Source: a virus
IMG/VR virus record: IMGVR_UViG_3300047510_002037
Location: 20,700 to 84,699 of that record
Direction: 5' to 3' (one strand)
DNA length: 64,000 nucleotides
Part shown: positions 1-64,000 of the stretch, piece by piece
Layout of the letters: each line of letters starts with the position of its first letter
Numbering within the stretch: the stretch's first letter is position 1
Position numbers and translations under genes: made by a program
Notes under the pieces: generated by a model
Seen by the model: the letters and a program-made list of their open reading frames with translations, nothing else
The model's database searches: none
Told to the model about the DNA's origin: nothing

Positions 1-43
1 TGAATTTTTGATAATCCATATCTCTACTATTTTAAGTATTTAT

Positions 44-2191
44 TCAAATATTTAAATCTCTTATTGATTTAATTTGTAGTTTTAAATCATCAATTTGACC
101 TTGCTGTTCTTTAATAGCTTCGATTAATACCGAAACTATATTTTGATATGCTACAGACTTAACTCCATCGTTTTCGTGGACAAGATCTGGAAGAACTTTT
201 TCAACCTCTTGTGCGATTAATCCAATAGAATGTGTCTTATCACTCCTATAATCAAATTCAACTCCACGAAGATTTTGTACTTTTTCTAAAGCACCGTCTA
301 TTGTTTTAATATTTTCTTTTAGAGATTCATCTGAGTTCGCAGTAACTGTTCCTCCACAAACCAAGTTAGTTCCATTGAAAGTTAGGTTTGCTGAACCAAC
401 TGCTTTGTTCAAACTGTTCTTATAAAGAACTTGGTTAGCGTTACCAATAGTATCAATATCTCTACCACCAGGAATATTAATTGTAGCAGTTGTACCAACT
501 AAAGTTACACTACTTACACCAGCTCCTGTAAAATTGAGTACAGTTGCTCCAGATCCAACATAGACCCCTGCTGTAGCAACACCAACCCCTGCCTGCAATC
601 CTGTTAGTCCAGTACCATTTCCACTTATAGTTCCAATGACGGTTAAGTTACCTTGTACTGTGACATTATTAGTCAAACCAACAATTTCTCTACCACCATC
701 TCTAGTAACATCAATTTGATTTGGTGTGCCGTCAACAAATAAAACTGCTGCCCCACCCGCAGAAGTACTTGCTAAACCTACTGCTCCTGATGCAACAGTA
801 AATTCTGGAGTATTAAAAGATGCAATTCCCTTTACAGAAGATGTTGCTAGTGTATGAGTATTACTTGTTATAACTCCACTTACTCGTCCATATCCATCAA
901 CGCTTAATCCACTAATGAATGATCCTGTACCAGATGTCAGATTGCTTCTTGACGTAGCTACTGTGGCTAAATCAATGCTATCAGGATTCATTACGATTCT
1001 GGAAGAACTAGCAGTTACTGCATCGATAACGTTTCCGGTTTTTACTAAACCATCACCTGCAATAATTTCTCCAGGACTACTGAATTGTGTGAATTCGATT
1101 GCAGATACACCGATAGAAACAGTTCCTTTTGTGATAAGAACGAAACCACCACCAGCATTGACTTCACCGCCAATAACGAACGAGAACGCACCAGCAGTAA
1201 TTTCTTCAGGTTCGTCGAAGTCAACTGCTCTTGTATATTCAAACGAAGTACTTACAGTACCAACTCTAGTTACTGTATAGTAACCATTTTCAAAGGTATT
1301 TCCAAATCCAAGAGGTCCACCCTGATCTTTGATTAGAATACGATCCCCAAGAATTGGGAAATAAGTATCGATAGATGTTATACCAACATTAACACCCCAT
1401 AACTTTGCTCCAACACCGCTTGGAGATGCTGACACGTTATTATAGTACGCATTTATTGATACTGTTGATGCAGCAGATACAGCTTTCTGAACTGTTAGAC
1501 CAGCAACAGTAAAATTATCTACATATGATTTTGATGCTAGTTCTTCTGGGGCAATGGGAATAATAGTGTCTAAACTAACATATGATCTTTGAGAATAAAG
1601 ATAACTAGATATCCCAACATCTCCTACGATATCGAGAGTTCTATTCATTGATGATGTTCCAATACCAACTCTCAGTGTAGAGTCATTATAATAAAATGTT
1701 TGAGCTCCACCAAAGTCTCCATTATCATTATATTGAATTTGTCCATCAAAACCTGCTGCAGTTACTTGGTCAACAGTTATAGTAGCAATATTTCCAGATG
1801 CAGCTGCAGTTACTCCAGTACCAACAAAATTAACTGTCTTAATGCTTCCCGCAGCACCTACAATTGTGCCCTCATCTTGAACAGTAATTCCTTGGAAAGA
1901 TAAAATATCCTCAAGAGTTGTCCATTGAACCGAAGATCCGCCAACAGAAGTTAAAAGTTGGTTATTCTCCCCAGAATTCCCTTGGGAGTCATAAAGTTCT
2001 CTCCTAATTCGTATAGTTCTAGTATCAACATCGGCGGTCAAATCAAATCTACTAGTAGTTCCAATTCCAATGCTTCCACCAATGGCTACATTACCAATAA
2101 CATTTAGTACAGTCTTACCTTCACTGTAATTGCTTATACCAATACCTAGGTCTCTCTGCTTTCCTGATAAAAATCTACCGTAGTTACTCAT
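44..2191 (-). CDS. Tail fibre-like virion protein with C-terminal intramolecular chaperone (peptidase S74) domain
   Basis: G/T/S/V-rich fibre repeats; intact C-terminal S74 signature SDESLKENI...ALEKV..LRGV.F...IGLIAQEVEKVLPDLV...L.EAIKE. Confidence 0.85.
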   Translation of the reverse strand: MSNYGRFLSGKQRDLGIGISNYSEGKTVLNVIGNVAIGGSIGIGTTSRFDLTADVDTRTIRIRRELYDSQGNSGENNQLLTSVGGSSVQWTTLEDILSFQGITVQDEGTIVGAAGSIKTVNFVGTGVTAAASGNIATITVDQVTAAGFDGQIQYNDNGDFGGAQTFYYNDSTLRVGIGTSSMNRTLDIVGDVGISSYLYSQRSYVSLDTIIPIAPEELASKSYVDNFTVAGLTVQKAVSAASTVSINAYYNNVSASPSGVGAKLWGVNVGITSIDTYFPILGDRILIKDQGGPLGFGNTFENGYYTVTRVGTVSTSFEYTRAVDFDEPEEITAGAFSFVIGGEVNAGGGFVLITKGTVSIGVSAIEFTQFSSPGEIIAGDGLVKTGNVIDAVTASSSRIVMNPDSIDLATVATSRSNLTSGTGSFISGLSVDGYGRVSGVITSNTHTLATSSVKGIASFNTPEFTVASGAVGLASTSAGGAAVLFVDGTPNQIDVTRDGGREIVGLTNNVTVQGNLTVIGTISGNGTGLTGLQAGVGVATAGVYVGSGATVLNFTGAGVSSVTLVGTTATINIPGGRDIDTIGNANQVLYKNSLNKAVGSANLTFNGTNLVCGGTVTANSDESLKENIKTIDGALEKVQNLRGVEFDYRSDKTHSIGLIAQEVEKVLPDLVHENDGVKSVAYQNIVSVLIEAIKEQQGQIDDLKLQIKSIRDLNI

Positions 2192-2214
2192 TTTCTTATT
2201 ACCTTAAACTAAAA

Positions 2215-2553
2215 TTAGAAGTTGGATGTTTCAAGAATACTGACTAAGAATTTCAAGTCAGTTCCATTGCTACCAGATATTGAAATTTTATCCCCAGTTT
2301 CTAACACCAATTTACCTGGAAGAAGATTTACTGTATCTCCCGATGGAACAGGAAATGCCGTAACGATAGGAGTTGATGTTGCGCCTCTTTTATAATAAAA
2401 AGTAATCGTATGCGTTGTTGCTCCAGTATTTACGCATTGAGCTAATAAGAATACTGAAGTATATCCTGTTGGTGCAGTATATAGTTCTGTTTCAGATGTT
2501 GGAACTGTTTGTGTTACAGTTCTAAAATTATTAATTGCAATTTGTGCAGCCAT
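2215..2553 (-). CDS. Small virion structural/hypothetical protein
   Basis: 112 aa beta-rich ORF tightly packed in the late fibre cluster; KLVLETGD motif. Confidence 0.65.
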   Translation of the reverse strand: MAAQIAINNFRTVTQTVPTSETELYTAPTGYTSVFLLAQCVNTGATTHTITFYYKRGATSTPIVTAFPVPSGDTVNLLPGKLVLETGDKISISGSNGTDLKFLVSILETSNF

Positions 2554-2557
2554 TTAA

Positions 2558-5500
2558 TTAATCTCCTAGTGCTAGAATGAATGGGGTTACATTATTAAAT
2601 AAACTCTTCAGATATGCTCTACCAGAAACTGTTCCACTCGCTTGGTTAATAACAACGCCATCACCAATTCGGAAGTTTCCTGCTTGATCAGTGCTAGTAT
2701 ATGTAGCCTCTCCACCATCTTCCTTAACAACCTCATTTTCTTGTATAGGAACTCCACCAACAGCAGGTCTTGCTGTAAAGATATTTGTTCCAGCACCAAT
2801 GTATTCAAACGAGATTGTGGTTGCGATTTGTAGACTTTGGCGAGCCAAATAGACTGTATCTCCAATTGATACATTATTATTTAAACCTTGAACTGAAGTT
2901 ATAGTTGTGATTCCCGCATTTGGGAAAGTTGCAGCAGAAATCTTATAGTATAGTGGGTCAATCTTACTAACAACTGCAGAACCTGCGGATCCACCACCAG
3001 ACAATGGGGCAGAAACTGTTATAGAAGGTTCTGTTTCATATTGAGTTCCAGAGTTAATTAAAGTAATGTCTGTGATTCTTCCATCCAAAACTGTTGGAAT
3101 TGCTTGTGCAGTAATTCCGTTAGGTCCGGTTGGAGCATCAATAGTTATATCGACATCGTTAGCGTTTTGGTATCCAGAACCACCATTGGTTACAGTAATT
3201 GAATTTAGTGAATAGTATAGTTTTCCAATATAGAAAACCTCACCATCATATGGTCTGTATGTACCAACACCACTTACAGTCAATTCAATATCACCAATAG
3301 AACCAGCTATAGCAACGTTAGCACTCTTTCTATAAATTGATTTAGAATCAACTCCACTAATACCTCTAGATACTAGACCTTTATTTCCAAAAGAGGCATT
3401 AGAGTTTGTTAGGTCGCATTGTCCACCAGACTGAGTTACAATTGCTTCATTGCAGCAAATAGTAAAGATAGAAACTAACTGTGCATATGCTCCATTTGAA
3501 ATAGAAACTCCAATACCATTTTGATTATATTGAGTATATGAGTCAACACTCATCGATCCCTGTACACCAATATCATCTTCATCTCCTGGTTCTGCTGGGA
3601 ATCCATCAATTTTCATTCCAATACTATCTGGAATAAAGTTTGTGCAGTTTCTAATATATGGCCCTTTGAAAATTTGACCAGTTCCTGGTGAGAACGATGG
3701 ATCGTTCTCAATTTCACTACCAGCTCCGTTATTTCCTGGATAAGTTGTTTTTATTCCAGTTGGATTTTGTGCGGATCTAAAGACTGTTAAACCAGATCCA
3801 ACGATTGTAGTTACAATTCCAATGCATGACCTCATAGCAGAAACTACATTATAACATCCAGCTGGACTTTGGTTAGTTCCAACTAGTGGATCAATTTGAA
3901 TACCAAGATCTTTTACTTGAGTATTGAATGTTTGGAATGGTCTAAACTTAAGGATTGATCCCCCACCATAGTATGTGTGTTGTATTTCAGTTCCACCGAG
4001 AGTAACTTCGAAGGTATTAACCCCAACAATTCTTTCTACTGGGAATATTTGTCCATGTGTATTATCTGGGAAAATAGTGGTTGTGATACCAGAATTTACT
4101 GTACCGCCACCAACATAAGTGTGATCTAATGTTGATATACCGACATTTACAGTAAATCTTCCTGATGTGAATAGTTGTGGATATGAATTTAGATTACCGT
4201 TAGTAACAGAAGTTGTTAATATTGAAATTAGATTATCAATGTTGGATTTAACATTAGCACAAGAATTTGGACTTGTATTAAATCCAGTTAGTGGATCTGC
4301 TGTAATTGTTAGATCCTTAAAGTTTAATTGATTTGTAATTGCTAGTTTTGAATAATCTCTAATAGAATTGAATGCAGTAACTGATGGTGCTTCCTCTCCG
4401 ATTAATCCATTTGTTAATGGATCTCCATTAGCATCAAAATACGCTCTTGTCGCTTCTCTAATATACTTGTTGGTTCCAAATCTAAGATCTTTTATAAGAG
4501 CATCGACAACATATGCAATATCCCTTCTGCACTTACTTTCACCACTTAAGAATAAACCATAATTTATTTTAATAGCATTCAGGGTTAGTAAGTTCCCAGA
4601 ACCAATTGGTTCGGTGATAATAGATGTTAATGTATCTAGAGTTGACTGAACATCTGAACAAGCAATTGAACTTGTATTTGCTACGGAAATATTACCATCA
4701 CCATATACTGATGATCCGATGGAAACTCCAGTATCTTTTATTGTAAGTTGATTGGTTATTGCAGACTTCATCAAATCTCTTGCTGCTTGGAATGCTTCAA
4801 TCGAAGCTGATTCCTCTCCAACCAGTCCATTTGATATTGGAGCACCAGATCCATCAAAATACTGTTTAATAAATTCTATTGAATATCTATTCCCTCCAGT
4901 GAATATATCTGTAGAAACAGCATCTACAAAATATCCAAGATCTCTCTTGCATTTTGTTTCAGTTAAAATAACACCAGAGTTTGCTGGATTAGCAATCATA
5001 GTATCCCAAGCAGAAGTTACTATTTCTGCTTTATTTTGTTGGATGAGTCTATAAGCATCCTTATATCTTGAATATTGTGTTGTCTGATTATCATCTGGAA
5101 AATAGAAATCAGAATGGGCAATCGCAATAGATGCTAAAGATTTATCAATAATTTCCAACCTATTACCAGATATTAAATTAGCAGCATCTGCGTATCTGTG
5201 ATCAATTGCTGTTGAAAGTATTGTAAAATCATATCCAAGATTACCACTTGGATATAATGCAGTGGATGGACCTCCTCCACTATTGCATTCAAATACTAAA
5301 TTCTCTAGTCTAACTTTTTCGCCTGGCTCTGCATAAAAACCTATAGCAGTTGTGGATGCAATACCAACAACTCTAATTGTTGATATACCAGTAATTCTGT
5401 CGTATGTTGCAGTAGAAACTCCAAACGTTGGAGTATATAATCTAGTTACCGTTCCCCCTCCAACATAACTATGGGAAATAGTTGATGGTCCAACATTAAC

Positions 5501-7609
5501 ATTAAAACTCGTTCCAGAAAGAACATCTGATACGGTAAAATCATATCCAAGATTACCGCTTGGATATAATGCGGTGGATGGACCTCCACCAGAATCGCAT
5601 TCATAGACTAGATTTTGAAGTCTTACTCTATTTCCGACTTTAAAGTTATTATTTGCTGAGGTTTCTATAGTGGTAATACCACTTATATTATCATATGTTG
5701 CGCTGATAACATTTATTGGTGTTCCTGGGGAACCTTCTGGACACGTAAATGCAAATCCATCTAATTTTACAGAATCATATTTTTGAAGACCATGATTTGG
5801 GACTGTAACTGTAGATAATCCTGTTTTTTGATCATATATTATGTTTGTTGCTGGTATAGTTAATCCAATGGAAACTCCACCCCATGTAGAATTATTAATA
5901 ACGTTTCTAGCAATATTGAAAGAATAATCCAGTGTTTTTATTGTCTGTTCTCTTTCCAGTGGATTTTTTAGAGTATTGAGTGCAAATTCTCCAGTACTCT
6001 CATCAAAATATGTTTTACCAGCCGCAACACATTTAGAATTACCACCTCTAGTAATATCATAACAAACTGCTTTCCAAATATTTCTAATATCCCTAGAGCA
6101 CTTAAATGTATCTAAGTTTATTCCAGTAACTGTTACTATTCCCGCAGTAGATCCAGTTCCTACAGCTGTTGTAACAATACCAGCAAGATATGAAATACTA
6201 TTAGCAACACCTACACACCAACCAGTTCCTCTAACGAACTTATTCCCAGACTGATCATATTCAACTCTTGTTTGAATACGAGTCGGGTCAAATGCTTGAG
6301 TATAAGTTGATTGATAATTTGTATATTTCTCAACAGTTCCGCCAGTACTGTATGTGTGCGGAATAGATGATATTCCAACGTAGACTTTGAATGTATTTAC
6401 GCCAACATATTCTTCTACTTTAAAGAAGTATCCATACTTACCATCTGGGAAAGTATTAGTTGTAATACCAGAACCACCAGGACACGTAAACTTAACTCCA
6501 TTTAGTTTGATGATATCACCAGTTGTTACTCCATGTCCAACTGCAGTAACTGTTGATAATCCAGTTAGATTATCATAGATAAATCCAGTAATATTTGTTG
6601 TTGATCCAGATGCAACACTACCATATGGCTTATTATTGATTACGTATGTTGCAATACCTACGGCATAATTAATTGTATCAACTGTCGCCGTAGAAATTCC
6701 ATATCCGTTTATATCTACTCCCGTAATATGGAGTAAAGCCCCACCAGATGAAAAATATGAAAGTGCTGCTCCAACAGACTTTTCGTTACCTGTCGCTTTT
6801 AAATCATATGCAATGGATTTGAAAATATCTTTAATATCATCCCTACAATCTTGGTCTGTTGTTGGAACTTCAAATACGGGATTTTTATAATCAGTACTAG
6901 TCAGGAATCCAACAGCCTCACCAGCAATAAAATCTAAGTTTGCTTCTAACAATACAGCAGCATCTTGTGCTACGTGAGTTCCAGCATATCCGCTATATCC
7001 ACTTGTTAAGAATCCAACTGCTTCTCTAGCAATAAAATCTGAATTATATCTAATTAATCTAGCAGCATCAAAATATCTGTCTGGAGATACTCCTTCTAAA
7101 GGTCTAAAAGCAATAACAGCAGCACCTTCTGTAGCTGGAGGTCCAACAAAACTTAAGTCGGTAACGTGAACACCATCATTTACATGAAATAAATCTTTAT
7201 TTGAATTTTGTGGTGTTACTAAACAGTTTCTTAATTCTAATCCCTCTACCGATACATTCTTTTTAAGAAGAATTGGGTTATTTTCAATATATTGTCCAGC
7301 ATAAACTTTAATAGTATCAAATGAATTTGCTATTGCTGCAGCAGCTTTAATAGATGCTTTTGCATCTCGTTCATTTAAACCACTATTAGCATCATTTCCA
7401 TTTTTAGTTACAAATATTGTTTTACCTAATGATCCACCAGCACCAACTGCAATAACTCTGGTAGCAATTCCAACTCCACCAGTGTCTTGCTTCAAGAAGA
7501 CTTGACCATCAAATGCATTAACAGCTAATTCACCAATTAGAAGTTGAGCATTTGTTGGAACTTTGCCTTCTACTGAAGATCTTTTTAACCTAATTATTGG
7601 ATCAGACAT
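2558..7609 (-). CDS. Large tail fibre/spike protein: beta-helix scaffold with nested phycobiliprotein-like and beta-sandwich inserts
   Basis: N-terminal IRLKRS...GELAVN..DG fibre-attachment motif; pectin-lyase-like start (IFVTKNGND...DTIKVYAGQY); four helical CxRD-type repeats; late promoter upstream. Confidence 0.75.
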   Translation of the reverse strand: MSDPIIRLKRSSVEGKVPTNAQLLIGELAVNAFDGQVFLKQDTGGVGIATRVIAVGAGGSLGKTIFVTKNGNDANSGLNERDAKASIKAAAAIANSFDTIKVYAGQYIENNPILLKKNVSVEGLELRNCLVTPQNSNKDLFHVNDGVHVTDLSFVGPPATEGAAVIAFRPLEGVSPDRYFDAARLIRYNSDFIAREAVGFLTSGYSGYAGTHVAQDAAVLLEANLDFIAGEAVGFLTSTDYKNPVFEVPTTDQDCRDDIKDIFKSIAYDLKATGNEKSVGAALSYFSSGGALLHITGVDINGYGISTATVDTINYAVGIATYVINNKPYGSVASGSTTNITGFIYDNLTGLSTVTAVGHGVTTGDIIKLNGVKFTCPGGSGITTNTFPDGKYGYFFKVEEYVGVNTFKVYVGISSIPHTYSTGGTVEKYTNYQSTYTQAFDPTRIQTRVEYDQSGNKFVRGTGWCVGVANSISYLAGIVTTAVGTGSTAGIVTVTGINLDTFKCSRDIRNIWKAVCYDITRGGNSKCVAAGKTYFDESTGEFALNTLKNPLEREQTIKTLDYSFNIARNVINNSTWGGVSIGLTIPATNIIYDQKTGLSTVTVPNHGLQKYDSVKLDGFAFTCPEGSPGTPINVISATYDNISGITTIETSANNNFKVGNRVRLQNLVYECDSGGGPSTALYPSGNLGYDFTVSDVLSGTSFNVNVGPSTISHSYVGGGTVTRLYTPTFGVSTATYDRITGISTIRVVGIASTTAIGFYAEPGEKVRLENLVFECNSGGGPSTALYPSGNLGYDFTILSTAIDHRYADAANLISGNRLEIIDKSLASIAIAHSDFYFPDDNQTTQYSRYKDAYRLIQQNKAEIVTSAWDTMIANPANSGVILTETKCKRDLGYFVDAVSTDIFTGGNRYSIEFIKQYFDGSGAPISNGLVGEESASIEAFQAARDLMKSAITNQLTIKDTGVSIGSSVYGDGNISVANTSSIACSDVQSTLDTLTSIITEPIGSGNLLTLNAIKINYGLFLSGESKCRRDIAYVVDALIKDLRFGTNKYIREATRAYFDANGDPLTNGLIGEEAPSVTAFNSIRDYSKLAITNQLNFKDLTITADPLTGFNTSPNSCANVKSNIDNLISILTTSVTNGNLNSYPQLFTSGRFTVNVGISTLDHTYVGGGTVNSGITTTIFPDNTHGQIFPVERIVGVNTFEVTLGGTEIQHTYYGGGSILKFRPFQTFNTQVKDLGIQIDPLVGTNQSPAGCYNVVSAMRSCIGIVTTIVGSGLTVFRSAQNPTGIKTTYPGNNGAGSEIENDPSFSPGTGQIFKGPYIRNCTNFIPDSIGMKIDGFPAEPGDEDDIGVQGSMSVDSYTQYNQNGIGVSISNGAYAQLVSIFTICCNEAIVTQSGGQCDLTNSNASFGNKGLVSRGISGVDSKSIYRKSANVAIAGSIGDIELTVSGVGTYRPYDGEVFYIGKLYYSLNSITVTNGGSGYQNANDVDITIDAPTGPNGITAQAIPTVLDGRITDITLINSGTQYETEPSITVSAPLSGGGSAGSAVVSKIDPLYYKISAATFPNAGITTITSVQGLNNNVSIGDTVYLARQSLQIATTISFEYIGAGTNIFTARPAVGGVPIQENEVVKEDGGEATYTSTDQAGNFRIGDGVVINQASGTVSGRAYLKSLFNNVTPFILALGD

Positions 7610-7665
7610 TTACTTACATTCTTGGTATATACCGTAAATCTTGATAGAAATCAAGATGCTTTATA

Positions 7666-7672
7666 TATTTAT
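7666..7672 (-). promoter_or_regulatory. Late promoter ATAAATA
   Basis: Intergenic, upstream of 7609. The same motif lies shortly upstream of late gene starts at 38, 10641, 10962, 17235, 19013, 25651, 34402 and 49421. Confidence 0.7.
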
Positions 7673-7683
7673 CAAAAAACTAA

Positions 7684-10617
7684 TTAATATTCTCCGCCAT
7701 CTATAGTAAGATTAACCAAGTTTCTAGTAGATCCAGTACATGAAAGAATTTCGGATGAACCAGCACAATCATTTACAGTAATATTTCCAATATCAATAGA
7801 AGCATACTGAGATACTGTGAGAACATTAGATGACTCAGTTACTGTTGATGCAATTGCTACTTTAGATCTAGAATCATCCCAGAAAATAGCTGCTTTTCTA
7901 GAAGAACCATTATAATAATTCATTAACAAACCAACATCAATATTACTATCACTTGTTGGTTCAATTAAATCATTTGCATTAAGCGGATCTATTGCTAAAC
8001 CAATATTAACTAAGTTATCACGTATTTTTACAATATTAGATCTAATTACCGTATCGGACCCTTTTACTATTAAATCATTATTTACTGTTAAATCAGATCT
8101 AATACCAACAGATCCAGAAACTGGTGTTAGAGTTATTGCCTCAACATTATCAGAAGCTTCTATTCCATTACCTTGGATGTTAACTTTGCCGGCAAAAATA
8201 GTTCTAACAGCATCTTCAAGGGTTATATTAATAGCATTATTGGAAGCTCTTATATTATCACCATTTATTCTAATATCATCTTCAAATTGAACATAATTTG
8301 ATCCTAGTGTAATATTAAGTTGATCGCCAGAATCTAATATTTGATTGCTTTCAATTCTTAATTGTCCAGTAATACTAGTTTTTGTATTGCTAGTCATGGT
8401 AATGTTAACATTACCATCAGATGCTTTTATATCATTACCATTAACTCTAATATCCCCCGCAAATATAGTTTCATTACCACCTTGCATAGTAATATTGGTC
8501 GTTCCGCCACCAGCAAGAATATTTTGACCATCAACTTGGATATTTCCTGCGAATCTTGTATTGTTTGAACTGAATAAAGTAATGTTTACTTGACCATCAC
8601 TTGCTTGTATATCATCACCTAATATTCTTACATCTCCTCCAAATAAAGTTAATGGACTAGCAATAGATGTTACACCTGTGGGACCACCAAGAACAATATC
8701 AAATGCTTGATCAAAAGCATAAACATTAGTTACGTTTTCTCTTGCTAAATTTAGCTCAGAGTTTTTAACATCAATGATTGTACCGTTTAATGATAAATTT
8801 CCAGATAATTCTGTTAATGTATTTCCAGTAATTGTTATATTTTCTAAACCATTAGCACCTTTTATTGCTGCAGTTGTACCATTTCCAACAAGTCTTATAT
8901 TTCCACTAAATTCAGTTTGAGTCGATCTTATTGTTGTATAACCAACAGTGCTTCCCATTGAAACTGAAAGTGCATCACCAAAAGCTCTGATTGAAGTTAC
9001 ATCATTGTTAAAAAGTTGCAAATCTTCAGTATTTGTTATAGCTCCTAAAGAAGAACCATCCATCAATATATCACCATCAACAGCTAAAGTATTCGCTATT
9101 GGGGAATAATATAAACCACTATCTACATGTAAAGTTCTTTCTGGTTGAGAAATTGAGGAGTTTGTGAATGTTAAGTAATAATTAGTTTCCGTGTTAGCCA
9201 CTGATACATCAACTGCTGTGGCTCTAATTGCGGTTGTTGCTGTTCCTTGTATATCATTTATAAATGCCGCTACTCCTGTGGTTAACTGGTTGAAAAAAGT
9301 TGAATTGGAAGTAGCAGCGATACCCAATTCAAATGTTCCTTGAGCACCGGTTACGTCTATTCCATTAGTAAATAGTGCCGTTCCTCCAACTGCTACAGTA
9401 CCCAAAACAGTCAGATTAACATCTACAGATAAAGTATCATATGTTCCATTTGCTGCTCTAACATTTTCCCAACGTAGAGATTCTGATCCCAAATCATATG
9501 TATCAGATGCATTTGGGATCAATCCAGAAACTAAAGTAGCCTGGACATTTAATAAACTTGATGAATCCAATCCCAAAACAATACTATTTGTATATACCTC
9601 AATTTCCGCTGCACTAATACCAACATTATCAAAGATATTTACAGTACCAAAGAAAGTCGAAGCTCCACCAACATTTAATTTTTTAGTTACCGACAGACCA
9701 CCCTCAGTTACAATAGAACCTTCAGTTAAACTATTTGAGTCTTCATCTCCAGTTACTAATAATCTATTTTGAAAGGTTGATATTCCAGCTACATTAATTC
9801 CTTTGTTGAAGTTTACTGATTCAAAAGTTGCTTCATCTGTTGCTATTATTAATGTTGAAGTTGAAGGTAATCTAAGTAAACTGCTAACAAATAATTCAGG
9901 AGTTCTTACCTGACGAACATTCATTAAGGAAGATATACCAACAGTTCCATTAACAACAAATAAACCAGTACTAGTATCTGTAGAAGCAGTAGATACTGAA
10001 TGTGTTGGATTTATTATTAAGTTATTGGAAATAGTAGTAATACCTGTTAATGTATTATTTCCATATAAAATGCTATCAGATAAATTTATAAATCCTCTAT
10101 TTGTTCCTCGTACTGTAGCAGCTATTCCGCTGATACGTGAAGTTGAACCTATCGTAATTTGTCCTGGAAGAAATAATGATCCCTCCTCTGGATTTCCAGA
10201 GTCTGGTTGTAAAATTACAAAATTTCCTAGTCTGGTAGTACCATGAACATATGCACGATCATAAAACTCTGCTGGTCCGCCTATATACGCTTCTGCTTTA
10301 GCTGATATTTTTCCATCTAAAAGTAATCCACCACCTGCTAAACCTACACCACCCCCTTCCGTACCTACAATTTTTCCGGATATTATTACATCAGTTAATC
10401 CAGCAGCAACATGAACCTTTGATCCTGGTAAAGATGTTCCTATTCCAATATTGGGAGAATGGAAGTTATCGTTCCAAAGAGTAGCACCTATTGATATAAC
10501 ACCATCGTATGGATCAATACCTGTAGGAATAGTAATCGCACCATTATCGATCAGTTCAAAGTCATCGATATGCAGATAGGATGCAAATTGAGATAATTCT
10601 CTATTATTCCTAGACAT
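7684..10617 (-). CDS. Tail fibre-like structural protein
   Basis: 977 aa; repeated FxGDIRxxGxxIxASDGxxNIT modules; ends with IDGGEY; late promoter upstream. Confidence 0.7.
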   Translation of the reverse strand: MSRNNRELSQFASYLHIDDFELIDNGAITIPTGIDPYDGVISIGATLWNDNFHSPNIGIGTSLPGSKVHVAAGLTDVIISGKIVGTEGGGVGLAGGGLLLDGKISAKAEAYIGGPAEFYDRAYVHGTTRLGNFVILQPDSGNPEEGSLFLPGQITIGSTSRISGIAATVRGTNRGFINLSDSILYGNNTLTGITTISNNLIINPTHSVSTASTDTSTGLFVVNGTVGISSLMNVRQVRTPELFVSSLLRLPSTSTLIIATDEATFESVNFNKGINVAGISTFQNRLLVTGDEDSNSLTEGSIVTEGGLSVTKKLNVGGASTFFGTVNIFDNVGISAAEIEVYTNSIVLGLDSSSLLNVQATLVSGLIPNASDTYDLGSESLRWENVRAANGTYDTLSVDVNLTVLGTVAVGGTALFTNGIDVTGAQGTFELGIAATSNSTFFNQLTTGVAAFINDIQGTATTAIRATAVDVSVANTETNYYLTFTNSSISQPERTLHVDSGLYYSPIANTLAVDGDILMDGSSLGAITNTEDLQLFNNDVTSIRAFGDALSVSMGSTVGYTTIRSTQTEFSGNIRLVGNGTTAAIKGANGLENITITGNTLTELSGNLSLNGTIIDVKNSELNLARENVTNVYAFDQAFDIVLGGPTGVTSIASPLTLFGGDVRILGDDIQASDGQVNITLFSSNNTRFAGNIQVDGQNILAGGGTTNITMQGGNETIFAGDIRVNGNDIKASDGNVNITMTSNTKTSITGQLRIESNQILDSGDQLNITLGSNYVQFEDDIRINGDNIRASNNAINITLEDAVRTIFAGKVNIQGNGIEASDNVEAITLTPVSGSVGIRSDLTVNNDLIVKGSDTVIRSNIVKIRDNLVNIGLAIDPLNANDLIEPTSDSNIDVGLLMNYYNGSSRKAAIFWDDSRSKVAIASTVTESSNVLTVSQYASIDIGNITVNDCAGSSEILSCTGSTRNLVNLTIDGGEY

Positions 10618-10647
10618 TTTGGTAGTATCCCGTTATAAGTTATTTAT

Positions 10648-10947
10648 TTAAACAGTAACAGTACTTAAAGTTCCGCTATTATCTACAATTAAACGATATT
10701 GAGTTCCGTTTGGTGATGTTAAAACAAGTCCTACGGAAGTGTTAATTCCAACTTTCACATCTGCACTAAAAGTAGAAATTCCAGAAACACCTAGTTGGTT
10801 AGTTGTTACAATTCCAGATATGCTAAGATCGTTATTTATACTTACTTCTATAGCTTCAATATTTAAATTATTTGGGCTTGCTAAAGTTGGAGTACCAGAG
10901 GCACCAATCAAGTCAATTTGTTTTACTCCAAATTTCTTATCAGCCAT
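10648..10947 (-). CDS. Small fibre-associated protein
   Basis: 99 aa; C-terminal LTSPNGTQYRLIVDNSGTLS motif of the kind seen in phage fibre proteins. Confidence 0.6.
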   Translation of the reverse strand: MADKKFGVKQIDLIGASGTPTLASPNNLNIEAIEVSINNDLSISGIVTTNQLGVSGISTFSADVKVGINTSVGLVLTSPNGTQYRLIVDNSGTLSTVTV

Positions 10948-10964
10948 TTTAGTTTTTTAATTAT

Positions 10965-12854
10965 TTATGATTGAGTGAAAACAACACCAGACATAAAAAC
11001 TCCACTGATGGATGGTGATGTATTATTATCATATGGATTATAAGATATTCTTTTTTCTGCACCTCTCATATTAAAACTACCAGTCCAATATTCTGTTGTG
11101 GTATCATCAGAATAATCATCTCTATATGCAGTAATTACTTTTGATCCATATTTTTTTAACCAATTCTTTACTTCAATTGAAGATGCGGATGGTTTTGTTT
11201 GCAAGTATAATGCTACCAAACCAGAAATTACTGGGGCAGCTGCGCTAGTACCATTAAAATTTGTATCAAAAAATCTATTATCATCTACTCTAGTATAATT
11301 AGTATATCCAGATATACCATTTGTTCCTGCCGTTAAAGTTTCATCTGCTGGAGACCAAACATCAATTCCTGGTCCGTTATTAGAATAACTTGCTTTTAAT
11401 TCTATACCACTAACTATAGTATCATCCATTGCACCGACACAAATTACTGGATGATAATCATTTGTAGAATTAAATCCTATTCCTTGGGGATTCATCCAAT
11501 CCCTATGATTACATGGAACAGTATTTGATGCAAATTCAGCTCTTGGGTCAGTAGTACCGAACCAAGAATCTCTCATATAGTTAAGTCTATCTGGATCATC
11601 TGATCCCATACCCAGTCTTTGATTATTATTACCAGCTGCTGCAACGTATACTACTCCGGATTGCATTAATTCATTACCAGCCTCATCAGTAGAATTTGAT
11701 CTTGATGATGTTGACCAAGATTTAAATGCACCACTAACTTGGTTATTCAATCCATTTTTCATCGCAGTGACCTGATTAACAGTTGATGAATTTCCAGTAA
11801 AAATTCCTGTTGTATTTCTAAATTTAAATGTTACTGATGTACCTGAAGAAAATGCAGCTTGATAACCCCAACTTCCATTTATAACAGTTGGATTTTTTAT
11901 ACCAGTAGTTTGATTAATTGGTTTATATGTGTGAAAGATCTTCATTAAATCATAACTCTGCTCAATTCCCATACCAACGTTATCGGAAATTGCAGGCATA
12001 TTCCAAATATTTGCTTCAAATGCTAACCCAAAATTTTTTCCAGCAGATAATGCAGCACATGCAGTTCCATGTCCACTGATTAAATTATTGGAACCATTCA
12101 AACCTGTCCCCATGGAACTATTTTCAGTATATGATGCTGAAATAGAAAATGTTCCTAATGATGAAAATTGTGGAGATCTATTTCCAGAAGTGCTCCACCA
12201 ACTAAGTGCAGATGCCGTAGTTATTCCAGTTCTACCATCTGATTTTATATAAGTTAAATTATTGGTAATAAAATAATCTGGATCAATATAATATGGACCG
12301 TCTAAAACAACATCTCTAACTCTAGACTTTCCATTTGAATCTAAAAATTCTGGGTGATATTGAAGAACTCCGGAATCATGGATAATAATATCAACATTTT
12401 TGCCTGTTAATGAATAATTAACGTCTCCATATTTTGCAGTTATATCATCGCTAGTCCAAAATTCTATATTTTCCTTCAATCCAATCCTCTTTATTGCCCA
12501 GTTTGTTCTATTAAGTTCTGTCTGTCCAGATCCAACACCACCAGTGGTTAAATCTCTATAGATTTTAGTATCTTTTTTAAATCTAGGAGTCGCTGGTTGT
12601 GGATCGGGATATGCATCTCTATGATCAGTTGGAGATAGTTCAATCCAATCTATATATGGGTGCTTGGATATTGAATCAGCTTCATACTTATGTAAGGAAA
12701 AGGTTCCTCTAGTTGGACTATGATTTTTATCATCTACACATATAATTTCTCTGTTGGGAATATGTTCACACGATGAAATACCACATAATGTGTTATGTAT
12801 CTCATCCCAATATTCTGGTGATTTTACTTTTAACGTGTAGTTTTTTAATGTCAT
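10965..12854 (-). CDS. Subtilisin-like serine protease (peptidase S8)
   Basis: Catalytic triad motifs IIIHDSG, GHGTACA and GTSAAAP; oxyanion motif AAAGNN; SYSNNGPGIDVWSP. Confidence 0.9.
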   Translation of the reverse strand: MTLKNYTLKVKSPEYWDEIHNTLCGISSCEHIPNREIICVDDKNHSPTRGTFSLHKYEADSISKHPYIDWIELSPTDHRDAYPDPQPATPRFKKDTKIYRDLTTGGVGSGQTELNRTNWAIKRIGLKENIEFWTSDDITAKYGDVNYSLTGKNVDIIIHDSGVLQYHPEFLDSNGKSRVRDVVLDGPYYIDPDYFITNNLTYIKSDGRTGITTASALSWWSTSGNRSPQFSSLGTFSISASYTENSSMGTGLNGSNNLISGHGTACAALSAGKNFGLAFEANIWNMPAISDNVGMGIEQSYDLMKIFHTYKPINQTTGIKNPTVINGSWGYQAAFSSGTSVTFKFRNTTGIFTGNSSTVNQVTAMKNGLNNQVSGAFKSWSTSSRSNSTDEAGNELMQSGVVYVAAAGNNNQRLGMGSDDPDRLNYMRDSWFGTTDPRAEFASNTVPCNHRDWMNPQGIGFNSTNDYHPVICVGAMDDTIVSGIELKASYSNNGPGIDVWSPADETLTAGTNGISGYTNYTRVDDNRFFDTNFNGTSAAAPVISGLVALYLQTKPSASSIEVKNWLKKYGSKVITAYRDDYSDDTTTEYWTGSFNMRGAEKRISYNPYDNNTSPSISGVFMSGVVFTQS

Positions 12855-12855
12855 A

Positions 12856-14721
12856 TTAGAGCATTGTCTGTCTTGTAAATCTATAAGTAGTCAATCCAGA
12901 AACACCAACTTCTGGTGTTAATATTAATCTAAATTGACCACCAGTTACAGTAGAACCTACTGAAACAATCAGAGATGGGTCATACATGATCGCATATTCT
13001 TGAGAATATGCAGAAGAACCATTTTGCATCGCTAATATTTTTTGCGATTGAATGTAAGTTCCGTATCCAACATGAATTGTATATTCTATTGTTTTAAAAT
13101 CACTTGTGGATATTGTGAAAGAATCTATTGTATGTCCAATTCCGGCAGAAGAAATAAATGTTCCAATACCAGTCTTTACACCATAAATGTTTTCTAGTTG
13201 GAATGGAGTAACTGCAGTAGTATTTGATCCTACGTTGAGAGTTGATAAAACTGTTACGCCAGTTCCAGTTATAGACAAAGAGTTGGTAGTATTATCATTT
13301 CCAATAAAAACACTTCTTCCACTATCTGCTTGAATTTGAATATCATCTCCACCAACATTTACTATTTCACTAACATCGGATGAACTGTTCTGTCTGATGA
13401 CCAATCCATTTGGAGTACCACCAGAATATCCAAGCATAATTCTGCTAAGATTATCTAGTTTTACCTCACCGGAAGATAGAATCTCGGTTGCGCCACCAAA
13501 AGTAACTGTACCAGATAATGTAGAAACACCAGAAACATTTAAAGTTTCAAGAGAAGTATTACCTTTAACTGTAAGTTTACTTGTTGGATTTGTGGTTCCC
13601 ATTCCAACATTAGAGAGTGTATGAATTCCCGCTGCTGTTGATGCCCAGTAAGAATCTCCGCCACTACCAGACGCAGTAACTGTAACTATTCCCAATGATA
13701 TTGGAGATACTGTTATGTTGTTTCCAAAATCTATTGTTCCAGCGGTTCCAACCAATACACCAGAATCTCTTATTACAATACCTGATCCGGATCCAACAAC
13801 ACCAATTAATCCAGATCCATCACCAATAAATTTAGTAGCAGTAACTATTCCAGATATTATTACATCAGAACTGGCTGTATTTCCCCTATCCAAAACATCT
13901 TGTAGAGTATCCGTTTCGTTATATGTTGTTAAATAACCTTGCGTAGCATGATTTCCCCAACCATATGCTGTATTCCAGTTTGAAATATTTGTAGTTGTTA
14001 TAGTGCTTGCAGCACCGGTAAAGGCAGTTCCTGCGGTCCCTTCAATATATACGGTAACTCCCGCTCCGCTTCCAACAGCAGTTACCGAAGCACCAACAAA
14101 ATTAATAGATGCTACTCCATTATCATTTCCAACAATTACACCTTCTTCTTGGATAGTAAACCCAAGAACACCATTACCACCAGCAGCTATAGCAGATGGA
14201 TTATATGCAACTAATTCTACAGTATCACCTTCAAAACAAGGTTCTGTTACAGTTACTGATGTTCCATTAGAAGCAGTATATTCTGTAATATCAGATACGC
14301 CGTTTCCTTTTAATTTTACACCATTAATATATACATCTAAAAATCCAACATTGTATGCATATGCAAATGTAGTTTGATCGTTTGTTGCAGTATATGTAAA
14401 TGTAGATCTTAAACTCGTTGGAAAACTAGCCCATTCAACTCCAGATCCAGTAGATCTTAAGTACTGCCCGGGAAGACCAGTTGTATCTCCAATAGAAATA
14501 CCATTACCAGTAAAATCCAATTCATTTGCTGTTAATATTCCACTTACTGTTGCGTTTCTAGTTACAGTTAAGTCAGTACAACCAATACTGCTTAATACAT
14601 GCAGATCATAATCGGGAATACTTGTATTAATTCCTACCTGATCGGTTACTGCATCTGCATATAGAAGCAACTCGTTAACTTCTAAACCATTTTTAACTAC
14701 GAAATTCTTTCCTACAGCCAT
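12856..14721 (-). CDS. Tail fibre-like structural protein
   Basis: N-terminal KNFVVKNGLEV; YTATNDQTTF...DVYINGVKL module; NVGMGTTNPTSKLTV fibre repeat; perfect TATAAATA upstream. Confidence 0.7.
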   Translation of the reverse strand: MAVGKNFVVKNGLEVNELLLYADAVTDQVGINTSIPDYDLHVLSSIGCTDLTVTRNATVSGILTANELDFTGNGISIGDTTGLPGQYLRSTGSGVEWASFPTSLRSTFTYTATNDQTTFAYAYNVGFLDVYINGVKLKGNGVSDITEYTASNGTSVTVTEPCFEGDTVELVAYNPSAIAAGGNGVLGFTIQEEGVIVGNDNGVASINFVGASVTAVGSGAGVTVYIEGTAGTAFTGAASTITTTNISNWNTAYGWGNHATQGYLTTYNETDTLQDVLDRGNTASSDVIISGIVTATKFIGDGSGLIGVVGSGSGIVIRDSGVLVGTAGTIDFGNNITVSPISLGIVTVTASGSGGDSYWASTAAGIHTLSNVGMGTTNPTSKLTVKGNTSLETLNVSGVSTLSGTVTFGGATEILSSGEVKLDNLSRIMLGYSGGTPNGLVIRQNSSSDVSEIVNVGGDDIQIQADSGRSVFIGNDNTTNSLSITGTGVTVLSTLNVGSNTTAVTPFQLENIYGVKTGIGTFISSAGIGHTIDSFTISTSDFKTIEYTIHVGYGTYIQSQKILAMQNGSSAYSQEYAIMYDPSLIVSVGSTVTGGQFRLILTPEVGVSGLTTYRFTRQTML

Positions 14722-14750
14722 GGAGGTTCACTTTCCCCTCTAGTTTTTAC

Positions 14751-14758
14751 TATTTATA
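14751..14758 (-). promoter_or_regulatory. T4-type late promoter TATAAATA
   Basis: Perfect consensus 30 nt upstream of the start at 14721. Confidence 0.8.
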
Positions 14759-14764
14759 CTAAAA

Positions 14765-17206
14765 TTAATAGTATGGGTCCCAATCAGCAAATACACTATA
14801 ACTTCCAACAACATCCCTAATAATTTTTAATGTTACAATATCAAACGCTGGGTTTGACGTAGTAACTCCAACTGGTTGTGCTCCATTTCTCCAGAATTCA
14901 TTAGTTGGGGAACCACCATTAACGGTTATTGAAACATTACCAGTATCCCACCCTAAATTATCACCTTCGATGATTAAGGTTAATGTAGCCATATACGTTC
15001 CAGTAGTCGGAACATTAGTTAATGCTATTTCGCCAATTTGACCACTCGTATCTCCTGCTATTACAGTAGGCAATCCACTTTGAGAAAGATCAATAGTTAA
15101 TGTATTTGTAATAAGATTATATGTTACTCCTGTTGGGAATGCTCCATTATTTGCAACTTCTCCACCTACCTTTTGATAAATTAATCCGCCATGTGATACA
15201 GATCCTGTTAATGTTGAAACACCAGAAACGGTTAATGAATTTAGATTACCTAAAGTTGTTAACGAAGAAACAGTAACTCCAGATCCGAGTGTTGTTGACG
15301 ATAACACTGAAGATGAATTTATTGCAAAATTATTTCCAGTTGTTAAATTAACAGTGCCTGAGAAAGTAGATGCACCAGAAACCAAAGTAGTTGCACTAAT
15401 ATGAGAGATCGTTCCAACACCAGTATATTCTAGACTAGATCCTCTAATATGAGTTACCGTGCTTAATCCCGAGTATGATAAATTAGTTCCATTTAAGCTT
15501 GCTATAGTAGAAATCCCAGTATAACTTAGAGTCGTTCCTCTAATATTAGCAACAGTAGAAATTCCGGAATAATCTAGAGTCGTTCCTCTTGCATGAGTGA
15601 CTGTAGAAAGACCAGTATAATTTAATCTCTCTCCAGAAGAATTGGTGATAATTCCTGTTCTACATAGAACTGATTGATAGTCTAGTATAGTTCCAGTTAC
15701 TGTGGTAATAGTAGAAAATCCAGCACTTAAACCACCAGCTGTAATTCCCCCAGAAACTGATAAAGATCCTAATGTTCCAACGGATGTTAATGATGAATTA
15801 ACGACACTAGAACCAAGAGTAGTTGAACTTAAAACTCCAGTTCCGTTAATTTCATATTGCTTACCAGAAACAAGATTCCAATCCTCGCTTGATGTTAAAG
15901 CACTAGCGGAATTGTTCCAGGTTATAGTCTTACGAACTCCAGTTGAACCAATACCAATACCAGCACCATCAAGAAGTGCATTAGTTGCTACTGTTGTAGC
16001 AATACCAACATTAAAGTCTGCTAGTTCAATAGCAGTTGAATTTATATAAGTTTGCTCACCATCAACATAAAGATCACCTGCAATTCTTACTCGTCCTGTA
16101 GATCCTGTTGATGCTGGATCTATTATTATTTCAGATGGTCCTGTAATTCTATCATATAGAATTCTAATAGAAGTTGCAGCAGATCCAGTATGGAATTCTG
16201 TAGATGTTATAACTCCTACACTTGAAACATTTCTTGTATTTACGTTTGTTGCGTTCAGAGTTGTTGGGTTAAATACAGTAGCAGTTCCGATTGCAATTGT
16301 TGCTGACTGTGTTCCAAAAGAGGTAGAAGTTAGGTTTGTGATAGTTGCTGCTAATCCAACAATACTATCACCATCTAATGTAGTTGCTGCTATGGAAACT
16401 GCATTTACCGTTTGAGCATTTGATGTTGTAGTTATTGCTGTATTTACTGTTAATGTTGTAATATTTGCACTAGTTGTTGTTAATGCAGTTCCAACTATAT
16501 TTGTTGCGCTTATATTTGAAATAGTTGCGTTAGTTGCAGTTAACCCTGTCGAAGTTAATGCCGTTGAAACTACATTACTACTATTCAGATTTGTTAGGGT
16601 AGATATTCCAGAGTAGTTTAAATTAATACCCTGTAGGTATGATACAGTAGATACTCCAGTGGAATTTAATGTGGTTGATCTTAAATTAACTACAGTTCCT
16701 ATTCCAGTATAATATAAATTTGCTCCGTCCAAAAGTAAAGCTGTGCTTATACCAGAATAATAGTATGATAATCCACTTAAATATTGAGCTGTAGATAATC
16801 CAGAATAGTATAGTCTTTGTCCAGATAAAGTTGTTAGTGTTGATAAACCAGATACACTAATATTTTGCAACTCTGCATATTTTGATATTGATAACCCAGT
16901 TCCTGCAAGAGAATCTACAACATTCAGTTGAATTATAGTTCCTATTCCAGTTACATTTAAACTATTAAAATTGTTTGGAGCAATTTCTAAAGCAGATTCA
17001 AAAGTTGCTAATGTTGTTGAATCTAAAGATAATATATTTTTAAGTTGAAATGATGAATCAACAACCGTAGTTGATCCAATACCAACACTGTCTCCTCCAA
17101 GAGATCCAGTTGCTGTGATAACGCCACTAATAACAATACCCCTATCAAATTCGGGAGCACCATTACCGTCTTTGTTTCTTATTAGGTCTACGTATAATGA
17201 TGACAT
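14765..17206 (-). CDS. Ser/Thr-rich repetitive fibre protein
   Basis: About 16-aa repeats LxYxG(I/L)ST; low complexity; late promoter upstream. Confidence 0.65.
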   Translation of the reverse strand: MSSLYVDLIRNKDGNGAPEFDRGIVISGVITATGSLGGDSVGIGSTTVVDSSFQLKNILSLDSTTLATFESALEIAPNNFNSLNVTGIGTIIQLNVVDSLAGTGLSISKYAELQNISVSGLSTLTTLSGQRLYYSGLSTAQYLSGLSYYYSGISTALLLDGANLYYTGIGTVVNLRSTTLNSTGVSTVSYLQGINLNYSGISTLTNLNSSNVVSTALTSTGLTATNATISNISATNIVGTALTTTSANITTLTVNTAITTTSNAQTVNAVSIAATTLDGDSIVGLAATITNLTSTSFGTQSATIAIGTATVFNPTTLNATNVNTRNVSSVGVITSTEFHTGSAATSIRILYDRITGPSEIIIDPASTGSTGRVRIAGDLYVDGEQTYINSTAIELADFNVGIATTVATNALLDGAGIGIGSTGVRKTITWNNSASALTSSEDWNLVSGKQYEINGTGVLSSTTLGSSVVNSSLTSVGTLGSLSVSGGITAGGLSAGFSTITTVTGTILDYQSVLCRTGIITNSSGERLNYTGLSTVTHARGTTLDYSGISTVANIRGTTLSYTGISTIASLNGTNLSYSGLSTVTHIRGSSLEYTGVGTISHISATTLVSGASTFSGTVNLTTGNNFAINSSSVLSSTTLGSGVTVSSLTTLGNLNSLTVSGVSTLTGSVSHGGLIYQKVGGEVANNGAFPTGVTYNLITNTLTIDLSQSGLPTVIAGDTSGQIGEIALTNVPTTGTYMATLTLIIEGDNLGWDTGNVSITVNGGSPTNEFWRNGAQPVGVTTSNPAFDIVTLKIIRDVVGSYSVFADWDPYY

Positions 17207-17240
17207 TACTTAAACGGATATTTTAACTATATCTTATTTA

Positions 17241-17714
17241 TTAAATTGTTGGAGCTTCTGGCCATAGAATATTCCATGGAAATCCTTTTTGCGTGGTTAT
17301 GTTCCTCAATTGATCTCTATAGACTCTCCATTCTTTGATAAATTCTTTTGAATTTATCTCTTCCGATTCTGGTAATTGGGTCCAATCACACATATACAAT
17401 TTCATATTCCTTTCATTTCTAACTTCTGCTGCTTTTTCAGCAGTAACAGCTTTTTTTTCACTTTCAGTCATAGAAATAAACTTCCATGTTTGTCTATAAA
17501 TTCCATCATTGCCCTTTACCGGGGAATCTTCAACTACTTTTGTAAATTTCTTTGGATGAGGTTGTGCGGTAAATTCATATACGCCAAATCCAAAAGGTTC
17601 TACCACTTCCGGACTAAGAACTTCCGGAAATGATGTATTTCTAAATAACATCCGAAAATTTTTTTCATCAACTGGATGTCCAAATGGTACGCCATTGTCT
17701 AGTTGTATTAGCAT
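17241..17714 (-). CDS. Phage tail fibre assembly chaperone-like protein
   Basis: C-terminal VRNERN..L..CDWTQLP...W..YR..LR.IT.Q.GFP..I.WP motif. Confidence 0.8.
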   Translation of the reverse strand: MLIQLDNGVPFGHPVDEKNFRMLFRNTSFPEVLSPEVVEPFGFGVYEFTAQPHPKKFTKVVEDSPVKGNDGIYRQTWKFISMTESEKKAVTAEKAAEVRNERNMKLYMCDWTQLPESEEINSKEFIKEWRVYRDQLRNITTQKGFPWNILWPEAPTI

Positions 17715-17747
17715 TCTAAGAATTCTCCGTACAGTGATAATTCATGT

Positions 17748-18653
17748 TTATTGAGTATTTATTGAAGGAAATGCTCTGGAATTTCCAGGCCAAATTATTC
17801 TAACTGCTCCTCTTCCACCAGCACCTCCAGATAAGAATAGAGTTGGTACTCCAACACCAAATCTGATAAATCCAGATCTTCCTCCACCACCATAAAGTCC
17901 ACCATCTAAGTCTCCATTTTGACCACTACTTCCACCTCCAGATGGAGTAGCATTTCCTATTTGACTTGAAGATGATGCTCCTGTTCCACCAAATCCATCT
18001 GATCCTTGACCATATAGACCAACACCTCCACCTGAAGAAGATCTAGCTGGTTGAGATGCGGTTGAAAAATATAGTGTCTGCCAGGAACCTCCACCACCTC
18101 CGCCAGCACCGCCTAGTCCAGGAGAACCATTAGATCCAATAGATGAAGAACCTCCTGATCCTCCATTTCCACCATCTCCGGTATATCCACCTGCACCTCC
18201 GCCACCAGATCCTTGCTGTCCTGCCGATCCACCGTTTCCTCCACCATTTCCATTTGCATAATTACCTCCTGTTCCATCTGATAATCCTCCATATGCTATT
18301 ACTGTTTCTTCATCATAAGTAAAACTGGAATATCCGCCATTACTCCCTAAAATTGGTGAAGCACTAGATCCAGAAGATTGACCACCTGCCCCGACTTCTA
18401 CAATGTAAGAAGAACCTGGATTTACTTGTATATTATTTTTATATACTAAACCGCCACCGCCACCGCCAACAACTGCACTCGAAAATACTGTTGGAGATGC
18501 TCCTCCACCAACAGCAACTACACTAACACTCCTTACTTTTGGTGGTGCAATCCAAGTATATACTCCTGGAGTATCGTATATTTGCTCGTCATCTGCAGGA
18601 GAAGCTGAGATTATTGCTGTTGAAAACAGCATCATTTGAGATATAAAATGCAT
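17748..18653 (-). CDS. Glycine-rich fibre-tip/adhesin-like protein
   Basis: PGVYTWIAP..VRSVSVVAVGGG start; many polyglycine tracts; ends GGRGAVRIIWPG; adjacent to the chaperone gene. Confidence 0.7.
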   Translation of the reverse strand: MHFISQMMLFSTAIISASPADDEQIYDTPGVYTWIAPPKVRSVSVVAVGGGASPTVFSSAVVGGGGGGLVYKNNIQVNPGSSYIVEVGAGGQSSGSSASPILGSNGGYSSFTYDEETVIAYGGLSDGTGGNYANGNGGGNGGSAGQQGSGGGGAGGYTGDGGNGGSGGSSSIGSNGSPGLGGAGGGGGGSWQTLYFSTASQPARSSSGGGVGLYGQGSDGFGGTGASSSSQIGNATPSGGGSSGQNGDLDGGLYGGGGRSGFIRFGVGVPTLFLSGGAGGRGAVRIIWPGNSRAFPSINTQ

Positions 18654-18657
18654 TTTA

Positions 18658-18987
18658 TTATACTGATACTGTATCGTAAACTAAAATAGAACCTTCAACG
18701 ACTTTCATTAATTTATCTGTTGAATTTGTTTCGATAATAATATCAAAATAATTTCTTCCATTATCTAAATCTGATGTGATTGAACTCGCCATTGAAATGA
18801 GAACACTATTATCATCTTCATTAATATAGGTATCGAAAGTCTTGTAATTTTCTGAAGCTGGATGCTTCCTAATCTTAGCAAGTGCTGTTTGACTTGAAGA
18901 ATCTAAAGTTGTGACAGCGATAGATACTTTCTTTTCAAAATCGGTTCCTTTATATATTGTTATTGATGTTACTGAAGGAACGCTCAT
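18658..18987 (-). CDS. Conserved virion-associated hypothetical protein
   Basis: I.KGTDF...AKIRKH...GRNYFDI....VVEGSILV pattern; late promoter upstream. Confidence 0.6.
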   Translation of the reverse strand: MSVPSVTSITIYKGTDFEKKVSIAVTTLDSSSQTALAKIRKHPASENYKTFDTYINEDDNSVLISMASSITSDLDNGRNYFDIIIETNSTDKLMKVVEGSILVYDTVSV

Positions 18988-19011
18988 TTTAGTAAAAATA
19001 TCTTATCTAAC

Positions 19012-19443
19012 TTATTTATTATCCAGTTTAGTAGACTTTAAAAGTTTGGATAACTCTGAAGTGGATCCAACAAATAAAGCATTAGTAACATTTGTTGGAT
19101 TTTTGGATTTTGAATCCTCTTCTACTTCTTTGAGTTTTTTTTGCAGTTCCATTAATTTATCTGTTGCATCTGCAACATTTTTAATCAATTGACCTGCTAC
19201 TTCATATGCCCTAGGCATTTCGCTTTCTTGAGCTAGTTCTAATATCCCATTGATAGCTTCCTGACCTTTTTCTATTAACGAATATAAATTTCCCCTAGTA
19301 TATTCATAATCTTTTTTAATATCATCATTGGTACTTTTTGGTTTAGTATCTATGGACATATCTTTTATTTCTTCTATTTTTTTAGATACTATCTCTCCAG
19401 TCACATCAAAAGCAGCATCTAAATCATCGAAATTTTGTTTCAT
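19012..19443 (-). CDS. g16: Terminase small subunit (gp16)
   Basis: DYEYTRGNLYSLIEKGQEAINGILELAQES..PRAYEVAGQLIK..NALFVGST motifs; directly follows g15; start placed at MKQNFDD. Confidence 0.85.
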   Translation of the reverse strand: MKQNFDDLDAAFDVTGEIVSKKIEEIKDMSIDTKPKSTNDDIKKDYEYTRGNLYSLIEKGQEAINGILELAQESEMPRAYEVAGQLIKNVADATDKLMELQKKLKEVEEDSKSKNPTNVTNALFVGSTSELSKLLKSTKLDNK

Positions 19444-19444
19444 C

Positions 19445-20449
19445 TTACACAAAGTCTCCATCAAAACCAAAATTATCTCCAAATTCTATTAAATCATTGT
19501 CTTCATCAGTAATTAGTTTTACTCCAGAACCAGATACATGCTCTGATGGAGATGTCCCATAAACACCTCTAGTAACTTTCAGTAAATTTGAATCTTTTGA
19601 TGTTACTTTTAAAGTTTCTTCACCTATAGTTATGTAAGACCCTTCTGTTATCAAGCTAGAATCAGAAACTTCTATGCGTGTATCACTTACAGTTACGTCT
19701 TTTGCTGTTGTAGTAGTATCATTTTCTGAATAACTTTTTGTTGCTGTTGGAGTAACAACATAAGAAACTTCTCTTCTCCTCTGAAGAGTCTCTGCTCCAG
19801 ATACAAGTCCGATAGAAACTTTTTTGATAATATCCTGAGAGGCAGAAGTAGATGTAGGTCCAAAGATGTAAGTTTTTGCTGTAAATGATAGAGTATAAAT
19901 CAACGCTCTTCTTTTAGTAAAATCTCCTTCATATTCATCACTCATTGAAATATTATCTAGAATAACTGGTATATCTCTAGTTTCTCCTATCTGATCCACT
20001 AAATCGACGGTCACACTGTATTGTGGTTGAAAATATGGTAATATTTGCTCAATAATTTGAAGCATATCATCATTTATTTTTGTGTAAATTGAAAGTTCAA
20101 ATGTAACATTATATGGAACAGGCATGTATAATTTTCTTATATCCTTACCATCAGACTTACTCTGAGCTAAGAATGATTGTGCAGTAGTAACTTTTCTTCC
20201 AGGATCATAAGATATACCAGTCATTTCAAAAGACATTCTGGGTAAAGTCAATTGAACTGGTTTATTTAAATCTGGAGACTGCTCCAATCTAGCAAGAAAT
20301 TTTTGCATAGGTCCATAAGCCAAAGGAACTTTGGTTATAGACTTTGTATTATTAGATTCATCTACTTTTGCTATTTTAATCTCATTAAATAATGATCCAA
20401 AAGCAATTATAGTCTTCCTTAGTATCTCGTTATAAAAATATTCAAACAT
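19445..20449 (-). CDS. g15: Tail sheath stabiliser/completion protein gp15
   Basis: YFYNEILRKTIIAFGSLFN, VPLAYGP, LPRMSFE, PVPYN, QIIEQILPYFQP. Confidence 0.93.
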   Translation of the reverse strand: MFEYFYNEILRKTIIAFGSLFNEIKIAKVDESNNTKSITKVPLAYGPMQKFLARLEQSPDLNKPVQLTLPRMSFEMTGISYDPGRKVTTAQSFLAQSKSDGKDIRKLYMPVPYNVTFELSIYTKINDDMLQIIEQILPYFQPQYSVTVDLVDQIGETRDIPVILDNISMSDEYEGDFTKRRALIYTLSFTAKTYIFGPTSTSASQDIIKKVSIGLVSGAETLQRRREVSYVVTPTATKSYSENDTTTTAKDVTVSDTRIEVSDSSLITEGSYITIGEETLKVTSKDSNLLKVTRGVYGTSPSEHVSGSGVKLITDEDNDLIEFGDNFGFDGDFV

Positions 20450-20488
20450 ATTTTTAAATTTTATTTTAATATCTACTATTTAACACTT

Positions 20489-21883
20489 TTATGGATTTCC
20501 AAATGGATTTCTTTCAGAAAAGTCGATAATAGCATCACCTTCTATCTCTATATTTTTGTTATCTGCAAAAGGATCTGAAAAATCTAGTAAATCATATTTT
20601 GTTTGTGGTCTTATCATGTAAGATGCTGATGATGCAGAACCGACAATAACATCATTATTTAAAAATTCTCCAGTAAGTTGATACACTTTTAATGTATTTG
20701 TTAAAGAGTCCCAAGACTTTACTTTAGCAGTTGTGCCGCTAACTGACCCAGTTATAATTTCATTAAGTTTGTAGTTGCCAGATCCAGTCATATATGGATT
20801 TGATATTGTAATAGTTGGTGCGACAGTATATCCAATACCAGCATCAGTTATTAGAAGTTCAGTTATTGTTCCTGCAGTACTAACCACAGCTCTACCAACC
20901 GCTGTTCCAAATCCAGCTGGTGGTGCGCTAAAGGTCACTATCGGATCAACTACATATCCAGATCCAGCATTAGTTATAGTGATAATACCAACTATTCCGT
21001 CTGCAATTTCTGCGATACCTGATGCGCCACTTCCTTCTCCACCAGTAAAAGAAACTAATGGTGCTTTACTGTATCCATAACCAGTTTTAGTAAGTTCTAC
21101 TCCTTGAACTCTTAATAAGCTGGAGTCGGTCTCGCAAAAATCTGTAATACCACTTATCATAGTGGCTATTCCAGCAGATGTTCCTCCAAAAGATGGAGAT
21201 TTTGAGAAATTTACTATAGGTGCTGAAGTATAACCAGTTCCTCTGTTAGTTATAATAACTTTTCTAACACCGCCATTAACTATATTGGCGATAGCAGTTG
21301 CAGTTGATCCTGCACCAGACATAACATAAGTTCTAGTGTATCCCTCATTTACTACGTTATCATCAATCTCATCAACTCCAGTATCTAAAATTTCATTTCC
21401 ATATCTAAACAATTCGCATCTTAACTCATATACGTAATTTTTTTGTAGTTGGTAGAATGGTTTTTCGTGCTCTACAAATTTTATTTCAAATAACCTATCG
21501 CCCAATGGAAAATAAACCAAATCACCTTCTTTTGGTCTATTTGAAAGTTTTATATTTTCTTTATTCTCGATTAAAGGTTTTATATAGCTTTCATATCTTT
21601 CTTTTGATATAATTAAATTTAGATCATCTCTTGCTTCGACTCCAAATTTACTCATTAATACTCCAGCACCTTCATAACCTTCGTAAGTCTGCACATATGC
21701 TTCTATTGGATATGCATCAACAAACTCGGATTCTATTACCTCTCTTATTACAGTTTTTTCAGTAACATACATTCTTGGAATATAATAAACATCAACACCA
21801 TACATCCTCAAATGCTCATTTATCAAATCTTGCAATAGATTTTGTTCTGATTTTGAACCTTGAAGGAAAAATGGATTTAACAT
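20489..21883 (-). CDS. g14: Neck protein gp14, with inserted ITNxGxGY repeats
   Basis: LNPFFLQGS..EQ.L.QDLINE, RPKEGDLVYFP, FVEHEKPFYQL, C-terminal DFSERNPFG. Confidence 0.92.
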   Translation of the reverse strand: MLNPFFLQGSKSEQNLLQDLINEHLRMYGVDVYYIPRMYVTEKTVIREVIESEFVDAYPIEAYVQTYEGYEGAGVLMSKFGVEARDDLNLIISKERYESYIKPLIENKENIKLSNRPKEGDLVYFPLGDRLFEIKFVEHEKPFYQLQKNYVYELRCELFRYGNEILDTGVDEIDDNVVNEGYTRTYVMSGAGSTATAIANIVNGGVRKVIITNRGTGYTSAPIVNFSKSPSFGGTSAGIATMISGITDFCETDSSLLRVQGVELTKTGYGYSKAPLVSFTGGEGSGASGIAEIADGIVGIITITNAGSGYVVDPIVTFSAPPAGFGTAVGRAVVSTAGTITELLITDAGIGYTVAPTITISNPYMTGSGNYKLNEIITGSVSGTTAKVKSWDSLTNTLKVYQLTGEFLNNDVIVGSASSASYMIRPQTKYDLLDFSDPFADNKNIEIEGDAIIDFSERNPFGNP

Positions 21884-21887
21884 TTGA

Positions 21888-22706
21888 TTATCCTATCATA
21901 TCGAATGGTGGAAGTTCATAATCAGAAGACATTTTTTCCATTAGAGAATCTATTTCTCTTTGAGCATCATCGTATATTTGTCTCCCATTTAACTCTACTC
22001 CCCCAGGAAGTTTTACTCCCTGGAATTTGATTAGATTCTGTCCCCATTGACGTTTTATGAGTGAAGTTAAATATAATTTTAAAAATCTATCATTCCATAT
22101 TCTTGAAGAATTTGCCGGATCAGATACAACATAACAATCTATAACTAAGTATTTTCCTGGAGTTACTGAAGCCCAATCGATGTCCATATACAATTTTCCA
22201 AGTCTTTTATTAAATCTTATTTGCTTTTGCGTTGTTAATAGAAAGTCAATATCTTCTAAGTATGTTTTAGTCATTGCATAGGTTAGCAATTCAACTGCTC
22301 CCCAATAGTAAATATCATTTAAAAATAATTGATATTTTAAACTGAACATTCCACTAGAAACTGTATTCGATCCCTCAAAGTGAAATATTTTATTAATTCC
22401 TATTACTGATTCTGGTATAGGTAGAAAATTGGAATTTTCTTCATAATCATAATTGATAGAGTTTTGAGTAACAGTTGTAGTTGTTATTCCAGAAGTACCT
22501 CTTGCCCTATCAATATCTTGTTGGGTTATTTCATATTTTAAAAAGGTTTGTGTTACACCATCAAAGTGTCTATCCTGGAAATATTGAATAGCATCATCAA
22601 CAAGATCATCTATTTGCTCATCTGCAACGTTTATTTCCAGTACAGGAGCACCAAGTTTTCTCAAACAATAATCTATTAGTTCTTGTCTAGTTGATGGTTT
22701 TGCCAT
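21888..22706 (-). CDS. g13: Neck protein gp13
   Basis: LIDYCLRKLGAPVLEINV, KRQWGQNLIKF.GVKLPGGVELNG. Confidence 0.93.
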   Translation of the reverse strand: MAKPSTRQELIDYCLRKLGAPVLEINVADEQIDDLVDDAIQYFQDRHFDGVTQTFLKYEITQQDIDRARGTSGITTTTVTQNSINYDYEENSNFLPIPESVIGINKIFHFEGSNTVSSGMFSLKYQLFLNDIYYWGAVELLTYAMTKTYLEDIDFLLTTQKQIRFNKRLGKLYMDIDWASVTPGKYLVIDCYVVSDPANSSRIWNDRFLKLYLTSLIKRQWGQNLIKFQGVKLPGGVELNGRQIYDDAQREIDSLMEKMSSDYELPPFDMIG

Positions 22707-22876
22707 TATAGGTCTGAAATAACTTCTTGTTGTTTAAAGTATAATTTAATATAACACTTTGCAATATTTCTCAAAGTTTCAATATCATCTATACTATCTA
22801 TATCTCTAGAAAGTTTTTCGTATTCAAATGATTTAGAAAGTTTATCTAGATCAATTTTGCTTGGATCGAATTTCAT
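22706..22876 (-). CDS. Small hypothetical protein, 56 aa (not in the ORF track)
   Basis: MKFDPSKIDLDKLSKSFEYEKLSRDID...QQEVISDL*; stop overlaps the g13 start (TAATG). Confidence 0.7.
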   Translation of the reverse strand: MKFDPSKIDLDKLSKSFEYEKLSRDIDSIDDIETLRNIAKCYIKLYFKQQEVISDL

Positions 22877-23090
22877 TTAATAATCCTCTTAGTGTATCTT
22901 TCAATTCAATTATTTCTCTTTTTAAGAAGTCAACTTCACTTTGCAAATTATTCATTATAAATGTTTCATTTTCTTTTTGTCTTTTTAGTGTAATATAATT
23001 GTTATATTCAACAGAATTTGTATTTAATATTGCATTTGATGATGTATCTCTTATAAGAGATACATGACCCTCTACTTTAGCTATTTCCAT
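22851..23090 (-). CDS. Conserved hypothetical protein with coiled-coil C-terminus
   Basis: KVEGH.SL.RD..S.AILN motif; position upstream of g13. Confidence 0.7.
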   Translation of the reverse strand: MEIAKVEGHVSLIRDTSSNAILNTNSVEYNNYITLKRQKENETFIMNNLQSEVDFLKREIIELKDTLRGLLNEIRSKQN

Positions 23091-23095
23091 AGTAA

Positions 23096-25606
23096 TTATG
23101 CAAGTGCAATAACTCTAAGATCTCTTATTCTTATTGGGTATGTTTGATTTCTGGATGATCCAGTTAATTTTATACCAAAAGATCTAAATGATGGTAAATT
23201 ATTAATAGTAAATTCATAATCTCTAAATGCAAGTTCATTACTTAGGAATCCAAACACATCAGTTTTTGGAACCAAAGTATCAGAATTTCCATTACTCAAT
23301 GAATCATTGATAACACTACCATTTTGTGCAATATTTGAGTATCCTGGGAATGGATAATAGATAAACTGCTCTCCAGCATTATTTGATATTCCGTAGAAAG
23401 CTCTTAGATCGCTATCTATGTTCACATATGCAGAAACAATAATTTTAATTGAGGTAGCTGGGGATTCTAGAGTTATTGGTTTTGTAGCATAAACAAATGA
23501 ATGTGGATCATCTTTTAGTGATGCAGTTCTTTCATCTGTTGCATAATTTTCAATAGGTCTATTAATTCTATTAGTAGTCAAAATAGCTGAAACTCTATCG
23601 AGGTCAATTACTGGAGAAACAAAATTACTAGTCGATGATAAATTTAAGGACATATTTAATGATTTATTTCCCTCAATACCATCCTCTGGAAGTCTATCAA
23701 GTTCGTTTATTCTAGAAGCTACAATTCTAGGTGACTTTAGATAATTTGTATCAGTCAATGAAATTTGATCAAATCCTTGATCAACAAAGGAAATTTCAGA
23801 TCCACCAACACTTCTACCAGAATATGTTCTAAGTGCTGCACTGATTGACGTTCCATTCAAAGTCATGGTTTGAACCAACGGCCTAATAATTTCAAAATTG
23901 ATATTTTGAGTTGCTTTTATGAAAGGACCGCCACAAGACTTTGTTTGTTTAAAATGTAATTCTGGTAATGTAAGTGGAGAATTATTTCTATCAAGTCCAG
24001 ATGTATTTGTATCAATTCTTACATGATAGTAATCCAAGTCAATAGGATTGGTAACAGTAGCATCTTGCAAAGTATGAACTTTGTTAATTCTTCGAAGTGA
24101 TATTCCATTCAATTCGTACTTATAGACAACAGAACCAGCTGGATATTGATATGCTGGTGTTCCATCAATACCTCTTATGATGCCTGTTAATGTATTTCCC
24201 GAAACACCTTCATATGATAAGATTTCATCACCTATTTTAATATATCCTGGATTTGTTGAACTGACTCCAATATTTTCGAATGATGAAAATATACTAAATC
24301 CTGTATCTGGATCTGTTGCAATTCCTGTTAAAGGTATATTTTGTACTGTATCACTAGCATATCCGTTAACAAGTCTGGCGAAGGGTAAATCTGAAGTTAC
24401 ATCGGATATTCTCACCAAATTTTCTGGAGCGTGCATTCCATGATTTGGATGATTTACTTTTATATGAAGTCCATCGGATTCAATATCAATATCAGATACT
24501 CTAACGTCAGATCCGGAGTTATAATTTATAGTAGTAGTAATACCTGAGTTATTTACATACTGTAAGGTATTTCCTGCACCAACTCTAAATGTTCCTTGTA
24601 CCTGATCCACTATTAACTGATTAATTCCTGATATATTAGATACGGATAATCTCAGATTTCTTCCTAAGATAGTGCTTCCCAAAGCATTTACTGTTACTAC
24701 ATCTCCAACAGTATATCCAGACCCACCATTAACAATAGTCGCTCCAACAGCAACACCTTCTTGAATAGTTATGTTTGCGGTTGCATTTTTTCCATTCCCA
24801 GTTTCTGTTACTAATGGAACATCAAAGTACGTTAATCCGCCCAAAGATGGTGTATACCCAATACCCGAATTAACAATAGTTAAATTTCCAGAAGATGCAC
24901 CAGCTGATCCAACTAAATTTGCTGTTGCATCGGAATCTTGCTGTAATATTGTATTTCCAACCTTGATATCAGGATCAGTTACAATCCTATTTAAATTTAA
25001 TCTTAATTTCTTGGAAGTAGTCTCTAAAGAATTTTTTGATAATTGCGCTATTTGATTATTCCCAAGCGCCAACTCTGGATTATAAAAATTAACATTACCA
25101 TCATTTGTGGTAAAATTAGCTCTGTATAAATTAAACTTTAAATCTTCATATTGATTTGCCGTCCAAGTCTGACCATTTTGTGATAAAAATAGAGAACCAG
25201 AACTTGGTTGAGTACTTATTATGACCTGTTTAGATTCTTGTTGATTGATAAAGGTAACATCTGGTTCTCCAATATGTGATATCCAAACAGTATATTCGCT
25301 AGAATTTGAAGTTAAAACCAAAGCATGAAACTTATCTCCCTCAAGATATACTGGAGATGGAAAATTAACTCTTGTTGGTGCGGACGCATCTGGAGATGGA
25401 AGACATTTAGTTGGTTCTAAAACAACTTCGCTGAATGGGTAAATTTCTGGGGTTGGAAATCCAAGCTTCATAGGACGAAGTTGAACCGTAACGGGAACTT
25501 GTTTATCTATAGAATAAAAGAATATATCTACAGATGTTACGAAAATACCTGCCGGGTTTTCAACATAAAATGATTGCGCTAATGGATCTTGTATTTTTGT
25601 TGCCAT
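23096..25606 (-). CDS. C-terminal part of DUF4815/VrlC-like virion structural protein, encoded as a separate gene
   Basis: Begins with DPLAQSF...GIFVTSVDIFF, which I recall as an internal motif of the large cyanophage protein following g8; ends IRDLRVIALA; own ATAAATA promoter. Confidence 0.75.
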   Translation of the reverse strand: MATKIQDPLAQSFYVENPAGIFVTSVDIFFYSIDKQVPVTVQLRPMKLGFPTPEIYPFSEVVLEPTKCLPSPDASAPTRVNFPSPVYLEGDKFHALVLTSNSSEYTVWISHIGEPDVTFINQQESKQVIISTQPSSGSLFLSQNGQTWTANQYEDLKFNLYRANFTTNDGNVNFYNPELALGNNQIAQLSKNSLETTSKKLRLNLNRIVTDPDIKVGNTILQQDSDATANLVGSAGASSGNLTIVNSGIGYTPSLGGLTYFDVPLVTETGNGKNATANITIQEGVAVGATIVNGGSGYTVGDVVTVNALGSTILGRNLRLSVSNISGINQLIVDQVQGTFRVGAGNTLQYVNNSGITTTINYNSGSDVRVSDIDIESDGLHIKVNHPNHGMHAPENLVRISDVTSDLPFARLVNGYASDTVQNIPLTGIATDPDTGFSIFSSFENIGVSSTNPGYIKIGDEILSYEGVSGNTLTGIIRGIDGTPAYQYPAGSVVYKYELNGISLRRINKVHTLQDATVTNPIDLDYYHVRIDTNTSGLDRNNSPLTLPELHFKQTKSCGGPFIKATQNINFEIIRPLVQTMTLNGTSISAALRTYSGRSVGGSEISFVDQGFDQISLTDTNYLKSPRIVASRINELDRLPEDGIEGNKSLNMSLNLSSTSNFVSPVIDLDRVSAILTTNRINRPIENYATDERTASLKDDPHSFVYATKPITLESPATSIKIIVSAYVNIDSDLRAFYGISNNAGEQFIYYPFPGYSNIAQNGSVINDSLSNGNSDTLVPKTDVFGFLSNELAFRDYEFTINNLPSFRSFGIKLTGSSRNQTYPIRIRDLRVIALA

Positions 25607-25650
25607 TTCTAGTAATTACCCTTTCTCAAGAAAACTAAATCTTATCTTAT

Positions 25651-25657
25651 TATTTAT
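25651..25657 (-). promoter_or_regulatory. Late promoter ATAAATA for the C-terminal DUF4815 half
   Basis: Intergenic, 45 nt upstream of 25606. Confidence 0.65.
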
Positions 25658-25680
25658 TTTTCAATTCTTTTATTGTTTAT

Positions 25681-26091
25681 TTATCGGAGATTCTCAAAGT
25701 GGGATACATTTTCCTCCCCATAGTTTAAGGTTAGCTCATTATCAATATTAATATCATGAATAGCATAATGCCTCATAACCTCATTTACCTTATCAATTTC
25801 ATATTCAACATTTGGATTAAAGCTGTGATTGTACATTCCACAAAATCCCATACCGATAACATGATAATCGTCGTCAAATTTATAACTGTAATCTAAACAT
25901 ATTTGAGTGTTGGTAATTTCATCCATAGGAACTTTAAAGTATGGAAATTCTTCTATAATTTCATACTTTTTTATCGGTTCTCTAGCAAAAACTCCCCACC
26001 TATGAATTTCAGATCTTTTAATTATTAATTTATTAGCAAATAAAAGATTGTCTAAGTACAAAGATCTTGAAGATTCTAAACCCGTTCTCAT
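25681..26091 (-). CDS. SET-domain protein-lysine methyltransferase
   Basis: SEIHRWGVFAREPI (motif I), YNHSFNPN (NHS motif), ELTLNYG (ELxxxY motif). Confidence 0.88.
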   Translation of the reverse strand: MRTGLESSRSLYLDNLLFANKLIIKRSEIHRWGVFAREPIKKYEIIEEFPYFKVPMDEITNTQICLDYSYKFDDDYHVIGMGFCGMYNHSFNPNVEYEIDKVNEVMRHYAIHDINIDNELTLNYGEENVSHFENLR

Positions 26092-26110
26092 ATAAACAAC
26101 CTCACTACTC

Positions 26111-26368
26111 TCATTTTTTAGTTTTCAAGTAATCCACTTCTTGTTTCAATTCTTTTATAGCTTCAATCATAACAGGAATTAACTGTTTATAATCAACCGC
26201 CAAATAACCATTTTCTTGTTCTTCAACCATCTCAGGAAATTCTTTTTGAACTTCCTGAGCGATCACACCATATGCGTTTCCAGTTACTCCTGTTATATCT
26301 TTCATTTTATCGTTCCATTCATAATATTTCCCATTTAATTTTGCAATTTTATCAAGATAAAACCCCAT
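26111..26368 (-). CDS. Stand-alone C-terminal part of a peptidase S74 chaperone domain
   Basis: LDKIAKLNGKYYEW...GVIAQEVQKEFPEMV...VDY..LIP..IEAIKELK; lacks the SDxxLK start, which lies at the end of the upstream ORF. Confidence 0.85.
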   Translation of the reverse strand: MGFYLDKIAKLNGKYYEWNDKMKDITGVTGNAYGVIAQEVQKEFPEMVEEQENGYLAVDYKQLIPVMIEAIKELKQEVDYLKTKK

Positions 26369-29300
26369 TATTTAAATTAATACTAAACAATCTATTTAGT
26401 GCATTGTCGATGGGTTGAATGTTACTCTTGAGGTTGATATCACTCATACCCATTCCACCAGAAGGTGCGGGCGATGGACGTGGTGATGGACGTGGTGATG
26501 GACGTGGCGCTGGCGCAGGCGCTGGACGTGGTGATGGACGTGGCGCTGGCGCAGGCGCTGGACGTGGTGATGGACGTGGCGCTGGTGCTGGTTGTGGTCT
26601 TGGTGATGGACGTGGTGCTGGTGGTGGGGATGGTCTTGGTGATGGTCTTGGTTCTGGTCTTGGTTGAGGTCTTGGTTGGACAACTGGGAATCCTCTTTGT
26701 TCAAACTTAACTTCACCTCTATCAGTAACTCTCTTAGCAGCTTTTGGTGTTTGTGTAATTACAAGAGAATTTTCCTTTTTACCTGAAATTTTTCCATCGT
26801 CATTAACGTCAAATTTATCAAATTTAGGTGTTCCTGGTTTTAAAGTCTTGAGAACCTTTCCACCTGGAACTGATGAATCTTTAATTCTAAGATTACCATT
26901 TTTATCTTGAACTGTTACAACATTTGAAGTTTTCTTATCTCCACCAGTTGGTTTTGCTGGTTTGCCCCTTCCAGGAGCATTTTTTGGTGGAATTGGAACT
27001 CCTGCATCTTTGTATGCCTCTCTTGCTGCCGCTGCACCTTCTCTCTTTTTAATTTGTCTAAAATTATATTCTCTCGTTTTACCATTCTTGGTTGTAAATG
27101 GAACATAAGTAACTGCAGTAACTCCTCCTCTACTTCTTGTAACGTTCTTAACTTTAAATGTCTTTGGAGTTTCTTGTACAGGAGTTTTGTTGTGAGAGAG
27201 TAAACCTTCACAAATATAAGTGTGTGCATCATCAACTGTAATCTTAACTACATCACCATCATCAACTTGTTCAATTTCTAATAGTTTTTGTTCAGAAACT
27301 ACATCTCCAATTTGCATGTTTTTGCATTCTTTCCACAATCCATCAACATAGAATTTGTGAGAATCTGAGCAAATAATTTCACTAGTTTCAAACTTCAACT
27401 TAAATTTGGTAACATTATTCACTATTTCAACATAAGTAACCTGATAATCACCATATTCAAAAGTATTTTCATGGTAAGTTTTTACAAAATCACCAATTTG
27501 AAGTTCTCCTGCCTTCTTCTGTGTGCCGTCAGCAAGTAGAATTAGGCAATTTGGATCTGGACATGGCGGTGGTGGATCTCTCTTTGGATCATTAGGACTC
27601 ACTGGAGTTGCGGTTGACCCGCGAGGTGTCGGATCCGATGGTGATGGTTCTCTAGTTGGATAAACTGCAGGTGGTGGTGCAGGTTCTGGATCATTAATAA
27701 TAGTATTAATAATTTCATCAATTTCATCAGGATCAACTTCACCACCATCATAAGGAGCTGGTATAAAAATTGGAACGACTTGAGGAGGTGGTGGTTTTAT
27801 GTTTCCAACAACTGTACTTGCTACAACCTCTGGTGGTCCAACAGAAACATCAGTTCTAGTATCAACAATTGTTGCGGTTTCAGTCTGTACATTTCTAACA
27901 GACAAAACACTTTCTTGAACTACTTTTACTGTTCCTTCAGCATAGAATTTTTCTTCTGCACCAGTTACTGGAACTCCAATAACAGTAACATTTTTCTCTT
28001 GACTAGTTATTCTAAAAAGTTTTGTTCCAGTTTCGAAAGTTGGATTAGATGGTACGTTTGGATTTGGAATAAAGAATGAACCAATAAGAGTACCGTTTCT
28101 ATCAGTAACCATTCTAATTCTAGAAACAGTAGCTACCGCTTTACTAGTTTCTCCTACTAAAGTCATTCCAACAGTAACATATCCATAATAATCACCTTGA
28201 GTTTTATTTGATAAACTGAATGTATCTACGTTTAATATTGTTGAAGATGAAGAATATGTATCAGGAACCAGTGTAGATGTATTATATGGATTTGTTATAA
28301 AAATATCTTCCGGGACATTATATGGACCATATTTGTGTGCAGCTGCTGCAACTCTAAATCTAATAAATTTATCTTCAAGCGGAGTAATACCATTTCCACT
28401 TTGAATTGGTGATGTGTTTAATGTCTTAACATTTTCTCCAACTTGGAACACTCCACTAACCATTTGAATTTCTAATAACTTTGGTACAATGTAACGATTA
28501 ACATCTACCTTATCAAAAAATGCATATACTTCAGTAAGTGGTTTTAATCTCTTAGCAGTAAATTCTATATTTCTTGATCTCATTGCTGGGATAAGATCTG
28601 AACTTACAGTCACTTCTCCTACTTTGATACTTTCAAAGCTCTCTCTTTCTTTATATGCAACTCCAGTTTTTGTTGAAGTTCCGGTCTTTTGTGTTACTGC
28701 TAAATCTTCTCTGATTAAATCATAACCATTAACTACTGTTCTTGAACCAGCTGGAATTTTTGTGGATCCAGTCCATACAGTCTCCCATGCTCCCCAAGTC
28801 ACGGGACCAAATCCAGTTTGTTGATTGAATTGTGACGCTGTTAGCTGAGACTGAGTTTTTGTATATTTTCCTTGAACATCAATTACTCTAGGAGTTAATT
28901 TAACTTGATCTGCCCAAACATCAGAAGATGGAACTAATTGTATACTTCCCGCATAATACGCATTTCTAAATGATGTTACTGGAGCAACTCTACTTGCATA
29001 TCCTTGAGTTATATAAGCAACTTCTTCATACTGCAAAGTTACTAATTGTCCAGTTCTCTTAACACCTCTACCAATTAGATTTTGATCAAAACGTAAATCT
29101 GAAGTTTGTGCTGGAGAAGTGCTAATTCCTAGTGTATTTTCAGTACCAAGAACTAAATCTATCTGGGTAGTGAATGGTGCTGGTCTTAACTCTCCAAGTT
29201 TTGTATCTATACTATTTTTTACATCAGTCACTTTTAATTGTGGTTCAGCTGATGAAAAGTCATCAACAAAGAAACCAGACTTAAAGCGATTTAATCCATT

Positions 29301-32300
29301 TGCATCTCCAATAAACAAATTAGCAGTATCGCTTTCTAATAGTGAAAGTGATGTATAAAACTCTAAGTTTTTTATTCTATTCTCTAAGTCACGGATATCT
29401 TTCATTTGATATCTCTTATATTCAGCTAAATTAATATTAGCTTGAGATACGTCGCAGAGATATGCTGGTAATGATATTGTAGCAATTTCCAGTGATTCTG
29501 GTTTTCCTAAAGGAATTCTTGGATTTTCGGATGCTTCACCCTGAACTAAATGAAATTGTCCGGTTCTATCTAAAAATATTCTATCTATTCTTGGAAGATA
29601 ATATGAATAATTTAGAACAATAGATTCATCAGATGTAGCTATCGGATTTGTTGCTGAATTGTTATAATCAGCATCAATCCTTCTTCCAAAAAATTCAAAT
29701 GAAGAGAATGCGTTTTCCTGTACTATGTACTCATTAACTCTTGGCCTGATATCGATTATATCAGAATGTCGGATACCATTAGTTGATGGTATATCACAAT
29801 AATCATAATCAGAATAAGAATTTACTGTTGTAATATCACCATCATCAGATGTATTATAAGTTGCGTGCTCAAAATATATTTTTAATTTTCTAGTTGGCTC
29901 TTTTGCATTTGGTTTTCTAACTAATCTCGAATAATCATATAGTGTTGATCTATAACCCGAATCTAAAGTAAAATCGGAAGTTATATCATTATCAGAACCT
30001 GTTAGTGTTACAATTGTTCCCTGAACATTGCTATTCTTAAAGGTTACTCTTTCCCCTTCAGTAAAGGATATTGTATTTAAATATATAAATCCTATTCTGG
30101 AATCTGATATCCTTTCAGCATATATTGCTAAAGCACCACTTGTGCTTCCTAAAAATTCTTCTCCAATAAGAAGATCGGTTGTTTTTGCTGTATTTCCACT
30201 AAGGTTTGTTATAACCATTTTACGAATATCTGGTTCAGCAGTATCATCCGATTGATACACACCGTATATTTTTGTAACATCTGGCCAATTTAATGATATT
30301 TCCTCATCCTGAACTCTAGATCCATATGGGAAATTACCAAACTGAAGTCCATCATTACTTGTAGTTGTTCCTATACCAGAATAGGAATACTTTGATTTAT
30401 CTATTATAATAGATTTTATTTTATTTTTTATTTTTTTCTTAGATTTTACCTTTGTTTTCGTTAATGTTGCTAATAAGGTTCCCGTAACATTCGTACCTAA
30501 TCCAACAATTGTTACTTCCCTATTTCCATCAGAAAATGCAAACTTATCTGAACTAAGTGGTTCTATAGTTCCATCATCTCTTGTTAAAACATATCTTTCT
30601 TCATCAAAAGGAAGAAAAATTCCATTACTTCCAGCTGAAATTGTATTAGTTTGATTATTTGTTATAGAAACGTCAAAAGATTTCTTTACAGTCAGAGAAC
30701 CATCGAGAACATCTACATTTGAAACGAATCTCTTTGGTAATGTTGTGTATAAAGTGCTATCGAGAGAATTTTGCAGAGAAGATTTTAGTACTCTAAAATC
30801 TGATGGTGTTATTTGTGATGCGGGTAGAATTCCATTGCATAGTCCAGTAACAGTTTGAACCGAACTAATTGTTATTGTATTTGTAGAAACACTTACTACT
30901 TTAGAGTATGTTATATCCTGATAGGATGGATTTGAATAGGCAACAATATTTCCTTCAAAAACATTATTAGTAAATGAATAATTAGAAGATCTTACTGTGG
31001 ATATACCTCCACTAGATGGAGTAATCGTTACTTGCCCAACATTTAGTGCAGGAGACTGCAATACATCAGCTGTAAATGGATATCCATTATCATTTAGTGC
31101 ATATATGGATTTTACATCAGATACAGAATACTGTTTTGTCGAAGTTGTTACTCTAGTATCCTCTATACCATCATATATCAATTTTTCTCCAATAGAAAAT
31201 TTACCCCTTACATTGTAAGCAGTGATAATACCTGAATTTGTTACTGAATATCTTAGGAAAGCGGTTGCCCCACTTGCTTTTCCTTTGATATGAGTTGGTA
31301 CTTGTAAAGATAATGGCTCATTAATTGTAATATCAACATATGGATGGATGTCATATAATGATACATCCCATTGATTTAAGTCTGGGAATGCCGCATTGTA
31401 ACTTCCGGATTCTAATGCATAATCATATATTCTACATATACCAATTTCTTTACCTGGAGCAGTTGACTGAGATGCTCCCACTCTTTCATCTCTAAGAGAT
31501 AAGAAGAACGATGTTGATAAACCTAATGTTGGACTACCATATACTCTATTTACAGTAAATGTTGGCCCAGTGTAATTAATTACACCTTGATTGTTTAATG
31601 TTCTAATGGTTCTTGGTTTTTCAAAATCTAATAAAACCGGAGAAATTACATCAACTTCATATCCCTTTATATAAGCTTTTAACGGAGATATTTTGTATAT
31701 TCCCTTATTATCTGATGGTTTGAAACCCATATCAGTGGATTCTGTTTCAAAATATAAACCATCATTACCTTTTCTATTATTTAAGGAATGTCTCACAAAT
31801 AATGAAGGTGCTTTTACATAAAAATCACCTGATTGGTCATAGGTTCTTCTGGCTAGTTCATCTGCAATTTTGGTATATTCTGTATCTCTATTCTGAGTTA
31901 TTAGCACTCCATTCCTAACTTCCATTATTTGGACAAATTTTTCCAAATTGGTGGAATTAAGTGGTAATTTTATTAGTTCTGCCGTTATTGAAAATCTATC
32001 TGCTCCAGGTGCAGAAAAATTTGTAAATCCTTGGGCGTTGTCTACTAGGTTATCGTCATCATTATATGTTACAATTTCTTCACTTATTTCAAAACCAATT
32101 TTATATGATGGTTGATTTGTATATTGATCTAGAAGTAAGAATTCACTATCTACACTAACAAAATGCCCTCTAAGATAATATACGCCATCTTCAATTTTAA
32201 CACCAGATCCAATTCCATTTGGATTTCCTTCAACAGTTAGAGCAACTCTAGATCCAGGTTGAAATACTATTGGATTTTCCAAATCAGGATCAATTCCATC

Positions 32301-32813
32301 ATCCTCATTTTCTGCTGTTGAATCATCAGTAGTGTCTGATGTATCAACTAGTTCTTCCACAATAATTGCTTCATTTGGAGCAAAACCAGTGAAAGATGAT
32401 GATCTGCTATCAGAACTTAAAAATGATATGTATAGTGTATTAATATTCCTAGTTGAATCATCTTCGGGAAGTATTCCCATTACAACTGCTCTTATTCCAC
32501 TCTTAGCTCCTCGTATTGTTTTATTCAATAAAGAATACATGTAGGAATCAATGGGAGTTCCAAGATAACTTGCCTGAAGTAATACGCAAGGTAAATCTTG
32601 AATATAAGTCGCTCCGCCACCAGTAACTAATGACCCTTCCTTGAAGAAATGATTTCCAAACTCTTCAATCTGACTTTGCAGCATAGACTGCAAAGTAGTT
32701 AATTCTCTAGCTTGAACTGGATATCCAGGTTTGAATAAAACTTTATGATAATTATTGTCTCTTTTGAAATCGTCAAAATATGGAGAGATATTTAAGTCTA
32801 GTTCTTGTGGCAT
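26352..32813 (-). CDS. N-terminal part of DUF4815/VrlC-like virion protein fused to a Hint domain, a basic region, a Pro-Arg repeat and an S74 N-fragment
   Basis: MPQ..DLNISPYFDDF...KVLFKPGYPVQARELT; NRFKSGFFVDDF; follows g8. Confidence 0.85.
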   Translation of the reverse strand: MPQELDLNISPYFDDFKRDNNYHKVLFKPGYPVQARELTTLQSMLQSQIEEFGNHFFKEGSLVTGGGATYIQDLPCVLLQASYLGTPIDSYMYSLLNKTIRGAKSGIRAVVMGILPEDDSTRNINTLYISFLSSDSRSSSFTGFAPNEAIIVEELVDTSDTTDDSTAENEDDGIDPDLENPIVFQPGSRVALTVEGNPNGIGSGVKIEDGVYYLRGHFVSVDSEFLLLDQYTNQPSYKIGFEISEEIVTYNDDDNLVDNAQGFTNFSAPGADRFSITAELIKLPLNSTNLEKFVQIMEVRNGVLITQNRDTEYTKIADELARRTYDQSGDFYVKAPSLFVRHSLNNRKGNDGLYFETESTDMGFKPSDNKGIYKISPLKAYIKGYEVDVISPVLLDFEKPRTIRTLNNQGVINYTGPTFTVNRVYGSPTLGLSTSFFLSLRDERVGASQSTAPGKEIGICRIYDYALESGSYNAAFPDLNQWDVSLYDIHPYVDITINEPLSLQVPTHIKGKASGATAFLRYSVTNSGIITAYNVRGKFSIGEKLIYDGIEDTRVTTSTKQYSVSDVKSIYALNDNGYPFTADVLQSPALNVGQVTITPSSGGISTVRSSNYSFTNNVFEGNIVAYSNPSYQDITYSKVVSVSTNTITISSVQTVTGLCNGILPASQITPSDFRVLKSSLQNSLDSTLYTTLPKRFVSNVDVLDGSLTVKKSFDVSITNNQTNTISAGSNGIFLPFDEERYVLTRDDGTIEPLSSDKFAFSDGNREVTIVGLGTNVTGTLLATLTKTKVKSKKKIKNKIKSIIIDKSKYSYSGIGTTTSNDGLQFGNFPYGSRVQDEEISLNWPDVTKIYGVYQSDDTAEPDIRKMVITNLSGNTAKTTDLLIGEEFLGSTSGALAIYAERISDSRIGFIYLNTISFTEGERVTFKNSNVQGTIVTLTGSDNDITSDFTLDSGYRSTLYDYSRLVRKPNAKEPTRKLKIYFEHATYNTSDDGDITTVNSYSDYDYCDIPSTNGIRHSDIIDIRPRVNEYIVQENAFSSFEFFGRRIDADYNNSATNPIATSDESIVLNYSYYLPRIDRIFLDRTGQFHLVQGEASENPRIPLGKPESLEIATISLPAYLCDVSQANINLAEYKRYQMKDIRDLENRIKNLEFYTSLSLLESDTANLFIGDANGLNRFKSGFFVDDFSSAEPQLKVTDVKNSIDTKLGELRPAPFTTQIDLVLGTENTLGISTSPAQTSDLRFDQNLIGRGVKRTGQLVTLQYEEVAYITQGYASRVAPVTSFRNAYYAGSIQLVPSSDVWADQVKLTPRVIDVQGKYTKTQSQLTASQFNQQTGFGPVTWGAWETVWTGSTKIPAGSRTVVNGYDLIREDLAVTQKTGTSTKTGVAYKERESFESIKVGEVTVSSDLIPAMRSRNIEFTAKRLKPLTEVYAFFDKVDVNRYIVPKLLEIQMVSGVFQVGENVKTLNTSPIQSGNGITPLEDKFIRFRVAAAAHKYGPYNVPEDIFITNPYNTSTLVPDTYSSSSTILNVDTFSLSNKTQGDYYGYVTVGMTLVGETSKAVATVSRIRMVTDRNGTLIGSFFIPNPNVPSNPTFETGTKLFRITSQEKNVTVIGVPVTGAEEKFYAEGTVKVVQESVLSVRNVQTETATIVDTRTDVSVGPPEVVASTVVGNIKPPPPQVVPIFIPAPYDGGEVDPDEIDEIINTIINDPEPAPPPAVYPTREPSPSDPTPRGSTATPVSPNDPKRDPPPPCPDPNCLILLADGTQKKAGELQIGDFVKTYHENTFEYGDYQVTYVEIVNNVTKFKLKFETSEIICSDSHKFYVDGLWKECKNMQIGDVVSEQKLLEIEQVDDGDVVKITVDDAHTYICEGLLSHNKTPVQETPKTFKVKNVTRSRGGVTAVTYVPFTTKNGKTREYNFRQIKKREGAAAAREAYKDAGVPIPPKNAPGRGKPAKPTGGDKKTSNVVTVQDKNGNLRIKDSSVPGGKVLKTLKPGTPKFDKFDVNDDGKISGKKENSLVITQTPKAAKRVTDRGEVKFEQRGFPVVQPRPQPRPEPRPSPRPSPPPAPRPSPRPQPAPAPRPSPRPAPAPAPRPSPRPAPAPAPRPSPRPSPRPSPAPSGGMGMSDINLKSNIQPIDNALNRLFSINLNNGVLS
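26465..26680. repeat. GC-rich coding tandem repeat (12-bp and 36-bp units) encoding PRPSPRPAPAPA
   Basis: Unit ggacgtggtgatggacgtggcgctggcgcaggcgct repeated, plus shorter degenerate units. Confidence 0.95.
27189..27563 (-). other. Hint (intein-like/BIL) autoprocessing domain, residues 1751-1875
   Basis: C1-PDPNCLILLADG...ELQIGD; block B CSDSHKF; block F/G VVKITVDDAHTYICEGLLSHN, followed by Lys. Confidence 0.88.
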
Positions 32814-32824
32814 GGTGTTTTAAC

Positions 32825-34381
32825 TTAGAATTGCAAAATAACCTTAATGTCTTCTTTTTGGCTTTTTGATCTTGTGATCGAAGGTCTGTTATCTACATAA
32901 ATTATTTCACCTGAGTATTTCTTAACTTCTGGTTGAGAAATTCCCTCTTCAAAAAACTGGCCAAGGTTGTATGTCTTATTATTTATCGTGGTAGTTATCC
33001 CAGTAAAATCAACATCTATTGATAGATTACTTGATCCACCCTTAACAATTATCTCTCCCCCATCATCAGGAACGTCAGTAAATCTATTTAAGTTATATCC
33101 ATAAGTAGGGATTTTTTGACTACCATCACTATTAAATCCAACTAAGGATTTATCCTGCCAGTATTTTAAAACTCCAGTTGCATCATCATAAGAAACAACC
33201 CTACCAACAGCAGTACTTCCGACACCAATAGTCTGTGTTACAAAAGAATCTGGAGAAAAAGTAGTAAAGCTATATGCAATTCCTGTTAATTTTAATGCAT
33301 ATAGAGCACTGACCTTATCAAGATTTAATAAAGTTTCAGAAGAACCAGATACTAATGGATTTCTAACGATTCCAACACGAGAAATTTGATTTCCTACTAT
33401 AAAATCTGGATTTTCAGTATCATTTTCAATCCTAGTATACATTAGAACATTGGTTGCTCCCAATTCTCTATAGATGTCGTAACCATGTCCTCCAGTTGGT
33501 GGTATAATAACATCAAACTCTGGTGTAGTAATTCCTGGTGGAAATGTAGTTGCAGTTAAATCAACTCTTCCATGTGTATATCCATATCCACCATCAGAGA
33601 TAAAAATATCTTCAACTTTTGCATCATTGTTTACTATAATTGTTGCTTTAGCACCAAATCCATCACCTTTTACTGGAATATTTGTATAAGTAATACCTCC
33701 TGTTCCAAGTCCAACACCTCTATTTTTAATTGTAATTATTTTTAATTGTCCACTAGATTGTGCGTTCTGTCTTATTGGATCATTAACAATATCAGTTTCC
33801 CAATTTTTTGGAACTGGTATGAAATTAACAGAATCGAATTTTACAATATCTGATGGTTTAATAGTATAAAGATATTTCCAAATATACCCATCTCCACTAT
33901 CCCCAGCAGACTTTGGTTCCAAATCAGTAAATAATGGTTCATCTAGAGATGGTTTTCCTTCAGGTGTTTCTGGAGTTGTACCATTTTGCAAGCAAATATA
34001 AACTCTATAATCACTATTCATCACATAAAAATTGGATGAATACAAATTTGTTGCGTTTGATGGTTTTGCTAAGTTATTCCTACTGATATCATGCCTATAC
34101 ATGTCGTAAGTAGTACCAGAATTCCAAGTTATTTTCCTTATAACCTGTCTGATATCATCAGCATTTATCTTTTTCAAGGCAATCATAGTATCCCATATAT
34201 CAGACTCCTGTTCAAAAGAGTCTCTAGGGGATGGTGGATTTGAGTCCCAACTGGAGGAATAATCAGTTGGATTAGCTAATCCCAAAAAAGCATAAAATTT
34301 ATTATTTTCTGAGTCCTCGGCAAGGGACACGAAATTTTTTGCATTTAATATTCTAATTTGATCAGTTATTATTGCAGCCAT
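32825..34381 (-). CDS. g8: Baseplate wedge subunit gp8
   Basis: MAAIITDQIRILNA.NF, YRVYICL.NG, DGYIWKYLYTI, YVDNRPSITRS..QKEDIKVILQF. Confidence 0.92.
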   Translation of the reverse strand: MAAIITDQIRILNAKNFVSLAEDSENNKFYAFLGLANPTDYSSSWDSNPPSPRDSFEQESDIWDTMIALKKINADDIRQVIRKITWNSGTTYDMYRHDISRNNLAKPSNATNLYSSNFYVMNSDYRVYICLQNGTTPETPEGKPSLDEPLFTDLEPKSAGDSGDGYIWKYLYTIKPSDIVKFDSVNFIPVPKNWETDIVNDPIRQNAQSSGQLKIITIKNRGVGLGTGGITYTNIPVKGDGFGAKATIIVNNDAKVEDIFISDGGYGYTHGRVDLTATTFPPGITTPEFDVIIPPTGGHGYDIYRELGATNVLMYTRIENDTENPDFIVGNQISRVGIVRNPLVSGSSETLLNLDKVSALYALKLTGIAYSFTTFSPDSFVTQTIGVGSTAVGRVVSYDDATGVLKYWQDKSLVGFNSDGSQKIPTYGYNLNRFTDVPDDGGEIIVKGGSSNLSIDVDFTGITTTINNKTYNLGQFFEEGISQPEVKKYSGEIIYVDNRPSITRSKSQKEDIKVILQF

Positions 34382-34404
34382 TTCTAGTAATTTTTGTTAA
34401 TTAT

Positions 34405-37400
34405 TTATGATAGGTAATTTATAGATTTTAGAGCATTAGTTCTTCTTACTATTGGGGAAGTTGAAATTCCCAATAATCCATTGTCTTTATATATTGAATA
34501 TTCTTCTGGATTTGGTCTAATTAAATTAGATACCTTACCCCAAGTATATTCTCCAAAAAATTCTCTTGATAAGAACTCATTAATTACTAATCCATTTAGA
34601 TCTTCTATAGGAGCAATAACTTTTATCCTATCAACAACTATTAAAGTTCCTTCTTCGGTAACAGTTACGGAAGAACCACTTCCTATAGCAAATGATGCAT
34701 ATCTAGCAGTATCGGAAATTATCTCAGAAACATTTACTTGATATGGTTCAAGATCAATACCAGCAACTTGATATACATTATCAATGAATTGATTTCCTGT
34801 AACCAATGCATTCCCACTAATATCTAAGGAAGTAACTCCAAAACCAATATTAGTTGAGTTGATTACAAAATAATCACCAATTTGAATAGTACTTTGATCA
34901 TATATCTCACCAACAACACTAGCATCTCTAAGTGGAGAATTTTCATCAATGAATAATTCAAATACCAGTGCAGTTGATCCCACCCCTATAGATGTTGTAC
35001 CAATTCCACTAATAAATCCAAAATCTCCAGAATATTCTACTTGATATGCAACTTCACTCTTAGATAGTGGTGGTGATATTAAAACTAATGGTGGATTATT
35101 ATCATCATATCCACTACCACCATCATTAATTGATATAAAATCGACCTTACCATCAACAATTACAGCTGTTGCCGAAGCGGTATTTATACCACTCTTTGGA
35201 GAATGTATTGATACTGTTGGTATGGTTGTATATCCAAATCCTTTATCTTGTATATTAATACTAGTAACTATTCCAGAAGTAACTGATGCTAAAGCATATG
35301 CAGATTTAGTATCATCTTGTGTTACTATATCTACAACATTAGTATATGTTTCTGGCGCATTTTCTTTTTTATCGTCAAAGAAAGTTTTTAAACTTTCTAC
35401 ATAAACAAAAGTGCTACCAATACTTATATCAGAAATAATATTTGTAAATGGATTTATTTGAGCTTCATATAAGTCTCTTGATTTGGGAATAATTTGACCA
35501 TCTACGATAAGATCATTCTTTTGTCTACACCAGTTAACTGGTCTCTCTAAGAATGGATTCTGAATTATACCCTCTCCACCATATGGGAATGTCTCCACAG
35601 AATCTGTAGCTGTAATATCTTTAACAGACCGTTCGGATTGATTTTCTTCAATGAAATCACTATGCAATCTTAATCTATCCCCAGGTTTTACTGTTTCTAG
35701 AATATCTACATCCCTAACATCAATCGACCCCGTTCCTCTATAGAACAGTATCTTCGCAGTGTTTCCTGGTTTTGGTGGTTCTGGGAAACGTATAATACTT
35801 CCTCCCTTAAATATGTAACCAATTCCAGGAACTTGTAATATATCATTGATGAATACCAATAGAGTTGACTGAACATCAATCAGAGAACCAGTTTTTGATT
35901 TAATAGACTTTTGTATTCCATTGATTTTTATTGGGAATCTTGTTCTAAATCCATTAAATAGAGGACTTATATCATCCAAAACTGCAATATCACCTATTGT
36001 CCATCCAGTAAATTCGTCAGTATCTGTATCTGCTACAGTTACTTCAAAATTTTCAAAATTCTGTGTTGTTGGTAATGATAAAGTTGGATTTGAGTATGGA
36101 GACTGTATCGTTGGTGCATATGCTGTTCCAAGTCCAATAATTGTAGTTATTATACCAACATAATTTCCTATGGTATACCAAACATCCGAGCAACAATTTT
36201 CGTCATATAATGAAGGACTGCATGATTCATCAAAATCAATGGATAAATCTTTAATCTGAGAAATAGATGATATACCAGATTGATATGATACTGGAACCGT
36301 TACGTTGTTTATGATATATTGTGATATATTGGTAATATAATTATAACCTGCTATTGTTTCAGTCTTTTCACCATCAATATATGATGTACCACCAGCTCCG
36401 ATGTAGTATGCAAATCCAGCTTGAACGCTATAATAGTTACCACCAAAGGCTAAGTCATTTGAAATTGCATCTACAACATAACCAATATCTCTCTTACAAA
36501 TACTTTCATCATAATCAGTGCTGGTCAAAATTCCTGGATAGGTATTTGTGATGAATCCTACCACTTCATTCTTAATAAATTCTTTGTTTACTGATAGTAG
36601 ATTTGCACCATCAAGTAATCTACCTCTATACTCTCTTGGTATACCAGTAGTTCCACCAACAGCAACTGTTAATATATTATTGATTTCATATCCAAAACCT
36701 GGATCTATTATTTCAAAATCAATAACACTAGAACCTTGTCCTACAACAACATTAACTCTAGCATTTTGACCCGTTGTTTTTCCAATTGAAGTTGTGGAAT
36801 ATTCTAAATCAATATTTGAGTATGATAATGGGTCATCAAAGACGACTTCTGGTGGATTTGATGATGTGTATCCAGATCCTGGATTTGTAATTGCTACACT
36901 TACAATTCTTCCATAACTTATTGACGCAATACCAATCTTATTATAACCATCAGAATAGTTAGTTGAAGTTCTTACTCCAACATTTACAGTTTGTATTCCA
37001 GAACGATAACCAGATCCAACATTGGTGATATAAATTGATTGAATAGTTCCCGAAGCAGATACAACAGCAGTACCAGCAGCTGCTACAAGAGTTTGATATC
37101 CAAATCCACCTACAGATCCAACTGCAGTAATTTTTCCGGATACTGGTAGTCCTGTTACTGAGATGTCCAAACCATCAGAATAAGAATTACCATCAAAATA
37201 AATTGTAGTTGAATCATTTTCTTCACCAAGATAATAGTTTCCAGTAACACTAACCACACCGGTGCGTATAGGTGATTGGAATATATCTTTAACAGTAATC
37301 AGTGCATTACTTTGTTCTATTCCAGTTATATTTTCACCATCTACAGTCAATGTAAACGCTGTTGTTATTCCATTAAATTGATCTTGTATTCCATCAAAAA

Positions 37401-40400
37401 CATAATTTCTTGAATATGGTTCTTCTGTCCCATCAACTATTCCAGATCTCATAAATGTTCTTCCGCTAAAAGTGGAATTTGTTGTAATTCCTGTCCAATC
37501 TCTAGAGTCTGGTCTATTTTCAGGAGATCCTAATGGATACTTACCATAAGGAGCCGATGCAAAGTTAATTACATTATCTACAATATTATAGTTTCCGACA
37601 ACTTTTATTATTAAATCACCGGCAGAATGATTTTGTAATGATGTTCCAAGCCATGGTCTATTAACGTATATTTGAGTGGAAGTTGTTCCATATCCAACTA
37701 TAGCAACTCTCATTAACTCATCATTTATTTTTATGAAATCGCCAGATTTGAAAAATTCTACGTTATTTGATACGTTAATAATATCATCTGTAGTAAGAAT
37801 ATTGTACGCAAGGGTTGTTGTTGTTGCAGTAGATACAATTGGAGATTGTATCATATTGTCAATAGAGATTAATGCCTTTGCATTTTGCTTTTCGGCAGTA
37901 ATATAATGCTCAGAACCAAAACCAACAGAAGTTATTGTTAAAACTTCCGGTACTAACTTTAATGCATTTTGAGCAGAGGATGCAAATTTAACATTAAGAT
38001 CAGTTTCTTTTACAATATAAAGATCTTCTGGTAATTTATCAGTCAATCCAATACCAGAAATAGTAGTAGTTGCTATTCCTATGGGCTCATTAAAGATCTC
38101 ATATGAATATTTTACTTTTTCTCCAGTAACAAAGAAATGTTGTGGAAGTTGTACTAAATTATTTGCAACGTCAATTATGTCTGAAGATTCTCCATTAAAT
38201 TTCTTTTGGAATATTGGATTCCCTTTGTGGAATAACTCAAAAGATTTTCTAATTGCACTCTCAGTTCCTTCATATTCGCCATATCCAGTAGATACTCGTG
38301 CATTATTCAAATCTATCTCATTATTCAAGTTAAATGTATCAACTATTCCTATAGTGTTTACATATACCCTAACCTCACAGTCTATTTCAGAATCTGCAGT
38401 GAAATAAATTTCTGTTGTAGATCCATTTAGAAAAGAAGTAATAATACCAATTTCACCATTAGTGGTTAATACTCCAAATTCAGAGTTATATGCTGAATTA
38501 TCATCAGATGCAACTACACATTCTGAAATTTGATATCTTTCATTAGTTAAGTCTTCAATACTTACAATTAAATATGCTCCATTATAATCATAGAATCCAG
38601 CATCAAACTCCGCAATCTTAGTTGGTGAAGTGCTAGAAGTTGTAGATATACCAACATATTCGGAATTTAACTGAGAGGTGTTTAATGTTATTGATCCCTC
38701 TTCAATAAATCCTGATGCAGAGCTTGCTATAGACACTTGTAACGTGTTTACATCAGCATCTAACAATATATTTGGTATCAAATCGACTACTAAGTTTCCT
38801 GAACTTATATAAGCATTATATGTCCCAATACCCGAAACAGATTCTTCTGAGAATGATTCGGTTGTAATTTGACCATAATCTATAATCTCAACATTAGTTC
38901 CATCATGAATAACAGTAATTTCGTCGAATTCAAATATATTTGACGAATCTTCAATCTGAACTAGAATTTTAGTTGCTCTGTAATCTAGAGGTATTGATGC
39001 TATTGTTGTGGTTATACCTGCATTTAATGGAGTAAAAGTACTATTAACCTTAACAATATTACCAATCGAGGTGTTTCCTACTCCAGAAATGTAATCTTTA
39101 ACGTCATAACTTACAAAACTAAGATCATAATTATTAACTCTAAACTTGACTGGATAGAAAAGTAATCTAGCTTCATCGCCAAAAATATCAAAATCGAAAG
39201 ATCCTAATATTGGACCAGTTTCAACTCTACCATATTGGTTTATGTATGTTTGACCTCCATCATGAATAAAAGTAACAAGGTATACTTGTCTTTCTGAAGT
39301 AAATCTTTTATCCCTAGCGAAAATTAAGAACTTTCTTGATCTTATCTGTTCTAGTTTAAATGTTGTTACAACACTGTATGGATTTGGTCTTGGTCTATCA
39401 TTAAAATATTCACTAACATCATCAATTACTAATACTCTATTTCCAATAGATTCCTCATAATCCTGAAGATCTCTACTATTAAATATCATTCCATTAGATA
39501 TTAATTTTGCTCCGATTGTTTCTGTTTCATCAATAGCAATATCGAAATCATATACACAATCTAAATCTACTACTTCTGATATGAAAGCAATTGATAAGAA
39601 ATCGCCACTGTCTTGAGATGTTGATATTCCTGAGAAAGATAAATCAGAGGTTTCAATTACTAAATCACTAAACTTTTTAAATCCAGATAGATGGTTTAAT
39701 GAATTAACAGTAGTGTCCCAATTTTGGAGTGGAATTCTTGATTTAATTGAATATGAGAAATTCTGATAATAATCTCCATCTTGAATTTTTTGGAAAGAAT
39801 TATTTAAAAATCCAGTTTCATCTTTCCATCCAGAGACTACAACAGAGGTTGCATCAACATTATATACCAGTTCATTGGTTGCTATCTCAGTAATTTCTGC
39901 AACTGATCCACTCTTTGATCCTACAACACGTTCTCCTAGTAAATATGAATCTATAGTAGTAACTTTCAATAATTCATTAATTTTATCCCATCTAGAAACT
40001 CTTCCTACAACCTTACTCGTCAAACCAGTTATCTCTTCACCTTCAATAAAATCATTCTGCTTTATTGTTGCTGTAAAAATTGGAAAATGCTTTTCTAAAA
40101 CAACTATTCCACTGGAAGTTACCAAATCATATTGGCCTAAAATTTCATCACTAGAAACATAGTCTTGCATACTATAAGTTATAGTTGCATTTGAACCTCC
40201 AATATTTGGATCAATACTCAGGATCTTGAATAAATTATAGTTAAATTCTGATGAATTAAATCCTCTACCCAAACTTCCTAAAGTACTTGTTTTACATCCT
40301 TCTATCAGGATGTTATCATTTACTTGGAATGGAAAATCATTTAAAGAGCTAAAACTAGTCCTAAAAGTAACCGTTACAATTTTAGTACTAAAGTTAAAAA

Positions 40401-43400
40401 CTATATTTTTGATAGAAAAACCATTAGAGTTATTAATAGGAATGAATTTTGGAGTATTATTTGATAAGCTATTTGTATTTTTGATGATAGTTACGCCAGA
40501 TTCTGTATTAGATAATATTAAATCAGTGAAAACTTCATTTGTTGCAGAATCTTTTACTATCAAATCCGGAGGAACAACATATCCTTTTCCATTTACAGAT
40601 AATTTTATTTGATCAAATGAATACTTTTGATTCAGAACTAATATATCTGGCAGTTTCGCTGTGGGTCTTAATGTTAGGTCTGATGGATAGTCAAATCCAA
40701 TATCTTGTATTTTAAATCTATTATCCTTTCCTATACTATCACTTTTTGGTTTTATTTTCGCATCTTTTCCTGTTGAAGAGAAAACTTTAGCGAGTCCAAC
40801 CAATCTTTGATAATTGTCTCCACCAGATTCCGTTACTATTTCTTGAATTTTTCCAGTAGTTGTTCTTGAACTGGTCACATAAGAAATAGATGCTGTTGTT
40901 TTATCATAGAAACTCTTTTCTGGAGTTATACCCATCTCCATAGAAAAGAATGTTGCTCCTGCAGAAACAACATTTGACCTTTGCGAATATCCACTAAGAG
41001 AAAAAACTAAACTATTTTTGAAATCAACATTTAAATTATCTGAGAATATTTGTCTCTTTGTGAGTGGTATATTTGTATTTTTTAATGGTACTAGATTGTA
41101 GTATATGGTATATGGTGTTTTATCTGTTACAACTAACTCAGCATATGCGTTCTCGCTGATCCCAATAGATCCATTATATGTTATCTGAAAATTTGTTTCT
41201 CCATCAGAAAGGTATTCATGTTTAAATTGATCGTCTTTATATAATTTAAATTCAAATGCAGAAAATCTTGATACTCCATCAATATACGACAAAGATGGGT
41301 CGTTTAAAAGAAATCTAACTTTCGAATTTCTTACTATTTCTATTGATGGATTTATTTTAAATAATTTACCTGAAGAAGTAGCAGAAGTTATGTTTATTAC
41401 GTTAATATCATCTTTATCTACAATTATTGAATTGTAATATGAATTTGCAAGTTGAATTGTGTCTTTAGTAATGTATATAACATAATATATCTCATCATTA
41501 ACTAATCCACCAAGAGCATTGTTATCATCAGAAACATATATTACCTTATCTCCAGCAGCAAATCCATGGTTTTGTATACTAATAGTATTTTTATCTAAAT
41601 TTATATCCGAGACATTGAATGATTTTGGATTTACCACCAATCTTCTATGTTTATCATTATATCTAATATCAATTTCTGTTGTTTCTACTGAAGTTAAACT
41701 TAATGATACAGAATCTCCAATAGTTAATCCATTATCCTCATCAGTATATGCTGTAAGTATATTATGATAAAGCTCGCTATTAATTATATTTTTATAAGTA
41801 GTTTTAAAGCTATGCTTATATCCAGTACCAACACCAACGTAAAATAATGTATCGGCACCAATATCAGTTGTTAGTCCAACAAATGAAGAATCAGTTGATA
41901 TTCCCAATTTAACAGTAGATAATCCAATAATGTTATTATCAATTTTCGCAACGAAAAGTGCTCCATCAATTTCATTTGATGCATATTGTAAAGATGTAGT
42001 TATTCCATTAATATAAACGTTTATATCAGATCCATCATATGAGTTGTATATAACTTTATCACCAGTCTCTAAACCATGTTCTGGAATATAAATTGTTTTG
42101 GAAGATATAGTGATCTGTGTTAGTCCAATGCCAGGATTGACTAATGTTGCAGTATATCCAATTCCGGATATTGTACCCAAACCAACTGAATCCTGAGGGA
42201 CAAAATATATCTCTCTATTTAAACTTACATTATTAAGAGTGCTTCTTATTTGTGAATTTTTAACATAAAATTTTCTAGGAATTTCAATGAGTTTGCTATT
42301 AGCAGAATGAGCTGTACCAACAGTTTGATCATATTCTCTTTCAACCAATATTCTCAAATCTCTAGACTGGCGATTATCCAATCTTAATACTCTAATCTTT
42401 TCGGAATTGATTTGAAATATATCATTCTCACATAGATACGGAAATCTCAATTTTCCCGATACATTGAAATATGTTACTATTCCAGTAACTGAAGACGGTC
42501 CAACATTTGAATTTAATGTTATTTCTCTTGCATCTATTGTTAAAGATTCAAATGTATTAACAATTGCTTCGGATTGAGTCGAAAATCCAACCAATCTTAC
42601 CTTATCTCTATTTTGTAACCCATGTGGAGTTGTGCAGAATCCAATTAGTCCATTAACTTCTGGTGATTGAGATACTTCAACATTACTAAAGTATTTTAGG
42701 GTATTTTGTACGCGATTAACATTCTTACCAACTAATTCAGAAACTACAGCTGAAGCTCCAACTCCACCAGTAAACGTATTATCGAAGAGTACCTGATCTC
42801 CCACTCTATAGTCGGTTCCGGGAGATAATATATCTACACCATCAATTCTTCCTTTGCTAGAAGCTTCAATTATAGAATAATTTTTTTCTAATTTAGTTGG
42901 ATCTAATAAGTATTCATAACCACTTTCTTGCTTATTTAAATTATAAGGAGTTATATTTCTACGCCACTTTGTAGCATTAATTCCATATTCATCCTGATTT
43001 GCTGTCCTTTCTGAATTAAAAGATATGTACTTGCTGAAATATGAATCTCCAATAATATATGGAAAAGCTGGTAGCTTACTCAATGCAAATGGACCTTCTT
43101 TTTGTAAGGTTGCTTCTAATGTTAAAAAGTATGCATAGGTTCCATTTGGAAATTCTGGAGTTATGCAAAATCTTCCATTTTTTTCATCTAAATCTCCTCT
43201 CCCAGTATATGAAAAATCCTCGATAAAAAATCCAAGAGGATAATTTGGTCTACTTCCAGTATCAATTTTTTCATAACCAGAAACCATTTGTCTAATTCTT
43301 CCTCCAAATGGAGTATCATATCCATATGGACCATATATTGGATTACCATCATAAGCCCATCCTAAAATTGGTGAGTGAAATGGAGTTCTAGTATCATTTT

Positions 43401-46400
43401 GTAGGTCAGTTTGATATTTTAATACTCCTTCTTCGAATTTTTCCCCATAAACCATATTTCTAAGTTTTCTTGGGGCATAAATGTGAACATATTGCAGTCC
43501 ATATCTTTCATTCTTTGAACGCGAAACAAATAAATCATCATTTGTTATTTTTTCTTTTAATAATAAGCTCTCAACTAAATTAATATTCCATGGTTTAATC
43601 TTAAATTCAAATTGAGCACCCTGCGCTGGAGAACTTATCGTTATAGCAGTAGAGTTGCTGTACCCAAATCCTGAATTAATTACTATTACTCTTTTTAATT
43701 TTCCATCGGATATGATTGGAGTAAGAATAGCTCCAGATCCCTTTGCTAATGGAAAGAAAGTAGGATCAAGTATTTTTAAATCTGGAGTTGAATAATAGTT
43801 TTTACCCTCACTTAGTACAATTACGTCTATTATTTTTCCATCATATATTACTGGTTTCAATAAAGCACCTTCACCAGTTAGTATTTCATATGAAGGTTGT
43901 TTATTGAAATTTATAATTTCCTCAGATCCATAAGAACTTCCAGATGAAGTAATATGAGCACCTTTTAGATTGCCTCTAAAGACTGGATTTAATTTACACT
44001 TACATTCATCTTCAAAAATAGAACTTACACCCAAAACACCATCAATATTAATAACCAATGGGGGATACTTAAACTTGTGGGTTCCTGTAGGGGATGATGA
44101 AATTCTTACATACTCACTTCTAAGAAATAATTCTTTTGGATTATTAGAGTTCTCTACTTTTTCGGATAATCTAAAATTATCTTCATCTACAACTGATACG
44201 TAATAATTTTTAGTAGTAGATAATCCAGAAATTGGAGATTGTGTATATTCATATACTATTTCATCTCCACTTCTAAATCTATGATTTAGTGAAGTGATTG
44301 TATATTCTGAAGTATTGATTCCAGATGATGGTACTTCAATTTCATTATTATTAAGTGTTGATCCCCTATCGTAAATTTTTATAGAATTTACGATAGATTT
44401 ATAATTTGTAGATGTTATTCTATGATTGCCTGTGGATAATGAGGTTATGTTTATTGGATTTATTTTTGAGAAAGCTTCAGATTCTGTTAAATGCAACGAA
44501 ACTTTTGTTTTTGAAATTACGGAAATATAATAAAGTGATCCAGACACTAATCCACCTATTTCAGGTTGCCCGTCTGAATAGTATCCAACTAATTCTCCTT
44601 CTCTAAATTTATGAGACTTTCTAAAGTCAATTGTATCTTCTGCTAAATTGATAGCAGAAGATGCTGAGAATATTTCAGAGTGCTCTATATTGAGCATTTC
44701 TGGGAAAACAATGGGTGGTGTTTTCATATTTCCACCAGAAATCGTTATTTTTGGTGTAATAATATAATCAAATCCGGTTTCTAATATATCAATTCTTTCT
44801 AAAAATCCTTCTACTATTGGATAGCAAGAAAAACCAGATCCAATGGGATCTGATACTTTTACTACTGGTGGATTTAATACATCATAATTACTTCCTTCGG
44901 CAATAGAAGTTACCTCTTCTATTGGACCATAGTATATTTTATCCTGTGTTTTATAAGTTTGAATTTCTGTTCCATTTTTAAATATACCAATTCTATCATT
45001 TGGAAAAATATTTTCTACAGTTTCTGCTTTTCTTGGTATAGATATTTTTCTAATTAATTTTTGAGGCTCAACCTGAATAGGGAGAAGAGTGTGATCAACA
45101 TTAGATAATGGTGTAATTTTTGCATAATCCACCACACCTTCTAATTTTACATAGATTTTCTTGTCTAGATTAGATCTACTTCTAGATAATTTAAAGGTAT
45201 TATTATCTACTTTATAGACAAAATATGTATTCTTTATTAAGTTGATATCATTATTGTCTGAAAAGGAATTATAAACTACAGATTCTCCAGTGAGAAATCC
45301 ATGTTTTGGTGCAAATATCAATTCACTATTAAAGTTTCCCCTTAAAACAACTGTTCTTAAATTATTTGAAAGATCCTCATTAAAATAATTTGGTAGCGAA
45401 TGTGAGGTTACATAAGTGTTTTTTGAATAGTCTTGATATGTATTTTGAACATTAGCATTATAATCCGTTCCCTTAAACTTTGTTAGTTTCTTTCTAACAT
45501 AATATGCGTCTATGATCGGTCTATCATTTACTATTCTCAATGATTTTCCTGGTATTGAACCAACACTAACTTCAAATTCTTTATCAATAATCTCTCTACT
45601 ACCGTCAAAATTTATAATTTGAAAATTTAGTTCTACCAAATCACCTGTGTTTATATTACAATCATCAAATGTTATTATATTATATTTTAAATTTCCTTCA
45701 TCTATCGTTTGAAAAACTCTATTCGATATTGGAACATTAAAAATCCAAGAATTCGCCCTAACATCGTTAGATTCAATTCCTAAAGTTTTTATTGAAACAT
45801 AATCATTTGGTTCTGCGTATGGAGTATCAGTCAAAACATCAAGACTGGATAAAACTCCATTAACCTTCATTCTTACTTGATTGCCTTCATCATCATAAGA
45901 ATAAACATATTGATTTGCTGATACCCAAGTTTTTGCTTCTATGCTTCTATCAACTCCGGTACATCCTAAAAATTGATTCGTAGTTTTTGATGTATAATCA
46001 ACAATAAGCCACTCATTTTCCAGATCAATTCCCTCAAATTTAAATAGTAGTTGACCAGAATTTGCAAATGGGAGTGTAGAATCTACATCTAATACTGTTG
46101 CGCCAACAGAAACAGAGTTAATTAGTTGTGTTTGTGGGTGGATACTAAAAGATCCAAAAACAGATCCAGTTACACCAATATCTCTTGAATATCCATAATC
46201 AAGAGACAATCTATAATAATTTGTATTATTTCTTTTAAATTCTTCGATATTTGTTACAGTTCCATAAGCTTTTGGAACTTCGCCATCTTGATCTTGATAT
46301 AGAGTTCTATTTAAAGAATCCCATGGATTACCATCTATTTCATCAACAACTAAGTCTAATGTTACTCTAAAATCAGATGCGGACGGTTTAAATAAAAATT

Positions 46401-47067
46401 CTTTTGGACGAATAACATTAATGTCTTCACCGAAAAGAGCTTTAAATAAAATTTTAAAAGAATCATCAGTTCCTTTAGAACTATAAAAATCTTTAGATTG
46501 TTTTATAAACAATGCTTGATTTAATTCAGAATATAACTCAGTATCTTCAAGACCTGGAAGAAAGTGAGATTTAGCTTTTAATAAAAATTCTTGTAAAAGA
46601 AGGTTATATAAATTTATTACATCGGATCCAGATTCATGAAAAGATATAAAAGTTTTTTCGAATATTAAAGAATCTTTTTTAGATGGGTCTATATATGAAA
46701 TATTTCCACTAAATCCTCTAGTGCATTCTTCAAATGTGGTCTCTGTCTTTGTTTTATAATAGATAATTTCATCATCAATTCTTATTAATCCATTATCTTG
46801 AGGAAATCCTGCAGTAGATTCTACTGCGATAGTGAAATCGAATAAATCTAATTCTTCAGTTAATACTGTAGATTCTTTAGAATTTACTAAATTATCTAAT
46901 TTTTTATATGCATCTATATTCTGAAGTATATCCGCAGGATTTCCGGGTGATTCTAAGTAGTTGTAATATTCTTTTAAAAATTCTATTAGTAAAGGACTTT
47001 CATCTCTAACAAAAGATGGAACCTGTGATTGGACAAGTGAACTGAGTTTTACTGTATTTTTCTTCAT
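34405..47067 (-). CDS. g7: Baseplate wedge initiator gp7 (giant, 4220 aa)
   Basis: Lies between g6 and g8; QVPSFVR...FLKEYY, DFYSSKGT..SFKILF, HSPILGWAYDGNPIYGPYG, QDGDYYQNFSYSIKS. Confidence 0.85.
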   Translation of the reverse strand: MKKNTVKLSSLVQSQVPSFVRDESPLLIEFLKEYYNYLESPGNPADILQNIDAYKKLDNLVNSKESTVLTEELDLFDFTIAVESTAGFPQDNGLIRIDDEIIYYKTKTETTFEECTRGFSGNISYIDPSKKDSLIFEKTFISFHESGSDVINLYNLLLQEFLLKAKSHFLPGLEDTELYSELNQALFIKQSKDFYSSKGTDDSFKILFKALFGEDINVIRPKEFLFKPSASDFRVTLDLVVDEIDGNPWDSLNRTLYQDQDGEVPKAYGTVTNIEEFKRNNTNYYRLSLDYGYSRDIGVTGSVFGSFSIHPQTQLINSVSVGATVLDVDSTLPFANSGQLLFKFEGIDLENEWLIVDYTSKTTNQFLGCTGVDRSIEAKTWVSANQYVYSYDDEGNQVRMKVNGVLSSLDVLTDTPYAEPNDYVSIKTLGIESNDVRANSWIFNVPISNRVFQTIDEGNLKYNIITFDDCNINTGDLVELNFQIINFDGSREIIDKEFEVSVGSIPGKSLRIVNDRPIIDAYYVRKKLTKFKGTDYNANVQNTYQDYSKNTYVTSHSLPNYFNEDLSNNLRTVVLRGNFNSELIFAPKHGFLTGESVVYNSFSDNNDINLIKNTYFVYKVDNNTFKLSRSRSNLDKKIYVKLEGVVDYAKITPLSNVDHTLLPIQVEPQKLIRKISIPRKAETVENIFPNDRIGIFKNGTEIQTYKTQDKIYYGPIEEVTSIAEGSNYDVLNPPVVKVSDPIGSGFSCYPIVEGFLERIDILETGFDYIITPKITISGGNMKTPPIVFPEMLNIEHSEIFSASSAINLAEDTIDFRKSHKFREGELVGYYSDGQPEIGGLVSGSLYYISVISKTKVSLHLTESEAFSKINPINITSLSTGNHRITSTNYKSIVNSIKIYDRGSTLNNNEIEVPSSGINTSEYTITSLNHRFRSGDEIVYEYTQSPISGLSTTKNYYVSVVDEDNFRLSEKVENSNNPKELFLRSEYVRISSSPTGTHKFKYPPLVINIDGVLGVSSIFEDECKCKLNPVFRGNLKGAHITSSGSSYGSEEIINFNKQPSYEILTGEGALLKPVIYDGKIIDVIVLSEGKNYYSTPDLKILDPTFFPLAKGSGAILTPIISDGKLKRVIVINSGFGYSNSTAITISSPAQGAQFEFKIKPWNINLVESLLLKEKITNDDLFVSRSKNERYGLQYVHIYAPRKLRNMVYGEKFEEGVLKYQTDLQNDTRTPFHSPILGWAYDGNPIYGPYGYDTPFGGRIRQMVSGYEKIDTGSRPNYPLGFFIEDFSYTGRGDLDEKNGRFCITPEFPNGTYAYFLTLEATLQKEGPFALSKLPAFPYIIGDSYFSKYISFNSERTANQDEYGINATKWRRNITPYNLNKQESGYEYLLDPTKLEKNYSIIEASSKGRIDGVDILSPGTDYRVGDQVLFDNTFTGGVGASAVVSELVGKNVNRVQNTLKYFSNVEVSQSPEVNGLIGFCTTPHGLQNRDKVRLVGFSTQSEAIVNTFESLTIDAREITLNSNVGPSSVTGIVTYFNVSGKLRFPYLCENDIFQINSEKIRVLRLDNRQSRDLRILVEREYDQTVGTAHSANSKLIEIPRKFYVKNSQIRSTLNNVSLNREIYFVPQDSVGLGTISGIGYTATLVNPGIGLTQITISSKTIYIPEHGLETGDKVIYNSYDGSDINVYINGITTSLQYASNEIDGALFVAKIDNNIIGLSTVKLGISTDSSFVGLTTDIGADTLFYVGVGTGYKHSFKTTYKNIINSELYHNILTAYTDEDNGLTIGDSVSLSLTSVETTEIDIRYNDKHRRLVVNPKSFNVSDINLDKNTISIQNHGFAAGDKVIYVSDDNNALGGLVNDEIYYVIYITKDTIQLANSYYNSIIVDKDDINVINITSATSSGKLFKINPSIEIVRNSKVRFLLNDPSLSYIDGVSRFSAFEFKLYKDDQFKHEYLSDGETNFQITYNGSIGISENAYAELVVTDKTPYTIYYNLVPLKNTNIPLTKRQIFSDNLNVDFKNSLVFSLSGYSQRSNVVSAGATFFSMEMGITPEKSFYDKTTASISYVTSSRTTTGKIQEIVTESGGDNYQRLVGLAKVFSSTGKDAKIKPKSDSIGKDNRFKIQDIGFDYPSDLTLRPTAKLPDILVLNQKYSFDQIKLSVNGKGYVVPPDLIVKDSATNEVFTDLILSNTESGVTIIKNTNSLSNNTPKFIPINNSNGFSIKNIVFNFSTKIVTVTFRTSFSSLNDFPFQVNDNILIEGCKTSTLGSLGRGFNSSEFNYNLFKILSIDPNIGGSNATITYSMQDYVSSDEILGQYDLVTSSGIVVLEKHFPIFTATIKQNDFIEGEEITGLTSKVVGRVSRWDKINELLKVTTIDSYLLGERVVGSKSGSVAEITEIATNELVYNVDATSVVVSGWKDETGFLNNSFQKIQDGDYYQNFSYSIKSRIPLQNWDTTVNSLNHLSGFKKFSDLVIETSDLSFSGISTSQDSGDFLSIAFISEVVDLDCVYDFDIAIDETETIGAKLISNGMIFNSRDLQDYEESIGNRVLVIDDVSEYFNDRPRPNPYSVVTTFKLEQIRSRKFLIFARDKRFTSERQVYLVTFIHDGGQTYINQYGRVETGPILGSFDFDIFGDEARLLFYPVKFRVNNYDLSFVSYDVKDYISGVGNTSIGNIVKVNSTFTPLNAGITTTIASIPLDYRATKILVQIEDSSNIFEFDEITVIHDGTNVEIIDYGQITTESFSEESVSGIGTYNAYISSGNLVVDLIPNILLDADVNTLQVSIASSASGFIEEGSITLNTSQLNSEYVGISTTSSTSPTKIAEFDAGFYDYNGAYLIVSIEDLTNERYQISECVVASDDNSAYNSEFGVLTTNGEIGIITSFLNGSTTEIYFTADSEIDCEVRVYVNTIGIVDTFNLNNEIDLNNARVSTGYGEYEGTESAIRKSFELFHKGNPIFQKKFNGESSDIIDVANNLVQLPQHFFVTGEKVKYSYEIFNEPIGIATTTISGIGLTDKLPEDLYIVKETDLNVKFASSAQNALKLVPEVLTITSVGFGSEHYITAEKQNAKALISIDNMIQSPIVSTATTTTLAYNILTTDDIINVSNNVEFFKSGDFIKINDELMRVAIVGYGTTSTQIYVNRPWLGTSLQNHSAGDLIIKVVGNYNIVDNVINFASAPYGKYPLGSPENRPDSRDWTGITTNSTFSGRTFMRSGIVDGTEEPYSRNYVFDGIQDQFNGITTAFTLTVDGENITGIEQSNALITVKDIFQSPIRTGVVSVTGNYYLGEENDSTTIYFDGNSYSDGLDISVTGLPVSGKITAVGSVGGFGYQTLVAAAGTAVVSASGTIQSIYITNVGSGYRSGIQTVNVGVRTSTNYSDGYNKIGIASISYGRIVSVAITNPGSGYTSSNPPEVVFDDPLSYSNIDLEYSTTSIGKTTGQNARVNVVVGQGSSVIDFEIIDPGFGYEINNILTVAVGGTTGIPREYRGRLLDGANLLSVNKEFIKNEVVGFITNTYPGILTSTDYDESICKRDIGYVVDAISNDLAFGGNYYSVQAGFAYYIGAGGTSYIDGEKTETIAGYNYITNISQYIINNVTVPVSYQSGISSISQIKDLSIDFDESCSPSLYDENCCSDVWYTIGNYVGIITTIIGLGTAYAPTIQSPYSNPTLSLPTTQNFENFEVTVADTDTDEFTGWTIGDIAVLDDISPLFNGFRTRFPIKINGIQKSIKSKTGSLIDVQSTLLVFINDILQVPGIGYIFKGGSIIRFPEPPKPGNTAKILFYRGTGSIDVRDVDILETVKPGDRLRLHSDFIEENQSERSVKDITATDSVETFPYGGEGIIQNPFLERPVNWCRQKNDLIVDGQIIPKSRDLYEAQINPFTNIISDISIGSTFVYVESLKTFFDDKKENAPETYTNVVDIVTQDDTKSAYALASVTSGIVTSINIQDKGFGYTTIPTVSIHSPKSGINTASATAVIVDGKVDFISINDGGSGYDDNNPPLVLISPPLSKSEVAYQVEYSGDFGFISGIGTTSIGVGSTALVFELFIDENSPLRDASVVGEIYDQSTIQIGDYFVINSTNIGFGVTSLDISGNALVTGNQFIDNVYQVAGIDLEPYQVNVSEIISDTARYASFAIGSGSSVTVTEEGTLIVVDRIKVIAPIEDLNGLVINEFLSREFFGEYTWGKVSNLIRPNPEEYSIYKDNGLLGISTSPIVRRTNALKSINYLS

Positions 47068-47074
47068 TTTACTA

Positions 47075-48988
47075 CTATCTTGTTAAGAATCCTTGCGAAT
47101 AACTTGAAGTTCTAATATATGTAGTTCCCGATGGATCGGATCCTGAGGATATACTATCGGAAATCATTATTACTTGGCTGTTTGAAACATCCAACTTTAG
47201 GTATAAATCTTGCAATCCAATAACATCATTAGACTCTGGTAGAGCTGATATTTGAATTATTGGTTGTGAATTTTCTGTTTTTTCTGCGGACTTAATAATC
47301 ACTGGGAATAAATTTATCTCACCCCTATCATAATCAATTGTTCCAGCTTTACTTTTAACAACCTGAGCAGTTCTTGTTCCATATAGTTGGAAGAAAACTA
47401 CATCTCCAGTAACACCATCATCAGAAGGAATATCTCCGAGATAAACAGTTCCATCAATTCCATCAACTTTAAATCCAGAAGATCTAATATTATATCCATA
47501 TTCTTCATTACGTATTATTTGGAAAGAATTTCCAAAGCAAATTTCATATTGAGCAAGTTTGTTGATTTCGGGAACAAAATCTCTTCTAATCTCAACTAAC
47601 GTGATATTAGATGTAATTGATGGGTGACTATCATCTATTATTTTCTGAACTTTACTATACTTAAATCTTGAAACGGTTCCAGACAGTTCAGAAGATGATG
47701 AATATTTATTGAGAGCTTCTATCACTGCAGTTTGTGCAGAGTTTGCTGATAATACTTTATTCTTATTGTAGTATACATTACTTATTATCTCAACATACAA
47801 GAACTTCATATCAATTATTTCATTTTGTATTCCAGACATAGAATATCCCTTAAGGATAGTCTTTAAATTTCTTTTGACTTGTTCTGGTACAAATTGTCCA
47901 AATTTTGGTTTTAATGCAATAAAAACTTTTCCATATTCTGGTGGATCTAGATCTTCTCCACCATAAACTTTGACTGCTTCAGTTTCTGGATAAATGAAAG
48001 GCATTAAAGCTTCATAATCAGATGCTGTAACTGCTCTATTTTGAGCCGCATATACCTTTGTTGCATACTTTTTAATTGATGAAACAGATTCTATCTCTTC
48101 ACCACTTTCGGAAGATATTAGAGTTTCAATTGGTGATATTCCAGAAGTTATAATTTTATCTTCATTATCAAACAATCTTCCACTAAAAGTAAAGTTTTTT
48201 ATACCATTAGCATCAGATCCATTAGTAACAATATATGATACTTCGATATAATTTCCCGTATTCAATTTTTTTCCAAAAACGCCATCACCAAATATTAACT
48301 CATATTTTTGATCCTCTACTTCTTGAACAAAGAAAATATTTGCTTCTGATTGTGCATCGAATAAATTATTGATTAATCTAAACCTATCTGCGCTAGAACT
48401 TAAATTATTAGGTCTAACTAAAACATTCAAGGTTGAAGTATCTACATTAACATTATCAATAACAAATCTTGGGTCTGGAGCAAATGGATCTACAGTAAAA
48501 TAACTTGTTAATAGTATTCCCTCATAAATCGTAATATCTCTAAAAACAGCTAAACCCTCTACAACTGGAACAGTTATATCATCTGGAACAGAGAATGTAT
48601 ATGATGCTTTTCCCAAATTTGATGCAGAGATACAAACCATCCCCTTTTTAAGGGTTAATGTTACTGGTTTCTTAATTTGATCTTCAAATGATACGACAAA
48701 TGATATCTTTGCTCTTGCTGCAACTCTAGACCTTGGGACATATCCAATATTTCTAGCAAGAGAAACAACATTTTCTCTTAATGTAGCACTATCAATAAAA
48801 ACTTCATTGCTAACCATATTAGCATTGAATGAAGTTATGTATGTATTATAAGCCAAAGTATCGATAATTACTGATAAATTAGATCCTTCAAAATCATAAT
48901 CTGTGAAATTTGAATTTGATCTAAGATAATCAACAATCGATTGTTTTATCTCTTGGAAATCTAAATTTGAAAAATTTACTAAGGACAT
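47075..48988 (-). CDS. g6: Baseplate wedge subunit gp6
   Basis: LDFQEIK..I..YLR....FTDYDFEGSNLS, SATLRENVVSLARNIGYVPRS, QNRAVTASDY. Confidence 0.95.
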   Translation of the reverse strand: MSLVNFSNLDFQEIKQSIVDYLRSNSNFTDYDFEGSNLSVIIDTLAYNTYITSFNANMVSNEVFIDSATLRENVVSLARNIGYVPRSRVAARAKISFVVSFEDQIKKPVTLTLKKGMVCISASNLGKASYTFSVPDDITVPVVEGLAVFRDITIYEGILLTSYFTVDPFAPDPRFVIDNVNVDTSTLNVLVRPNNLSSSADRFRLINNLFDAQSEANIFFVQEVEDQKYELIFGDGVFGKKLNTGNYIEVSYIVTNGSDANGIKNFTFSGRLFDNEDKIITSGISPIETLISSESGEEIESVSSIKKYATKVYAAQNRAVTASDYEALMPFIYPETEAVKVYGGEDLDPPEYGKVFIALKPKFGQFVPEQVKRNLKTILKGYSMSGIQNEIIDMKFLYVEIISNVYYNKNKVLSANSAQTAVIEALNKYSSSSELSGTVSRFKYSKVQKIIDDSHPSITSNITLVEIRRDFVPEINKLAQYEICFGNSFQIIRNEEYGYNIRSSGFKVDGIDGTVYLGDIPSDDGVTGDVVFFQLYGTRTAQVVKSKAGTIDYDRGEINLFPVIIKSAEKTENSQPIIQISALPESNDVIGLQDLYLKLDVSNSQVIMISDSISSGSDPSGTTYIRTSSYSQGFLTR

Positions 48989-48999
48989 TTATCTATCCG

Positions 49000-49398
49000 T
49001 TACCTAGTTGGCTGTAATACAAATGATAGTTGCTGTGGGAGTATATCAATACCTACTATTTTGTAAGTAATGTCCACATTTAGAGTATTGTCGTCTGGTG
49101 TATCCAAATCTATAGAAATAATTTCAACTCTTGGTTCATAAGCTTCTATTACAAAACGAATTTCATCTGCAAATATCGGAAGAGTTGCCTCATCAAGATT
49201 TTCAAATAGCAATTTAGATACATTCGATCCCAAATTTGGGTTAAAAAACCTTTCTCCTTTAGATGTCAGTACTAAATTACGAACTGCTCTAGCAATAGCA
49301 CTACCATCTTTAAGAGCAACCAAATCATTTGATATTGGATTTGATTGAAAGGACATACTTATGTCCTTAAATCCGGTTAGTTTTTTCTCGAAGGGCAT
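49000..49398 (-). CDS. g25: Baseplate wedge subunit gp25
   Basis: AIARAVRNLVLT..GERFFNP.LGS, YEPRV; directly upstream of g6. Confidence 0.93.
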   Translation of the reverse strand: MPFEKKLTGFKDISMSFQSNPISNDLVALKDGSAIARAVRNLVLTSKGERFFNPNLGSNVSKLLFENLDEATLPIFADEIRFVIEAYEPRVEIISIDLDTPDDNTLNVDITYKIVGIDILPQQLSFVLQPTR

Positions 49399-49420
49399 CT
49401 AAATTGCTATAATTTAATAT

Positions 49421-49427
49421 TATTTAT
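49421..49427 (-). promoter_or_regulatory. Late promoter ATAAATA for g25-g6-g7
   Basis: 23 nt upstream of the g25 start. Confidence 0.7.
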
Positions 49428-49437
49428 TTACTATATT

Positions 49438-49596
49438 TTATTTTTTTATCTCATATAATGGTTCAGTACCATAATCCCAATCATCATAATCTTCATCGTT
49501 TCTAATTTTCTCATGTAGTTCATTTTGAATAACAAAATTATGCTTTTTGGGGGTCAAATCATCATTATTAATCTCTCTGAGCATCTTTTGTTCCAT
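49438..49596 (-). CDS. Small hypothetical protein, 52 aa (not in the ORF track)
   Basis: MEQKMLREINNDDLTPKK...DYDDWDYGTEPLYEIKK*; CAGGAG Shine-Dalgarno upstream. Confidence 0.7.
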   Translation of the reverse strand: MEQKMLREINNDDLTPKKHNFVIQNELHEKIRNDEDYDDWDYGTEPLYEIKK

Positions 49597-50272
49597 AGAT
49601 TTCTCCTGATTTGAACAAATCAGAACTTTTTACGGGGTTGCTATCCCGAATTTCTTTAATTTCGTAGATAAAATCGTCAGAAGTCTCTATTTTTCTACGG
49701 TTTTCTACAGAATATTCGGTTAAATCTATTTCATACCCTGGATTTTTTGTGATTCTATTTCTAATCCATGCATCATCATACCATAAAATTTTATTATTTG
49801 GATATGCGTAATAATTTCCGTTATCCATTTTAAAAAAATGAGCACATTTATGCTCTGGAGTTTCGCTAAAATTGGTATTTAATGTGGATTTTGATTCCCA
49901 AGACCAATCAAGAGTGAACATATATGTCCCTTCATTCTTTTTTCCTTTATAATTGATTAATTCGGCTCTCAGTCCAGACAATCTAGATCGTACTTGGACA
50001 TCAATATAAGGAGAAAAGCAATCCCACCACATACAGTCTAACAAATCAGGAGCTGGCGCATCTGGTTTCCAGCAAAATGCATGAATAGGTCTCCTTGTCC
50101 AATTAACACCATTTTCCAAAAATGCTTCAAATAAAGGAACACGTTTTTCTATTGATGCTACAGAATGCACATCACATAATGTTACTTCTCCATGACCTTT
50201 TTTATGATTATATAAGAACTCATTGCGAATATAACAAGTAAAAGTTGGAAGGTTATGATTTAAATATGCCAT
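49568..50272 (-). CDS. Conserved cyanophage hypothetical protein
   Basis: 234 aa ORF, MAYLNHNLP...WDCFS...EHKCAH. Confidence 0.7.
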   Translation of the reverse strand: MAYLNHNLPTFTCYIRNEFLYNHKKGHGEVTLCDVHSVASIEKRVPLFEAFLENGVNWTRRPIHAFCWKPDAPAPDLLDCMWWDCFSPYIDVQVRSRLSGLRAELINYKGKKNEGTYMFTLDWSWESKSTLNTNFSETPEHKCAHFFKMDNGNYYAYPNNKILWYDDAWIRNRITKNPGYEIDLTEYSVENRRKIETSDDFIYEIKEIRDSNPVKSSDLFKSGEIYGTKDAQRD

Positions 50273-50342
50273 ATATTTTATTGTACATTGAGATCAAACG
50301 GCTTCCGGTCATCTCCGGTGATACCATACTACTACTTATAAT

Positions 50343-50367
50343 AAAAAAGAGGCATCGAAATGCCTCT
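50343..50367 (-). terminator. Rho-independent terminator
   Basis: Minus strand AGAGGCAT-TTCG-ATGCCTCT followed by a T-run. Confidence 0.85.
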
Positions 50368-50372
50368 GAGAA

Positions 50373-50513
50373 TTAATTACCTTGTCCGCGATATTTCTTT
50401 TTCCTACCATTACGAGAAGTTGCTGAAAGTAATGTACGCGCTGAACGTCCTTGACGAGTCTTTTTAGGGGGTCCGGGTTGAAAAGTTACTTTATTAGATC
50501 CACCTTTAGCCAT
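50373..50513 (-). CDS. Small very basic protein, 46 aa (not in the ORF track)
   Basis: MAKGGSNKVTFQPGPPKKTRQGRSARTLLSATSRNGRKKKYRGQGN; GGAGG upstream; followed by the terminator. Confidence 0.75.
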   Translation of the reverse strand: MAKGGSNKVTFQPGPPKKTRQGRSARTLLSATSRNGRKKKYRGQGN

Positions 50514-50662
50514 TAGATTTCCTCCAGTTTAATTTCATTAGGGTTAATATTATTCTCAGGATCCTCAAAGTAATTAAAAGCAATATCTTCAAGGATCTCT
50601 GCACAGTCTTCATGAGAGAGATTCTCATAGAGAACCTCTCCTTGATAAAGAATGTTAAACAT
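50513..50662 (-). CDS. Small acidic protein, 49 aa (not in the ORF track)
   Basis: MFNILYQGEVLYENLSHEDCAEILEDIA...; TGATG and TAATG overlaps with both neighbours. Confidence 0.7.
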   Translation of the reverse strand: MFNILYQGEVLYENLSHEDCAEILEDIAFNYFEDPENNINPNEIKLEEI

Positions 50663-51429
50663 CAGATTACGCGAATCTTCTCGTGACCGACACGAATGCG
50701 TGGATCACACCAGATCTCAAATCCTGCTTCTTTTGCATCGAGACAGAATGAGACATCTTCTCCACACATATCTTGTACTGCACCAGATTCAAAGACTTGC
50801 ATCTTAGGTGCAAACCAAGGATATTCGAGATTCTCAAATACTCCTTTCTTAATTAGAACCCAACCAAAACCTGTATAGTCTACAGTGAAAGGCTTGCGAC
50901 GCTTCGACATGCTATCACCAGTCTCGTGATTCATGACTCCACCATTATTGCGGAAGTCTTCCTCTTCAAGCCAGTGAGCAACTGATGTAGTACGACCATC
51001 TTCAGTCATATACCAACCTGCTGCTACTTCACGCTCTTCACCGTCTGCGGGAAGCGCGAGATCGCAGAGTTGCCAGAACTTCTCAGTGTTGAATACGATA
51101 TCGCTATCAATCCAAAGTTGATAATCATAAGGAAGTTTACCATCCCAAGGTACTTGCTTTGGACCGCGCAATACGTTCGCACCAAGACACTTACAACGTG
51201 CGAAGTTTACCATCGATGAGTAATCTTGTGAAATCTGAATACTCATTCCATTTTGTACAAGATCAAAACAAAGTTGTACAAATGATTTTAGAAATTGAAA
51301 CGAGCATCCTCGACCAGGAAGGCAAAACACAATTGTCTTCCCTCGCATACGCTCTTTAATTGCTTCATAGTCCCATTCTAGCTCTGCTTTCTTGGGAGTT
51401 GCTGCTTTAACAGTGAATCCTTTTGCCAT
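50662..51429 (-). CDS. GT-A fold glycosyltransferase-like protein
   Basis: WIDSDIVF (DxD), TGFGWVLIKKGVFE, GEDVSFC, IWCDPRIRVGHEK. Confidence 0.8.
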   Translation of the reverse strand: MAKGFTVKAATPKKAELEWDYEAIKERMRGKTIVFCLPGRGCSFQFLKSFVQLCFDLVQNGMSIQISQDYSSMVNFARCKCLGANVLRGPKQVPWDGKLPYDYQLWIDSDIVFNTEKFWQLCDLALPADGEEREVAAGWYMTEDGRTTSVAHWLEEEDFRNNGGVMNHETGDSMSKRRKPFTVDYTGFGWVLIKKGVFENLEYPWFAPKMQVFESGAVQDMCGEDVSFCLDAKEAGFEIWCDPRIRVGHEKIRVI

Positions 51430-51477
51430 AAATTCAAAAATTCTTCAGTTCAATTCTACAGTGATATTTAGTCTAAG

Positions 51478-51666
51478 TCAATAAGATGCTTCTGCGATTA
51501 CTGACTTATTGACTTGCAGTTCTTCGTATTGCAAGTCGTCATTACTTACTTCTGTGTATATCTCAACTAACCTATTCAAAGTCTCCCATACTTGCTTGAA
51601 TTCCGACTCATCTAAAGAATGATAGATGCACTTCTCCTTTGCGTATATGTGATAAACCTTATCCAT
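51478..51666 (-). CDS. Hypothetical protein
   Basis: 62 aa ORF in operon orientation. Confidence 0.65.
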   Translation of the reverse strand: MDKVYHIYAKEKCIYHSLDESEFKQVWETLNRLVEIYTEVSNDDLQYEELQVNKSVIAEASY

Positions 51667-51862
51667 GATTTTTTCTCCGCGAAATTTTTTTATCTTCGGT
51701 ATATTTCACCACAGAATTATATATCAGAATTCTCAGAGTTTCAATTAAACATATCGAAATATAATAAAGTTCGTCCATGGGACCAATCGTAGTACCATAG
51801 AGATCCTCGTATATAAACCTTATGGGGTTAAATTTTTCTGGAAAAATTTTTTTAATCAGCAT
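51659..51862 (-). CDS. Hypothetical protein
   Basis: 67 aa ORF overlapping the next gene start. Confidence 0.4.
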   Translation of the reverse strand: MLIKKIFPEKFNPIRFIYEDLYGTTIGPMDELYYISICLIETLRILIYNSVVKYTEDKKISRRKNHG

Positions 51863-52002
51863 GATAACTCTCTCGCGTTTTTGGTTCGTTGTAGGTTAGG
51901 GTAGTTTGCGTTTTTTAATAAGGGGGGCGCTACACGGCCCGCCGACATAACGATACCATTATATAATACACTGTCCTATGCCCTACTGCTGCACGAACGA
52001 AT

Positions 52003-52030
52003 AAAAAAGAGGGGCTATTCGTGCCCCTCT
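52003..52030 (-). terminator. Rho-independent terminator ending the early region
   Basis: Minus strand AGAGGGGC-ACGAATA-GCCCCTCT followed by a T-run. Confidence 0.85.
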
Positions 52031-52048
52031 ACTTTACCATAAAAACTA

Positions 52049-52201
52049 TCAGAAGTCGATCCACTCGCTTGTGGGTTGAGTGAAGGAAGATTGAGGAGTT
52101 GCATCATCAGCACCCCCATTATCAATGCTGTCCAGAATCGAAAGAATTTCATTACCAGTGTTACCTTGACGGAGCATACCGAGGATAGTTTCGCGGGTCA
52201 T
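52049..52201 (-). CDS. Small hypothetical early protein, 50 aa (not in the ORF track)
   Basis: MTRETILGMLRQGNTGNEILSILDSI...PTSEWIDF*; followed by the terminator. Confidence 0.7.
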   Translation of the reverse strand: MTRETILGMLRQGNTGNEILSILDSIDNGGADDATPQSSFTQPTSEWIDF

Positions 52202-52266
52202 GAGAAAGTTAAATCAAAGGGGTAAGTTGGTGGAGTCTTTATAGGGCGCTGCCGTTCCCATTGATA

Positions 52267-52485
52267 TCAGAAACCGATCAAATAATCTGCTGCCTCTGCT
52301 GCTTTCTTACGATTAGCATAGACTGCAACCTCTCCATCAAAGGTAAGATAGCGATACTTCCAACCAAGAGTTTTGTTTTTGAGAATTACTTTGTGAGAGT
52401 AGAGTGCAATACCAAATCCAGGTTTTTGACGAGTGATGATGTAAGGAGCAGGAACGGAATTGTCGGGGGTGCTAACGGTCAGCAT
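52267..52485 (-). CDS. Hypothetical early protein
   Basis: 72 aa ORF in operon orientation. Confidence 0.6.
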   Translation of the reverse strand: MLTVSTPDNSVPAPYIITRQKPGFGIALYSHKVILKNKTLGWKYRYLTFDGEVAVYANRKKAAEAADYLIGF

Positions 52486-52516
52486 GATGAGTGAGTGTTA
52501 AGTGGGAGGTAAAAGT

Positions 52517-52840
52517 TCAGTTCAGACGCATACCAGAGAAGAAAGGAATCGTGGTGCCGTCAGACATACGGAAGAACCAATCGTAGTTCTTTTGGTATAC
52601 ACTTTCACCACCGATTCCATGAGCGTGAAGAATAGCATTCAGGCGGGATTTGGTGGTGGTGGTTTGATGTCCGCCGTCAAAGATTTGCATCCAGGTATCA
52701 CCAATGATTGCGATGATGTGACCATAGAGTTTCACGACAGAGGTGTCATTTAAAGAGCAATAGACAACCTCAGTATTATCTTTTTTCCAATCCTTGCAAG
52801 CAGCGATAGCGGCGTTCATCTGCTGTTCGATCTTACGCAT
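52517..52840 (-). CDS. Conserved hypothetical early protein
   Basis: MRKIEQQMNAAI...DGGHQTTTTKSRLNAIL; start placed at the ATG after a structured leader. Confidence 0.75.
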   Translation of the reverse strand: MRKIEQQMNAAIAACKDWKKDNTEVVYCSLNDTSVVKLYGHIIAIIGDTWMQIFDGGHQTTTTKSRLNAILHAHGIGGESVYQKNYDWFFRMSDGTTIPFFSGMRLN

Positions 52841-52922
52841 GGTTTGAGAAGCGATTGATTGGGGTTGGGCGGTCCTCACCTCCGCCCTTGGGGGGTTCTC
52901 CTTCCTCCCCCCTGATGAACAT

Positions 52923-52981
52923 AGTATGCCTCAGATCAGGGGGCAGTGGGGGGATCAGTGGACAGTTCAGTAAGTGTACAC
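52923..52981 (-). promoter_or_regulatory. Two-block early promoter 1
   Basis: GTGTACA-N10-TGTCCAC-N29-CATACT. Confidence 0.75.
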
Positions 52982-53743
52982 CTGAGCATTGACTTCCTGC
53001 AGGAGTTTTGCTACCTTATCCTGCTGCAGTTTGAATACAATTTGAGAGTTACGGTTAGCCTCACTCAGTCCCAGAAATGCCTTGACTCCATTGTTACTGG
53101 TGACGCGAATTCGCAGACCACAATCATACTCCTTCACACCATCAGTAAAGAGTAGACGACGGGAACCTTTTGCCTTACCTTTGAGGAAAGGAGTGTAACC
53201 CAGTTGAATATAACGAACTGCGGGATGATTGTCTGCCTGGTAGACATACAAATTACGGTTCACAGTATCATTCAATGCGAGCATCATTTGACTATTCGCA
53301 TCAATCATTTGTGTCTGAATAAAAGAAACCAACTGTTCGGCAGTGAAAGAGTCAAGAACTCCGCTGCAAACGTTATTAAAATCCTGGCGAACTTGCTTTA
53401 CAAAAGAAACAGCAGAGCGTTGGGATTGTGGGAGTTTACGATACTCTTTAATTTGGTCAAGAAAGGGGGCAAAGGTATCACCAACAACGTCAGAAACCTT
53501 GCTAGTGTTAATCCAATCAAACGAACCATTCTTAACACCTTTCTTGTGTTTGATGGTCCACTTGATGTTACGATCGGGATCAAATGCATCTGCTTTGTTC
53601 TTTGTTCCGCCGAGCAAAACAATAGAGAGAGATGCAAGATCAAAGTAAACCAAAAGCTTCGAAGTATCGCCTTCGTTCTTGATGCCTTCGTAGTGGACTT
53701 TTCCAGTGATGTCGAAAGTCATTTTTTTAGTGTGGTGTTCCAC
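52967..53743 (-). CDS. Putative PD-(D/E)xK restriction-endonuclease-like nuclease
   Basis: E...GGTKNKAD...TIK pattern; probable start at MTFDIT (53722). Confidence 0.45.
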   Translation of the reverse strand: MEHHTKKMTFDITGKVHYEGIKNEGDTSKLLVYFDLASLSIVLLGGTKNKADAFDPDRNIKWTIKHKKGVKNGSFDWINTSKVSDVVGDTFAPFLDQIKEYRKLPQSQRSAVSFVKQVRQDFNNVCSGVLDSFTAEQLVSFIQTQMIDANSQMMLALNDTVNRNLYVYQADNHPAVRYIQLGYTPFLKGKAKGSRRLLFTDGVKEYDCGLRIRVTSNNGVKAFLGLSEANRNSQIVFKLQQDKVAKLLQEVNAQVYTY

Positions 53744-53796
53744 AAATAGGGTTTAAATGTGTTCCGTCTTTATAGGGCGCGGAACGTTCCCATCAA

Positions 53797-53979
53797 TTAA
53801 GCAGCAATCAGAGATTCGATGTTCACCTCCCGCGTATTCAGCAGAGAGTAATCATAACCCTGATTCTCCTGCAGATCTACTTGATAGGCAGTCGCAGCAG
53901 AGAAGCAATCAAACAGGCGGAGGGAATCGAAGGACTCGCCCTCATAATCCCAACCACCGATCACAGCGTAGACTTTCAT
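53797..53979 (-). CDS. Hypothetical early protein
   Basis: 60 aa, directly downstream of a two-block promoter. Confidence 0.7.
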   Translation of the reverse strand: MKVYAVIGGWDYEGESFDSLRLFDCFSAATAYQVDLQENQGYDYSLLNTREVNIESLIAA

Positions 53980-54006
53980 CTGAGGCGTTTCGTTTGAACT
54001 GAAGTC

Positions 54007-54066
54007 AGTATAGAGGGCAGGAGGGGGGTCTGTGGGCAGTTGGTGGACAGTTGCTCAACCGTCTGA
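54007..54066 (-). promoter_or_regulatory. Two-block early promoter 2
   Basis: TCAGACG-N10-TGTCCAC-N30-TATACT, then GACTTCAGTTCAAAC. Confidence 0.75.
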
Positions 54067-54246
54067 CTCGGCAGGTTCGCCTAACAGTTCGGGATAGTAT
54101 TCGTTACACTCACTGAGCAATTCTTCATCAGAATACTTAGCATAACCTTCATCAAGATAATCATAACAAAGCTGGGTCATCGTCTTGAGATCCATGTCAT
54201 CCAACATTTGCTGAATGAGAGCATCTTGGAGTTCAGAACGGTTCAT
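54055..54246 (-). CDS. Hypothetical acidic early protein
   Basis: 63 aa ORF. Confidence 0.7.
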   Translation of the reverse strand: MNRSELQDALIQQMLDDMDLKTMTQLCYDYLDEGYAKYSDEELLSECNEYYPELLGEPAESDG

Positions 54247-54251
54247 GAGTT

Positions 54252-54365
54252 TCAGTTTCCGTTGATAATGTTCCAGAATTGTTTAGAGTTCATTCCAGGA
54301 ATGTGGGGGAAGTTCTTTTCATAATACCCCGTCACATGCCTGACCCATGCTTTAATTGGGTTCAT
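54252..54365 (-). CDS. Tiny hypothetical protein, 37 aa
   Basis: MNPIKAWVRHVTGYYEKNFPHIPG...NGN*; fills the gap between neighbours. Confidence 0.5.
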   Translation of the reverse strand: MNPIKAWVRHVTGYYEKNFPHIPGMNSKQFWNIINGN

Positions 54366-54492
54366 TTGGAACCTCTTGAATGACTTCAGTAACAGTGATG
54401 ATTTGTTTGTCTTCGTTGATGTAATCGGTCTGAATCAGGTTAGGTGCAACCTGCATCATTCCGACAATGTAAGCAGCAGCAATTTCAATCAT
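54352..54492 (-). CDS. Tiny hypothetical protein, 46 aa
   Basis: MIEIAAAYIVGMMQVAPNLIQTDY...; fills the gap between neighbours. Confidence 0.55.
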   Translation of the reverse strand: MIEIAAAYIVGMMQVAPNLIQTDYINEDKQIITVTEVIQEVPNEPN

Positions 54493-54495
54493 GAT

Positions 54496-54624
54496 TCAAT
54501 AATCGTAATCAGCGTTCAGATACTCATTCAGGTTGAATGATTTTTCATCTTTGAGTTCAGGAATGTCCAGGTCAAAGATTTCACCAGGCATGTCCTGGAT
54601 TTCGGACCAGAGTTCATCAAACAT
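54496..54624 (-). CDS. Tiny acidic protein, 42 aa
   Basis: MFDELWSEIQDMPGEIFDLDIPEL...NADYDY*; AAGGAG upstream. Confidence 0.7.
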   Translation of the reverse strand: MFDELWSEIQDMPGEIFDLDIPELKDEKSFNLNEYLNADYDY

Positions 54625-54645
54625 GATCAAATCTCCTTGAAAGAA

Positions 54646-54834
54646 TCAGTTACCGAAGAAAGAATCAAACTCATCTGCAACACGTTCGATCAGATAATCG
54701 GTTGCATCAAGATCAAAAACATTGCAGACAAAATCTACACAATCATTCAGATCTGTGTGATTGTTGCACATAAACTCACGAAGGGCAGGTGCAATCTCCA
54801 GATCGAACATGTGGACTTCGGAGGCAGTGGGCAT
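54646..54834 (-). CDS. Hypothetical acidic early protein
   Basis: Start placed at MPTASEV, downstream of the promoter -10 element. Confidence 0.6.
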   Translation of the reverse strand: MPTASEVHMFDLEIAPALREFMCNNHTDLNDCVDFVCNVFDLDATDYLIERVADEFDSFFGN

Positions 54835-54856
54835 CGCGGTTGTTTGAACTGAAGTC

Positions 54857-54916
54857 ATTATAGGCACAAGGGGCGGCGGTTCGCTGGTCAGAGTGGACAC
54901 CCTGCAGACCGTCACA
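54857..54916 (-). promoter_or_regulatory. Two-block early promoter 3
   Basis: TGTGACG-N10-TGTCCAC-N30-TATAAT, then GACTTCAGTTCAAAC. Confidence 0.8.
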
Positions 54917-54945
54917 CGAGCGGCTGCCCTGGGTATACCTAACCC

Positions 54946-55842
54946 TTATGCTGCTGTTTGAAACCTACCGCTGTTGAAGTTGTGATAACTGAAGACCTCA
55001 CGATTCACGAGTTTGAACATACCAAACTCATTGGTCATTACATAACCCTCAGCATCAATACGATTGCCGTTCACATAAGCAGCAGGACCATCATTGCGGC
55101 ACAGGAACAAACAATCATCTTTGATAGACTTCACCAATGCCCACAAACGAATCAGGTTAGGATCACAATCAAAGTCCTCTGCAGCAACCTGTTCACCAGC
55201 ACGAATGCAGGCGTTGATTTGCTGTTTGATCTTTGCTGCTTCCTTATCAGTTACGAACTGTGCAGTGGTAGACATTTGACGAGCAAACTCTACAACTTCC
55301 TTTACATCAGCAAACGATTCTTGACGATAAAGAATGTATGCTTCAGGTTTCACAAACTTAACGGTTTCAGTATCATTCCAGACCGCACGATCAGGCATTG
55401 CTACTGCTTCACGCAGATCATTCTCTGCAAAGTAGCACGTATGAGGTGCAATGATGATCTCTTGAGTTACTACTTCACCAAACTTGTAAGTAATCGTGTT
55501 GGGGCAATACTCATCATTACCGCCAAAACCGATAAAATCACCTTGGTAGACAGTATTGGTGCGAGGAAGATAATCGAAGCAAGAATGCAGAATAACCGCA
55601 ACCTCACCCTGATAGAACGCATCAATTTCTTCATGAGAGTGAGCAATGCGAATCTTTTTCTTGTTAAAGACTGCTTTAGTTCCTACAAAGAACTCACCGT
55701 TTGCGGGGTCGATTCCCCATACAATTGCGGGAGCACCATCAATCTTAACGCTGAGAGTCCCAGCGTTAACGAACCAATCAAGAACAGTAAGGTCGCCCGT
55801 GAGGATAACATCTTCGGGGTGTTCGAGGTGTTTGTTTTGCAT
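54946..55842 (-). CDS. Ligase-like covalent nucleotidyltransferase-fold protein (DUF6267-like)
   Basis: KHLEHPED; KIDG (motif I); QGDF; EGYV (motif IV); FKLV (motif V). Confidence 0.65.
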   Translation of the reverse strand: MQNKHLEHPEDVILTGDLTVLDWFVNAGTLSVKIDGAPAIVWGIDPANGEFFVGTKAVFNKKKIRIAHSHEEIDAFYQGEVAVILHSCFDYLPRTNTVYQGDFIGFGGNDEYCPNTITYKFGEVVTQEIIIAPHTCYFAENDLREAVAMPDRAVWNDTETVKFVKPEAYILYRQESFADVKEVVEFARQMSTTAQFVTDKEAAKIKQQINACIRAGEQVAAEDFDCDPNLIRLWALVKSIKDDCLFLCRNDGPAAYVNGNRIDAEGYVMTNEFGMFKLVNREVFSYHNFNSGRFQTAA

Positions 55843-55848
55843 GAGAGT

Positions 55849-55907
55849 AGTATGGCGCATCTGGGGGCGCTTTGGGGGATTTGGTGGACAGTACGGGAAC
55901 TGGCTCA
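55849..55907 (-). promoter_or_regulatory. Two-block early promoter 4
   Basis: TGAGCCA-N10-TGTCCAC-N29-CATACT; ATG 6 nt downstream. Confidence 0.75.
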
Positions 55908-56032
55908 CGAACCCTCTGGCTGCCGCCCAGGATGCCCTAGAATAGGGTCACAAGCGAATGAGGGGAGATGTATCCCTGCAGACGACAATTATCGACACTG
56001 AAGCAGCCTTAAAATATTATAAAACAAAATAT

Positions 56033-56058
56033 AAAAAAAGGGAGGCATTGTGCCTCCC
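56033..56058 (-). terminator. Rho-independent terminator
   Basis: Minus strand GGGAGGCA-CAA-TGCCTCCC-TTTTTTT. Confidence 0.88.
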
Positions 56059-56066
56059 GATTTGAT

Positions 56067-56504
56067 TCAGTGATCACGAAAGATGTGCATCGAACGATAA
56101 GAAGTTCCATCGTTACATGCGGTGAAATCATAACGCAACGAAGTCTCCCAAGTTGCTTCCCAATCCACTACAATTCCAGAAGGGAGATCATAACCCATCT
56201 CATCATAGAAAGACTCAGTAAACTCTGCCTCATCATTGAAGCATCCCTGATAACGCTCATCACAATCTTCGATGTCACTCATGCAACCCATTTCACCAAT
56301 GAGAGCATCAACTGCCTCATAACCGATTGCTTCACCACAACGAACATATTCTTCATAGTATGCAACGAAGTCGTCCTCATTGTAGGTATCAATGAACTCC
56401 AGCATGTCATCCAGAGCATAGCTCTCATCGATCAATTCATCGATCTTCTCAACAGTTTCGGTGTTGAGGGTTTCTTTGTAGTTAGCGGTGAGAGTGATCG
56501 ACAT
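56067..56504 (-). CDS. ArdA-like antirestriction (DNA mimic) protein
   Basis: Very acidic; YQGCFNDEAEFTESFYDE...VDWEATW..L..DF resembles the ArdA C-terminal pattern; early promoter upstream. Confidence 0.65.
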   Translation of the reverse strand: MSITLTANYKETLNTETVEKIDELIDESYALDDMLEFIDTYNEDDFVAYYEEYVRCGEAIGYEAVDALIGEMGCMSDIEDCDERYQGCFNDEAEFTESFYDEMGYDLPSGIVVDWEATWETSLRYDFTACNDGTSYRSMHIFRDH

Positions 56505-56530
56505 CTGTTGAATTTGTTTGAACTGAAGGT

Positions 56531-56590
56531 ACAATACACGGGATGGGGGACCTTTGCAATCCCCCTTGGGACACTTCTCAGACCGTCACA
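56531..56590 (-). promoter_or_regulatory. Two-block early promoter 5
   Basis: TGTGACG-N10-TGTCCCA-N30-TATTGT, then ACCTTCAGTTCAAAC. Confidence 0.7.
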
Positions 56591-56629
56591 CGGTCAGCTG
56601 CGATTCTCAATAAGAAAGTTTATTGAGAA

Positions 56630-56833
56630 TCAAACTTCTGCAAGTTTACGAAGGTTATTCATGATATCGTAGATCTCCATTTGATCCATATCTACATGAT
56701 CAAGATCTACAGGAGCGAACTCATGAAAGTTAACACTACCGTCAGAATATACGGGAGCATAATACAACTCATCTCCATCATCTTGGGAGAGAGAGTATAC
56801 ACAACCGTGCTCGGGGTAAGTGATGAAAATCAT
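56630..56833 (-). CDS. Hypothetical early protein (first gene after the repeat region)
   Basis: MIFITYPEHGCVYSLSQDDGDELYYAP...; CAGGAA upstream. Confidence 0.65.
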   Translation of the reverse strand: MIFITYPEHGCVYSLSQDDGDELYYAPVYSDGSVNFHEFAPVDLDHVDMDQMEIYDIMNNLRKLAEV

Positions 56834-56855
56834 GCGAATTCCTGACGACTTGAGT

Positions 56856-56914
56856 ATCATTGCACCAATCTGCCCCCACTGGGGGGATTAGTGGACAGTT
56901 CACGAAGCGGCACA
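56856..56914 (-). promoter_or_regulatory. Two-block early promoter 6
   Basis: TGTGCCG-N10-TGTCCAC-N29-AATGAT (weak -10). Confidence 0.6.
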
Positions 56915-57292
56915 AGATGTCTTGACTTTCACCAGATATCGTTTAGATCTTCTACATAAACCTCAACCTTTTCGTCACCTTCAAGATTAAATAGCTTCTC
57001 GTAATTAATATCACGAGCATTAAAGTCATTGTATACATCAAACTCTAGAGTAACGCGAACACGCTGCTTTTGACCGTGAAGATAAGAAACCATTGCCCTT
57101 TTGAGTAACTGTGAACAGTATAATACAATTCCAGTGTCCAGTCAAGGGACACATAATACACTGGCACATGTCTCGATAAATGTATATATGTTATATGATG
57201 TACAATATAGAGTGTATATGTGAATGTACACACACATCTAGATGGTGTGGGAAGGGGTGAGTGGGGTGAAGCACGATTCTCGCACTATACGC

Positions 57293-57539
57293 GAATCTAG
57301 TTGCATACCCACACATTCTTGCACTCTCGCACATGAATCTAGTTGTGTTATATGATGATATGATGAATCTCGAAGAGCTAGTTGAGACTTATGATGATCT
57401 AGTTCTATTATATGATGATGCGCGAATCTAGTTGTATTATGTGAATCTAGTTGTGTATATGATGATCTCGAAGCATGATGCGAATCTAGTTGTGTGTTGC
57501 GGAATCTAGTTCGCCTTATAAGTATACAGGATCTCGAAG
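57293..57539. repeat. Irregular direct-repeat tract (GAATCTAGTT x6, ATCTCGAAG x3, TATGATGAT-like units)
   Basis: GAATCTAGTT at 57293, 57335, 57424, 57443, 57482 and 57502; variants at 57377 and 57396. Confidence 0.9.
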
Positions 57540-57592
57540 GTCTCGTCAAGTTTTTATGTGCGCGACCCCTGATAGGATTTTTGCCCGCCCGC

Positions 57593-57621
57593 TTGACTTT
57601 TTTGAGGTCTTGTGATACAAT
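57593..57621 (+). promoter_or_regulatory. Sigma70-type promoter
   Basis: TTGACT-17 bp-TACAAT with an extended TGn element. Confidence 0.75.
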
Positions 57622-57762
57622 GCACGCTAAGATCACAAGGTCTCAGCACATTTATAAGTACAATTCTATCTTATTCTCAATAATAATTGATATTGAGAAT
57701 CAAATACAACACACAACTATATTTTTTAATACATTTTTTTTAATTAAAAATAGGTTAATTAA

Positions 57763-58512
57763 ATGCAAACATTAGATAAACTCTTTAAAGAAACGTTTGT
57801 TATCAGTAAGGATATAAAGACAACAGAAGTAGATTATGTTTATAAATTCAGCAATGTATTTCAAGATCCAGAGAGTGTATTGAACTTTAAGAATAAACTT
57901 TCACTCTGGGAATCAGAAGAGGGATCTAAACCAGGAGTGAATAGTTTAATGCTACCTCACTGGACTACACAATACATTTGTGATCAATTCATTCCTGATA
58001 GTATTGATTACATTAAGGGTGAGACTGTATACTTTAATAATACTCGATTTAATTACTTCTACTATAACAATAAGAATATTCACTCAGAACCAAAAACATT
58101 AAGTTCTAATAACTGTTTATTGCCTCATTGTGATCCTACATTTGCATTCAGGAATTGGATTCTATTGGTGAACTTATCGGAAGATCCAATCACAACATGT
58201 TTCTGGAGTTACATGTATCAGAAGCGCATCAATCATCAAAAAGAGCTTAATGAATTTGAAGATTATACATCATACAATAACATTAATGAAGATAATATTG
58301 ATGAGAAATTAAGTCATGGTTTATTGAGAAAACAGTTCCCATTAACATATGGATTTAATGAGGCAATTATCTATGATGGTAATAGATTACATCAACCAAT
58401 CATTACAAAGAACTTTACAAGAGAGAATCCAAGACTTGTATTAAGAGTTCAGATTAGAGGAAGTGATCTTACACCTGATGATGTTTGTGATGGTGATGAG
58501 GGTTTTGAATAA
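57763..58512 (+). CDS. 2OG-Fe(II) oxygenase-like protein (DUF6445-like)
   Basis: PHCD (HxD) ... LLVNL ... FNEAIIYDGNRLH ... PRLV; the only credible + strand gene. Confidence 0.7.
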   Translation: MQTLDKLFKETFVISKDIKTTEVDYVYKFSNVFQDPESVLNFKNKLSLWESEEGSKPGVNSLMLPHWTTQYICDQFIPDSIDYIKGETVYFNNTRFNYFYYNNKNIHSEPKTLSSNNCLLPHCDPTFAFRNWILLVNLSEDPITTCFWSYMYQKRINHQKELNEFEDYTSYNNINEDNIDEKLSHGLLRKQFPLTYGFNEAIIYDGNRLHQPIITKNFTRENPRLVLRVQIRGSDLTPDDVCDGDEGFE

Positions 58513-58691
58513 TCAATATCATTCCAATGTCGAATTACACCTGCAACAATAAAAGCATTAGTGATCAAATAGGATAGAAAGATAATGGTCCGAATGATTG
58601 CGACTTTATCGGACTCACGATCACACTTGGATGCTTTTTCTCCTAATGCCTTTGCCCACCAACGCCAGGCATTTTTTTGTTTTTTACTCAT
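58449..58691 (-). CDS. Small membrane protein
   Basis: WRWWAKALGEKA...one hydrophobic helix...VIRHW; start placed at MSKKQK. Confidence 0.65.
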   Translation of the reverse strand: MSKKQKNAWRWWAKALGEKASKCDRESDKVAIIRTIIFLSYLITNAFIVAGVIRHWNDIDYSKPSSPSQTSSGVRSLPLI

Positions 58692-59533
58692 TTCCTCCTT
58701 CCATGAATAGGACATTCGACATCAATCCATTTCTTATCATCAGGCATATCTTCATTATCAAGTACAGGACAAATACATCCTGCTGCTACTGCTTCAGGTG
58801 ATCCAGGAATATATCCATTCCAGGCTTTCATAGGATCATTGGTTGTAACCTTCATCATACCTTGATCCCACATATCTTTATTTGAATTGTCCTCATCAAT
58901 AATTGTATTCTCACTAGGGAAATTACTATTGCGATCTTTTGCTAGAAAACTGGAATCAAGTTCTGCACGTTTGTTATAATATTCTGCTTCCCGTAGATTA
59001 TACTCTTGACACTTTTTCTTCTCTTCTTCAGATGCGGCACGATCACACATCGCATTCAATTCTTCATCAGAATACTTAAGTGCTTCCATATCACTATGTC
59101 CCCATGGAGGCATAATATCATTGGAATTGGATTTTTTTACAGTATGATACAATGCCCAATACCTTTTCTCCCATGACTTTTCATGTTTCTCAACCCATTC
59201 AACATCTTGCTTGATTTTATCCTGAATAATATCAGGTAGATCTTCAGACATAATCAGATCATATTCTTCTGCTACCTCTCGCATCACTTTCTCATCATAA
59301 CCTTCATTAAAGGCAAGAGAACATCCTGCTTGCATTACATTCTTTTGACTAAAACCAATAGCCATCAAAAACTTCTTAAACATCGAAGCATATTGATGAT
59401 AACTCAGTTCAAGACTAGGAGATTCAATCGTGATCCTCTCATCATCAATAAGTTCAGGGAATGATGAATGATTATAATATGGTGGAATAGCCTTGCTAAA
59501 GTATTCAAACTTCACATACCCTTCAGTAGCCAT
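58688..59533 (-). CDS. Hypothetical protein with C-terminal Cys motif
   Basis: 281 aa; PGSPEAVAAGCICPVLDN...CPIHG. Confidence 0.7.
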   Translation of the reverse strand: MATEGYVKFEYFSKAIPPYYNHSSFPELIDDERITIESPSLELSYHQYASMFKKFLMAIGFSQKNVMQAGCSLAFNEGYDEKVMREVAEEYDLIMSEDLPDIIQDKIKQDVEWVEKHEKSWEKRYWALYHTVKKSNSNDIMPPWGHSDMEALKYSDEELNAMCDRAASEEEKKKCQEYNLREAEYYNKRAELDSSFLAKDRNSNFPSENTIIDEDNSNKDMWDQGMMKVTTNDPMKAWNGYIPGSPEAVAAGCICPVLDNEDMPDDKKWIDVECPIHGRRK

Positions 59534-59930
59534 AAGTCCCCTTGGTTGTTATCTGATAAGATTGTAGCACACCATTCACAAAATGAATACGACATGTCGG
59601 CCAGTTCTCCCACTGTCCATTCCAACTTGACGGATACACCTCCACATAATCTGTAATAGGGAATGCTTGCACCTTTCCATGCTTTCCTGTTGGAATCCAC
59701 TCATAATTCAAGAATTTAATCTCTGGATCATATCTTGGATCATCCTCTTCAATAGTCTCAAATGTATGAGTTTCACGATAAGTAGTGGTCCACAATTTAC
59801 CAGCTGGATCAAGCCAATAGTGACTCATCGTTCCACCAATACCTTTCTCCATATCTTTAGTCTGACATTCTACTTCTGTAAAGTCAGATCCAAGATCATA
59901 AGACGATCTGAAATAGTCAAACATTCCCAT
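59523..59930 (-). CDS. Conserved hypothetical phage protein
   Basis: MGMFDY...QTKD motif. Confidence 0.7.
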   Translation of the reverse strand: MGMFDYFRSSYDLGSDFTEVECQTKDMEKGIGGTMSHYWLDPAGKLWTTTYRETHTFETIEEDDPRYDPEIKFLNYEWIPTGKHGKVQAFPITDYVEVYPSSWNGQWENWPTCRIHFVNGVLQSYQITTKGTYGY

Positions 59931-59949
59931 TACATGTTACCTCTTTTTC

Positions 59950-60327
59950 TTATCTATATTCATAGAGAAATCCATCATTTGTAGTATAATGAATTTTTGA
60001 AATTCCTGCTTCATTTAATGCTAATTGACAAATCGGGCATGGTTTAGACATTCGAATCTTACCTTGTGGATTTACTCTCGCAACAATGATTGTATCAACT
60101 TCTTCCTTACATTTCACCAGTGCAGCAATCTCTGCATGAAGGTAGATCTTTTCCTTAAGACCTACTCTCTCTGCAAACTTTGCTTGAATTGGATGAGACT
60201 TTGTTTCAAGATTGGTAGCAGCAGTAACAACCTTATTCTTATTCAAAAGAATCGCACCAACTTGTTTCTTGGATGGTGAAGTCTTAGCTGTTTCAATTGC
60301 AAAGTCGTAAATGTTTTCAGGAATCAT
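59950..60327 (-). CDS. Zn-dependent cytidine/deoxycytidylate deaminase-family protein
   Basis: VGAIL, HAE, PCPIC motifs. Confidence 0.85.
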   Translation of the reverse strand: MIPENIYDFAIETAKTSPSKKQVGAILLNKNKVVTAATNLETKSHPIQAKFAERVGLKEKIYLHAEIAALVKCKEEVDTIIVARVNPQGKIRMSKPCPICQLALNEAGISKIHYTTNDGFLYEYR

Positions 60328-60551
60328 TTTTTAAGTTCACGTATTTCGCTTTGTGCCCAAAGCATCTCATCTTGCAGTCTTTGTATACGTTCATCAAATG
60401 ATTTAATCCATTCAATGATCATATAACTTTCACCAGTCTCTTCATTTTTGACTGTGTAATAATAATCATTTCTATCTTCCTCTTCATATGGGTATAACCA
60501 CATTTCAAGATTAGATACCATCCTCCACAAAAAAATTCTAAGATGTCTCAT
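60324..60551 (-). CDS. Hypothetical protein
   Basis: 75 aa; ATGA overlap with the next gene. Confidence 0.65.
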   Translation of the reverse strand: MRHLRIFLWRMVSNLEMWLYPYEEEDRNDYYYTVKNEETGESYMIIEWIKSFDERIQRLQDEMLWAQSEIRELKK

Positions 60552-60734
60552 TTAACAAATTCCACTTCGTTTAGGTTTATCAGTGTCGAACTGATAGAAT
60601 TTAACATCTTTCATATCTAAGCACATACGAACAGTTTCATGTTCACGATACTCTCTTGGTGTTCCTTTGTACATTGATCTACGCTGATATGCACAACACC
60701 AGATATTATAGAAGATTTTAGATTTCTCCGTCAA
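60552..60734 (-). CDS. Hypothetical protein
   Basis: 60 aa; TTG start; abuts neighbours. Confidence 0.55.
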   Translation of the reverse strand: MTEKSKIFYNIWCCAYQRRSMYKGTPREYREHETVRMCLDMKDVKFYQFDTDKPKRSGIC

Positions 60735-60885
60735 GATTTACTTTCTCCAAATGTTCAATATGTTCCATAATGACCTTGATGAAGTCATCTTTTGTAAAGG
60801 TGTTGAGAATACTTTCCTTAGGATCATTCTCATCCCAGGTGATAGTGAAAGATCCGTCTTGTTCTTCATGTACATTAATCGTCAT
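60718..60885 (-). CDS. Small hypothetical protein, 55 aa (not in the ORF track)
   Basis: MTINVHEEQDGSFTITWDENDP...DGEI*; fills the gap. Confidence 0.6.
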   Translation of the reverse strand: MTINVHEEQDGSFTITWDENDPKESILNTFTKDDFIKVIMEHIEHLEKVNLDGEI

Positions 60886-61237
60886 AATCATCATCCCAAG
60901 GTGCTTTGCGATTCATGATTTGTTTAAACCTTTCTACTATAGCAGGATCTGGTGGTTCTTGCAAGCGTTCTACAAGAGCATCAAAGTCTTTTTTTGGTAA
61001 TACAATACGCTCAGGTTTTGCACCTTTACCCCAGAATTGTTCAAATGCCCATTGATAATTCATATCAATGTATCCACCATTCAATGAAGTCCAGAATGAA
61101 TTCCAGAGATAATAATCATCAAATCGGAATCCTTCATGACTCATTAACCGATACCACCACCAGAATGGTGTATAACGTAGAAATCGATTTGAAATGATCC
61201 ACTTATTTAAAAACACTGGAAAGTCCATTATGTCCAC
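60875..61237 (-). CDS. Hypothetical Trp-rich protein
   Basis: 120 aa; C-terminal LPKKDFDALVERLQEPP. Confidence 0.65.
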   Translation of the reverse strand: MDIMDFPVFLNKWIISNRFLRYTPFWWWYRLMSHEGFRFDDYYLWNSFWTSLNGGYIDMNYQWAFEQFWGKGAKPERIVLPKKDFDALVERLQEPPDPAIVERFKQIMNRKAPWDDDYDD

Positions 61238-61458
61238 CTCCCTAACCTTAGCTTGCGTTCAGGTGAAATCCATGGATTATAAGGATCATCATAAGGATAG
61301 ATGTATTCGCAACACCATCCCCATGATAATGCCTCCCAGAAGTCATCATATCCAAAATGATTCATCGTAACACGACAATCAATGATATATTCAATATGAC
61401 GAAAACCTTCAATGAACCATTCCCATTTGGTCATCTGCCAATATTCTTTCCAGGTCAT
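61228..61458 (-). CDS. Hypothetical Trp-rich protein
   Basis: Start placed at MTWKEYW. Confidence 0.6.
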   Translation of the reverse strand: MTWKEYWQMTKWEWFIEGFRHIEYIIDCRVTMNHFGYDDFWEALSWGWCCEYIYPYDDPYNPWISPERKLRLGRWT

Positions 61459-61462
61459 AGTA

Positions 61463-61645
61463 TTATCCACAGTTGGGCATCCATAGTGTAGAGAGTTTGT
61501 TTTTCTTTGCAGTGATATTGAAATGATCAACCTGACCATTCTTATGATAGATTCCACACCAGAGGAACCCATCATCCATCATCTCAAAGTGTACCATATC
61601 AATGTCCTTGACGACAATTTCATCAGGATTCTTTTCCTCGTTCAT
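61463..61645 (-). CDS. Hypothetical protein
   Basis: Start placed at MNEEKNP (ATGA overlap, GGAGG upstream). Confidence 0.65.
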   Translation of the reverse strand: MNEEKNPDEIVVKDIDMVHFEMMDDGFLWCGIYHKNGQVDHFNITAKKNKLSTLWMPNCG

Positions 61646-61860
61646 TTTGCCTCCCAGAACTTTCCTTCTGGACCACAAGAGTAATCAAGTGATTCCCAAC
61701 ATTTAGCACGGAGCATATCACAGAACCTGCTCTCATTACCAGTCACAAGGTTACTTGAAGTATTTGGTGATGTGCAAGTATCGTGTCGGTGTCCAAATCC
61801 AAATAGATGACCCATCCAATCCTTACGATAATACTTACAATCCTTACAAAGTTTGGTCAT
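61642..61860 (-). CDS. Cys-rich hypothetical protein
   Basis: CKDCKY...C...C...CGPEGKFWE. Confidence 0.7.
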   Translation of the reverse strand: MTKLCKDCKYYRKDWMGHLFGFGHRHDTCTSPNTSSNLVTGNESRFCDMLRAKCWESLDYSCGPEGKFWEAK

Positions 61861-62444
61861 TATGCTACACCATCAGCACTATCTTTGAATTCTTGTACTC
61901 TTGCTAGAAACTCATTACTCTGTTGATACAATCGTGCAATCAAATCTTTGATATCATCAATCGCAATCACGTTATACTCAACATTCATATTTTCACACAT
62001 AAGAGCATGAACCATACATTCTAGTGTGATTGCCTGCATATGTTCTGGTGTGATTGGTGTGCCGTGAGGCATCCCAGAACATTCTTCATTATAGAAGTGA
62101 TTATATCGTCGCAGCACAGTATCACTTCGTTCTTTGCGTTCCCATTCATCTTTTTCAATCTCTGCAAGTTTCAGCATAGCATCACCGTGCTTCTCATAGA
62201 GTTCATCAAGGGCAGCAAGTGCTTTGTTTTCTGCCTCTCTTTTTTCAGCAATTTCCAACATTTCTTCGTGCGTAAGATTTTCAAGAACAAGGTCTTTTGC
62301 AGCATCTTCCATTTTGTGCATATCCTGTTTGTAGATAAGTTCTCTCAACCTCTGTTTTCCATATTCAGTGAGTTCGTGTTTTTTGTTGCGGAGTTCTTCT
62401 ACTTCTTCTTGAGTGAGATTAACCCAAGGCATATCTTCATTCAT
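61860..62444 (-). CDS. Hypothetical coiled-coil protein
   Basis: 194 aa, helical and charged. Confidence 0.65.
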   Translation of the reverse strand: MNEDMPWVNLTQEEVEELRNKKHELTEYGKQRLRELIYKQDMHKMEDAAKDLVLENLTHEEMLEIAEKREAENKALAALDELYEKHGDAMLKLAEIEKDEWERKERSDTVLRRYNHFYNEECSGMPHGTPITPEHMQAITLECMVHALMCENMNVEYNVIAIDDIKDLIARLYQQSNEFLARVQEFKDSADGVA

Positions 62445-62619
62445 CTTTATACTGTTGTGCGTTAAGTGTTCTCCACATTACAATCTGTTCAAAACATTCT
62501 CCAAGAGAACGACAGACAAAACTATCTTCATCAATTCCATCAGGACCATCCCAGATTGTAGCAGTGTATCCTTTAGTTGGATGTGGAGTATGAGTAATTT
62601 CAATTTTCATTGTTCCCAA
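62437..62619 (-). CDS. Hypothetical protein
   Basis: 60 aa; overlaps both neighbours. Confidence 0.6.
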   Translation of the reverse strand: MGTMKIEITHTPHPTKGYTATIWDGPDGIDEDSFVCRSLGECFEQIVMWRTLNAQQYKDE

Positions 62620-62789
62620 GCATAAGATTTTAGAAATTCATTATCTCTTTGAAGTGTTTCAATTTTATCATACAAATCATCAATGATTTCAATCAAAGCA
62701 TCATAATCAATTGTTTCAGTTGTTCTACCATCCTCCATATCCTCATAGTAGGAATACTGAAGTTGTTGTTTTAGGTTTCGTTCAGTCAT
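62607..62789 (-). CDS. Hypothetical protein
   Basis: Start placed at MTERNLK (ATGA overlap). Confidence 0.6.
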   Translation of the reverse strand: MTERNLKQQLQYSYYEDMEDGRTTETIDYDALIEIIDDLYDKIETLQRDNEFLKSYAWEQ

Positions 62790-63001
62790 CGTAGTTTCTC
62801 CCGCATAAGTTTCAGGCACTCATTCCATTTGTAAGAGTTAGTGTCGTGTTCTTTCGGCAACCACTTCTCCACCGCATCTACGATCTCATCGCAACTATCA
62901 GGAAAATACCCAAGTCCACTCAGTTCTTCCCAGAGAGTTGGTGGTTTGTTCTCCTCACAATATTGTTTAAAAATTTCATTATAATTTGGTTCTTCAGTCA
63001 T
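62786..63001 (-). CDS. Hypothetical protein
   Basis: 71 aa; ATGA overlaps. Confidence 0.65.
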   Translation of the reverse strand: MTEEPNYNEIFKQYCEENKPPTLWEELSGLGYFPDSCDEIVDAVEKWLPKEHDTNSYKWNECLKLMREKLR

Positions 63002-63267
63002 CGGTCTTCATTATAAAATACAAATCCTGTTGCTGTTTTTTCGCAGTAATAATAATACTCTTGGAATACACCATTCATAAAGTCTTCAAGTGTTTCCAGT
63101 TCATCACTACCAGTTGAATGATAACAGTCTAACACAAAATCCTGATATTCACCAACAAAACCACAGAAACGGTCAGGAAACTTTGAAATACTTTTGTCTG
63201 GGAAGAGTTCATAGTAAGTATCTAATACTTCCTGTCCGTATTCTTCTAGGATGTCTTCAAGGGTCAT
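62998..63267 (-). CDS. Hypothetical acidic protein
   Basis: 89 aa; ATGA overlaps. Confidence 0.65.
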   Translation of the reverse strand: MTLEDILEEYGQEVLDTYYELFPDKSISKFPDRFCGFVGEYQDFVLDCYHSTGSDELETLEDFMNGVFQEYYYYCEKTATGFVFYNEDR

Positions 63268-63632
63268 TCTTTATCATCCTCCCAGTCAAGATTTACATTA
63301 TCCCAGTCACTATAATCAACTTCTACATCACCCAGAAGTTCTTGTGCATACCGTAGAGTTCCTCTATCAAAATAACCATCACGGAAATCATCAGTTTGCC
63401 CACGTTGTTTATACCAAGTCAGGATACCAAATCCAACATCAGAACAACTTACAACTTTCACATAATTGTTATCACACCAAGTTTCTTCTCCATTCATCTC
63501 ACGGAGAGCATTTAGAGTAGCACAATTCCAGTTGTGTTCAAGGAAGTTTCCATTCTCATCAAATCCACATTTAGCGTCATCACCAGACCAGTCTTTAACT
63601 CTGGTAGAACAACGAGGGCACTTGTAAGTCAT
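63264..63632 (-). CDS. Hypothetical protein with CxxC motif
   Basis: Start placed at MTYKCPRC (ATGA overlap). Confidence 0.65.
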   Translation of the reverse strand: MTYKCPRCSTRVKDWSGDDAKCGFDENGNFLEHNWNCATLNALREMNGEETWCDNNYVKVVSCSDVGFGILTWYKQRGQTDDFRDGYFDRGTLRYAQELLGDVEVDYSDWDNVNLDWEDDKE

Positions 63633-63814
63633 AGAATGTAAGGTTGCTGTGGGTCTTCTTTCCAAACTTCCTTGTAAATAATCCAAGGCTCTTCTGTATG
63701 TGTCATCTGGGCAGTCCAGTGTCGTCCATTCTCATCAACAGCATCCAGATAATGAATGCGTGTCTTTGGGTCAATCACTCGTGTGACGTGTGTGAATTTT
63801 ACTCGTTCAATCAT
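63629..63814 (-). CDS. Hypothetical protein
   Basis: Start placed at MIERVKF; HYLDAVDENGRHW. Confidence 0.6.
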   Translation of the reverse strand: MIERVKFTHVTRVIDPKTRIHYLDAVDENGRHWTAQMTHTEEPWIIYKEVWKEDPQQPYIL

Positions 63815-63815
63815 T

Positions 63816-63989
63816 TCAGTTCTGATGTTGTTTGAGGTGAAGTTGGATACATTCCATAACATCATCAAGTGTGGAAGCACTACCATCATAGTAGTAATCC
63901 ATATTCATTACATCTGTGACTTTGAGTTTGTAATAAAAATCTCCATCAGATGAATACTGATGAATGATGATGTCAGTTTCGTAGTGCAT
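63816..63989 (-). CDS. Small hypothetical protein, 57 aa (not in the ORF track)
   Basis: MHYETDIIIHQY...CIQLHLKQHQN*. Confidence 0.55.
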   Translation of the reverse strand: MHYETDIIIHQYSSDGDFYYKLKVTDVMNMDYYYDGSASTLDDVMECIQLHLKQHQN

Positions 63990-64000
63990 CGGTTTGTTTC

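Follow-up and report, generated by a model that had tools for sequence, protein, structure and literature searches.

How does a T4-like phage come to encode in two genes a large baseplate protein that other phages make as one chain, and what are a Hint domain, an interrupted S74 domain and a methyltransferase gene doing around the break? The question arises from a 64,000-nucleotide stretch of IMG/VR record IMGVR_UViG_3300047510_002037 (the window), which derives from an uncultured T4-like phage with its large baseplate "tripod" protein VrlC encoded by two genes. The four-ORF arrangement described in the first-pass annotation of this DNA was confirmed, with P0001 to P0004 all on the minus strand and with a gap of 745 nt between P0001 and P0004 that contains the genes for the C-terminal piece of S74 (S74C) and for SET. 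The features are as follows.

26352-32813, minus strand: P0001, whole gene of the N-terminal half (VrlC-N), 2153 aa
27744..32813, minus strand: conserved core of VrlC-N, P0001 residues 1 to about 1690, DUF4815, N part of a tripod-like baseplate protein
27564..27743, minus strand: tether 1 (residues about 1691-1750), low-complexity linker, first acidic and then rich in Pro (sequence inspection)
27189..27563, minus strand: Hint domain, similar to type-A bacterial-intein-like (BIL) domains, residues 1751-1875 (PT-HINT, phmmer, AF2, Foldseek)
26643..27188, minus strand: basic end-module, residues 1876-2057 (aligns with the modules of loci L166-L176)
26445..26642, minus strand: tether 2 (residues 2058-2123), a linker of (P-R-P-S/A-P)n repeats with GGMGM at its end (sequence inspection)
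26352..26444, minus strand: S74 N-piece, residues 2124-2153 plus stop, fused to VrlC-N (alignment)
26111..26368, minus strand: P0002, gene of the S74 C-piece, 85 aa (Pfam S74)
25681..26091, minus strand: P0003, minimal SET-domain methyltransferase gene, 136 aa (Pfam SET)
25651..25684, minus strand: pair of ATAAATA cores resembling late promoters, upstream of VrlC-C
23096..25606, minus strand: P0004, gene of the C-terminal half (VrlC-C), 836 aa, start at the DPLAQSF motif (phrog_358)

Near and distant DNA searches found no close relative among cultured phages. A second contig, L005, is 99.2% identical to the window and has the same layout and the same S74 junction, and because the two contigs are diverged by 95 mismatches, an assembly artefact is unlikely as the source of the arrangement. 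Tether 1 differs between them, including a 3-nt indel, the Hint domain shows zero differences across 375 nt, and P0002 has only two, both synonymous. An EF-hand-like loop was considered and is not supported (Pfam E 0.046; loop not conserved in relatives).

The two halves of VrlC and the extent of the split

The profile phrog_358 is matched by P0001 at positions 1-1410 (E 0) and by P0004 at positions 1421-2055 (E 3e-186), hence the full length of the VrlC/DUF4815 profile is covered by the two jointly and by no single ORF in the window. P0001 includes a DUF4815 match at E 8e-56 (189.9 bits, cut-off 30). Moreover, both proteins match the same structure, PDB 9EUF, a DUF4815 chain of 1152 aa from phage 812, at chain residues 79-203 (P0001) and 789-945 (P0004). 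Since the profile is covered by both and the same chain is matched, the two halves are, judged by homology, one protein in relatives. P0004, which begins MATKIQDPLAQSF, has 50% identity with the C part of the single-ORF VrlC of S-SCSM1, and the homology of VrlC-N to relatives stops at residues 1645-1691. The numbering of phage 812 places gp119, the trimeric tripod protein, immediately behind gp118, the gp8-like arm segment (PMC13433997), and P0001 likewise comes after a gp8-like ORF. This gene order, rather than a named chain, suggests that VrlC would be the tripod protein and not an arm scaffold; the 9EUF chain is presumably gp119 of Staphylococcus phage 812.

The first-pass annotation had described VrlC as usually a single ORF and had regarded the gene of the window as split by one cassette. 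The comparison of fused and split genes agrees with the former for S-SCSM1, S-SM2 and P-TIM68, where the gene is fused, but not for a large uncultured clade, in which the gene is split. VrlC is encoded by two genes on at least 36 IMG/VR contigs besides that of the window, counted as contigs with a split S74 in VrlC context; the split-S74 counts used below stem from two sets of relatives, 29 loci in one and 11 (L166-L176) in the other. In one set of relatives, VrlC is fused in all loci with enough upstream DNA except L005. In the VrlC-C tree all 30 split rows form one clade (SH-aLRT 82), which would give moderate support to a single origin of the split. The idea of one cassette splitting the gene was not borne out, because the split with its two-piece S74 is clade-wide. 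A literature search yielded no description of the VrlC split, which is weak evidence of absence.

The late promoter proposed for VrlC-C was found again in relatives, where 27 of 28 distinct split loci have a conserved ATAAATA core at a distance of 25-50 nt before VrlC-C. P0004 has two such cores, 45 and 72 nt upstream. Within the window all 16 ATAAATA motifs are located on the coding strand, while 39 would be expected over both strands.

Hint domain, basic module and SET gene

The Hint domain displays Cys1751 within a C-P-D-P motif, Ser1816..His1819 as block B, His1864, and the terminal His1874-Asn1875 followed by Lys1876 at position +1. There is no variation in Cys1751, His1819 or His1874-Asn1875 among 11 homologues; since Cys1756 is replaced by Met or Ala in Hint homologues, the conserved Cys is Cys1751. 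At +1 there is Lys in nine of ten homologues and Ile in the tenth, L109, whose alignment row ends at Asn and whose +1 residue was taken from its ORF. Against the Pfam family PT-HINT (PF07591) the window domain reached E 1e-4 and 23.0 bits, below the gathering score of 27.7 that is exceeded by the family members P0007 (36.6), P0011 (29.6) and P0013 (54.9 bits), and the best PDB sequence match was the gp41-1 intein (phmmer E 2e-4). The AF2 model (pLDDT 88.4, pTM 0.80) retrieved BIL2 (6Y75; E 4.7e-11, TM 0.79), the gp41-1 intein (E 1.7e-9) and the C. thermocellum BIL (E 7.7e-9) with Foldseek. The domain combines the Hint fold with the N-terminal Cys, block-B His and C-terminal His-Asn of type-A BILs and the Hint superfamily, and with Lys1876 it has no nucleophile at +1, as is typical for type-A BILs. 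The Cys, Ser or Thr at +1 and the conserved host-protein site of a canonical intein are both absent. Type-A BILs without a +1 nucleophile yield cleavage products that dominate over splicing (PMC4031507). The Hint in tether 1 is taken as an optional, laterally moving element of type-A BIL-like kind, which is predicted to be mainly self-cleaving, between Pro1750 and Cys1751 and between Asn1875 and Lys1876, with splicing at most minor.

Alternatively, the Hint could be a selfish or neutral parasite of the linker that splices out or stays as a bead, in which case the basic module would stay on VrlC-N, as it does in the relatives that lack a Hint. The sporadic distribution is in line with this assumption: close relatives have 0, 1 or 2 Hint copies beside the same basic module (none in L173-L176), tandem duplication is seen in L172 and in P0013/P0027, the indel edges fall at about Cys1..Asn, and VrlC lineages gained the domain independently, since it is also present in the fused VrlC of L177, which groups with P-TIM68. 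Unrelated virion proteins, too, have this Hint family in their linkers; the copy number in the low-complexity tethers is 0-3, and the Hint is sometimes the terminal domain. Splicing is in principle possible for type-A BILs; however, the characterised ones mostly cleave (PMC4031507). Furthermore, terminal Hints such as those of P0045 and P0103, followed by only 5 and 13 residues, leave splicing nothing meaningful to join, and the strict invariance of the catalytic residues speaks against a passive bead. We consider this explanation unlikely, albeit one to be kept in mind, and prefer the optional self-cleaving element.

The 248 aa between Hint and S74 include 51 Pro, 27 Lys and 24 Arg, and residues 1876-2050 of the basic module contain 39 Lys+Arg versus 16 Asp+Glu. 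Loci L166-L176 have modules at the same position that are 38-42% identical to that of the window, and the window groups with these loci at a support of 100 in the VrlC-C tree. Because of this grouping and because the modules align, the basic module is, as far as tree and alignment can tell, a vertically inherited module of one sub-clade. Only 3 matches were obtained among 1.84 billion representative proteins, and none in Pfam, PHROG or the ESM Atlas. The slot before DPLAQSF had been described as variable, and indeed at least five unrelated segment types occupy it in relatives, in which the linker equivalent to tether 2 is poly-Gly or Arg/Pro-rich. Homology of the basic segment to the common 'YYNYG' end-module was rejected, because with the corresponding HMM the score of the window was no higher than that of 200 shuffled sequences; pairwise z-scores were mostly below 2.5, and the only higher one (4.7, L087) comes from a low-complexity alignment.

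P0003 matches the Pfam SET family (PF00856) at E 4.4e-12 with 46.8 bits (cut-off 22.4) and vSET of PBCV-1 (1N3J) at E 1.2e-11, the NHSxxPN and ELTLNY motifs being aligned, and it shows both sequence signatures of SET domains (NHSxxPN and ELxxxY). At this position SET occurs only in the lineage of the window (window, L086) and in L087-L097. The S74C of the window is 85-89% identical to those of L087-L089, with which it shares the -17 nt junction, versus 60-64% only for the sister clade with the basic module. It is therefore probable from these identities that the S74+SET block arrived by recombination from a different lineage with split VrlC, and SET may well be a passenger at its position between the VrlC halves.

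This bears on the function that the first-pass annotation had proposed, namely a polymorphic-toxin-like cargo that two autoproteolytic devices cut out and an adjacent enzyme may modify. Spelled out in full, Hint and S74 would free the basic peptide, the baseplate would carry or deliver it to the host, and SET would methylate its lysines. Several elements of this reading found support. The slot is variable, VrlC-C has its own promoter, PT-HINT is the top Pfam match of the Hint, the module is extremely rich in Lys and Arg, SET is intact and adjacent, and both self-processing devices keep their catalytic residues, the Hint as given above and S74 with its motif in 29 of 29 loci. Other elements found no such backing. 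Since close relatives carry 0, 1 or 2 Hints, and L173-L176 have the same module without any, two-cut excision of the module is not conserved. Nor does the presence of SET follow that of the Lys-rich module, as all 11 basic-module relatives of the sister clade are devoid of it and in the remaining loci with SET the module is a different one. The rarity of matches and the vertical inheritance of the module, which is not polymorphic within its clade, argue against a toxin-like cargo, and no toxin, enzyme or immunity signature was detected: there is no recognisable toxin domain after the Hint, and the genes downstream of the Hint segment are S74C and SET without any immunity gene. Cargo delivery thus appears improbable to us.

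Even less credit is given to a lysine-directed ligation, in which the thioester at Pro1750 would be resolved by Lys1876, by the Lys-rich module or by another virion protein to form an isopeptide cross-link. The notion derives from Tetrahymena BIL2, which makes an isopeptide bond from Lys-epsilon-NH2 to the C-terminus with ubiquitin-like domains (PMC8616854) and which represents the closest solved structure to the window Hint; the nearly invariant +1 Lys of the Hint family and the very Lys-rich module after the Hint in the clade of the window would also be compatible with it. However, the Hint shares only about 22% identity with BIL2, L109 has Ile at +1, and the downstream flanks in other host proteins are Pro-rich instead of Lys-rich. 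An extended version, with the Hint as lysine ligase for ATP-independent cross-linking of the baseplate to virion or host-surface lysines and S74 as a detachable, trans-assembling chaperone-protease, is equally doubtful in our view.

An S74 domain in two pieces

The S74 domain begins with SDINLK at Met2123/Ser2124 of P0001, and its N-piece comprises Ser2124, Asp2125 and Lys2129 and then the first helix. The dyad motif S-D-x-x-x-K (Ser2124, Lys2129) is invariant in the S74 alignment; in all 29 split loci the N-protein ends with the Ser-Asp...Lys motif, 22-30 residues past the S74 Ser, and the motif is present in the L166-L176 alignment, too. P0002 matches Peptidase_S74 (PF13884) at profile positions 17-57 with E 1.9e-9 and 38.1 bits (cut-off 22), whereas the N-piece contributes roughly positions 1-24 according to the alignment. 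The stop/start junction is thus situated inside the domain, which does not exist here as a single chain, and the remainder of about 85 residues is a tightly coupled separate ORF in the split relatives. In the window, 17 nt at the end of VrlC-N, its stop included, are shared with P0002, which is read in the +1 frame. All relatives couple the stop of VrlC-N to the start of S74C, most commonly through an ATGA overlap, and the relative frame of S74C is +1, -1 (= +2) or the same (0). Because this frame varies, S74 is, on the basis of the ORF comparison, made as two polypeptides and not by frameshifting. The dN/dS values of 0.19 for the N-piece and 0.07 for the C-piece indicate purifying selection on both, changes in the 17-nt P0001/P0002 overlap are synonymous in the P0002 frame, and a duplicated helix forms a 14-residue insertion relative to intact S74.

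A programmed +1 frameshift, a decaying pseudogene or misassembly behind the S74 break is scarcely credible: the window does have GGG-G directly before the overlap as a conceivable +1 slip site, but a shift of +1 in some relatives, of -1 in others and none at all in still others would be required, and in L101 the stop is in frame and ATG comes next, on which grounds programmed frameshifting was rejected. The duplicated helix, the strong purifying selection on both pieces and the junction common to two diverged contigs also count against this set of explanations.

An AF2 model of a read-through S74 (L101, TAA read as Gly) reached a moderate pLDDT of 71 and matched the MyRF ICA domain weakly (E 0.09); this model gives no view of the packing between the two pieces. 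In the literature search no paper on a split S74 was found, which again is weak evidence of absence.

Proposed mechanism and comparison with known systems

We lean, with modest confidence, towards a model that includes a two-gene VrlC with swappable end-module, a two-piece S74, an optional self-cleaving Hint and a passenger SET. It starts from an architecture that is present and conserved in the relatives together with its catalytic residues. VrlC would be a tripod-like baseplate protein, probably trimeric, made from two late genes, and its N-half would consist of the conserved core, a flexible tether, the basic end-module of 180 aa, the second tether and the first 30 residues of S74. The remaining 85 S74 residues might be supplied as a separate polypeptide via termination-reinitiation coupling, and the two pieces would reassemble on the trimerising N-half and aid its folding. 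S74 would then cut between Met2123 and Ser2124, by which the chaperone is removed. Self-cleavage of the Hint at its two predicted sites would leave the mature N-half without the basic module. The order of events matters, since a Hint that cut ahead of assembly could put the N-half out of reach of the S74 chaperone.

Neither S74 chaperone-proteases nor intein-like Hint domains are new. What seems to be undescribed is the natural and stable division of an S74 domain between two coupled genes in dozens of phage lineages, and likewise a Hint family hopping between the low-complexity tethers of virion proteins. The locus provides a testable model for the assembly, trimming and interchangeable tips of a giant baseplate protein in abundant uncultured aquatic T4-like phages. 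Moreover, a trans-assembling S74 could serve protein engineering in the form of removable trimerisation chaperones, and the small (125-aa), endonuclease-free and lysine-flanked BIL could be used as a self-cleaving or ligating tag.

Among known systems, the single-chain VrlC/DUF4815 proteins (S-SCSM1 gp19, S-SM2 VrlC, P-TIM68 and, distantly, 9EUF) occupy the same place after gp8 and are homologous end-to-end with both halves of the window. Before DPLAQSF the fused proteins have a flexible and often Pro-rich linker, for example the long (PRPx)n linker of S-SCSM1, whereas the window has two genes, the second under a late promoter of its own, and the N-half additionally bears the end-module, the Hint and the S74 piece. 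Like the endosialidase CIMCD, T5 pb1 and the MyRF ICA domain (7DC3), the split S74 keeps the S-D-x-x-x-K dyad, and as in known Peptidase_S74 domains it has the GVIAQEV core and the C-terminal helix and is found at the C-terminal end of a virion protein that is trimeric there and probably also here. It differs from these domains by its two pieces with a stop/start junction between them and the first helix in both.

The Hint domain has the fold of type-A BILs, BIL2 (Tetrahymena BUBL locus, 6Y75/6TMM), the C. thermocellum BIL (2LWY) and PT-HINT. With type-A BILs it shares Cys1, the block-B His, the terminal His-Asn and a +1 position without nucleophile, as well as the lack of an endonuclease and the residence in a variable region (PMC4031507). 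Unlike those BILs, its family inhabits the low-complexity tethers of virion proteins in phages, has a +1 Lys that is nearly invariant, and occurs in tandem arrays and as terminal domain, and unlike in PT-HINT no toxin domain follows the window Hint. Size and motifs are the same as in mini-inteins (cyanophage-like gp41-1, 6QAZ), but Lys takes the place of Cys/Ser/Thr at +1, and the site of insertion is a linker, not a conserved catalytic site. Finally, P0003 resembles vSET (A612L) of the chlorella virus PBCV-1 (1N3J), a minimal SET protein of about 120-136 aa with aligned catalytic motifs, yet in contrast to vSET it is a phage late-operon gene located between the two halves of a baseplate gene.

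Layout of the VrlC region

The first-pass annotation described a gene of the VrlC family of baseplate proteins (DUF4815) in two parts, with a Hint domain, a basic segment, a divided Peptidase_S74 chaperone/autoprotease and a SET gene between them. Re-reading of the sequence confirmed this architecture, and the coordinates and residue numbers were correct. Every gene of the region lies on the - strand, and the conserved VrlC parts are separated by a Pro-rich tether, the Hint, the basic segment, the S74 start, P0002 and the SET gene, in this order:

26352-32813, - strand: P0001 (VrlC-N), 2153 aa, matching phrog_358 (VrlC family) profile positions 1-1410 and DUF4815
P0001 residues 1751-1875, - strand: Hint domain, 125 aa
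P0001 after the Hint, - strand: Pro/Lys/Arg-rich segment that includes the basic module, 248 aa
P0001 Ser2124, - strand: S74 start, SDINLK
P0002, - strand: 85-aa ORF contributing S74 profile positions 17-57 (S74 C-piece)
Between P0002 and P0004, - strand: SET gene, 136 aa
23096-25606, - strand: P0004 (VrlC-C), 836 aa, beginning at DPLAQSF and matching phrog_358 profile positions 1421-2055

The window was taken from an IMG/VR viral contig of 84.7 kb whose completeness is estimated at ~40%. Another contig, L005, shares 99.2% identity with the window across 13 kb, and all its differences in P0002 are synonymous. Since L005, with 95 mismatches to the window, repeats the layout and the identical S74 junction, the arrangement appears to be no assembly artefact.

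Split VrlC genes and the two-piece S74

A search with P0002 identified 29 loci in which the N-protein terminates 22-30 residues past the catalytic Ser and the remainder of S74 is found on a separate ORF of ~85 aa; 11 further split loci came from the search with P0011, a relative of the basic module. Nearly all split loci have the gene order VrlC-N, S74 N-piece, S74 C-piece, (SET), VrlC-C, and one clade of the VrlC-C tree holds all 30 split rows (SH-aLRT 82). The idea that a cassette had split the gene is thus not supported, because the split and the two-piece S74 are clade-wide rather than the result of one insertion. The sequence comparisons rather indicate an old, conserved design, of which literature searches found no description.

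The stop of the S74 N-piece is tightly coupled to the start of the C-piece, most commonly as an ATGA overlap, and the C-piece lies in the +1, the +2 or the same frame (L101 has stop-AAA-ATG). This variable frame rules out a conserved programmed frameshift, and together with the stop/start coupling it points to two polypeptides made via translational coupling. Both pieces are under purifying selection, with dN/dS values of 0.19 for the N-piece (22 codons) and 0.07 for the C-piece (72 codons) at a dS of about 1.2-1.3; in the 17-nt overlap of P0001 and P0002, read in the P0002 frame, the window and L085 differ by synonymous changes. Since each piece includes the first helix, the split version shows an insertion of 14 residues relative to intact S74 domains. 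The phage has an intact S74 as well, since the 715-aa fibre-like protein P0005 (44-2191, - strand) ends in an ordinary unsplit domain, 37% identical to P0002.

Of 28 distinct split loci, 27 have an ATAAATA motif ahead of VrlC-C, at a distance of 25-50 nt. The whole window contains 16 copies, where about 39 would be expected over the two strands. All 16 lie on the - (coding) strand, for the most part directly before gene starts, as would fit a late-promoter core of the T4 type that serves the whole structural operon.

Some loci deviate. The ORF with the S74 N-piece has just 480-580 aa in L098, L101 and L102, and VrlC-N homology starts ~260 residues in; there may be a second break of the N-half farther upstream, or errors in the contigs. 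At L176 (8043-11896), VrlC-C homology is divided into two by a change of frame, and VrlC-N is separated from the basic-module ORF; a decayed copy or faulty assembly is the likely reason.

Hint and basic module in a variable slot, and the SET gene

What lies between the VrlC-N core and the catalytic Ser of S74 varies among relatives, as the first-pass annotation had proposed for the region before DPLAQSF. Most relatives carry a Pro-rich linker here, then a ~110-aa module marked by a YYNYG motif, then a poly-Gly linker; at least four unrelated segments occupy the slot in other relatives. In L087-L103 and L111 a ~100-aa end-module is conserved (T-x-Y-Y-N-Y-G...G-A-x-R-L-K-E...A-G-L...D-M-x-A-K...N-N-I-Q-V-S-T-G-N), with a Pro linker on one side and up to ~100 residues of poly-Gly on the other.

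The basic segment of the window has no detectable relatedness to the YYNYG module, gave three matches in 1.84 billion representative proteins, and had no match in Pfam, PHROG or Atlas. It is 38-42% identical to the same-position module of L166-L176, with which the window groups in the VrlC-C tree (support 100*). As the modules align and the tree joins their carriers, the basic module is inherited within a sub-clade. The suggested toxin-like cargo finds no backing in such an inherited module without toxin features; from its charge, one could only guess at surface or polyanion binding.

The Hint is an optional mobile element. Beside the same basic module it is present in no copy in L173-L176, one in L166-L171 and two in L172, and the edges of these indels fall at about Cys1..Asn. 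Its loss in the L173-L176 lineages is suggested because Hint-free loci are nested among Hint-bearing ones in the VrlC-C tree. The family occurs in at least 242 metagenomic proteins. It is also found inside Pro-rich repeats of unrelated virion proteins, at the extreme end of an RCC1-repeat protein (P0045) and of one VrlC-N (P0103), and as arrays of two or three copies (P0013, P0027). The latter are metagenomic proteins of 560-610 aa with Pro/Arg linkers between tandem Hints, one copy with an insertion of roughly 40 residues, and an Arg-rich tail; P0027 is found on 24 contigs, Tara samples included. A Gly-rich fibre-like protein without VrlC homology (L109/L110, 494-aa ORF ending near position 5990) ends in the series Hint (with Ile at +1), Pro linker, poly-Gly stretch and split S74, whose C-piece is again separate; hence, this type of end is not restricted to VrlC.

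The SET gene is intact, with vSET as best solved relative (E 1.2e-11). It occurs at the split position only in the window lineage and L087-L097 and is absent from all 11 basic-module relatives, so modification of the basic module by SET receives no comparative support. The window S74 C-piece is 85-89% identical to those of L087-L089, sharing a -17-nt junction, but only 60-64% to its sister clade; hence, lineages probably swapped the S74+SET block, with the low-complexity tether as the site of exchange.

Comparison with known systems

Eleven Hint homologues share, without exception, Cys1 (in C-P-x-P), block-B Ser..His, block-F His-Thr-Tyr and a terminal Ser-His-Asn, followed by Lys in nearly all homologues. 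The AF2 model (pLDDT 88) matches Tetrahymena BIL2 (E 4.7e-11, TM 0.79) as well as the gp41-1 intein and a C. thermocellum bacterial intein-like (BIL) domain. These are features of type-A BILs, which have no +1 nucleophile and mostly cleave but can splice (PMC4031507). From the retained residues both Hint and S74 look cleavage-competent, and we infer their cleavage steps. From the initial interpretation a real variable slot between two putative self-cleaving devices stands, but not the cassette split, the toxin cargo or the SET link.

That VrlC is usually one ORF holds for the phages S-SCSM1, S-SM2 and P-TIM68 (2519-2624 aa), and in the first P0004 scan of IMG/VR it was fused at all loci with enough upstream DNA except L005; however, a large split clade exists. 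In the three phages a linker precedes DPLAQSF, in S-SCSM1 a long (PRPx)n run. L177, sister to P-TIM68 in the tree, has a Hint of this family in the N-C linker: in its fused VrlC of 2890 aa (936-9608, + strand), the domain is inserted into Arg/Gly-rich linker sequence directly ahead of DPLAQTF. Cleavage by this Hint, if it occurs, would cut VrlC post-translationally where other phages split the gene.

The two VrlC halves of the window have a common match, the 1152-aa DUF4815 chain in PDB 9EUF from Staphylococcus phage 812. The numbering of proteins in this phage puts gp119, the trimeric tripod protein, directly behind the gp8-like arm segment gp118 (PMC13433997). P0001 comes after the gp8-like ORF in the same manner, and by this gene order VrlC would most likely correspond to the tripod protein.

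Follow-up and report, generated by a model that had tools for sequence, protein, structure and literature searches.

The stretch of viral DNA considered here (the window; 64,000 nucleotides, positions 20,700 to 84,699 of IMG/VR record IMGVR_UViG_3300047510_002037) encodes on its minus strand a giant protein of 4220 aa, P0001 (34405..47067, from the ORF list and its translation). It matches PHROG 2885, "baseplate wedge subunit," with 3091 bits over residues 4-3369, while residues 1-223 correspond to the Pfam domain Baseplate_wedge (PF23786; 28.3 bits, with a cut-off of 27; E = 1.5e-6) and a YHYH domain occupies residues 1226-1320. Based on these matches, we identify the product as a gp7-type baseplate wedge protein of a marine-type cyanophage, belonging to the same family as the T4 gp7 baseplate wedge and its cyanophage homologues. 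The closest relative is DSL-LC03.

Aligning gp7 homologues, as had been proposed in a preliminary description of this DNA, reveals a clean presence and absence of an insert. In a MAFFT alignment of gp7 segments, the proteins of S-B43 and P-TIM68 fuse the stretch GGTTGI(Q/P)TD straight to TS.T..EF.LTV; P0001 is alignable with them on both flanks and carries 190 aa between these (aa 3478-3667; 36067..36636, minus strand). The insert is a discrete helical island in the C-terminal third of gp7. Translation reproduces the peptide that had been quoted for aa 3483-3645 (36133-36621), with Cys3524 and Cys3626 where they had been placed; the location of the island stands, but its bounds had been drawn slightly too narrowly. 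Most of it is taken up by a core with a predicted phycobiliprotein fold (aa 3478-3646; 36130..36636, minus strand), delineated using AlphaFold2, VIA-align, Foldseek, and hhalign, in which equivalents of helices A, B, E, F, G, and H can be recognized and the X-Y hairpin is absent. Within this core lie two candidate pigment-attachment sites, Cys3524-Lys-Arg-Asp (site 1, C-x-R-D; 36487..36498, minus strand) and Cys3626, predicted to cap the N-terminus of the last helix (site 2; 36190..36192, minus strand), and a G-H loop (P0002 residues 125-163; 36193..36309, minus strand) for which AlphaFold2 predicts no helix and in which its confidence is mostly moderate to low (block pLDDT 57-79). The same loop is the place of large insertions in the copies of this module found in a second protein, P0003.

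A template-free AlphaFold2 model, computed on an alignment of 38 module copies (A1) that also forms the base of our family profile, has a pLDDT of 79.5 and a pTM of 0.80 and contains seven helices (P0002 residues 16-31, 33-47, 49-53, 59-79, 83-93, 106-124, and 165-184), in agreement with the helical island first noticed in the sequence. Structure prediction followed by a Foldseek search, the check suggested at that time, returned top rows consisting entirely of phycobiliproteins (E = 7e-3). With VIA-align, the best 50 entries were likewise all phycobiliproteins, with 140-160 of about 170 residues covered, and phycoerythrin beta aligned with a Z-score of 16.2 and an rmsd of 2.6 over 159 residues. 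The model therefore suggests that the module adopts a globin-like fold with helices A, B, E, F, G, and H. Real phycobiliprotein subunits use an N-terminal X-Y helical hairpin to form the alpha-beta monomer. This element is missing here: the first helix of the model starts at residue 16, its tightest structural alignments begin at chain residues 31-33, and the hhalign alignment begins at phycobiliprotein residue 36. We accordingly file the module as a relative within the superfamily rather than as a canonical phycobiliprotein subunit.

At the level of sequence, searches with the gp7 copy taken alone gave zero Pfam matches at E<=10, only noise in a phmmer search of PDB sequences (SusD-like, E = 0.012), no megablast match of the gp7 region to phages, and no usable match in the ESM Atlas. 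The family as a whole behaves differently. Multi-copy relatives match PF00502 with 45.9 and 35.8 bits, above the cut-off of 22.2, and 25 of the 38 single module copies also match it (best E = 8.3e-6). Of 119 PDB sequences matched by the A1 profile, the best 60 are all phycobiliproteins, led by phycoerythrin alpha (5aqd_A, E = 1.2e-4) and CpcA (8iml_A, E = 2.7e-4), with alignments running from helices A/B to E and including the K-C-x-R-D stretch. Comparing A1, with the gp7 copy as master, against eight true Synechococcus phycobiliproteins, hhalign gave a probability of 95.5% and an E-value of 1.4e-8 over 105 columns. Since the Pfam matches of relatives, the profile search of PDB, hhalign, and the structure search agree and place the same cysteine on Cys82/84, the island is genuinely, if distantly, related to the light-harvesting phycobiliproteins of the host. 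The resemblance at the family level is far beyond chance; identity outside the Cys-Arg-Asp triad is only about 12-17%. The initial comparison with allophycocyanin alpha pointed to the right family, but the best matches are phycoerythrin and phycocyanin subunits, beta by fold and alpha by sequence. We classify the island as a member of the phycobiliprotein (globin-like) superfamily that is specific to phages, consists of a single domain, and has been inserted into gp7 as a unit that folds on its own.

The site 1 residues that would hold a pigment are strongly conserved. In both hmmsearch against PDB and hhalign, Cys3524-Lys-Arg-Asp aligns residue for residue with the K-C-x-R-D of phycoerythrin alpha, CpcA, and CpeB. 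The cysteine and aspartate of site 1 are invariant in A1, and when about 1,900 copies drawn from giant relatives are compared, conservation of the cysteine, arginine, and aspartate is 97.3%, 96.2%, and 99.4%, respectively; a subfamily shows C-x-D-D in place of C-x-R-D. Cys3626 is also invariant in A1, but in the wider family only about 26% of the copies retain it. The distance from Cys3626 to the end of the last helix is 19-20 residues, matching that in RpcB and CpeB of Synechococcus MAG G002. VIA-align maps model residue 183 to chain residue 177 or 172, so that residue 164 (Cys3626) would fall at 158 or 153, a correspondence obtained by offset from aligned C-termini and not read residue by residue. 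It would place Cys3626 at the beta-subunit Cys153/158 position, the type of site (beta Cys153/155) on which the T-type bilin lyases CpcT and CpeT act, and make the module a candidate substrate for them. The family additionally has near-invariant residues of its own, namely an Asp at +14 (99%), a Tyr (99%), and an Asp at +9 (80%), and an Asp where phycobiliproteins have the invariant Arg91. A disulfide between the two invariant cysteines was considered and rejected, as the fold implies that the sites lie far apart and relatives such as P0071 have one cysteine per repeat. The eight repeats of P0071 hold exactly eight cysteines, all in C.RD, so an intradomain disulfide is not what preserves the site 1 cysteine. 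This pattern of conservation suggests that a ligand site of the module family is under selection.

Several parallels and differences emerge on comparing the module with known phycobiliproteins. With the beta subunits (CpeB, CpcB/RpcB, and cryptophyte beta chains; PF00502) it has in common the globin-like helices A-H (Z-scores of 14-16 over 140-160 residues), the Cys-x-Arg-Asp on helix E, and the second cysteine ahead of the end of the last helix. By sequence, the family profile matches the alpha subunits (CpeA and CpcA/RpcA) best; like them, most members of the wider module family possess a single cysteine, to which the copies in the window add the beta-type second cysteine. Unlike either kind of subunit, the module is embedded in a virion protein of 4220 aa, lacks the hairpin and hence alpha-beta pairing, has diverged to low identity with its own invariant Asp and Tyr, and is only a candidate for carrying a bilin. 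An architectural parallel is offered by the core-membrane linker ApcE (LCM), where a phycobiliprotein domain sits inside a large multidomain protein and is split by a loop insertion, as in copies of P0003; the ApcE-type 1045-aa ORF of Synechococcus MAG G002 matches PF00502 in two pieces. ApcE reportedly attaches its bilin without a lyase. The ApcE domain differs from the module in belonging to the phycobilisome of the cell, where it has kept its pairing with ApcB, and in existing as one copy that is neither mobile nor part of a virion.

The second virion protein of the window, P0003 (1683 aa; 2558..7609, minus strand), was found to hold four nested module copies using tblastn, hmmsearch, a profile search of the window's record, and translations. 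All pieces lie on the minus strand: copy a is in three (a_N, 6983-7084; a_E-G, 5825-6115; a_H, 3788-3922), copy b in two (6623-6970 and 6128-6289), and copy c in two (c_N, 5102-5206; c_E-H, 4175-4546), whereas copy d (4571-5098) is uninterrupted and nested inside another copy. Every copy retains the site 1 cysteine (in C.RD or C.DD) and the site 2 cysteine. The gp7 copy had been described as a fifth and uninterrupted one; it is indeed the fifth, but copy d is uninterrupted too, though nested. Elsewhere, the module forms arrays of up to 34 copies, with 20-34 copies in the giant relatives, and the gp7-type giant proteins of P-SSM4, Syn9, Syn33, S-TIM4, and S-RIM8 each contain at least three stretches that match. 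The proposal that this is a mobile module placed in two different virion proteins is supported by its absence from the gp7 site of S-B43 and P-TIM68, its presence at a different site in the gp7 of DSL-LC03, and its nesting in P0003.

A search of 50,697 phage records found the module exclusively in cyanophages or marine single-cell viruses (331 of 331 and 335 of 335 matching records), and among cultured phages it is restricted to cyanophages. Samples of 400 Bacteroidota and 400 Cyanobacteriota genomes each yielded none beyond the centre genome, which was known beforehand to hold a module-bearing phage contig. One uncultured non-T4 phage, a 155-kb contig binned with a Saprospiraceae MAG, has a module with C.RD and a second cysteine; it has no cpeT and no psbA, its primase and portal are without cyanophage relatives, Bacteroidota phages are among the primase matches, and a search of viral contigs with its module copy recovered no related loci. 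The preliminary description named two outcomes that would refute it, the lack of a profile or structural match to phycobiliproteins and a CxRD kept equally well in phages whose hosts make no bilins. Neither was observed: both kinds of match were obtained, and in the phage records the module occurred only in cyanophages. The non-T4 contig, from a phage of possibly heterotrophic host, keeps the motif.

Bilin-related genes offer a further connection. The lyase-like cpeT is found in 19 of 30 module-bearing records, short fragments included, and in 14 of 18 module-bearing isolates, being absent from the module-bearing DSL-LC03, S-B43, S-T4, and ACG-2014f, while none of the 14 isolates with cpeT lacks the module. 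In the Synechococcus MAG phage contig, S-PM2, S-WAM2, S-CAM1, and Syn1, it lies 1-5 kb upstream of a fibre-type gene. The 84.7-kb record of the window has no psbA, cpeT, bilin reductase, or heme oxygenase, which is uninformative as the record is only about 40% complete. Across 20 isolates (both, module only, cpeT only, neither: 14/4/0/2), the association is not significant and only suggestive (one-sided Fisher test, about 0.08, uncorrected for phylogeny), and we have set it aside as strong evidence. A 2010 review called the role of phage cpeT and bilin-synthesis genes unclear (PMC2984593). Light is needed for some cyanophages to adsorb, and this need does not depend on photosynthesis by the host: P-HM2 and S-PM2 need light for adsorption and P-SSM2 adsorbs in the dark (PMC6628666). 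Among these three phages with an adsorption phenotype, P-HM2 and S-PM2 are module-positive and P-SSM2 is module-negative.

Taking these findings together, we propose as the best explanation that the island is a bilin-binding module of the virion baseplate that has retained its bilin pocket, a reading to which we would give even odds. On synthesis of gp7 in the infected cyanobacterium, the module would take up phycoerythrobilin or phycocyanobilin made by the host or the phage; the bilin would occupy the homologue of the Cys82/84 pocket, held by a thioether to Cys3524, and a second one might be attached at Cys3626. Attachment could be autocatalytic, as in ApcE, or could depend on lyases of the host or phage (CpeT). 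A baseplate pigmented in this manner could make adsorption or baseplate triggering light-responsive. In favour of this reading are the homology, the conserved ligand site, the confinement to cyanophages, the cpeT genes, and the three adsorption phenotypes; against it speak the lack of a Pfam match for the gp7 copy alone, the low identity outside the triad, the family's own invariant residues and its replacement of Arg91, the missing bilin genes of the window's record, the module-bearing phages without cpeT, the non-significant association, the non-T4 contig, and the scarcity of the site 2 cysteine in the wider family.

The most serious competitor, which we hold to be less probable, is that a host phycobiliprotein gene captured long ago was exapted as a rigid helical spacer or decoration of fibres and baseplates with no chromophore, C-x-R-D and the other invariant residues being needed for the fold or for module-module contacts. 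The arrangement of copies in fibre-like proteins as long tandem or nested arrays, reminiscent of structural repeats, the loss of the X-Y helices, and invariant residues foreign to phycobiliproteins would all suit such a role, as would the lack of cpeT in several module-bearing phages and in the window's fragment and the occurrence of the module in a phage whose host is possibly heterotrophic. We also know of no report of coloured virions, and a literature search found no report of a chromophore on any cyanophage virion protein. However, a mere spacer does not readily account for the conservation of the bilin-site triad: in about 1,900 diverged copies its three residues, together with another Asp and a Tyr, vary least in the whole family, being kept at 96-99%. 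Nor does it readily account for a lone unpaired cysteine per repeat without an obvious structural role, or for cpeT adjoining fibre-type genes in many phages.

Conservation of a pocket could also reflect a change of ligand, the old site now binding another tetrapyrrole, a metal (via Cys, Asp, Asp, and Tyr), or a host surface molecule as part of a receptor-binding or sensing unit. The new Asp+9, Asp+14, and Tyr near the cysteine in sequence, the replacement of Arg91, and the C-x-D-D subfamily are in line with this idea, which we nevertheless regard as improbable, given that the triad Arg and Asp are kept at 96-99%, that no search points to an alternative ligand, and that the cyanophage restriction and neighbouring cpeT fit a bilin better. 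As for a chance similarity of helical bundles, with the island unrelated to phycobiliproteins, the failure of the gp7 copy alone to match Pfam or PDB sequences, the modest Foldseek E-value, and the high Z-scores that helical models can reach by chance speak for it; against this, four independent lines of evidence (Pfam on relatives, profile against PDB, hhalign, and structure search) agree, leaving it barely credible.

To our knowledge, phycobiliproteins have been described only as subunits of the photosynthetic antennae of cyanobacteria, red algae, and cryptophytes, and a literature search found no prior description of the module, which does not prove that none exists. A diverged, pairing-incompetent phycobiliprotein with pigment-attachment residues was unexpected in the baseplate and fibres of cyanophages. 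Because those residues are kept, whether the virus particle carries pigment can now be tested, and the gp7 copy, which stands alone and has no other domain within it, is a convenient first construct for chromophorylation. A more speculative extension of the bilin-binding reading, to which we assign a low probability, is that cyanomyovirus particles with bilins covalently bound in baseplate and fibre modules possess a light sensor of their own that gates adsorption or triggering. If true, this would explain the light-dependent adsorption of S-PM2 and P-HM1/P-HM2, and it would place the substrate of phage cpeT, and in part that of the bilin-synthesis genes which phages carry, in the virion and not in the host antenna. 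The discovery of the module makes two old puzzles, the phage cpeT and bilin genes (PMC2984593) and light-only adsorption (PMC6628666), testable at the bench.

The island belongs to a gp7-type baseplate wedge protein of 4220 residues, encoded on the minus strand at window positions 34405 to 47067 (PHROG 2885, 3091 bits; Pfam Baseplate_wedge at residues 1 to 223), in an IMG/VR virus record of 84.7 kb that is ~40% complete; the G+C content of the window is 34.7%. Translation of this ORF bears out the coordinates and the two cysteines of the preliminary description, placing the peptide that it quoted at residues 3483 to 3645 (window 36133 to 36621, minus strand), with Cys3524 and Cys3626 within it. 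The same protein contains a YHYH domain (Pfam PF14240, E 6.7e-22) at residues 1226 to 1320 (window 43108 to 43392) and, apart from it, a match to PHROG 460, "head closure Hc2," at residues 3919 to 3999.

On its own, the gp7 copy retrieves nothing from Pfam or from PDB sequences, and it matches five PHROGs of giant cyanophage fiber and structural proteins. An exhaustive HMMER search recovered 997 representative proteins matching the module at E<=1e-3, many of them giants with 10 to 34 tandem copies of 130 to 190 residues each. Three metagenomic proteins (P0004, P0005, and P0006; 4799 to 6382 residues) consist almost wholly of 30 to 34 tandem copies, mostly with one cysteine apiece. Two multicopy relatives score 45.9 and 35.8 bits against PF00502 (Phycobilisome protein; Pfam gathering cutoff, 22.2), always at profile positions 61 to 141, which include the chromophore cysteine. 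We aligned 38 copies, namely, the gp7 copy as the first member, one from the window's second module-bearing protein, and 36 from IMG/VR loci; 25 of the 38 match PF00502 (best E 8.3e-6). Against all PDB sequences, the profile of this alignment yields 119 matches, the best 60 of which are all phycobiliproteins, headed by PE alpha (E 1.2e-4) and then CpcA, CpcB, and ApcF, and it sets the K-C-x-R-D of the phage family over the K-C-x-R-D of the pigment proteins. Comparison by hhalign with eight genuine phycobiliproteins encoded by a Synechococcus MAG gave a probability of 95.5% (E 1.4e-8; 105 columns), with Cys3524 over Cys82. A seven-helix model of the island, predicted by AlphaFold2 without templates (pLDDT 79.5; pTM 0.80), has only phycobiliproteins in the top rows of a Foldseek search (TM 0.56 to 0.66), and VIA-align superimposes it on phycoerythrin beta with a Z of 16.2 (159 residues aligned; rmsd 2.6), 50 of 50 entries being phycobiliproteins and rank 50 still reaching a Z of 14.4. 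Given these sequence and structure matches, chance resemblance is very unlikely, and the likeness to phycobiliproteins initially drawn by eye stands, the structure prediction proposed as a check agreeing with it.

Helices A to H are common to the module and phycobiliprotein subunits, as are the C-x-R-D triad, a conserved Asn in helix A/B, Gly100, and, in the consensus, Tyr95. Cys3626 directly precedes the last helix, whose end lies 19 to 20 residues further on; the same spacing separates RpcB beta Cys153 and the equivalent CpeB Cys from their C termini. In VIA structural alignments, model residue 183 maps to chain residue 177 or 172, so that, by offset rather than residue by residue, Cys3626 would fall on beta Cys158 or Cys153. 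Unlike real subunits, the module lacks the X-Y hairpin, which makes the alpha-beta monomer in phycobiliproteins; further, Arg91 is replaced, and a near-invariant Asp and Tyr (99% each) are the family's own. Hence, it is a diverged member of the phycobiliprotein superfamily and not a phycobiliprotein subunit. No prior description of phycobiliprotein-like domains in phage virion proteins was found in the literature searched.

The proposal that this is a mobile module placed in two virion proteins is supported by site comparison in gp7 and by nested copies in the second protein. A search with a 602-residue gp7 segment that has the island at its center retrieved 440 cyanophage records. In the suggested alignment of gp7 homologs, the flanks of S-B43 and P-TIM68 join directly, with no module in the aligned segments, where the window's gp7 has a 190-residue insert (residues 3478 to 3667), and gp7 of DSL-LC03 has a 58%-identical copy at another site, upstream. 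The second protein, of 1683 residues (window 2558 to 7609, minus strand), contains four copies, a to d, at 3788 to 7084, nested like Russian dolls: copies b and d lie inside the B-E loops of copies a and c, respectively, and the c/d pair, with beta-rich inserts, inside the G-H loop of copy a. Their N-terminal helices, cores, and last helices are interleaved, beta-rich inserts occupy B-E and G-H loops, and both cysteines are kept in each copy. The gp7 copy had been singled out as a fifth, uninterrupted one; it alone is neither split nor nested, but copy d is also contiguous.

Among the ~1,900 copies that the top relatives supply, the best-kept positions are those of the triad around Cys3524 (Cys, 97.3%; Arg, 96.2%; Asp, 99.4%), along with the family's own Asp and Tyr. 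In antenna proteins, the Arg of C-x-R-D pairs with a bilin propionate; one subfamily of the 38-copy alignment has C-x-D-D instead, with Asp in place of this Arg (e.g., DCLDD and the window's DCRDD at 6623 to 6970). An intradomain disulfide as the reason for retention of the Cys is ruled out by P0071, a relative with eight repeats and exactly eight cysteines, one per repeat and each in C.RD. The counterpart of Cys3626 is invariant in the alignment (gp7 and short-fiber type, embracing the window's five copies) and occurs in only ~26% of the wider family, counted where the column is covered. Taking into account that the triad is strongly kept where all else typical of antenna subunits is lost, and that a gene for a CpeT-type bilin lyase (cpeT) neighbors the module gene in relatives, we give about an even chance to bilin binding by the module at Cys3524 and perhaps also at Cys3626. 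The main rival, an apo structural module, is rated as somewhat less likely.

As regards bilin binding, the window's own record, a 40% fragment, yielded neither cpeT nor genes for a bilin reductase or a heme oxygenase. The cpeT gene is present in 19 of 30 domain-bearing records, fragments of 30 to 70 kb among them, and a full-length version lies 1 to 5 kb upstream of a module-bearing fiber-type gene in the phage contig of the Synechococcus MAG and in S-PM2, S-WAM2, S-CAM1, and Syn1. Among 20 complete isolates of different genera, 14 have both domain and cpeT; four have the domain without cpeT (S-B43, S-T4, ACG-2014f, and DSL-LC03, the last being the closest relative of the window); two have neither (P-SSM2 and P-TIM68); and none has cpeT without the domain. 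This association is suggestive only (one-sided Fisher ~0.08, uncorrected for relatedness). A short, divergent CpeT-like ORF (148 to 224 residues; PF06206 as two half-matches, above the cutoff) is distinct from the full-length cpeT adjoining the fiber-type genes of S-PM2, Syn1, S-CAM1, and S-WAM2. It lies at 16642 to 17064 in P-SSM4 (NC_006884.2), with similar ORFs at 13 to 18 kb in Syn33, S-TIM4, S-RIM8, S-SSM5, and Syn9; P-SSM4 holds this ORF, although a 2010 review, according to which it is not clear what phages gain from their bilin genes, lists it as without cpeT (PMC2984593).

With two query sequences, tblastn against a set of 50,697 phage records matched 331 and 335 of them, every one from a Synechococcus or Prochlorococcus phage, a "Cyanophage," or a marine single-cell virus; in BFVD, each named match is to a Synechococcus phage or to uncultured Caudovirales. 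When 185,579 species genomes were scanned by motif, two contigs with the module emerged: a cyanophage contig in the Synechococcus MAG, with psbA and cpeT, and CAYUZA010000001.1 (155,240 bp), in a MAG labeled Saprospiraceae. Profiles run against 400 genomes each of Bacteroidota and Cyanobacteriota gave no match beyond the two center genomes, which hold phage contigs; hence, the module is phage-borne and not cellular. The Saprospiraceae-labeled contig, which looks complete and has further giant ORFs of 1700 and 4410 residues, is a non-T4 phage with terminase, portal, major head protein, and a primase for which no cyanophage relatives were found. In its 2096-residue tail fiber, three module copies retain C-A-R-D as well as the second Cys, and neither cpeT nor psbA was found in the MAG. 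In the search among phages of nonphototrophic hosts that the preliminary description proposed, this contig is the sole observation that could become a refutation.

The homology, fold, mobility, and cyanophage restriction of the module are shown by these comparisons. Matching stretches number five in P-HM2 and twelve in S-PM2, with no copies in P-SSM2; in this comparison of three phages only, P-HM2 fails to adsorb in darkness, S-PM2 adsorbs in a light-dependent manner that does not act via host photosynthesis, and P-SSM2 adsorbs in the dark (PMC6628666). As a further and quite unlikely step beyond bilin binding, the module might serve the virion in light sensing.
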